Positions 1 through 30,506 of a DNA stretch of 30,506 nucleotides are shown here, piece by piece (positions within the stretch are counted from its first letter, which is position 1; each line of letters starts with the position of its first letter). This DNA is from a virus (taxonomy: Duplodnaviria; Caudoviricetes), in IMG/VR virus record IMGVR_UViG_3300005521_000785, positions 1 to 30,506 of that record; one strand, written 5' to 3'. A program made the translations under genes and the position numbers. The notes below the pieces were generated by a model that searched no databases, was not told the origin of the DNA, and saw nothing but the letters and a program-made list of their open reading frames with translations.

Positions 1-200
1 CCTTAAGGATGAAGAACTCAGAGAGGTTGACTTGCAAGGTCAGCTTTCTAACTGGGATTAGCCTCAAGCTTCTAAAGCGAGTAAGACTCGGCGCACTCTC
101 AGCGTGGCAACAGAATGAGAGTCAACTAAAACTTATTCACACCCCCCAGACCCCCCACGAAGATACCTGGAATGTTCTCGGGGGGTCTGGGGGGGGCACG
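1..200 (+). ncRNA. Candidate structured non-coding RNA or regulatory region, probably truncated by the window edge
   Basis: Consecutive stems: 23-31/39-47 (GCAA in loop), 78-82/86-90, 95-101/116-122 (inner TG-GCAA-CA), and a 15-bp stem 142-156/180-194. No credible CDS here. Family not recognised. Confidence 0.35.
142..194. repeat. Perfect 15-bp GC-rich inverted repeat (hairpin/cruciform)
   Basis: CCCCCCAGACCCCCC (142-156) is the reverse complement of GGGGGGTCTGGGGGG (180-194), with a 23-nt spacer. Confidence 0.9.
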
Positions 201-251
201 GAACTTGCTCTGGCCTTGAAAAACTTTTTTCAAAAAAATACCTCTGGAGCC

Positions 252-280
252 TTGACTTTTTCCAGTAATTGGAGTACTTT
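252..280 (+). promoter_or_regulatory. sigma70-like early promoter, probably leaderless transcript
   Basis: TTGACT (252-257), 17 nt, TACTTT (275-280); ATG at 289 lies 8 nt downstream. Shares TTGACTTTTTCCAG with the promoter at 510. Confidence 0.65.
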
Positions 281-288
281 GTATCAAG

Positions 289-492
289 ATGAACGAAGCA
301 AACATAACAGTAAACGAAGCAGGAACCCACGCAATCATGAACACCAGCAAAGGCAACCCTGTCTTTACCGCACCGATTAAAGAGCTTCATTCTTTTGATG
401 TTGACGGTCACGAAGGCGTTACAATGGAGGTTGTAGGGTGGGGCGAGTTTATATCCTACGATGATGGCGAGACTTGGCAGGATTGTGAATAA
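289..492 (+). CDS. Small acidic hypothetical protein (67 aa), early-region type
   Basis: ORF directly behind a promoter; CAAGATGAACGA start context shared with neighbouring ORFs. Confidence 0.75.
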   Translation: MNEANITVNEAGTHAIMNTSKGNPVFTAPIKELHSFDVDGHEGVTMEVVGWGEFISYDDGETWQDCE

Positions 493-509
493 CTTTCCGA
501 GATTAGCCA

Positions 510-538
510 TTGACTTTTTCCAGAAACTAGACTATATT
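510..538 (+). promoter_or_regulatory. sigma70-like early promoter, probably leaderless transcript
   Basis: TTGACT (510-515), 17 nt, TATATT (533-538); ATGs at 544 and 547; no Shine-Dalgarno. Confidence 0.75.
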
Positions 539-543
539 ATACC

Positions 544-762
544 ATGATGAACAACGACGACCTCAGAGACCTAATGCCCACCAGTGAAGAATTCTACGCC
601 GATGCCAAGGCTGAGTTTGGCGAGGTGGTAGAACCCGACCAGCCCAAGGGCCAATGCGAGGATGCGCCTTGCTGCGGTTGCTGCGGCCCTACCTATGATG
701 AGGTAGCCGACACCTACGCCGCTGATGCGTGGCACGACGCCCACGAATACCCAGAGTGGTAA
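544..762 (+). CDS. Small acidic Cys-rich protein with CEDAPCCGCC motif (72 aa)
   Basis: ORF behind a promoter; five Cys in 10 residues suggests metal binding. Start may be 547. Confidence 0.8.
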   Translation: MMNNDDLRDLMPTSEEFYADAKAEFGEVVEPDQPKGQCEDAPCCGCCGPTYDEVADTYAADAWHDAHEYPEW

Positions 763-779
763 AAAAATAAAAATTCAAG

Positions 780-998
780 ATGAACGAGAAAAAGAAACCG
801 ACCTACAGAAACTACTCAATCCAGTATGCCGATGGTGGCTGGTCTGGTGGTAAGTACCGCAACGAAGAACACGCTCGCGAAGTAGCGCACCTCATAAGTC
901 CTAGTCGTGAGATCGCAAAGGTAGAACAACGCAACCTGTTTTCGCCTGAAGTTGAAGAAGAACTAAGAAAAGAAAAAGACGAGTGGAGGTGCAGATAA
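780..998 (+). CDS. Small hypothetical protein (72 aa)
   Basis: ORF track; CAAGATGAACGA start context; tightly packed with neighbours. Confidence 0.75.
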   Translation: MNEKKKPTYRNYSIQYADGGWSGGKYRNEEHAREVAHLISPSREIAKVEQRNLFSPEVEEELRKEKDEWRCR

Positions 999-999
999 A

Positions 1000-1086
1000 A
1001 TGAACGATATTAGAAAACATCTCGACAAGTTCGGCGGTTGGTGGATAATCGCACTAACAATAACACTAATTACAATTAACCTTTAA
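1000..1086 (+). CDS. 28-aa single-TM micropeptide MNDIRKHLDKFGGWWIIALTITLITINL (not in ORF track)
   Basis: Translated by hand. Fills the gap exactly (1 nt each side), starts ATGAACGA, hydrophobic C-terminal half. Confidence 0.65.
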   Translation: MNDIRKHLDKFGGWWIIALTITLITINL

Positions 1087-1087
1087 G

Positions 1088-1279
1088 ATGAACGACATGA
1101 AGCAAGGAACACGAGTAAGCCACGAACGCAACCCGACGAAGGTTGGAACAGTAGTGGAGGACATTCACCCCAAGGCCCCTATATATGGATTGGTGCGCGT
1201 TAACTGGGATGATAACAACACAACCACGAAGATGCACAAGTTCACCTTGAAGGTCGTAAAGACAAACTGGTTACTCTAA
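1088..1279 (+). CDS. Small basic protein, possible SH3-like beta-barrel (63 aa)
   Basis: Pattern GTRV...VGTVVE...VRVNWDD...LKVV is typical of small SH3-like phage proteins (inference). Confidence 0.7.
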   Translation: MNDMKQGTRVSHERNPTKVGTVVEDIHPKAPIYGLVRVNWDDNNTTTKMHKFTLKVVKTNWLL

Positions 1280-1286
1280 AAAAATT

Positions 1287-1331
1287 ATGTTTTACCTTGG
1301 AATTATAGTCTTAGTGGCTATTTATTGTTAA
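1287..1331 (+). CDS. Possible 14-aa hydrophobic peptide MFYLGIIVLVAIYC
   Basis: Translated by hand. ATG 7 nt after the previous stop with an A-rich leader; very short, may be spurious. Confidence 0.3.
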   Translation: MFYLGIIVLVAIYC

Positions 1332-1500
1332 AAAACAACCCCCCCCTGTTTTTGAAAAAGTTTAGAGGTGTTTTTTTGTGTGTGGGTGGTGGGGGGTGCG
1401 TCTATATCTGCCCGACGCCTGAAGTTCCTAGTGATTTAATCGCGGGTAAATTTAAAAAAAAGTAAATATATATATTTTACGGCCAAAAAAATCGGAGAGG
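1331..1500. other. Non-coding boundary region with C-tract/G-tract and palindromes
   Basis: AAAAACA (1331-1337)/TGTTTTT (1347-1353) around a C8 run; GGGTGGTGGGGGG (1384-1396); GTAAA-TATATATAT-TTTAC near 1462-1480. Separates the small-ORF block from the long AT-rich operon. Confidence 0.5.
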
Positions 1501-1542
1501 GGCTTGATTTCACAGGTGCTTCCAATATACTTCCTTGTATAT

Positions 1543-2262
1543 ATGAAAACATTCATTTTTTGCACATCATATTTCGACAGCGAAGCAGACTACAAACATA
1601 GATATGCTAAATGGGCAGCTTACTATAGTAATGTAGAGCTAAGAAAAGATAAACCTATATTAATGATAGACGATGGCTCAGACCTATCCCTAATAGACGA
1701 AGAACATTTCGCCGTAATAAAAGCAGGAGATTTAACCAAGGATACAAAACTAGAAACAGAAAGAGTAAATTTAATATCTTTTGATGAGAGGGCTCCTCTC
1801 CACGAGAATGGTCAAGCGGCTAATTCGGCTGGATGGTGGAGAAGTTTCTTGTTTTCTCTTGAAATCGCAGAAAAACTAAATTTTGAAAAAATAATTCACG
1901 TAGAGTCTGATCTTTACTTGATATCACATAAGATAAGAAAATTTATCGACGATCTAGAAGAAGGATGGACTTCTTTCGTCTGCAATAAATATCATTGGCC
2001 CGAATCCAGCCTACAAGTTATTTGCAAAGATCAATTTAAAGAGTTTCAGGAGTTTGGAAAAGACCTAGAAGAACTAGGATTAACTAAAATCGACTCCATG
2101 AGAGGCCCCGCCGAGAACTTAATACCTTTTAGCAGTGTAATGGTTGGGTTTAATGGTTCTAGATATGGAGAAGCTTTAACAAATCAGATGCCAGGTATGG
2201 ATTACTTTGCCCAATGTAGAAATAATACTATAATTATACCAGAAACAGAAAGAAATGATTAG
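1543..2262 (+). CDS. Putative GT-A fold glycosyltransferase-like protein
   Basis: MIDDGS and IIHVESD (DxD-like) motifs; first gene of the sugar cluster. ATG 1543 preferred over TTG 1504. Confidence 0.6.
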   Translation: MKTFIFCTSYFDSEADYKHRYAKWAAYYSNVELRKDKPILMIDDGSDLSLIDEEHFAVIKAGDLTKDTKLETERVNLISFDERAPLHENGQAANSAGWWRSFLFSLEIAEKLNFEKIIHVESDLYLISHKIRKFIDDLEEGWTSFVCNKYHWPESSLQVICKDQFKEFQEFGKDLEELGLTKIDSMRGPAENLIPFSSVMVGFNGSRYGEALTNQMPGMDYFAQCRNNTIIIPETERND

Positions 2263-3112
2263 AAAAGGAATAATTCTAGCAGGAGGAGCTGGTTCTAGGT
2301 TATTTCCGCTCACTAACAACTATCCGAAAAGCTTATTGCCCGTATATGATAAGCCAATGATTTACTATCCCCTATCTACATTGATAGAAAATGGAATAAA
2401 TGACATATGTATCATATCTTCAGTCGAACACACCCCTAAGTTTAAAGAAATCTTGGGTGATGGTTCTAAATTCGGCGTAAACATACAATACAAAACACAA
2501 AGCAATCCAGAGGGCATCCCACAAGCCTTCACAATAGCCGAGGACTTCATTAACGACCAAAGCGTAGTACTTATACTAGGAGACAATGTTTGCAGCAACA
2601 GTAGCGTATTTAAAAGAGCTTTTAAAAACTTTAAATCTGGAGGAGCAGTATTCGGCTACGAGGTTACTGATCCAGAAAGGTATGGAGTAGTAGAATTTGA
2701 CTCAAAAGGCAAAGCGATATCAGTAGAAGAAAAACCCAAAGACCCTAAATCCAACTTCGCAATTCCTGGAATCTATCTTTTTGACAAAAATGCAGTAAAA
2801 ATAGCAAAAAGCTTAAAACCGTCAGCAAGAGGAGAGTATGAAATTGTTGACATGATTAAATTTTATTTAAATAAATCAAAATTAATAGTTTACAAGATGA
2901 ATCGTGGATGCGCTTGGCTAGATTCAGGAACTTCAAGTAGTTTACATGAGGCTTCAGTTTATGTTGCGGTAATTGAACGTCGTCAAGGAGTAAAAATAGG
3001 CTGTCCAGAAGAAGCTGCGTACAAAGCGAAACTAATATCTAAAGCTAAATTCAAACAAATCATCGACTCGATACCAGAATGCGAGTACAAACAACAGTTG
3101 AAAGACGTATGA
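2255..3112 (+). CDS. rfbA: Glucose-1-phosphate thymidylyltransferase
   Basis: GIILAGGAGSRLFP, LLPVYDKPMIYYPLS, LGDN, YGVVEF, EEKP, KPSARGEYEI, RGCAWLDSGT motifs. Confidence 0.96.
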   Translation: MIRKGIILAGGAGSRLFPLTNNYPKSLLPVYDKPMIYYPLSTLIENGINDICIISSVEHTPKFKEILGDGSKFGVNIQYKTQSNPEGIPQAFTIAEDFINDQSVVLILGDNVCSNSSVFKRAFKNFKSGGAVFGYEVTDPERYGVVEFDSKGKAISVEEKPKDPKSNFAIPGIYLFDKNAVKIAKSLKPSARGEYEIVDMIKFYLNKSKLIVYKMNRGCAWLDSGTSSSLHEASVYVAVIERRQGVKIGCPEEAAYKAKLISKAKFKQIIDSIPECEYKQQLKDV

Positions 3113-4020
3113 CTCAGACGGAACCAGTTAAGACAGCCGTAATCTATCATTACTATGACTATAATGACAACTTAGACTTCTTTTTGAAAAGCGGCGGTTT
3201 GTTAAATGATGAAAATTGTGATTTTTTCTTTATTTGTAATAAAAATGAGAATTTAATTCCAGAAGAGCTTACTAAAGGCTATTCCAATGTATACTTCTTG
3301 AACAGAGAAAATAAAAATTACGACTTTGGTGGATATGGGGAATTAATCTATAGCGACATCTTCGTAGAAGATAAATACGATTACTTTGTTTTTGTAAATG
3401 AAACAGCATGTGGCCCATTCTTAACTCCTAGAGACAAAAAAAAGCCATGGTATCAACATTTTACGGATCGTATAGATGAAAAAGTAAAAATCTTTGGAGC
3501 TTCTGCAATTCCGTTTTTTGGTGGAGATTTTCAGCCTCACATACAAGGGTGGTGCTTTTGCTTGGATAAGGTGAGTATGAATATAGCCAAAGCTTCGGGC
3601 GTATTAGCTAAAGATGAAGACGAGATGGATAAAGCCAATATGGTCTTCAGAAAAGAAGTAAGACTGTCGCAAGTATTATTAGAGAATAATTTCAATATAG
3701 ATTGTTTTAATCCTCATTATACAGGGGTAGATTGGCAGGTGTTAGATTGGAACAACAAAGAAACACAAACGGTTAATATCCAAGATTTTCCATATTTATT
3801 ACTTTGGGGAGCCGATCCAGAGACAATATTGAAATCACTATCGGTAAGAAATGAATCGGGGTATCAGTGTTATGATCCTTTTGAAACTATTTTTATTAAA
3901 AGATCAAAGTTTCACCTAACTCGTACTACAGATGAGCTTTTTACTAATTTTTATGACAGATATAGATATTACGGCCAATTTAAATCTTTGACAGAAGCTG
4001 CAAAAGCAAAACTATTATAG
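3109..4020 (+). CDS. RgpF (rhamnan synthesis F)-like / glycosyltransferase-like protein
   Basis: RENKNYDFGGY, FVNETACGPF, HIQGWCF and EVRLSQVLL resemble RgpF-like domains. Start 3109 gives an ATGA overlap with the rfbA stop. Confidence 0.6.
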   Translation: MTQTEPVKTAVIYHYYDYNDNLDFFLKSGGLLNDENCDFFFICNKNENLIPEELTKGYSNVYFLNRENKNYDFGGYGELIYSDIFVEDKYDYFVFVNETACGPFLTPRDKKKPWYQHFTDRIDEKVKIFGASAIPFFGGDFQPHIQGWCFCLDKVSMNIAKASGVLAKDEDEMDKANMVFRKEVRLSQVLLENNFNIDCFNPHYTGVDWQVLDWNNKETQTVNIQDFPYLLLWGADPETILKSLSVRNESGYQCYDPFETIFIKRSKFHLTRTTDELFTNFYDRYRYYGQFKSLTEAAKAKLL

Positions 4021-4031
4021 TTACCATAAAT

Positions 4032-4802
4032 ATGACTACTGAGAAATTATTCGAAGACCTTAAAGTCTTTCAATCTTATTTTTCTCCTTCACATAAAGGA
4101 GAGCTCATACCTGGCTTTGAACCCTTAGATGTTTCCATGAATCCTATACCCGATATGAGAGAGTTTCCTATAATAAGAAGCCTATATGAGGAGGGCCGTC
4201 ATAAAGAGAAAAAATATACAGGTTTATTTTCTTGGAAGTTTTCTCAAAAAATGAAAAATTGTGATTGGGGTCCGTGCTGGGATAGTCTCGATTATTATCG
4301 AGAAGTTGAGGAATTTTTATTTTTCCATTCTAATCGTGACGTTTATCTTTTCAACCCCTTTGGCGGAGACATAGAAAACCATGGTAATGTTTGGCGTCAA
4401 GGGGAGTGGTGTCACCCAGGTATGTGTAATATCGTAGAAACAATGTTTCGAGAGTTGTCTCTTGAAACTGATGATCCTATTTTTGACATGAAGGACAGGG
4501 GGTCTATACTTCAAGAACAATATGGTCACGAAACTTATTCTATGTGTAATTTTTGGATTGGTAACGAAAAGTTTTGGGATAGGTATATCCATTTTGTTGG
4601 TACGATTTATGACTTTATTAATAGTGATAGAATATCTCCCGATCTGAAGGAGGCGATACATAGAAATACTTTTCATGCTGGAGAAGGGAGCGTTTGGTTC
4701 ATTCCATTCATAATAGAAAGATGCACGAGCACTCTTATTAGTTGGGATGACGGTATAGAGTCAATTGGTTGGGTCAAAAATTGGAAAGCTCAAGCTTATT
4801 GA
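4032..4802 (+). CDS. Hypothetical protein, probably glycosyltransferase-like
   Basis: GLFSWKF, CNFWIG..FWDRY and FIIER motifs; located in the sugar cluster. Confidence 0.5.
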   Translation: MTTEKLFEDLKVFQSYFSPSHKGELIPGFEPLDVSMNPIPDMREFPIIRSLYEEGRHKEKKYTGLFSWKFSQKMKNCDWGPCWDSLDYYREVEEFLFFHSNRDVYLFNPFGGDIENHGNVWRQGEWCHPGMCNIVETMFRELSLETDDPIFDMKDRGSILQEQYGHETYSMCNFWIGNEKFWDRYIHFVGTIYDFINSDRISPDLKEAIHRNTFHAGEGSVWFIPFIIERCTSTLISWDDGIESIGWVKNWKAQAY

Positions 4803-4807
4803 AAAAA

Positions 4808-5704
4808 ATGATAACATTACTTGGATCATCTGGATATGTGGGTCAAGCCTTTGTAAAGGAAATGACCAAAAAACAAATTGGGTTTCATGAGGTTAATCGT
4901 GATTTAATTGATTATTACGACTTAGAGACTTTAATTGATTATATTGGGAAATTTAATCCTAAATTTATAATTAATTGTGCTGGTTATACTGGCAAACCTA
5001 ATGTCGATGCTTGTGAGAAAAACAAGGAGGAATGTTATAGAGCTAACGTTGAATTAGCTAAAAACATAGCTCTAGCTTGTTCTATAATGCGTGTTCCTTG
5101 GGGCCACGTTTCATCTGGTTGCATTTACACAGGAGATAAGGGTGATCAACAGGGGTTTACAGAAAAAGACCCTCCTAACTTTTGTTTTAGCAAGAATAAC
5201 TGTAGTTATTATTCGGGAACCAAGGTGTTGGGGGAAGAAATGGTAAAAGCCAATTCTGATGATTATTATATTTGGAGGTTGAGGATTCCATTTAATGAAG
5301 AAGATAATCCAAGGAATTATCTTTATAAGATGATGAATTATAATCAGCTTTTGGAAGCTGAAAATTCGGTTTCTCATTTATCTGATTTTGTTAATTCTTG
5401 TTTAGATTTATATGAGAAGAAAGCGGAGTTCGGCATTTATAACGTTGTTAATACTGGATTTATTACTACTTCTTGGGTAGTCGAGAAAATTAAGGAGTTT
5501 ACTGGGATGGAAAAAGATTTCATCTTCTTAAAAGACGAAGAGGAGCTTTATCAAATTGGGGCGAAGGCCCCAAGGTCTAACTGCATTTTAGATAACTCTA
5601 AATTACTAGACGCAGGTGTTGAAATACGTTCTGCCGAGGAGGCCATGATCGACTCTATTAAGGGGATAAAAAAAAGCGCTACATTAGAAGGGGTAGATAA
5701 GTAA
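4808..5704 (+). CDS. rfbD: NDP-4-keto-6-deoxyhexose reductase, RmlD-like of NRS/ER (3,5-epimerase/4-reductase) type
   Basis: GSSGYVG Rossmann motif, NCAGYTGKPNVDACE, SSGCIY, YSGTK (YxxxK), LRIPF..NPRNYL. Start at ATG 4808. Confidence 0.85.
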   Translation: MITLLGSSGYVGQAFVKEMTKKQIGFHEVNRDLIDYYDLETLIDYIGKFNPKFIINCAGYTGKPNVDACEKNKEECYRANVELAKNIALACSIMRVPWGHVSSGCIYTGDKGDQQGFTEKDPPNFCFSKNNCSYYSGTKVLGEEMVKANSDDYYIWRLRIPFNEEDNPRNYLYKMMNYNQLLEAENSVSHLSDFVNSCLDLYEKKAEFGIYNVVNTGFITTSWVVEKIKEFTGMEKDFIFLKDEEELYQIGAKAPRSNCILDNSKLLDAGVEIRSAEEAMIDSIKGIKKSATLEGVDK

Positions 5705-6825
5705 TGTTGCCTCTATTTAAAGTATTCATGTCTGAGACAGCGAAGAAAGCTGTTAACGAGGTTTTAGACAGTGGGTTTATTGGCCAAGGTCCTAAGGTTG
5801 AAGAGTTTGAAAGCCTCTTAAAGGAGTTCATAGGTAATGATTATGTTTCGACTACTAATGCAGCTACTTCAGCAGAACACCTAGCTTTGCGGCTGGCAAA
5901 AGGATTCGGAGTCGAAGACGGTGATGAAGTCCTAGCGTCTCCTCTTACGTGTACCGCAACTAATTGGCCCATCTTAGCTAATAACCTAAAGATCAAATGG
6001 GTAGATGTAAGCTCTGATAATCTTAATATGGATTTGGACGATTTAGAAAGAAAAATTACTTCATCAACGAAAGTCATCTTCTTGGTTCATTGGGGAGGTT
6101 ATCCAGTAAATTTAGACAGAGTTGAAAATATAGTAGACAAAACAGAAGCTATGTATGGATTTAGACCTATAGTGATCGAGGACTGCGCTCACGCTATAGG
6201 AAGCTCTTTTAAGGGTAAACCTATCGGAAGTCACGGAAACTTCTGTACGTTTAGTTTTCAGGCCATTAAACACCTAACTACAGGCGATGGAGGAATGTTA
6301 GTTTGCCCCAATAGTGAATACCATCGACGAGCTAAGCTTTTGAGATGGTACGGAATAGATAGAGATAGTAACAAAAAAGATTTCAGATGCGAAGCTGACA
6401 TTTCTGAATGGGGATACAAGTTTCATATGAATGATATCGCTGCAGCTATTGGTATAGAGAACATAAAAGAACTAAATACGAATATCGATCTTCATAAAGA
6501 TAATGCAAAATTTTACGATTTAGAGCTTTCTAATATAGATGGTGTTACTCCTATGAAGAGAGAAGAGGGCTCAGAATCATCTTTTTGGATTTATAGCTTT
6601 TTAGTAGACAGGAAAGACGATTTTATGAAACATATGAAAGAGCAAGAGATCATGGTAAGTCAAGTTCATGAAAGGAACGATATACATTCATGCGTTAAGG
6701 AGTTTAAGTCTCATCTACCTTCTCTAGATAAAATAACACCAAAACTAATATCAATCCCTGTAGGATGGTGGATTACTCATGAAGAGAGAGAGTATATAAT
6801 TAACAGTATAAGGCGAGGATGGTAA
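5704..6825 (+). CDS. DegT/DnrJ/EryC1/StrS family PLP-dependent sugar aminotransferase
   Basis: GPKVEEFE, GDEVL, VHWGG, IEDCAHAIG, FSFQAIKHLTTGDGGM (PLP Lys), GYKFHMNDIAAAIG. Confidence 0.93.
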   Translation: MLPLFKVFMSETAKKAVNEVLDSGFIGQGPKVEEFESLLKEFIGNDYVSTTNAATSAEHLALRLAKGFGVEDGDEVLASPLTCTATNWPILANNLKIKWVDVSSDNLNMDLDDLERKITSSTKVIFLVHWGGYPVNLDRVENIVDKTEAMYGFRPIVIEDCAHAIGSSFKGKPIGSHGNFCTFSFQAIKHLTTGDGGMLVCPNSEYHRRAKLLRWYGIDRDSNKKDFRCEADISEWGYKFHMNDIAAAIGIENIKELNTNIDLHKDNAKFYDLELSNIDGVTPMKREEGSESSFWIYSFLVDRKDDFMKHMKEQEIMVSQVHERNDIHSCVKEFKSHLPSLDKITPKLISIPVGWWITHEEREYIINSIRRGW

Positions 6826-6837
6826 AGGAGGAAACGG

Positions 6838-7518
6838 ATGAAAAAAAAGAAAAATTTTAATATAATTAAATATAATTTCGCGGAATGTATTAAAGATATT
6901 TTCAAGGTAGAAGACCTAGCTTATGTTCATGACTATTATAAATCTGACTACGAACTGTTTCCCGCTCCACAAGTAGGAAAACTAGCAAATGGGAAAATTA
7001 AAGGAACAGATCAAGGCACGGTATATCATGAAAAATATTATCAAGAGATAGCTGGTACTGATTTTTTTAATATATATAAAGAATTTGTAGCTAATGAAAT
7101 TTATCCTCTTTTTCTTGAAGATATCCTCTTTCAAAAAATACCCACCTTTAGGGTTCAACTGCCGAATAACTTAGCTGTAGGAGGTTGGCACAAAGATAGA
7201 AACTATAATCACTCAAGTGACGAAGTAAATATTTTTCTACCCTTAACCGAAGCGAAGGACTCAAATACCATTTGGGCAGAAAGCGAAGAGGGCAAAGCTG
7301 ATTATAAGCCAATGAACGCAGAATATGGAGAATATCACGTCTGGGAAGGAGCAAACCTTAACCATGGCAATAAGCAAAATAAAGAAGGTAAGTGCAGGGT
7401 GAGTATCGACTTCAGAATTCTACCTTTTAGTAAGTATGATGAGTCTGCAATAAAAGAAAGTTATGGCATTGGTGCAAAATTCAAATTAGGGGAATACTGG
7501 GAATTCTTAAAGATATAA
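6838..7518 (+). CDS. StrG-like Fe(II)/2OG oxygenase-fold protein
   Basis: QKIPTFRV, WHKD (HxD), NIFLPLT, distal H in LNHGN, RVSIDFR; AAGGAGG SD upstream. Confidence 0.7.
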   Translation: MKKKKNFNIIKYNFAECIKDIFKVEDLAYVHDYYKSDYELFPAPQVGKLANGKIKGTDQGTVYHEKYYQEIAGTDFFNIYKEFVANEIYPLFLEDILFQKIPTFRVQLPNNLAVGGWHKDRNYNHSSDEVNIFLPLTEAKDSNTIWAESEEGKADYKPMNAEYGEYHVWEGANLNHGNKQNKEGKCRVSIDFRILPFSKYDESAIKESYGIGAKFKLGEYWEFLKI

Positions 7519-7522
7519 GGCT

Positions 7523-8251
7523 ATGGTTAAAATTATTGCAGAGATAGGGTTTAATCATCTCGGTAAATTTGATATAGCTAACGAATATCTGGATATTTTA
7601 TTGGAAACAGATGTTGACTGCATCACTTTCCAGATAAGAGAAAAGGAGCATCAACTAAAAGGTCCTCACAAATATTTTAGCGAAAAACAGCTTAGCTCCC
7701 TATTTTCAAGGATAAAAGCTTCGGAGAAACAAGTTGGGGTAGCTATTGCTGATATTGATTATATTCCTTTCTTGGAAATGTCAAAGGTTGATTTTTACAA
7801 AGTGATTAGAAATGATATAACAAATAGACCCTTGTTGGATCAACTTAGAGAAACGGGCAAACCAGTCTATGTGTCAACTGGAATGGCTTCGGAGGAGGAG
7901 ATAGAAAACTTCACGAGTTATTTTAAGGGAAATTTTAAACTTGTTCATACTCAATTGTCTTATTCGATAGAGGATTGTAATTTGAAAAGTATACACAAAA
8001 TGAAGGACTACGACCTAGAAGTAGCTTACGGACATCATTGCAGCGATAGATTGTCCATCTTTATGGCTTTATGTTACGAACCATCTGATATATTTTTATA
8101 TATCAAGGGAAACAAAGACATGGAATATCCTGACGATAAACACGCAATAGAAGTAGGAGCTATGAAGTCATTAATAACTACGATTAGACAGCTTGAAAAA
8201 GCTAAGGGAGACGGAATAAAACAAAAAATGATTAACAAAATAGAAGCATGA
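7523..8251 (+). CDS. Divergent NeuB-like (nonulosonate synthase) TIM-barrel protein, no SAF domain
   Basis: IIAEIGFNHLG, TGKPVYVSTGM and YGHH present; lacks canonical KFQ and E[KR]H motifs. Confidence 0.75.
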   Translation: MVKIIAEIGFNHLGKFDIANEYLDILLETDVDCITFQIREKEHQLKGPHKYFSEKQLSSLFSRIKASEKQVGVAIADIDYIPFLEMSKVDFYKVIRNDITNRPLLDQLRETGKPVYVSTGMASEEEIENFTSYFKGNFKLVHTQLSYSIEDCNLKSIHKMKDYDLEVAYGHHCSDRLSIFMALCYEPSDIFLYIKGNKDMEYPDDKHAIEVGAMKSLITTIRQLEKAKGDGIKQKMINKIEA

Positions 8252-8895
8252 AAAAAGCATTAGTATTAGCGGGAAGCAGAGGCATCGGAGCAGGAATAAG
8301 CGACTCCTTGAGGGGAGTTGGAATCGAAGTGCAAGCGCTATCTTCTAAGGATTGCGATACTTCGGACATTTCCTCTATAGATAAAATAGGTCACAGCGAT
8401 GAAGCGTACGATATTGTAGTTCTGAATACAGGAGGACCTCCATCTATGAATTTTTATGACATAAAACAAGAGGACTGCGAAAAGTACCACAATCAACTTT
8501 TTTATGGATTTTTTCGTTTATTACAGAATTTAAAAATAAATGATAATGGATATGTATTTTTGATATCTTCCTATAACGTGAAAGAGCCCGACGCAAAACT
8601 TATACTGTCGAACGCCTATCGTCTTGCTTTTATAAGCGTTTTCAAATGTCTAAGCAAGATGTTTGCTGAGAGAAATATAACGACCATAAATATAGCACCA
8701 GGTCCAATAGATACAGATAGACTTAGAAGCTTAGTTTCGGACTACGAATCTTTAAACAAAAAAATACCCCTAGGAAGACCAGGGGAAAGTAAGGAAATAG
8801 GTGATTTTGTAAAATCTATAGTTGAAAATAATATCAAATATATTACGGGTGTTACTATTAACTTTGACGGAGGGAAATCTAACTACGTATTATAA
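8248..8895 (+). CDS. Short-chain dehydrogenase/reductase (SDR)
   Basis: AGSRGIG, LNTGGPP, SNAYR (atypical active site), IAPGPIDTDRL, IPLGRPG, YITGVTINFDGG. Confidence 0.88.
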   Translation: MKKALVLAGSRGIGAGISDSLRGVGIEVQALSSKDCDTSDISSIDKIGHSDEAYDIVVLNTGGPPSMNFYDIKQEDCEKYHNQLFYGFFRLLQNLKINDNGYVFLISSYNVKEPDAKLILSNAYRLAFISVFKCLSKMFAERNITTINIAPGPIDTDRLRSLVSDYESLNKKIPLGRPGESKEIGDFVKSIVENNIKYITGVTINFDGGKSNYVL

Positions 8896-8898
8896 GTC

Positions 8899-9537
8899 AT
8901 GGTCTATTTCGTAATACCAGCAAGAAAGAATTCAAAAGGACTTCCGTTCAAGAACAGAACTCTCTTCGACCTTACTGCAGGTTCCATCCCAGAAGAGATG
9001 CGTCCTAAAACAATAGTAAGCACCGACGACGAAGAACTTTTAAAAAAAGCTAGTTATAATTACGGCTTTATTGCAAAGAGAAGACCGAAGGAGCTGTCTT
9101 TAGATAGTGCGACACCCAAAAGCGCCATGAAACACGCAACAGAGTCAGCTAACTTAAGCAAAGAAGACCTTGTTGTATCATTGTATTTGACTTATCCAAA
9201 AAGAAATTTTGAAGACGTAGAAAAAGCCTTATCTTTTATGAAGAAAAATAAAGCTTCATCCCTGCTTTGTCGTAAAGACCTCAAGACTCATCCTTACTTA
9301 TGCCTCCATTCAAAAGAAGACGGAATACGAGGAGCGCAAATTATAGAGCACGATTTACACAGAAGGCAGGACTATCCAGAATGTTTTGAGATATGTCATT
9401 ATATTTGCGCGTTCAAAGTTTTTGAGTTAGAAAACTTAAATAATAATCTATATAATGCAGATACGATATTTTATCCGATAGGGGACAATTTAAACATAGA
9501 TACTCCTGAAGATTTAGCAGAACTACATGAGAACTAA
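8899..9537 (+). CDS. neuA: Acylneuraminate (nonulosonate) cytidylyltransferase
   Basis: IPARKNSKGLPFKN, VSTDD, RPKELSLD, RRQD, IDTPEDL. Confidence 0.9.
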   Translation: MVYFVIPARKNSKGLPFKNRTLFDLTAGSIPEEMRPKTIVSTDDEELLKKASYNYGFIAKRRPKELSLDSATPKSAMKHATESANLSKEDLVVSLYLTYPKRNFEDVEKALSFMKKNKASSLLCRKDLKTHPYLCLHSKEDGIRGAQIIEHDLHRRQDYPECFEICHYICAFKVFELENLNNNLYNADTIFYPIGDNLNIDTPEDLAELHEN

Positions 9538-10345
9538 AATTATAGCAGAGATAGGGATAAACCACAACGGTGATTTAAGTGTCGCAAAAAAACTGATTGA
9601 TATGGCGATTCTTGCTGGATGTGATAGCGTTAAGTTTCAAAAGCGTAACCCAGATTTATGCGTTCCAGAACATCAAAAAAACCAACCAAAAAGTACTCCG
9701 TGGGGAGATATGACTTATCTTGAATATAAATATAGAATAGAATTTGATAGGGAACAATATAAAGAAATTTTTAATTATTGTGAGAGTAAGAACATTGAGT
9801 GCTTTGCCAGTGTTTGGGATGAGGATTCTGTTGATTTTATGCATGAGTTTTCTGATACCGCCAAAATCCCATCTGCTTTGATTACTAATTTAAAATTATG
9901 CGAATATGCAAGATGGAAAAATAAAGAATTATTAATCTCTACAGGTATGTCTACAGAAAAGGAAATAGAGCGGTGCGTTGAAGTCTGTGGTCCAGATGTA
10001 ATTTTTCATACCAACTCCACCTATCCATCTCCTGTTTCGGAGCTCAATCTTTCATATATAACTTGGTTAAAGGAGAGATATCCTTATTCGATTATTGGAT
10101 ATAGCGGTCACGAATACGGTTTAACAACAACTTTTGCAGCCGTCGCGATGGGAGCTAAGTTTATCGAAAGGCATATAACTCTAGAAAGGACTATGTGGGG
10201 GTCCGATCAAGTCGCTTCTGTAGAACCTGCAGGATTAATTAAAATGGTAAAAGGTATCAGGGATATAGAAAAAGCCATAGGAAAAGCTGGCCCACGAATC
10301 CTACTAAGTGGAGAAAAGGAAAAACGAAAATCGCTGAGGAAATAG
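9527..10345 (+). CDS. neuB: N-acetylneuraminate/nonulosonate synthase (NeuB family), no SAF domain
   Basis: IIAEIGINHNGD, VKFQKR, KIPSA, ISTGMS, HTNSTYP, GYSGHE, IERHITL, GSDQ. Confidence 0.93.
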   Translation: MRTKIIAEIGINHNGDLSVAKKLIDMAILAGCDSVKFQKRNPDLCVPEHQKNQPKSTPWGDMTYLEYKYRIEFDREQYKEIFNYCESKNIECFASVWDEDSVDFMHEFSDTAKIPSALITNLKLCEYARWKNKELLISTGMSTEKEIERCVEVCGPDVIFHTNSTYPSPVSELNLSYITWLKERYPYSIIGYSGHEYGLTTTFAAVAMGAKFIERHITLERTMWGSDQVASVEPAGLIKMVKGIRDIEKAIGKAGPRILLSGEKEKRKSLRK

Positions 10346-10347
10346 AA

Positions 10348-11076
10348 ATGGACAAACAAAAACTAAAAGAACTAGAAGAGGACGGCTACACAATTATAAA
10401 AAATGTATTTTCCAACGAAGAGATAGCTGATTTTAGAGAAGCCGCAAAAGAGTATTTTGACAATAATCCATATCTTCACTGGGGTAATAATGATACAGAA
10501 ATAAAAAGTAAAATTCTTCCAGGTTGGTGTGATAACGAATTCTTAAATAAAGTTAAAGGAAAGAAGCTCTCGCAGATAGCAAGTCTTCCTAGCGATAAAC
10601 GTATAGTTTCTTTATTAAATTATTTTTTCAAAGGAGAAGAATGGATTTTTATGAACGAAAGCGACCTTCATGAAAACGTAAATACTCCTGAGTGGCATAG
10701 CGATTCCATTAATCAGGTTACGGACTTCGAAAAAGAAAAAATTCTTAAGACCTGTATTCTTTTACAGGATCATTTAGATGACGAAACGGGCTTATGGATG
10801 AAACCAAAGACTCATCTTCGCACGGACTGGAGAGACAGGGGAAGAGAATGCAATGACCTGCCAAGTAAATCAATAAACAGTGAGGCGGGGGATATAGTAT
10901 TATTTAATCAATACGCAATCCATAAGGGTCAAGATGGTAATCCGAGCTACTACGAAAGATACAAAAGAAACAGATATTTTATGACTTTGTCTTTCGGAAT
11001 AAATAACGAATACACAAAAACTCAGATGGAACATACAAGAGCTAGGCAACTAGACCAACAAAAAGATATGACTTAA
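10348..11076 (+). CDS. PhyH-like Fe(II)/2OG dioxygenase
   Basis: LEEDGYTIIKNVFS N-terminus, WHSD (HxD), PKTH, AGDIVLFNQYAIHKG, distal Arg. Confidence 0.85.
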   Translation: MDKQKLKELEEDGYTIIKNVFSNEEIADFREAAKEYFDNNPYLHWGNNDTEIKSKILPGWCDNEFLNKVKGKKLSQIASLPSDKRIVSLLNYFFKGEEWIFMNESDLHENVNTPEWHSDSINQVTDFEKEKILKTCILLQDHLDDETGLWMKPKTHLRTDWRDRGRECNDLPSKSINSEAGDIVLFNQYAIHKGQDGNPSYYERYKRNRYFMTLSFGINNEYTKTQMEHTRARQLDQQKDMT

Positions 11077-11762
11077 TGCACTCGTATCTAAGAGAATATA
11101 AAGATAAACATAAAAAGCAATCTGCAGTTTTGTTTGCTTCTGGACCTACTTTAAATTTATATAAGCGCTCCATTATACCTGAAAAAAAATTTATAAGCGT
11201 AGGGGTTAATTCTGTTATTTTTAATGATTTAATAGAGTTGGACTATTATTTTTGCGGAGATGATCCAGAAAAAAAATACGACAATGATCATCCCCACAGA
11301 AACCTTTGTAATCTTACGCAAGTTGAAAAAACGGCAAAAAAATCAAAGTCAGTTAAAACATTCTGCGTTGTTTCTATAGATGGGCATTGGCCAGGTCCAA
11401 GCGGACTTTTGTTTTCTAAAGACGATGTAGCTAGAATGCAAGCAAACCCCATCGAATTGACATCTTCTTCTGGGCCGAAAAACTTTAGGAAAGACATAAC
11501 CTCGGGACCGATGTACAACCATAGTATAGTTTTTCCTGCTATACAATTTTTGCTCTATACGGGCGTAGAGAAGTTATATCTTGTAGGGCACGACCAAGGA
11601 GGTAAACATGCATATTTTTACACAGGCGGAGACGATTGGAAGGATGACCAAGTTTGGAACTGGAGAGAATTTAAACAATTTAAAGAAGAAGAATATCCTC
11701 ATGTCAAAATTATATCTGTTGAGCCAAGAGGGTTAAAAGGTTTTTTCGAGGACATGACGTGA
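11076..11762 (+). CDS. Maf/MptE-like (DUF115)/GT42-like protein, candidate nonulosonyltransferase
   Basis: YKDKHK..AVLFASGPTL, VGVN, DYYFCGD, AIQFLLYTGVEKLYLVGHD. Confidence 0.65.
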   Translation: MHSYLREYKDKHKKQSAVLFASGPTLNLYKRSIIPEKKFISVGVNSVIFNDLIELDYYFCGDDPEKKYDNDHPHRNLCNLTQVEKTAKKSKSVKTFCVVSIDGHWPGPSGLLFSKDDVARMQANPIELTSSSGPKNFRKDITSGPMYNHSIVFPAIQFLLYTGVEKLYLVGHDQGGKHAYFYTGGDDWKDDQVWNWREFKQFKEEEYPHVKIISVEPRGLKGFFEDMT

Positions 11763-12505
11763 AGGGGATAGTTTTTACATTCGATGATGACGTAGTTTCT
11801 CACTGTACGGTGGTCGCTCCGATATTTCAAGAATACGATTACTCTTGTACTTTCTTTTTAAACTTTAATAGAAGCTTAAATCTTTGGGGTGGAGCTTGCC
11901 CGACTATGACAGAAGAACAGATCGCATCTCTTTATGAAATGGGATTTGAGATAGGAAATCATACGTATTGCCATAGGCTAGCTACTGCAATTTCAAGCGA
12001 AGAACTAACGGATAGCATAAAAAAAGTTAACAGTATAATAGAGGAGTCCTATAGACAAGAAAAACCGTTAACATTTTGTTATCCAGCTTACGTATCAAAC
12101 TCTTCTACCCGAGATACTTTGGAATCTTTGGGGTTTAGGCTTGCTAGGATAGGATATGAAAGAATGGAGACTGGACAGGAAGAAAAACAAAAATGGCATA
12201 CATATAATCGTCCTAACACATGGAAAAGAAATCAATCCCACTATTACATTCCCAAGAAAAGCGATAGATTCGAGGTGAAATGTTGTGGTTTATTTTGTCC
12301 AGATTACAATATTGAAAATTTTATAGAAGATATTAGTCTATGCCCAAAAGATGGGTATTGTGTTTTTACGGGGCATCTATTTCATTCTAACGAGGAGGAT
12401 AAGTGTTTTCAAGATTCTGTACCTATAAGTTTTCTAGAGAAAGCGCTGCGGCATTGCAGAGATAAAAACTTTGACGTCCTAAACCTGAAGGATTTACCTA
12501 TATGA
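11759..12505 (+). CDS. Polysaccharide deacetylase (CE4/NodB)
   Basis: FTFDD, EIGNHTYCH, FCYP, GH motifs; GTG start overlapping the upstream stop. Confidence 0.88.
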   Translation: MKGIVFTFDDDVVSHCTVVAPIFQEYDYSCTFFLNFNRSLNLWGGACPTMTEEQIASLYEMGFEIGNHTYCHRLATAISSEELTDSIKKVNSIIEESYRQEKPLTFCYPAYVSNSSTRDTLESLGFRLARIGYERMETGQEEKQKWHTYNRPNTWKRNQSHYYIPKKSDRFEVKCCGLFCPDYNIENFIEDISLCPKDGYCVFTGHLFHSNEEDKCFQDSVPISFLEKALRHCRDKNFDVLNLKDLPI

Positions 12506-13209
12506 AGTACTGTTATGTATCAAGTTTTTATTTTGGGTCAAGAAGAGTCTTTCCGCAGCTTTACGAAGAAGACAGATTGTTGTTCTTGAAAAAACATCTG
12601 TCGAAGCTTAAAAAGCTCAAGCATAACATTAGCCTAGCCGTATTTGTAATAAACCGAGCTGATGGTTTAGAGAGCATAGAGAAAGAAGCTCAAGAATTGA
12701 TACTTCAATTCAAAGACATAAAAACAGATATAATCTTAAGAGATAATATTGATGGTTCTTATGGTTGTTGGGAAGACGCTTTAAAAAAACATTCTGAAGA
12801 ATTTGATTATTGTTTTCTAATAGAAGACGATTATGTTCCTGTGAGTGATAATTTTGATAAAAAATTCCAAGAACATCTAAAGCGAGAAAAAGATATTTAT
12901 GCTTGTCAGTTGTGGTGGAATGAGTTCGGAGGTTATCATGCGGGCATCTCTAATGGTTTAATTAAGTGTTCCGCTTTCCGAGAAAAGGGGGAATTTAGCT
13001 TAAATAGGAACGTACACTCTTATGGGCCAGCAGAGCATAATCAAATGAATTTTCTACGTAATTTTACTGACGATGGTTGGGCTGTTGTTGATATTTGTAA
13101 AAAGTATAAAAATTTATTTTTGAATTACCAAAATAATATAGTTTGTTATGGAAACGAGAAGGGGGAAGAGCTAATAAGGCCCATTCATGACAAAGTGGGA
13201 GAATGTTAA
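12502..13209 (+). CDS. GT-A fold glycosyltransferase-like protein
   Basis: RDNIDGSYG, YCFLIEDDY (ExD) motifs; ATGA overlap. Confidence 0.65.
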   Translation: MKYCYVSSFYFGSRRVFPQLYEEDRLLFLKKHLSKLKKLKHNISLAVFVINRADGLESIEKEAQELILQFKDIKTDIILRDNIDGSYGCWEDALKKHSEEFDYCFLIEDDYVPVSDNFDKKFQEHLKREKDIYACQLWWNEFGGYHAGISNGLIKCSAFREKGEFSLNRNVHSYGPAEHNQMNFLRNFTDDGWAVVDICKKYKNLFLNYQNNIVCYGNEKGEELIRPIHDKVGEC

Positions 13210-13212
13210 ACT

Positions 13213-13671
13213 ATGACAGATATAAGTATTAGAAAAATGATGAAGTTAGATGGCGAATTTGTTCTAGAGATTAGAAACGATGATTCTACTAGGAGTAAAC
13301 TACATAATAGTAGCAAATTTACCTTAGAGCAATTTAACAGCTTCTATGAAGCGAAAAAACCATATTGGCTTATTGCGTCTTGTAATGGGGAAGATTTTGG
13401 TTATTTCAGGACTGACCATGTGGATAAAGAGAATAAAAGCATTCAGGTGGGAATGGATATACACCCAGATAAACGGGGAAAAGGGTTGGCGAGGCCATCT
13501 TACGATAAGCTGTTTAGCTATTTAAAGAATGAAGGGTTTAAAATGGTTTGGCTAGAAGTCTTGAAAAGTAACGCTCTAGCTTATAGTTTATATAAAAAAA
13601 TAGGCTTTTCAGAAACAGAAAAGTGTAAATATGGTGAGGATGAATCGATTCGAATGGAAAGGTCCATTTGA
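13213..13671 (+). CDS. GNAT N-acetyltransferase (PseH/RimJ-like)
   Basis: EIRND, IHPDKRGKGLA (motif A), LEVLKSNALAYSLYKKIGF (motif B). Confidence 0.9.
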   Translation: MTDISIRKMMKLDGEFVLEIRNDDSTRSKLHNSSKFTLEQFNSFYEAKKPYWLIASCNGEDFGYFRTDHVDKENKSIQVGMDIHPDKRGKGLARPSYDKLFSYLKNEGFKMVWLEVLKSNALAYSLYKKIGFSETEKCKYGEDESIRMERSI

Positions 13672-13686
13672 TTTCTTCGCTAAAAA

Positions 13687-14553
13687 ATGAAAAACCTAAA
13701 GATTCAAGTTATTCTTTTTTATTATAACAGGCCAAGCTTAGTCAAGCATATGGCCTTGAAGACAATGCTTGAGTCTGATTATGATAATTGGGAATTATCT
13801 TTCGTGGATGATAGTAGCGACCAACACTCAGATGAAATTTTAGAAATATTTTTTGAAGAAAATCCACAATATAAAGATAAGAAAGACAGGGTAAAAATAT
13901 TTAAAACTAACGATTCTATTGAAGAAAAAAAAGAAAGAGGAGAAGCGATATTTGGTTTAGTAGCTAACGACTCCATGCGGGAAAGCGACGCCGAAATAAC
14001 TTTGATGTTATGCGACGACGATGGCGTCATTCATGACTACTTGTCAAAATTAAATTCTTATTATCTAAACAACCCAGAGAGAATCCATTCTTATTCTAAG
14101 GTCATTCCTTATAACCCACTAAAAGGAAGAAAAACAGAAGCGAAAAAGGGAGAGTGGGTGGAGGGTAACAGCGGTTTAGAATACAAAGAATTTTCGTTCA
14201 TGCCAGAAAACTATTTAAATTGCCGAGGAGATAGCCCTCACGCAGAAAACAGCTTAGACTCTTCTCAGGTCTCATGGAGAAGGAGTAAAGCTATTGAAGA
14301 TGAAGTTTTATTTCCTTACCCTAAAACATCTAATCTAGATGCCGTTATATATAATAAAATGGATAAAAAATGGGGAGAGTGTCATTTTAATGGAATTATC
14401 GGACAGTACAAAGCTTTCTGGGAAGGTCAAAACGCATATCGTCAAGATGCAGAAGTAGAGAAAAGGTTTAATCAAGTAGATTTGTCCGCGCAAGAATTAG
14501 AGGAGTGCGGAAGGTCAAAGACTAAAACTTTGAAAAACGGTGAAACAATTTGA
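13687..14553 (+). CDS. GT2-family glycosyltransferase
   Basis: YNRP, YDNWELSFVDDSS, MLCDDD motifs. Confidence 0.8.
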   Translation: MKNLKIQVILFYYNRPSLVKHMALKTMLESDYDNWELSFVDDSSDQHSDEILEIFFEENPQYKDKKDRVKIFKTNDSIEEKKERGEAIFGLVANDSMRESDAEITLMLCDDDGVIHDYLSKLNSYYLNNPERIHSYSKVIPYNPLKGRKTEAKKGEWVEGNSGLEYKEFSFMPENYLNCRGDSPHAENSLDSSQVSWRRSKAIEDEVLFPYPKTSNLDAVIYNKMDKKWGECHFNGIIGQYKAFWEGQNAYRQDAEVEKRFNQVDLSAQELEECGRSKTKTLKNGETI

Positions 14554-14583
14554 TTTTAAAATATATTAAGTTATTTTAAATAA

Positions 14584-15537
14584 ATGAATTTGCTTGTTAC
14601 GGGAGGTTGTGGTTTTATAGGTTCAAACTTCATAAGGGTCGCTTTAGATAAAGGAGGCGTTAAAAACTTGGTTAACGTAGACAAAATGACCTATGCTGCG
14701 GACGCTGAAAATACAAAAGAATTTGAAGATAGATCAGAATATTCACATGAAAATTTTTGCTTAACTGATTATGATAGGCTCTGGGAGACCTGCAAAGATA
14801 GCGACATAACTGACATAGTTCATTTTGCAGCGGAAACCCATGTAGATAATTCAATTAAAGGTTCTAAAGTTTTTATACAATCTAACGTAGTTGCTACGCA
14901 CTCCATACTTGAAGCGTGTAAAGACAGAGACATAAGACTTCACCACATCTCTACTGATGAAGTATATGGGGAAGTGTTTGGAGACGACAGATTTTCAGAA
15001 GAAAGCCACTACGACCCAAAAAATCCATACTCAGCAACGAAAGCTGCTTCGGATTTTTTAGTAAGGTCTTACGTTAATACTTACGGACTTAGGGCAACCA
15101 TTTCTAACTGCAGCAATAATTACGGACCTAACCAGCATGACGAAAAATTGGTTCCGACGATAATACGTAGCTTGTTAAACAATGAATTGATACCAGTTTA
15201 TGGACAAGGAGCAAATGTAAGAGACTGGATTTATGTAGATGATCATTGCGAAGCTATATGGTCGATTCTAAAAGAAGGAAAGATAGGCGATACTTACTTA
15301 GTCGGAGCAGATACAGAAAGAACAAACATGCAAACGATTACATCTATATGTGACTTAATGGAAAGAACAATTTCAAGCTCCATAAAGTTCGTAGAAGATA
15401 GAGCAGGGCATGATCTCAGATACGCAATAGACGGCTCAAAGCTTAAAGAGGAATTAAATTGGAAACCTCGTTACACTTTCTTAAAGGGGTTAGAAAAAAC
15501 AATTACTTTTTACAAAAAAAAGTATAATTCACCTTAG
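14584..15537 (+). CDS. rfbB: dTDP-glucose 4,6-dehydratase
   Basis: VTGGCGFIGSNF, DKMTYA, HFAAETHVDNSI, HISTDEVYG, YSATKAASD, NCSNNYGP, RDWIYVDDH, DRAGHDLRYAID. Confidence 0.96.
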   Translation: MNLLVTGGCGFIGSNFIRVALDKGGVKNLVNVDKMTYAADAENTKEFEDRSEYSHENFCLTDYDRLWETCKDSDITDIVHFAAETHVDNSIKGSKVFIQSNVVATHSILEACKDRDIRLHHISTDEVYGEVFGDDRFSEESHYDPKNPYSATKAASDFLVRSYVNTYGLRATISNCSNNYGPNQHDEKLVPTIIRSLLNNELIPVYGQGANVRDWIYVDDHCEAIWSILKEGKIGDTYLVGADTERTNMQTITSICDLMERTISSSIKFVEDRAGHDLRYAIDGSKLKEELNWKPRYTFLKGLEKTITFYKKKYNSP

Positions 15538-15541
15538 CTTG

Positions 15542-15552
15542 GGTGTATTATA
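15542..15552 (+). promoter_or_regulatory. RGTGTAWWW motif, candidate phage late promoter
   Basis: GGTGTATTATA in the intergenic gap; GTGTA core 14 nt before the phoH ATG; recurs before four other genes. Confidence 0.5.
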
Positions 15553-15561
15553 CAGAAAGAT

Positions 15562-16341
15562 ATGGCTAATTTAGGCTCAAAGGCTCATCAAACTAGAGCC
15601 GAAATCAAGAAAGAAACTCGTGAAGAAATAGAGGCGTCTCTCGAAGATCGGTTCGAAAACCCTAATCCGATAAAGCGACAAATAAAAATTAATCAGCTTA
15701 ATTGGACCGAAAAACAAAAAGAATTTTTTAAAGTAGCTCTAGATAGAGATACGAAAATAGTATTTGTTAATGGTCCTGCGGGTACAGCAAAGACTTTATT
15801 ATCGGTTTATTGCGGACTTCAACTTTTAAACATGAAGGCAATCTCTGATATAATGTATCTTCGATCAGCGGTAGAGAGTTCGGATAGAAGCTTGGGTTTT
15901 TTACCAGGTAGCGCAGAAGAAAAATTAAGGTTTTATAATTTACCCTTCTTAGATAAGTTAGAAGAGCTACTGCCAAGTAGAAGAGCTTCAAAGCTAGAAG
16001 AAGAAGGTAGAATTTCTATGTTTCCAGTTAATTTTGCTAGGGGAATGAATTGGACGGCGAAATGCATAATTCTTGACGAAGCGCAAAACTCAACGATAAA
16101 AGAAATAGTTACTGTACTAACTCGAATGGGAGAAGGTAGCAGATGTTTTGTTATAGCAGACCCAATGCAAACAGACTTAAAGCATGAGGATAAAGCTCAC
16201 GCTTTTGAAAAAATAATAAAGACCTTCTCGGATAAGGAAAGTTATGATATGGGAATCAAAGTATTTGAATTTTCTGAAGAAGATATAATGAGGTCTGAGC
16301 TAGTTAAGTTCTTGGCTAAAAAATTAAGACAAGTGAAATAA
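15562..16341 (+). CDS. phoH: PhoH-family ATPase
   Basis: GPAGTAKT Walker A, RSAVE, LGFLPG, ARG, ILDEAQN, LTRMGEGS, DPMQTD, DIMRSELV. Confidence 0.93.
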   Translation: MANLGSKAHQTRAEIKKETREEIEASLEDRFENPNPIKRQIKINQLNWTEKQKEFFKVALDRDTKIVFVNGPAGTAKTLLSVYCGLQLLNMKAISDIMYLRSAVESSDRSLGFLPGSAEEKLRFYNLPFLDKLEELLPSRRASKLEEEGRISMFPVNFARGMNWTAKCIILDEAQNSTIKEIVTVLTRMGEGSRCFVIADPMQTDLKHEDKAHAFEKIIKTFSDKESYDMGIKVFEFSEEDIMRSELVKFLAKKLRQVK

Positions 16342-17463
16342 CTATGTATTGCCCTGAGCAAATCTTATATTTTTTTTAATCCTGTTCGTGTCACCTATAG
16401 GGACATTTTTATTTTCTCGCAAAACTCTTTCCCATATTTTTATGGCTTCTTCTTCGTGGCCAGCGTAGTAGGCGCAGACGGCAGCTTCGTCTAAAAACCC
16501 CCAATCATAAATCCAGTGTATTTTAAAAAGAGCTTCTCTAGGTTCCTCGAAATCAAAATGGGATTTTGCAATTAAATATCCTAAGCGAAACTGTTCTTTG
16601 ACCCTGCAGTACTTAACTGATTCGTGTATAGGCTCAATTCTACTTCCGTCAAAATCATAAGCTTTTAATCCTGCTTCTATAACTTTTTCTATAGGAGAGT
16701 TGAGTTTAGCTTTCATTCTTGTTATACTATACAAGGACTCAAAAATTTCCTGACTAAAGAATCCAAGCTTAACTCTCTTTTCGTAATACTCAATAGCTTT
16801 TTCAGGATTCCCTGAGTCTCTGTAGGATTGAGCTAAATAAAAAGTATACCTTGATATCATTTCGGAATCATTTTCTTCGGCTAAAGCTTTTTCGAGTAAG
16901 ATAGCGTCTTTTTCGTATTTGTTTTCGTCTTCGCTCCTGTGTCCGTCGGTGTTTACAACGACCTTAATTCCTGATGTTTTTTCTATTGAATATGGCTCTT
17001 GGCAAGCTAGATATTCATGAAGGACTCCTTTGTAAAAAAAACCTTTATGGTTTTTAAAAATTAATTGCCTATAATAAAGAGTATCAGCGAAGAGAGTCTC
17101 TACTCTGTATAAATCATCCGTAAGAGACTTTTTGAAGTCTTCCACGTCAAACCCCGAGTCTAGAGAGATAACCTCGTCAGCGTCCATTACAAAGCAGTAA
17201 TCTATATTGCTGTACCGTCTTAACTTATGTAGAGCTACATTTCTGTTGTGGGAAAAGTTTTTCCATGGTTCATGCGCGAATTCGTATTCGATATTAAGTT
17301 CTGTTAGCTTTTTCGTGGCTACGCTTTTTGTGTTGTCGCATGAGCCAGTATCGACAATTAATACGAAGTCAACCAAGGCTTTAACGGAATCTATTAGGCG
17401 GGCGATTACCTTTTCTTCGTTTTTAACAATACAGCAAAGACCAATTTTTTTACTTTCGTTCAC
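16342..17463 (-). CDS. GT2 glycosyltransferase with C-terminal TPR repeats
   Basis: CIVKNEE, VDTGSCDNT, FSHNRN, MDADE, GVLHE; TPR FYLAQSYRDSG..EKAIEYYEKR. GTG start; stop abuts the phoH stop. Confidence 0.9.
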   Translation of the reverse strand: MNESKKIGLCCIVKNEEKVIARLIDSVKALVDFVLIVDTGSCDNTKSVATKKLTELNIEYEFAHEPWKNFSHNRNVALHKLRRYSNIDYCFVMDADEVISLDSGFDVEDFKKSLTDDLYRVETLFADTLYYRQLIFKNHKGFFYKGVLHEYLACQEPYSIEKTSGIKVVVNTDGHRSEDENKYEKDAILLEKALAEENDSEMISRYTFYLAQSYRDSGNPEKAIEYYEKRVKLGFFSQEIFESLYSITRMKAKLNSPIEKVIEAGLKAYDFDGSRIEPIHESVKYCRVKEQFRLGYLIAKSHFDFEEPREALFKIHWIYDWGFLDEAAVCAYYAGHEEEAIKIWERVLRENKNVPIGDTNRIKKNIRFAQGNT

Positions 17464-17471
17464 CTTCTAGA

Positions 17472-17501
17472 AGTATAACCTCTAGCGGCGGGGTCAGTCA
17501 A
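17472..17501 (-). promoter_or_regulatory. sigma70-like promoter for the GT2-TPR gene, probably leaderless
   Basis: Minus strand TTGACT (17501-17496), 18 nt, TATACT (17477-17472); GTG 8 nt downstream. Confidence 0.65.
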
Positions 17502-17521
17502 TTTAAGAAAAAGTGAAATTT

Positions 17522-17692
17522 TTAACCTTTTCTGTCGTCTAAAGCATCTAGGTGTTTTATCGTATCGTGGGCTAAATTGTTAATTTTATAGAAGATTTTC
17601 GAGAGTTCAAGGTTTGATGTATTGCAATGAGGGAGGGACAATTTCATGATTTCATTAATTTTTTGAATGATTTTGCCTTTTTGGTCATTCAC
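17522..17692 (-). CDS. 56-aa helical hypothetical protein (not in ORF track)
   Basis: Translated by hand from GTG: MNDQKGKIIQKINEIMKLSLPHCNTSNLELSKIFYKINNLAHDTIKHLDALDDRKG. GGTGTAAAT motif just upstream. Confidence 0.55.
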   Translation of the reverse strand: MNDQKGKIIQKINEIMKLSLPHCNTSNLELSKIFYKINNLAHDTIKHLDALDDRKG

Positions 17693-17696
17693 ACAT

Positions 17697-17707
17697 ATAT
17701 TTACACC
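17697..17707 (-). promoter_or_regulatory. RGTGTAWWW motif, candidate phage late promoter
   Basis: Minus strand GGTGTAAATAT; core about 10 nt before GTG 17692. Confidence 0.45.
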
Positions 17708-17758
17708 TATTTAAAAATATTTTAATTTTTAATTATAAATTTTTAAACAAATAAAATA

Positions 17759-18154
17759 ATGCAAAAGAAATACTGTACTAAATGTGGTCAAGCCACTGAA
17801 TACAAATCCGAAACTCCTTCTTTCTGCTCGAAGTGTGGTAATTCGTTTTCGGGAAAGAAATCTACAGCCACTAGATCAACCGTAAGAGATAAATCCTCGC
17901 GCTACCCTAGCGAGGACGAAGATGAATTTGAGGAAAGCTCCAGTTTTAGCTCCAACATAACTTCGTTAGAGTTTGAAGTAGAAAAATTTCCAGCTCCCAA
18001 TCCTACGATAGGCCAAGTAGCATCCCTAGGGCCGAGCGAAGCTAGCGATAAAGGACCGAAACAGCAGGAGGCTATAGCTCCAGTAGATGAAGAAAAATTC
18101 CTCAAAGATTTTCAGCAAGAGGCGGGTTCGATAAAGCGAAGAAACAATGGCTGA
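17759..18154 (+). CDS. Zinc-ribbon protein with acidic/disordered C-terminal part
   Basis: YCTKCG...FCSKCG; overlaps the start of the sigma factor gene. Confidence 0.8.
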   Translation: MQKKYCTKCGQATEYKSETPSFCSKCGNSFSGKKSTATRSTVRDKSSRYPSEDEDEFEESSSFSSNITSLEFEVEKFPAPNPTIGQVASLGPSEASDKGPKQQEAIAPVDEEKFLKDFQQEAGSIKRRNNG

Positions 18155-18830
18155 GCCCAAAAAGTTTGAAGACTTTATAGAAGTCATAGACAAAGAGATA
18201 GTAAAGAGGAAACCGAAATGGAACCTTAAATCTCTTGCTTGGCTAGACTACGATGACGTCTCACAAATTATAAGGATACATATACATAAAAAGTGGCACT
18301 TGTACGATCAAAAGAAACCGATAGGTCCATGGCTTAACGCGATAATAGCTAATCAAATCAAAAACTTGATAAGAAATAATTATGCTAACGTTTCTAGGCC
18401 GTGTTACAGGTGCGACGCTGCAGAGGGGGAAAATCTTTGTTTGATATATGAGAAACAATGCAATGCTTGTCCCATATTTGCCAAATGGGAATCCACAAAA
18501 AAAGATGCTTATAATTTAAAAATAGCATCCTCCCTAGAGCATCATGGACACGAGCTAAATAGTCGAGACTTGCAAGACAGCATGAATTTAGAGTCCAATA
18601 TAAAGAAACTACATAAAGCCATGGAGGAGCAGCTAAAACCTTTAGAGTGGAGAATATATCAATTAATTTACATAGAAAATAAATCAGATGAAGAGGTCGC
18701 AAAAATAATGGGCTATACAACTTCAGAAGCGAACAGAACCCCAGGTTATAAGCATATTAAAAATGTAAAAAAGTCCATTATAGCTAAGGCTAAAAGAGCT
18801 CTAGACAAAAACAAAATAGATATTCTTTAA
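18147..18830 (+). CDS. Phage sigma70-family (ECF-like) sigma factor with Cys-rich insert
   Basis: Region 2-like DYDDVSQ...YDQKKPIGPWLNAIIANQIKNLIR; region 4-like LKPLEWRIYQLIYIENKSDEEVAKIMG; CxxC..C..CxxC between them. Confidence 0.78.
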   Translation: MAEPKKFEDFIEVIDKEIVKRKPKWNLKSLAWLDYDDVSQIIRIHIHKKWHLYDQKKPIGPWLNAIIANQIKNLIRNNYANVSRPCYRCDAAEGENLCLIYEKQCNACPIFAKWESTKKDAYNLKIASSLEHHGHELNSRDLQDSMNLESNIKKLHKAMEEQLKPLEWRIYQLIYIENKSDEEVAKIMGYTTSEANRTPGYKHIKNVKKSIIAKAKRALDKNKIDIL

Positions 18831-18831
18831 A

Positions 18832-19914
18832 ATGAAACTCTCCGAAGAACAAAAAGAATTGATCCTTAACGAATGGAACAGTAAACTCGACGACCCCCCA
18901 TCTCTACTTACTCTTACGAAGATAGCGTTTCCTGACTTGGAGAAAGTAGATGGAAGGTGTAAAGAAGGTAAACTTGTTAAAACCTTCCTTGCAGAAAGTG
19001 GGTTAAGAGCAAGGCCAGCAAACGAATACAAGCCAAAACAAAAAATCAATTTAACAGAAGAGCAAAAAGAGTTCTGCGGTAATAACGCTTCGATGATGTC
19101 GTTCGTAGAGATAGCTAGAGTCTTATTCGCAGACGAATCCTTGAACAATTTAAGTCAAGAAGCTAAAGCGATTAAAGAGCATATAGACTCTTTGGGAAAT
19201 TCTATAATCCCATTTGAAGATCATACTAGACAGGAATTACCAGATTATAAATCTCCCAAAACTCAAACGCAAGCCTTAGCGAAAATAAAAAAATATACCC
19301 CCGATGATACAAATCCTGAAAAGATAAGCCACAAGAAGAAAAAAGAAATAAGTAGCTTAATAGGCTATCTTAATACTTACAGGTTTAATTATCAGATTAA
19401 CACTTATTCAAATCAGACCTCTAGGGACCTTTTCGAGAGCAGCTTCATAAGGTACACCCACGACAAAGAAGACTTGTCTCAAGAGGAAGTGGATCAGTAC
19501 ATAGTATTATCTACAGAAGTAGTCATAGCTTCCCATATCCAAAGACGAGTAGAGCACTTGCAGGGGCTACTGGATGACGCAGCCGACGACACTGAAGGAA
19601 GAAGAATCTCTATGTCTTTAGTAGAAGCTATCAGCAGCGCTCAAAACGAATACAATCAATCAGTTAACCGACAACATAAACTACTCGGAGACCTGAAAGA
19701 GAAAAGAAGCGATAAACTAAAAAACAAAATTAAAGCAAACGCAAGCATAATTAGCTTAGTCGAAATGTGGAAAGAAGAAGAGAATAGACATAAGATGATA
19801 AAGCTAGCTGAACTAAACAAACAAAAAGTCAAAAGCGAAATCGACAACCTGCAGAACATGGACGAATTAAAGGCTAAAATTTTAGGATTAAGCGAAGAAG
19901 ACGTTTTGGAATAG
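18832..19914 (+). CDS. Hypothetical protein, candidate terminase small subunit
   Basis: Two L[ST]EEQKE-initiated HTH-like repeats, long C-terminal coiled coil, and position two genes upstream of the large terminase. Confidence 0.45.
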   Translation: MKLSEEQKELILNEWNSKLDDPPSLLTLTKIAFPDLEKVDGRCKEGKLVKTFLAESGLRARPANEYKPKQKINLTEEQKEFCGNNASMMSFVEIARVLFADESLNNLSQEAKAIKEHIDSLGNSIIPFEDHTRQELPDYKSPKTQTQALAKIKKYTPDDTNPEKISHKKKKEISSLIGYLNTYRFNYQINTYSNQTSRDLFESSFIRYTHDKEDLSQEEVDQYIVLSTEVVIASHIQRRVEHLQGLLDDAADDTEGRRISMSLVEAISSAQNEYNQSVNRQHKLLGDLKEKRSDKLKNKIKANASIISLVEMWKEEENRHKMIKLAELNKQKVKSEIDNLQNMDELKAKILGLSEEDVLE

Positions 19915-19915
19915 A

Positions 19916-20857
19916 ATGAAGTTAGAATGTAAAGCTTGCGATAAAGTCTTCGATAGCGAAAGGAGTCTACACGCGCATATTAAAGCTCATGACTTAAGGG
20001 TAGTTTCTTATTACCAAAAATATTATCCTCGATATGATCTTTATAATGGTTCGATAATAAAGTTTAAATCTAAAGAGCAATATTTTAGTCAAGACTTTAA
20101 CAACAGAACGAACCAAAGAAAATGGATAGAGTCTCAAGATAAATCGGACGCAAAAAAATATCTCAAAAAGCTTATAGAAGAAAGAATTAAAACTAAGGAG
20201 ATTTGCTTTTCTCCATGTCAAGTGGAGCTTAGAAGCTTACTTATACCATCCATAGTGTTTTACGAAAAATTTTTTGAAGACTACTATGAGCTATGTCAGA
20301 ACATTGGACTGAATAACAAGTATAGAAAGATCAATGAACTAATTGTAGCTAACGGTTATTCAGAAAATGAAGAATTGGAGATTTTTATAGACACTAGAGA
20401 GCAGATGCCATTGGATTTTAATTTTCCTTCAAAAGTAAGGACTCTAAAGTATGGAGACTACGCTTTGAGCAATAAGGATATAACTTGCAATTGTTACATA
20501 GAAAGGAAGTCTTTAGCGGATTTTATATCAACTATCAGCGTGGCAAATCACGATAGGTTTTGTAGGGAAATAGAAAGAGCTAAAGAAGATGATGCTAATT
20601 TAGTTATCCTCGTAGAAGATACTCTTTCTCACGCTATGTCTTTTCCTTTTTTACCTTACATCTCCAAAAAGATAAAGGTTACTCCTGAGTTTATATTCCA
20701 TAAAGTAAGAAAGATGATTCAAAACTACGATCACATACAATTCTTATTTGTGAAAAATAGAGAAGAGGCTTCTCGGGTAACTGAAAAAATATTCTTTTCT
20801 AAATGCGTTTACAAGGATATAGATTTGCAGCTAGCTTACGATAAAGGAATTCTATAG
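19916..20857 (+). CDS. C2H2 zinc finger + ERCC4/XPF-family nuclease
   Basis: CKACDKVF....SLHAHIKAH; IDTREQ, GDY, IERKSLAD (ERKx3D), LVILVE. Confidence 0.88.
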   Translation: MKLECKACDKVFDSERSLHAHIKAHDLRVVSYYQKYYPRYDLYNGSIIKFKSKEQYFSQDFNNRTNQRKWIESQDKSDAKKYLKKLIEERIKTKEICFSPCQVELRSLLIPSIVFYEKFFEDYYELCQNIGLNNKYRKINELIVANGYSENEELEIFIDTREQMPLDFNFPSKVRTLKYGDYALSNKDITCNCYIERKSLADFISTISVANHDRFCREIERAKEDDANLVILVEDTLSHAMSFPFLPYISKKIKVTPEFIFHKVRKMIQNYDHIQFLFVKNREEASRVTEKIFFSKCVYKDIDLQLAYDKGIL

Positions 20858-22690
20858 ATGTGGTATGCTCCAGAAAAATATAGGCAAGGAGACTCGTTCA
20901 ATATGAACGAAGAGCTTCTAAAGCTTAAAGGAGAGCTAACAGACAAAGAAGCTAAAATTTCTTTAGCTAAGTTTCTAAGCTCTAACCTTTCGTTTACTAC
21001 AGAATTGATTTCGGGAATAAGACTAGCTCCGTTTCAGGAGATAACCTTAAAAGGCATGATGAAGAGAAATTTCTCTATGTGTGTCTGGGGACGTGGTTGT
21101 GGTAAAACTTTTATAGCTTCAGTGTTTTGTTTTCTTCATTGTATTTTCAACCCAGAGACCAAGATACTAATCGCAGGACCCACGTTTCGTACGGCAAGGT
21201 TTATATTCAATAACTTAGAAAAGATAGTTAACACAAGGGGTGCGGAGCTCTTACAACAAGCTTTTTGTACAAAACCTTCCAAAAGAAACGATCAGTATGA
21301 ATGGCTTATAAATGGAGGGAGTATCACTGCGATTCCGTTAAGTGGAGAAAAGATTCGTGGTTTTCGCGCTAACATACTGCTTCTTGACGAGTTTCTATTA
21401 CTTCCAGAAGAGATTATTAAAACCGTGTTGATGCCGTTTCTGGTTGCTCCACAAGACATGAAAGAAAGAATAAAAATAAGAGAGATGGAAGATGATCTAA
21501 TAGATAAAGGGCTTATGAAAGAAGAAGAGAGGATGGTTTTCGAAAACAATTCTAAAATGATCGCTTTGTCTTCTGCGTCTTATACTTTTGAGAATTTATA
21601 TAAAACTTATAAGGAGTGGTCTGGAAAAATATATTCAGAAGAGAGGGGGGACGCTACATATTTCATCTCTCAATTAGGTTACGAAGCTTTACCTGAAGAA
21701 ATGATAGATAGAACCGTAATAGAAGAAGCTCAAGATGGAGGCTCTTCACATTCTTCTTTTTTAAGAGAGTACTGCGCTCAATTTACTGATGGTTCTGATT
21801 CTTATTTTAGCGCACAAAAAATGCACAACTGTACGATACCCGACGGAGAGCATCCAACCACTTTGATAAAGGGAAAAAAGAACAGTAGATATATATTGGG
21901 TATTGACCCTTCCTTTTCTAATTCTCCAAGCTCTGATTTTTTCGCAATGTCTTTATTGGAAGTGGATGAGGAAACTAAAACGGGAACCTTGGTTCATTCT
22001 TACGCTGTGGCGGGTGGAGATTTAAAGGATCATATAAAGTATATGTTCTACATCTATAGTAACTTTGACGTGGAAATGATATGTATCGATAACGCGGGAT
22101 ATCAGTTTATAGATAGCTGTAATGAATCCTCTTTCTTTAGGAAGAACAATATAAACATAAAGTTTTTTGATTTTAATAGCGATGCAGAAGGACAGAATTA
22201 TATTTCAGAATGCGCCAAAGCTAAAAGAGCTTTAAATAAGCAAGATGGAGCTATATGTTTTAAGCAAACCTTCACCTCTAATTGGTTAAGAAAAGCCAAT
22301 GAGCATCTGCAAGCATGTATAGACCACAGGAAAATATGGTTTGCGTCAAAGTGCTCCGCGAACGAATCTGAATTTACCAATCAAACCTCTCAGTCTTTTG
22401 ACATTAAATTAACGGGAGAAGATTCTAAGGGCGACTTAATTGATTCTCAAGATATATTAATTTATCAAACTAAAAAACAGTGTGCTCTCGTAGAAGTTAA
22501 AAGTACTGCAAAAGGAACTCAAACCTTTGATCTTCCTCAACATCTAAAACGCTCTACAAGCGCAAGTAGAGCAAGAAAAGATAATTATACGACTCTAATG
22601 TTGTCAAATTGGGCTTTAAAGTGTTTTTTCGATATAAAATCTCATAAAAACGAATCTTCGTCAACTTTTACCCCTATAATGCTTGATTAA
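20858..22690 (+). CDS. terL: Terminase large subunit
   Basis: LAPFQ (Q motif), GRGCGKT Walker A, IRGFRA, LLLDE Walker B, LSSA motif III, REYCAQF, LGIDP / IDNAG / KDNY RNase H acidic residues. Confidence 0.92.
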   Translation: MWYAPEKYRQGDSFNMNEELLKLKGELTDKEAKISLAKFLSSNLSFTTELISGIRLAPFQEITLKGMMKRNFSMCVWGRGCGKTFIASVFCFLHCIFNPETKILIAGPTFRTARFIFNNLEKIVNTRGAELLQQAFCTKPSKRNDQYEWLINGGSITAIPLSGEKIRGFRANILLLDEFLLLPEEIIKTVLMPFLVAPQDMKERIKIREMEDDLIDKGLMKEEERMVFENNSKMIALSSASYTFENLYKTYKEWSGKIYSEERGDATYFISQLGYEALPEEMIDRTVIEEAQDGGSSHSSFLREYCAQFTDGSDSYFSAQKMHNCTIPDGEHPTTLIKGKKNSRYILGIDPSFSNSPSSDFFAMSLLEVDEETKTGTLVHSYAVAGGDLKDHIKYMFYIYSNFDVEMICIDNAGYQFIDSCNESSFFRKNNINIKFFDFNSDAEGQNYISECAKAKRALNKQDGAICFKQTFTSNWLRKANEHLQACIDHRKIWFASKCSANESEFTNQTSQSFDIKLTGEDSKGDLIDSQDILIYQTKKQCALVEVKSTAKGTQTFDLPQHLKRSTSASRARKDNYTTLMLSNWALKCFFDIKSHKNESSSTFTPIMLD

Positions 22691-22701
22691 AGTGTAATAA
22701 A
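22691..22701 (+). promoter_or_regulatory. RGTGTAWWW motif, candidate phage late promoter
   Basis: AGTGTAATAAA immediately after the terL stop, in the 29-nt gap before the portal gene. Confidence 0.5.
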
Positions 22702-22719
22702 GAATATACTTTTACGATC

Positions 22720-24663
22720 ATGAGCGAAGAATCTAAAAAGCCCGCAAAAAAAGCGGCTAAAAAAACAAGAAAACCTAGGGCTTCCGCTAAGAAAACTTCG
22801 ACGGCATCCTCAGAAACAGAACCTCTAATGACCTTTGAGAGTTTTGCTTATGACACCACTCAAACGAGAAGGAATAAATCTGCTGTAGTAAAGAGGACCG
22901 ACAGATTTAAGAATATAGACGACGGACTGGTTCCTTATAGCTACTACAGTACCCCTTATTCTACTGGAGCGGGTAATTCAGATATAGATATACGGGATGC
23001 AGTTACCTTATGTCAGAAAGCTTATTATAACTTTGCTCAGTTCAGGAATGTCATAGATTTAATGACAGAGTTTTCTATAGGTACTTTATATTTCGAAGGA
23101 GAAAATAAAAAATCCAAAAAGTTTTTCGAAGAGTTCTTCGAGAAAATGGACCTCTTTTCCTTACAGGATAGGTTTTATAGAGAATATTTTAGGTCTGGAA
23201 ATATATTTTTATATAGGTTTGAAGGCAAGCTGGCAGACGGAGACCTTAAAAAAGTAGCTAACGCTTATGGAGCTAATTTATCCTTATTGACTGAAGGTAG
23301 ACTTCCGACAAGATATGTATTTTTGAACCCAGCGGATATAAGGATGACAGGTACAGCTTCGTTCTATAAGGCTAGATATTCTAAAGTTTTAAGCCCTTAT
23401 GAGATACAAAGGATTAAAAACCCACTAACTGAAGAGGATCATACTATAAGAGAGTCTCTCGACAAAGAGACTTTGAAAAAAATAGATAGTGGAAATTCAA
23501 AAAAAGTATCGTTTCCTTTGGACTCAGATAGATTAGTCTCTGTTTTTTACAAGAAACAAGACTATGAGCCGTTCGCTGTTCCGATGGGATTTCCTGTTTT
23601 GGCCGACTTAAGCTTTAAGGATGAGCTTAAAAAAATGGATATGGCCATCGCTAGAACTATGCAACAGGCAATTCTTTTAGTGACTATGGGCACGGACCCA
23701 GACAAAGGGGGAGTCAATCAAAAGAACTTAATGTCTATGCAAAAGTTGTTTGAAAATCAATCTGTAGGAAGAGTGTTGATAGCGGATTATACTACTAAAG
23801 CTGAATTCGTAGTACCTAAAATTGCAGAGCTAATGAGTCCGCAAAAGTATGAAGTATTTAATCAAGACATCAACATGGGCTTGAATAACATTTTAGTGGG
23901 AGGTGAAAAGTTCGCCAATCAGTCGAATAAAGTCGAAGTATTTTTAGCTAGATTAGAGGCTGCTAGAGAAACCTTTCTAAACTCATTTTTAATCCCAGAG
24001 ATTAAAAAAATAGCAAGGTCTATGGGGTTTAGGTCTTGTCCCATGCCAAGGCTCTCTGAAATTTCATTAAAAGATGACACTTTAAAAGATAAAGTATATA
24101 CTCGCCTTTACGAACTCGGAGTTCTAAGCCCAGAAGAACTAATGGAAGCTCTACAGAGCAGCAGACTTCCCAAGAAAAGAGATTCTGTAGAATCTCAAAA
24201 AGAATTCTACAAAATGAAAGAGGATGGTTTCTATGAACCTATTATGAAATCAGGTTCAGAAGAGGGCGGTAGACCTGAAGGAACGGAAGGAATTAAACAA
24301 GAGACTCAAGAGGTTTCACCAATAGGAGAAGGAGAACAGTCTAAAGCTACCAATTTTAGCTTGAATAAGATAAAAGAAAATATGATTTTAGCTCAAAAAT
24401 TATCTACAGAAGTAGCAAAAACCTTGAGGAAAATGCATAAGATAAAGAGGTTTACTAATAAGCAAAAACAAGTATCTGAAGATATTTGTGAGATTATAAT
24501 CTCAAATGAAAGCCCAGATAATTGGCTAAATAGCGTAGAAAAATACTGCGAATCACCCATTGACCATAACCCAGAAAGAGTTAAGGTTGTTCAAAATATA
24601 GCCTACGAGCATCAATTAGATGCTTATTTAGCTAGTCTTTTGGCGTCTAGTATGAAGGAGTAA
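22720..24663 (+). CDS. Portal protein
   Basis: 647 aa directly after terL; portal-like pattern (FRNVIDLMTEF, REYFRSGNIFLY, FLNPADI, LYELGVLSPEE); basic disordered N-terminus. Confidence 0.8.
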   Translation: MSEESKKPAKKAAKKTRKPRASAKKTSTASSETEPLMTFESFAYDTTQTRRNKSAVVKRTDRFKNIDDGLVPYSYYSTPYSTGAGNSDIDIRDAVTLCQKAYYNFAQFRNVIDLMTEFSIGTLYFEGENKKSKKFFEEFFEKMDLFSLQDRFYREYFRSGNIFLYRFEGKLADGDLKKVANAYGANLSLLTEGRLPTRYVFLNPADIRMTGTASFYKARYSKVLSPYEIQRIKNPLTEEDHTIRESLDKETLKKIDSGNSKKVSFPLDSDRLVSVFYKKQDYEPFAVPMGFPVLADLSFKDELKKMDMAIARTMQQAILLVTMGTDPDKGGVNQKNLMSMQKLFENQSVGRVLIADYTTKAEFVVPKIAELMSPQKYEVFNQDINMGLNNILVGGEKFANQSNKVEVFLARLEAARETFLNSFLIPEIKKIARSMGFRSCPMPRLSEISLKDDTLKDKVYTRLYELGVLSPEELMEALQSSRLPKKRDSVESQKEFYKMKEDGFYEPIMKSGSEEGGRPEGTEGIKQETQEVSPIGEGEQSKATNFSLNKIKENMILAQKLSTEVAKTLRKMHKIKRFTNKQKQVSEDICEIIISNESPDNWLNSVEKYCESPIDHNPERVKVVQNIAYEHQLDAYLASLLASSMKE

Positions 24664-24666
24664 TAA

Positions 24667-25836
24667 ATGACAGAAAACGAAAACCAACAAGAATCAAATC
24701 AAGAAGAGGTTTCTTCTGATGTCGTAAAGTCAATGTATGATGAATCATTCGATATCTCAATGGAAGATTTAATGATTCCCGACGTGCAGGAGGAAGCCAC
24801 TAAAGGAAACATTGTTGAAGATAAGGTAGAAGGAGCTTTTAAGTTTTGCTTTTTGGGAGCAGGGCAAGGAGGCTCTAGGATCGCTGAATCTTTTAATAAA
24901 AAGGGTTATGAACGAGTAGCTGTTATAAATACCGCAGAGCAAGATTTAAATACTATTAACGTAAAAAATAAGCTTTTGATTGGAGAGGGTGGGGCTGGAA
25001 AAGACCCAGCGGTAGCAAAAAAATTATACCAAGAAAAAGAAAACGACATTTTAGATTTTATTCGTTATTCTTTCGGAGAAGAATTTGATCGTATTTTTGT
25101 ATGCGTTGGAGGTGGGGGAGGCACAGGCTCTGGACTCGCTACGAGCTTAGTGGATGCAAGTAAGGAAGTTTGCGAAGCTATGAAACTCCCCACTTCTAAG
25201 GTTGGCATGATATTGACTCTACCAAAAAATTCAGAAGGTAGGGGGGTATGCAACAACGCTTCGAATTTGCTAAGAGAGGTCATGGATCATGTGGATAGCG
25301 GAAAAATTTCGCCCCTCATTATAGTTGACAATGAAAGAGTCGCTAACCTATACCCAAATCTTCCAGTCTCTAAGTTTTGGGACGTTGCGAACGGAAGCAC
25401 TTCTGGGTTGTTTCACCTTTTTAATCATACAGCTTCTAAAGATAGTACTTATTCAAGTTTTGACGCTAATGATTATAAAAATGTTTTAGACTCTGGTTTG
25501 ATCGTTTTTGGAGCTTCACCAGTTAAAGATTGGCAAGATTCAATCGCTATCTCTAGGGCCGTTAGGGAGAATTTGAAGGGAAATTTATTGACGGGAGGTA
25601 TCGACTTAAGCCAAGGTTCTACCGCTGGAGCAATTGTTATAGGAGGAAAAGAGCAGCTAGATAATATAAAACAAATGGACCTCGACGATGCATTTTCTCA
25701 GTTATCTAGAATGTTGAAGCCAAATACTTTAGTTCATAGAGGAATTTACAGCGGTAATCAATCTGGACTTACTATATTTACTGTAATCGGAGGATTAGGA
25801 TTACCTCAAGAGAGATTAAAAAGTTTAGAGACGTGA
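24667..25836 (+). CDS. FtsZ/tubulin-superfamily GTPase (phage tubulin)
   Basis: GAGQGGSRI (T1), INTAEQDL (T2), GAGKDP (T3), GGGGGTGSG signature (T4), LP..SEG (T5), IVDN (T6), FDAND (T7); AAGGAG SD upstream. Confidence 0.92.
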   Translation: MTENENQQESNQEEVSSDVVKSMYDESFDISMEDLMIPDVQEEATKGNIVEDKVEGAFKFCFLGAGQGGSRIAESFNKKGYERVAVINTAEQDLNTINVKNKLLIGEGGAGKDPAVAKKLYQEKENDILDFIRYSFGEEFDRIFVCVGGGGGTGSGLATSLVDASKEVCEAMKLPTSKVGMILTLPKNSEGRGVCNNASNLLREVMDHVDSGKISPLIIVDNERVANLYPNLPVSKFWDVANGSTSGLFHLFNHTASKDSTYSSFDANDYKNVLDSGLIVFGASPVKDWQDSIAISRAVRENLKGNLLTGGIDLSQGSTAGAIVIGGKEQLDNIKQMDLDDAFSQLSRMLKPNTLVHRGIYSGNQSGLTIFTVIGGLGLPQERLKSLET

Positions 25837-25882
25837 GTAGCGTTCTCTGGAAAGTAAAGGAAAATAAACAGGAAAAAAAGTT

Positions 25883-26086
25883 ATGGCAGATAATAATATT
25901 AAACCAGGTTGGAAAACTACCGAATTCTGGATTACAGTCGTCGTCTCGGCCTGTTCTCTATTGTGGGGAGCAGATGTGCTAGACCCAGAAGCCGCTGGTA
26001 CAGCTAATAAAATCTTCGGATTTGTAGTCGCTGCACTTAGTAGCCTTGGATACTCTGTGTCCAGAGGTATGGCGAAAAAGGGCTAG
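25883..26086 (+). CDS. Two-TM holin-like membrane protein (67 aa)
   Basis: KPGWKTTEFW then two hydrophobic segments and a basic C-terminus (RGMAKKG). Confidence 0.6.
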   Translation: MADNNIKPGWKTTEFWITVVVSACSLLWGADVLDPEAAGTANKIFGFVVAALSSLGYSVSRGMAKKG

Positions 26087-26089
26087 TCT

Positions 26090-26269
26090 ATGTGGGTAGC
26101 CTTTATAAAGGCCCTGTTAGATTGGCTTACCGCGCTCGTTAAAGAAGACACTAAGGCGAGCGACGCCGACGGCACACCTAAGTCCCTAAAGGACAGGTGG
26201 CGAAGAAGGATAGAAGAACAGGAAAAAAAATCCAAAGAAAATGAAGAAGACATTAATACTTCTGAGTAG
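26090..26269 (+). CDS. 59-aa protein, possible i-spanin-like (not in ORF track)
   Basis: Translated by hand: MWVAFIKALLDWLTALVKEDTKASDADGTPKSLKDRWRRRIEEQEKKSKENEEDINTSE. Starts 3 nt after the holin-like stop and overlaps the next gene by 29 nt. Confidence 0.6.
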   Translation: MWVAFIKALLDWLTALVKEDTKASDADGTPKSLKDRWRRRIEEQEKKSKENEEDINTSE

Positions 26270-26459
26270 TTTTTTATTTTTTGTAGGCTGTGGTTCTACC
26301 AGAGTAGTATTTGTTGATACTAGCTCTGACCTTGTAAGAATTGGTCCTAAGGTAGAAGGTAGAGTTTACATAATGAAAAACGGAGAATGGGTCCTCTCTA
26401 AGAGTAAAGTAAAAATACCAGAAGGCTGGTACGCGGGAGGTCTGCCCAGAGAAGAATAG
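26241..26459 (+). CDS. Small lipoprotein, possible o-spanin-like (72 aa)
   Basis: MKKTLILLSSFLFFVG-C lipobox signal; start lies inside the upstream ORF. Confidence 0.65.
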   Translation: MKKTLILLSSFLFFVGCGSTRVVFVDTSSDLVRIGPKVEGRVYIMKNGEWVLSKSKVKIPEGWYAGGLPREE

Positions 26460-26474
26460 TTTTTTTAAAAAAAC
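26459..26474. repeat. 16-bp perfect palindrome
   Basis: GTTTTTTTAAAAAAAC directly at the end of the lipoprotein gene; low complexity. Confidence 0.5.
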
Positions 26475-26504
26475 ATAGGCAGTTGTCAAGAAGCTTCATC
26501 TTTT

Positions 26505-26515
26505 GGTGTATTTAC
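26505..26515 (+). promoter_or_regulatory. RGTGTAWWW motif, candidate phage late promoter
   Basis: GGTGTATTTAC; core 13 nt before ATG 26524. Confidence 0.5.
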
Positions 26516-26523
26516 ATTAAGGG

Positions 26524-27072
26524 ATGAAGCTTTTTTTTATATTTTTATTAATTAATTTAGCTACTGGATGTGGTTTGCTTCAATCTATATCTGAGAATTC
26601 TCTGTACTGTAAAGAGAGAGCTATGGCAAAAGACCCTCTTCATGTTTGGAGTTGTGGGCCAGAAGCTTTATATGACGTAATTCATTATATGAAAATAGAC
26701 CCATTTGTAACGAGGGAAAAAATTAGCAACCACATACAGACAAGTAGCATTTTGCCGATAAGAGGAGCTCTTTCTATCTTTAATGAAAAAGCTAGAAATA
26801 TAACTTTTCCTCAAGAGATGCTGGGAGTATTAAAAGTATATAACATATCTGCAATCAAGAAAAAGAGCTTAAACGAAATAAAGAGAAATGAATCTGCTAT
26901 TGTTCTGATAAGAGACAAGAATTCGCTTTTTAGTTATCATTGGATTTTTTACCCAAAGCATTCTCTTCGGCGTATAGGGAGTTTTTTTGGTGTAGATTCT
27001 ACAGATATCGTAAGTGTCTACATATTAAAGAATAATAATGATGATTATTTTCTTTCTAACCACCTACCATAG
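26524..27072 (+). CDS. Putative lipoprotein with C39-like (papain-fold) cysteine peptidase domain
   Basis: Signal ending LATG-C; SCGPEAL catalytic-Cys motif; AIVLI...YHWI His motif. Confidence 0.6.
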   Translation: MKLFFIFLLINLATGCGLLQSISENSLYCKERAMAKDPLHVWSCGPEALYDVIHYMKIDPFVTREKISNHIQTSSILPIRGALSIFNEKARNITFPQEMLGVLKVYNISAIKKKSLNEIKRNESAIVLIRDKNSLFSYHWIFYPKHSLRRIGSFFGVDSTDIVSVYILKNNNDDYFLSNHLP

Positions 27073-27698
27073 TACAGCTTGGGCCAGCTAAGTCTCATTT
27101 CGGATTCCACTTCTCCCTGCCAGAGTTTACTTTCTTTTGGAGTGTTCATTTCAAACCCTCGTGGTTTATGCCACGCTGCTTTCTTTATAAATTCTAGTGC
27201 GTCGGCTGTTCCCCATACTTTTTGATTTGGCCAGTGACCAACGCCGTTTTTTATTGGTCCAAGGGCCTTATAAAGCTCGTTTAGAGTAGGTTTATCAAAA
27301 TGAATAAACGGAATACGTGATGGGACGCATTGAGGAATATGGACGGGGTTAAAGTCAGACATTTTGATTGGCGGTTTATAATGTTCGATGTGTTTGTATC
27401 CAACTATCACTTTATTTGTCTTATAAGTTCCATCGTCAGGAACATAATCTTTGATTATTGGGACAGGTGGGCGATAAGGATAATGATGGAAATAAACCCG
27501 ATCATCAGCAGTCTGAAGGATGATTCCTTTAGCGGAAGGAGAGTCGTCGAGCACGAACCTAATTGAGACGTTATTTAATACAGTTCCGTCTTTGAATGCA
27601 ATTCGTGGCATACGATAGCGCGTTTTATCAGTGTTAAACTGAGCAATGCATACATTAGTCAACAGGATTAAGATAAGTACTTCAGTCAGTCTTTTCAT
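27045..27698 (-). CDS. Secreted hypothetical protein (217 aa)
   Basis: N-terminal signal peptide MKRLTEVLILILLTNVCIA; Pro-rich; own promoter; 28-nt tail-to-tail overlap with the upstream gene. Confidence 0.7.
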   Translation of the reverse strand: MKRLTEVLILILLTNVCIAQFNTDKTRYRMPRIAFKDGTVLNNVSIRFVLDDSPSAKGIILQTADDRVYFHHYPYRPPVPIIKDYVPDDGTYKTNKVIVGYKHIEHYKPPIKMSDFNPVHIPQCVPSRIPFIHFDKPTLNELYKALGPIKNGVGHWPNQKVWGTADALEFIKKAAWHKPRGFEMNTPKESKLWQGEVESEMRLSWPKLYYGRWLERK

Positions 27699-27707
27699 TA
27701 TGTATAC

Positions 27708-27736
27708 ATTGTATTTCTTTTCTTGGAAAAAGTAAA
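27708..27736 (-). promoter_or_regulatory. sigma70-like promoter, near-leaderless
   Basis: Minus strand TTTACT (27736-27731), 17 nt, TACAAT (27713-27708); ATG 9 nt downstream. TTTACTTTTTCCA resembles the early TTGACTTTTTCCA. Confidence 0.65.
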
Positions 27737-27801
27737 GCTTTTTTTTACTTGTATTCTTTTTTATTTAAATTAAAATTATTTATTTTAAATGAAGTCTTTT
27801 A

Positions 27802-27812
27802 AGTGTATTAAT
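27802..27812 (+). promoter_or_regulatory. RGTGTAWWW motif, candidate phage late promoter
   Basis: AGTGTATTAAT; core 11 nt before the in-frame GTG 27819. Confidence 0.45.
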
Positions 27813-27818
27813 GTTCGC

Positions 27819-28352
27819 GTGAGTTCTGAAGACCTAGAGAAAGAAAAGGAAAAGATAGACCCTCAAGAGAGGGCTATTTTATACTCTAATAACCTCTTAA
27901 AGGCTTTTGACGGTAAAGCTAATGAGTTTAATGAGCTTCACGAACAGAAAGTAACCCCCAGTCAAATTAAATCAGTTTATTTAAATGCTGTTTCTCTACG
28001 GCTAAACCCAGATGTTAAAAACCTATATGCTTTCGCCAGAATAAATCTTTTTTTTGACATGCTTACTGGTAAGGAAGCTTTCCTGACGGGCGTCTATCCT
28101 CAATCAGAACCTCTGGAGGAAAAGACTGTAGGTTTGGTGTTTGAACTCGTTGATGTTAGGAATATTAGTCGGGGTAAAGAAATAGAAAAACCTATAGATT
28201 TTTTTGAGCAATATTCTATGGTTGAAAATCATTTTTCTCAAGCAAGGGAAGACCTAGTTAAGTATGATGTTGATTTTGTGTTAAGTTCAGCAGATGACGA
28301 ATTGTTCTTAACTAAAAATAAAAAATGCAACTATTTATGGGAGATTTTATGA
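27819..28352 (+). CDS. Hypothetical head-module protein
   Basis: ORF track 27789..28352; GTG 27819 preferred because of the motif position; ATGA-coupled to the protease gene. Confidence 0.65.
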   Translation: MSSEDLEKEKEKIDPQERAILYSNNLLKAFDGKANEFNELHEQKVTPSQIKSVYLNAVSLRLNPDVKNLYAFARINLFFDMLTGKEAFLTGVYPQSEPLEEKTVGLVFELVDVRNISRGKEIEKPIDFFEQYSMVENHFSQAREDLVKYDVDFVLSSADDELFLTKNKKCNYLWEIL

Positions 28353-29866
28353 AAAAACACGAATATACTACATCTTTTAGCTCTACGGTTAAACCTTTAG
28401 TATCAGAGCAGAAGGATGAAATTTTAGCAATAGCAAGCCTAGAAGAGATTGGAAAATTCTTGCCAGAAATTGACACTGACAAAAATGTGGATTTATTGCC
28501 AATTGCATTTAACGCTTGCGTCGTAAATAGAGCTAATAAGAATGGCGATGTGATCGATGCAAATACTGCAATTGATGTATATGGGTCATTTATAAACAAA
28601 CCAATTAACATAGAACATAATAGAGAGAGATTAATCGGAGTTATCTTAACTGCTGGATTTAGTGAGTTCGGTACAGATATTCCGATAGAGGCAGAAGAGG
28701 TAGTTGAAAGGACTGATCCGTTTAATATCACTCTGGGAGGAGTGGTTTGGAAGGCTGTAAACTTGGAATTAGCAGACAAAATAGAAGACTCAAGCGATCC
28801 TTCTAGCGAGAGTTTTATGAAAGTTTCAGCTAGTTGGGAGCTTGGTTTTACTGATTATGAAATAGCTATAGTATCTGAAGGAAAAAATATAGCGGACGCT
28901 GAAATTGTTTCTGCGGAAAAAGATGTAGACGCATTAAAGCAATACCTTAAGGGCTTTGGGGGTTCTGGAGTACTTGAAGACGGAAGAAGCGCGTATAGAA
29001 AAGTCATCAATGACGTTGTTGCTCTTGGTATAGGACTAACAGTAAACCCAGCCGCAGACGTCAAAGGGTTAATAAGTCCAAAAACGATTAAAGAAGATAA
29101 TCAAGAAGAATTTCTGGAAAAAGAAGCCAAATCATCCGAATCGGAGGAAAAAATGCAGAAAACAGAAAAAAACAGTTCACAAACTATGGAAAAAAATGTA
29201 GCAAATAACAAAGGTAAAGTCATGAAAATTAATAGTACTAAAGATATTTCGGACGAAAACCTCCAAGAGCTTACAGCCTCTCACATTGCGGAGTTGATTG
29301 AGTCAGAACTCAAGACGGCTTCAGAGAAATACGCTGAAGAAAAACGGGAGGTTGAGACTCAGCTCCAAGCTGCTCAAGATCAGGCGACAGCCCTTGAGGA
29401 AGACCAAGAAAAGCTCAAGGCAGATTTTAACGCTGTTAAAGAAGAGTTAGAGAAACTTAACTCTGAAATAGCAGCGAAAGAAGCTGAAGATAAGTTTAAT
29501 CAACGCATGTCTATGTTCGATGATACTTACGAACTTTCAGATAAAGATCGTGAAGTTATCGCCTCCGAACTAAAAGATATGAACGATGAGACTTTCGAAG
29601 CTTACGCCAGTAAAATGGCAATTCTTCTGAGTGCGAAGAGCAAAGAGCAAATTGCTAAGCTGGAGGTTGAGAAATCTACAGAAGAGCAAGAGGCTAAAGC
29701 TTCAGAAGAAAACAAAGAAGCTTCTAACGAAGTTTTAGAAGAAGCTATTTCTCAGGCCGAAGAGGAGAAGGAAGAGATTCCTGCGTCCGCAGAGGCATCT
29801 GAGCAAACTGTATATGACAAATACAAACAAGCTTTTGATATCGACCAGTTCGACGTAAAGCTTTAA
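28349..29866 (+). CDS. Prohead maturation protease fused to coiled-coil scaffold
   Basis: NKNGD, PINIEH (His), ASWE (Ser), IGLTVNPAA; Glu/Ala/Lys-rich coiled-coil C-terminal half. Start 28349 has a GGAG SD and ATGA overlap. Confidence 0.82.
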   Translation: MKKHEYTTSFSSTVKPLVSEQKDEILAIASLEEIGKFLPEIDTDKNVDLLPIAFNACVVNRANKNGDVIDANTAIDVYGSFINKPINIEHNRERLIGVILTAGFSEFGTDIPIEAEEVVERTDPFNITLGGVVWKAVNLELADKIEDSSDPSSESFMKVSASWELGFTDYEIAIVSEGKNIADAEIVSAEKDVDALKQYLKGFGGSGVLEDGRSAYRKVINDVVALGIGLTVNPAADVKGLISPKTIKEDNQEEFLEKEAKSSESEEKMQKTEKNSSQTMEKNVANNKGKVMKINSTKDISDENLQELTASHIAELIESELKTASEKYAEEKREVETQLQAAQDQATALEEDQEKLKADFNAVKEELEKLNSEIAAKEAEDKFNQRMSMFDDTYELSDKDREVIASELKDMNDETFEAYASKMAILLSAKSKEQIAKLEVEKSTEEQEAKASEENKEASNEVLEEAISQAEEEKEEIPASAEASEQTVYDKYKQAFDIDQFDVKL

Positions 29867-29890
29867 TTTTAAATACGGAGAAAAAATATT

Positions 29891-30442
29891 ATGGCAGTAA
29901 CATTAAGACCATTTAGAGATTACGACGAGAAGGATGTAATTAACTTATATCACTTCTCGGGATCAATCCCTGCAACCAAAGGACTTTTGGTTAAGATTCA
30001 GGGCAACGGGTGGGTCTCGTCTGACGAGATCGCCATGCTTGGCAGTGTCGGTAATTCTTACAGCAATACAGTTTCAGAACGCTATGGCGTTGAGGCTGCT
30101 GTAACAACTGCTGGCGCGGCAGATTCCCCGATGGGAATGATGCTTTTCGATGTTAAGGAAACTGACGAAAACGGTGAGAAACTTGTATTTAATCCTCGCA
30201 AAGCTGCGGAGATGGATATTGTTTTGAGCGGACAAGCAGTTCCCGTCGTTACTAGAGGAATATTCCTTTATAGCGGAACTCAACTAGCGTCTGACGCCCC
30301 AACGGCTGGACAAAATTTGTACTGTGGTGCAAACGGTGAAATTATCACTGGCAACCCAGGTAGTGCTAATACCAAGGTGGGACGTGCTTTAGGCACGAAG
30401 GATAGCGATGGAGTTATCCTGATCAGCCTTGATTGTAGCTAA
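29891..30442 (+). CDS. Head decoration / capsid cement protein
   Basis: 183 aa, Gly/Ala/Val-rich beta pattern (VPVVTRG, TAGQNLYCGANGEI, KVGRALG), between scaffold and putative capsid gene; GGAG SD. Confidence 0.7.
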   Translation: MAVTLRPFRDYDEKDVINLYHFSGSIPATKGLLVKIQGNGWVSSDEIAMLGSVGNSYSNTVSERYGVEAAVTTAGAADSPMGMMLFDVKETDENGEKLVFNPRKAAEMDIVLSGQAVPVVTRGIFLYSGTQLASDAPTAGQNLYCGANGEIITGNPGSANTKVGRALGTKDSDGVILISLDCS

Positions 30443-30467
30443 ACTACTTTTACTGGAGAAATTTAAA

Positions 30468-30506
30468 ATGAGATTAACTTTAAAAGAAACCCCAGAACAG
30501 GTGGAG
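30468..30506 (+). CDS. 5' end of probable major capsid protein (MRLTLKETPEQVE..., truncated)
   Basis: GGAG SD then ATG, open to the window end; identity inferred from gene order only. Confidence 0.55.
   Translation, partial: MRLTLKETPEQVE

Follow-up and report, generated by a model that had tools for sequence, protein, structure and literature searches.

The window analysed is the whole 30,506 nt stretch of the virus record IMGVR_UViG_3300005521_000785 (Duplodnaviria; Caudoviricetes); coordinates written as start..end refer to features on its + strand. A gene coding for a 389-amino-acid GTPase of the tubulin/FtsZ superfamily (24667..25836), with a TubZ-like fold that stops after a short H11-like helix, lies directly 3′ of the gene for a predicted portal protein of 647 amino acids (22720..24663). 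The TAA stop codon of the portal ORF (24661-24663) is separated from the tubulin ATG by 3 nt, which themselves form a second TAA, and a Shine–Dalgarno-like AAGGAG (24655..24660) is placed 6 nt 5′ of this ATG, so that both the spacing and the dedicated ribosome-binding site given in a preliminary description of this DNA were recovered. The portal label is based on the position of the gene after that of the terminase large subunit (TerL; 610 amino acids, 20858..22690, assigned by family matches), on the Atlas portal clusters (feature score 0.98, TM 0.67) and on a weak tblastn match (E = 4e-5) to annotated Bacillus-phage portals; no portal match was obtained for this ORF in Pfam, PHROG or NCBIfam. 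Positions 18147-20857 of the window hold a sigma factor, a 360-amino-acid ORF without a family match and a zinc-finger/ERCC4 nuclease, which in almost every relative are located 5′ of terL, whether or not the tubulin gene is present. The ORFs between the sigma factor and terL are candidates for the small terminase and a packaging nuclease.

Three short ORFs follow the tubulin gene. The first encodes a small membrane protein of 67 amino acids (25883..26086) from a virus-only family, with one hydrophobic window; its nearest named Atlas cluster is holin (0.79), which is taken as a lead only. The second (59 amino acids, 26090..26269) overlaps the third, which encodes a predicted lipoprotein of 72 amino acids (26241..26459) with a hydrophobic leader and a lipobox-like FVGC at residues 14-17; this overlap may be a spanin-like arrangement. 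None of the three gave a family match, lysis families included, and endolysin matches lie far from this locus. Small membrane genes are found after the tubulin gene in 22 of 47 representatives and in none of the 12 that lack tubulin; in one relative (L151) all three small genes are present although no tubulin gene lies within 3 kb. The lysis-like character ascribed to these ORFs in the preliminary description, and their tie to the tubulin, can be put forward only weakly. A 20-pair hairpin at 26488-26535 overlaps a GTGTAT motif and the start of a 182-amino-acid ORF. Further downstream are a conserved head-block protein of 513 amino acids (28325..29866), which has no family match in Pfam or PHROG, is a protease/scaffold candidate by position only and was used for its conserved order as a downstream marker, and a capsid cement/decoration-like protein (29891..30442; PF09956 above the cut-off). 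At the other end of the window, a 14 kb run (1504-15537) consists of sugar-nucleotide, aminotransferase, glycosyltransferase-like and related genes, as labelled by reading their translations.

The record is judged to be ~20% complete. Relatives of 81-116 kb are rated as 50-71% complete, and from these lengths and completeness values a genome of about 150-190 kb, mostly near 155 kb, would be expected. One relative (G001, 71% complete) carries lambda-type minor tail genes, the central fibre J, rIIA/B, a ligase and RpoD-like and ECF-like sigma factors; an ORF of ~4,980 amino acids or more is located in its tail region (L087:6-14957). The phage group is siphovirus-like, with genomes estimated at about 150-160 kb. 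No PHROG match to multisubunit RNA polymerase or nuclear-shell families was obtained in about 75 of the 83 ORFs of G001, 58 of the 79 of G002 and 39 of the 59 of G004, all of which are partial genomes, and the phage probably builds no nucleus. In the cultured-phage collection TerL matched at only 22-31% identity and no cultured relative was found there. The RpoD-like gene of G001 has matches of 34-42% spread over many phyla, which indicate no host.

The 389-amino-acid protein matched PF00091 (Tubulin) at 57.6 bits against a cut-off of 33 in Pfam, together with a sub-threshold match of residues 262-387 to PF22453 (TubZ-like_C). Its motifs are GAGQGG (64-69), NT (88-89), GAGKD (109-113), the T4 loop GGGGGTG (residues 148-154; 25108..25128), P186/E190, DN (221-222), N242 and the T7 loop FDAND (residues 265-269; 25459..25473), in which both acidic residues are present. 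The nucleotide-binding motifs and the T7 acids D266 and D269 are unchanged in 76 of 76 dereplicated homologues, in agreement with the complete GTPase motif set reported previously; among the wider family representatives D266 is retained in 192/192 and D/E269 in 189/192. The Asn found in the FtsZ NxDxxD motif is absent from this T7 loop and equally from that of RepX/TubZ. In eight of eight tubulin pairs dN was 0.024-0.088 with dS >1 or saturated. The ORF is an intact tubulin/FtsZ GTPase under purifying selection. The possibility of a fragment or premature stop was discarded since the C-termini of close homologues fall at nearly the same position, only a few residues apart. The protein scored 69.9 bits with the FtsZ equivalog TIGR00065, below the cut-off of 295.2, and 20.8 bits (cut-off 27, residues 138-213 only) with FtsZl1/Tubulin_2 (PF13809); no Tubulin_C match was found in the Pfam scan. 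A host FtsZ on a misbinned contig was also discarded: the genome scan gave two loci, on contigs of 12 and 16.5 kb, and both genomes also encode a canonical FtsZ, and the locus L247 is at least 80% identical to the viral L192.

Two confident models of the tubulin were obtained with AlphaFold2 (pTM 0.83 and 0.87). The top sequence match among solved structures was RepX/TubZ (4ei7, E = 2e-16), which was also the best structural alignment (Z 36.9, rmsd 2.2, 325 residues aligned), followed by CetZ2 (Z 34.8), FtsZ (29.4), BtubA (26.3) and PhuZ (21-22); the top of this order was unchanged in a separate structure search. The BtubA alignment (299 of 413 residues) falls well under that of TubZ and does not place the protein among the eukaryote-type or BtubA/B tubulins.

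A word-indexed search with the tubulin returned 992 proteins, and a full profile search gave 280 clusters at 50% identity with E <1e-30, whose members are routinely labelled FtsZ in annotations. The only cultured-phage match was Bacillus phage G gp138 (25%, E = 8e-9). In an IQ-TREE phylogeny built from 12 references and 37 family members, the latter group together (91/93) to the exclusion of FtsZ, PhuZ, plasmid TubZ and gp138, and the FtsZ references form their own clade (99/95). FastTree with 192 family rows (10 intein-sized rows being left out) joined the family to plasmid TubZ at 0.999 and supported the family alone at 0.75; this sister relation is found with FastTree only. CetZ, BtubA/B and c-st sequences are in neither tree. 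The portal-linked members fall in a single subclade (0.974 in FastTree; 99/96 for four of them in IQ-TREE). The family is large and mostly viral and forms a clade that excludes the FtsZ, PhuZ and TubZ references, and the distinctness from these three groups that had been claimed for the protein therefore stands. Ten members (P0124, P0128, P0147, P0157, P0175, P0216, P0227, P0236, L189 and L205) have 745-961 amino acids, and in several the profile match is split in two, which suggests inteins in phage tubulins; two others (P0154 and P0159) have 157-186 additional C-terminal residues resembling another domain. Within the freely accessible main texts searched, no description of the family or of the phage group was found, and huge-phage surveys may list such genes as FtsZ or PhuZ. 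The words phage, virus and viral do not occur in the main text of a family-wide tubulin phylogeny (PMC9871819); a section of PMC7824862 mentions two types of tubulin among cultured jumbo phages, PhuZ is the subject in the part consulted of PMC10299810, and gp138 of phage G is referred to in a passage of bioRxiv 2024.12.16.628780 as an uncharacterised FtsZ/tubulin-like gene.

The fold, the T7 loop without Asn and the start of H11 are shared with TubZ/RepX of type III plasmid/prophage partition (B. cereus 4ei7, B. thuringiensis 2xka/3m8k, c-st 4xcq/3v3t). The protein differs from these in its ~21% identity, its separate clade (91/93, with no nesting within plasmid TubZ), its acidic N-terminal arm, its place in a late head operon and the lack of a neighbouring tubR or tubC. 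Each of five plasmid TubZ loci has a gene of 100-145 amino acids just upstream, whereas here the portal gene abuts the tubulin in 59 of 81 loci; an adjacent tubR was not found at the locus, where the portal occupies the upstream position, and no repeat or iteron-like array of the tubC type is present in 22000-28500 or in the window as a whole. The preliminary description had listed an iteron array, a TubR-like gene and a chimallin-like gene as missing from the window. The first of these absences holds, but that of TubR and chimallin says little as the window is ~20% of the genome. PhuZ of the chimallin phages is likewise phage-encoded, and the moving of proheads that is proposed here for the tubulin has been shown for PhuZ in experiments described in PMC7950403; the tubulin is nevertheless distant from PhuZ in fold and tree, lacks the C-terminal acidic knuckle and belongs to a siphovirus-like phage with sigma factors. 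CetZ (H. volcanii CetZ2, 4b45; CetZ1, 4b46; 3zid) was compared by structure only; it is the second-best fold and has a similarly short C-terminus, but the identity is 22% and CetZs are archaeal chromosomal cell-shape proteins. With bacterial and archaeal FtsZ the core fold is common (Z about 30), and the FtsZ of M. jannaschii resembles the tubulin in being extended at the N-terminus and in ending early, whereas the identity to the aligned structures is 20-25%, the equivalog cut-off is not reached, the linker and C-terminal peptide are missing and the clade is separate. Phage G gp138 is likewise a non-PhuZ phage tubulin; it has, however, a 65-residue tail, no arm and no place in a head module, and falls outside the family clade.

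By structural alignment the last residue of the tubulin corresponds to residue 371 of B. cereus TubZ (RepX), 294 of PhuZ-phiKZ and 331 of CetZ2. As RepX has 435 and PhuZ-phiKZ 327 amino acids, the tubulin is 64 and 33 residues shorter, respectively, at the C-terminus, and the absence of an FtsZ linker or C-terminal peptide and of a PhuZ/TubZ tail, noted previously, was reproduced. In the models most of H11 and the entire tail are absent and a short helix of eight residues (381-388) is left. Only 13 residues follow G376 (8-33 in 74 complete homologues) compared with 69 in E. coli FtsZ, where the linker and the conserved C-terminal peptide are located; the flexible C-terminal tail of the TubZ type (20 to >60 residues) is equally absent. 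A conserved acidic N-terminal arm was found, which goes beyond the preliminary description, as does the promoter motif described below. The arm carries an acidic-hydrophobic motif at residues 29-38 (24751..24780; family pattern D-I-S-[LM]-P-D-[ILM]-x-x-P), in which D29 is conserved in 75, P33 in 70, D34 in 71 and P38 in all 76 of the 76 sequences of alignment A1, the remaining extension being variable. Deepening the alignment raised the pLDDT of residues 31-40 from 49 to 68, which may be a hint that the arm docks.

Among 192 family representatives, 140 have short tails (6-40 residues past the G376 position), 42 have long tails and 10 may be truncated. Acidic arms occur in 103 of the 140 short-tailed and eight of the 42 long-tailed members, and the motif pattern in 83 and three, respectively. 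Between 67 and 96% of the short-tailed members retain the basic residues at 82, 83, 178, 300 and 348, against 10-24% of the long-tailed members, which have an extended helix, an acidic patch and often a basic end. Since most of the long-tailed members belong to one lineage, this contrast reflects one or a few evolutionary events. Several long-tailed members (L175, L176, L191, L203, L205, L223 and kin) come from phages of 200-470 kb, where they are mostly located just 5′ of an SF2 helicase and replication genes. From the distribution of arms and tails it is possible, and a reasonable idea, that the acidic arm is a stand-in for the missing C-terminal tail. In passages of PMC5322520, c-st TubZ without its tail is reported not to assemble in dilute solution and to lose GTPase activity, and the TubZ tail to bind partner proteins; sections of PMC3678025 and PMC7950403 describe the acidic knuckle of PhuZ as contacting the next subunit and as critical to polymerization. 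CetZ2, which has a short end, crystallized as a protofilament (4b45), and this counts against the need for a substitute tail. Arm-to-core covariation in 140 sequences was dominated by conservation artefacts, and in fold searches the arm aligned to no solved part apart from a loose match to the N-terminus of M. jannaschii FtsZ. The arm is also kept in loci outside the portal context and is thus not a portal-specific adaptor.

The terL–portal–tubulin order is conserved within this phage group. The tubulin gene was found 3′ of the portal gene on the same strand in 81 of the 81 closest viral loci, collected in two viral scans; the second comprised the best 80 of 260 loci, so that these are close relatives, and one locus (L001) is identical to the window. 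The distance from the portal stop to the tubulin was at most 11 nt in 59 loci, 32 nt in two and >1 kb in 20. In one lineage (L003:8400-9900, L019, L034, L056 and kin) an ORF of 434-436 amino acids with no Pfam or PHROG match is located between the two genes. In metagenome contigs, which are partly the same DNA, the portal gene was upstream in 69 of 80, nine contigs being too short and two having the tubulin gene elsewhere. For 45 loci the tubulin and portal trees shared 27 of 42 splits, the tubulin and TerL trees 30 of 42 and the TerL and portal trees 28 of 42 (0.2 when shuffled). The tubulin tree tracks the portal tree as well as that of TerL does, so that the tubulin gene must have been passed on together with the head module.

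The linkage is looser when the portal is the starting point. Among the best 80 of 542 loci in a portal search, 23 span the region from the portal to the 513-amino-acid gene and 14 of these 23 have no tubulin. In a portal tree of 97 representatives, a sample biased toward tubulin presence, 63 have the gene, 12 do not and 22 are undecided, and at least three lineages have lost it, one of them recently (L146). A core head gene is ruled out by these absences and separate losses: the tubulin is an accessory, and sister lineages assemble heads without it. A low-GC sister lineage (L122-L174, ~30% G+C) has no tubulin between the portal and head genes throughout and forms a natural control set. In nine relatives negative at the portal locus (partial records, 15-65% complete), a weak test for relocation, no tubulin was matched. 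In other phage groups, for which the sampling of distant short-tailed members is thin, annotation covered 25 of 48 loci; 13 of these have a helicase, DnaB, primase, UvsX or polymerase among the six neighbours and only one (L178, T4-type portal) has a portal. A tubulin of 59% identity (L307) has tail fibre J on one side and a tape-measure-like gene on the other, i.e. it is in a tail module. Another (L220, 41% identity) belongs to a different subfamily, grouping at 100/100 with L211 from a replication module, and is inserted between a GTGTAA motif after terL and the portal gene. 

A late-promoter-like GTGTAA motif (22692..22697) is present 28 nt before the portal ATG and is likely to drive both the portal and tubulin genes. 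Of 96 portal genes, 78 have the motif in the 60 nt preceding them, as against 0 of 82 terL genes and 0 of 28 small-membrane genes, and the late co-expression with head genes suggested in the preliminary description is likely on this placement. Sites matching GTGTA[AT] lie 18-19 nt before the portal ATG in 35 of 85 cases. In three long contigs they precede 12 of 137, nine of 126 and six of 128 ORFs, where 1.6, 1.3 and 1.1 would be expected; most of these ORFs belong to the stretch that starts at phoH and continues through the head and tail block. Using 76 tubulin representatives at 90% identity from 216 loci, a motif of its own was found upstream of the tubulin in 13 of 17 displaced copies (>25 nt from the portal) compared with five of 43 abutting copies (Fisher p = 2.6e-6, which ignores relatedness, the displaced cases coming from about four lineages). 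The tail-module tubulin L307 is also preceded by the motif. From the displaced copies, L307 and L220 it follows that late timing, and not contact with the portal, seems to be selected. From its placement we infer that GTGTAA is a late promoter read by a phage sigma factor; the sigma-70/ECF-type factor encoded at 18147..18830, conserved upstream of the head block, is the candidate reader. No + strand terminator-like sites were listed between the portal and the small genes. A sigma-70 promoter scan was uninformative (23 sites, 20.7 expected), and one seawater RNA run, in which 5% of the words were present, carries no weight for expression.

On balance, it appears an even chance that the tubulin is a late, dispensable, GTP-driven filament which positions or carries proheads or the packaging site. 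In the proposed sequence of events the phage sigma factor would direct transcription of the tubulin together with the portal from GTGTAA and the tubulin would form GTP-driven filaments, the acidic arm taking the place of a C-terminal tail by docking, on the same or the neighbouring subunit, against a basic patch (R83, K178, R300, R348). The filaments would carry or position proheads between the assembly site and the replicated DNA in the manner of PhuZ, probably without a nucleus, and would act as a helpful accessory for yield or timing in some hosts and not as a required step in head building. The protein has a TubZ-like fold and, by hypothesis, PhuZ-like action, and belongs to neither group. 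Treadmilling PhuZ moves empty capsids from the membrane to the DNA, as set out in part of PMC7950403, and the proheads of the siphovirus SPP1 are described in the available text of PMC13212656 as beginning at the membrane and going to the DNA compartment. The latter also weighs against prohead carriage, as in that text SPP1 proheads relocate with tubulin mentioned only in the reference list; the filament itself is called into question by the dependence of both studied tubulins, TubZ and PhuZ, on their tails (passages of PMC5322520 and PMC7950403).

The cargo might instead be DNA, with a TubZ-type tubulin that acts through an adaptor from another locus to position or segregate the replicated phage genome, the head operon setting the timing only. 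The nearest fold is that of plasmid TubZ (Z 36.9), to which FastTree joins the family (0.999), and relatives in other phages adjoin replication genes (13/25 loci); this reading is nonetheless unlikely, as a small TubR-type gene is not found upstream, unlike in the five plasmid loci, the window has no repeat array, the partner-binding tail described in part of PMC5322520 is absent and a late promoter would suit the partition of a resting prophage poorly. Fairly improbable is a host-directed role in which late tubulin would cap or co-polymerize with FtsZ, or its own filament would block division or reshape the cell for a larger burst. Against it are the identity of only 20-25% to the aligned FtsZ structures, the TIGR00065 score (69.9 versus 295.2 bits) and the conservation of both the T4 and T7 faces, as for self-assembly, when a cap would need only one. 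Inhibitors of host division are usually early genes, which counts against this role as well. The lack of the membrane-anchoring tail of FtsZ would favour it, patchy loss would fit a host-dependent function and phage inhibitors of FtsZ are reported (PMC10714956). The short C-terminus is family-wide and is also seen in CetZ and M. jannaschii FtsZ, so that alone it is no mark of a poison.

In the tubulin/FtsZ family the T7 acids act in trans across the filament contact. Their retention (D266 in 192/192, D/E269 in 189/192) argues against long filaments being absent altogether, i.e. against a tail-less protein that works in monomeric or short oligomeric form, perhaps as an internal head protein or assembly factor with its arm docked on the scaffold or portal. 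This is just as improbable as a host-directed role, if not more so: the arm is retained where head genes are not nearby, and CetZ2 ends soon past the same point yet crystallized as a protofilament (4b45), although the location of the gene between the portal and head block would be compatible with it, as would the tail-dependent assembly of TubZ and PhuZ reported in parts of PMC5322520 and PMC7950403. That the tubulin localizes lysis proteins encoded just downstream is highly improbable. The 67-amino-acid membrane gene does follow the tubulin in 22/47 representatives and none of the 12 without it, but it is missing in the other 25; L151 with its three small genes and no tubulin within 3 kb, the lack of lysis family matches and the distant endolysin matches point the same way.

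Capsid transport on a tubulin filament has so far been shown, in the work described in part of PMC7950403, for nucleus-forming jumbo phages. If late prohead carriage is true, a tubulin under the late promoter of common, ~150 kb siphovirus-like phages would extend cytoskeletal organization to ordinary phage factories. A broader form of this proposal is doubtful: a third kind of phage cytoskeleton, in which a widespread tubulin with its tether moved to an N-terminal acidic arm would have been recruited repeatedly into the late regulon of nucleus-less siphoviruses and would carry proheads to the packaging site. The mechanistic puzzle is that TubZ and PhuZ need a C-terminal tail, whereas these tubulins keep the catalytic contact without one. 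Natural controls exist in pairs that differ in having a tail or arm and in close phages that differ in having the gene, and the family, usually annotated as FtsZ, is a large one.
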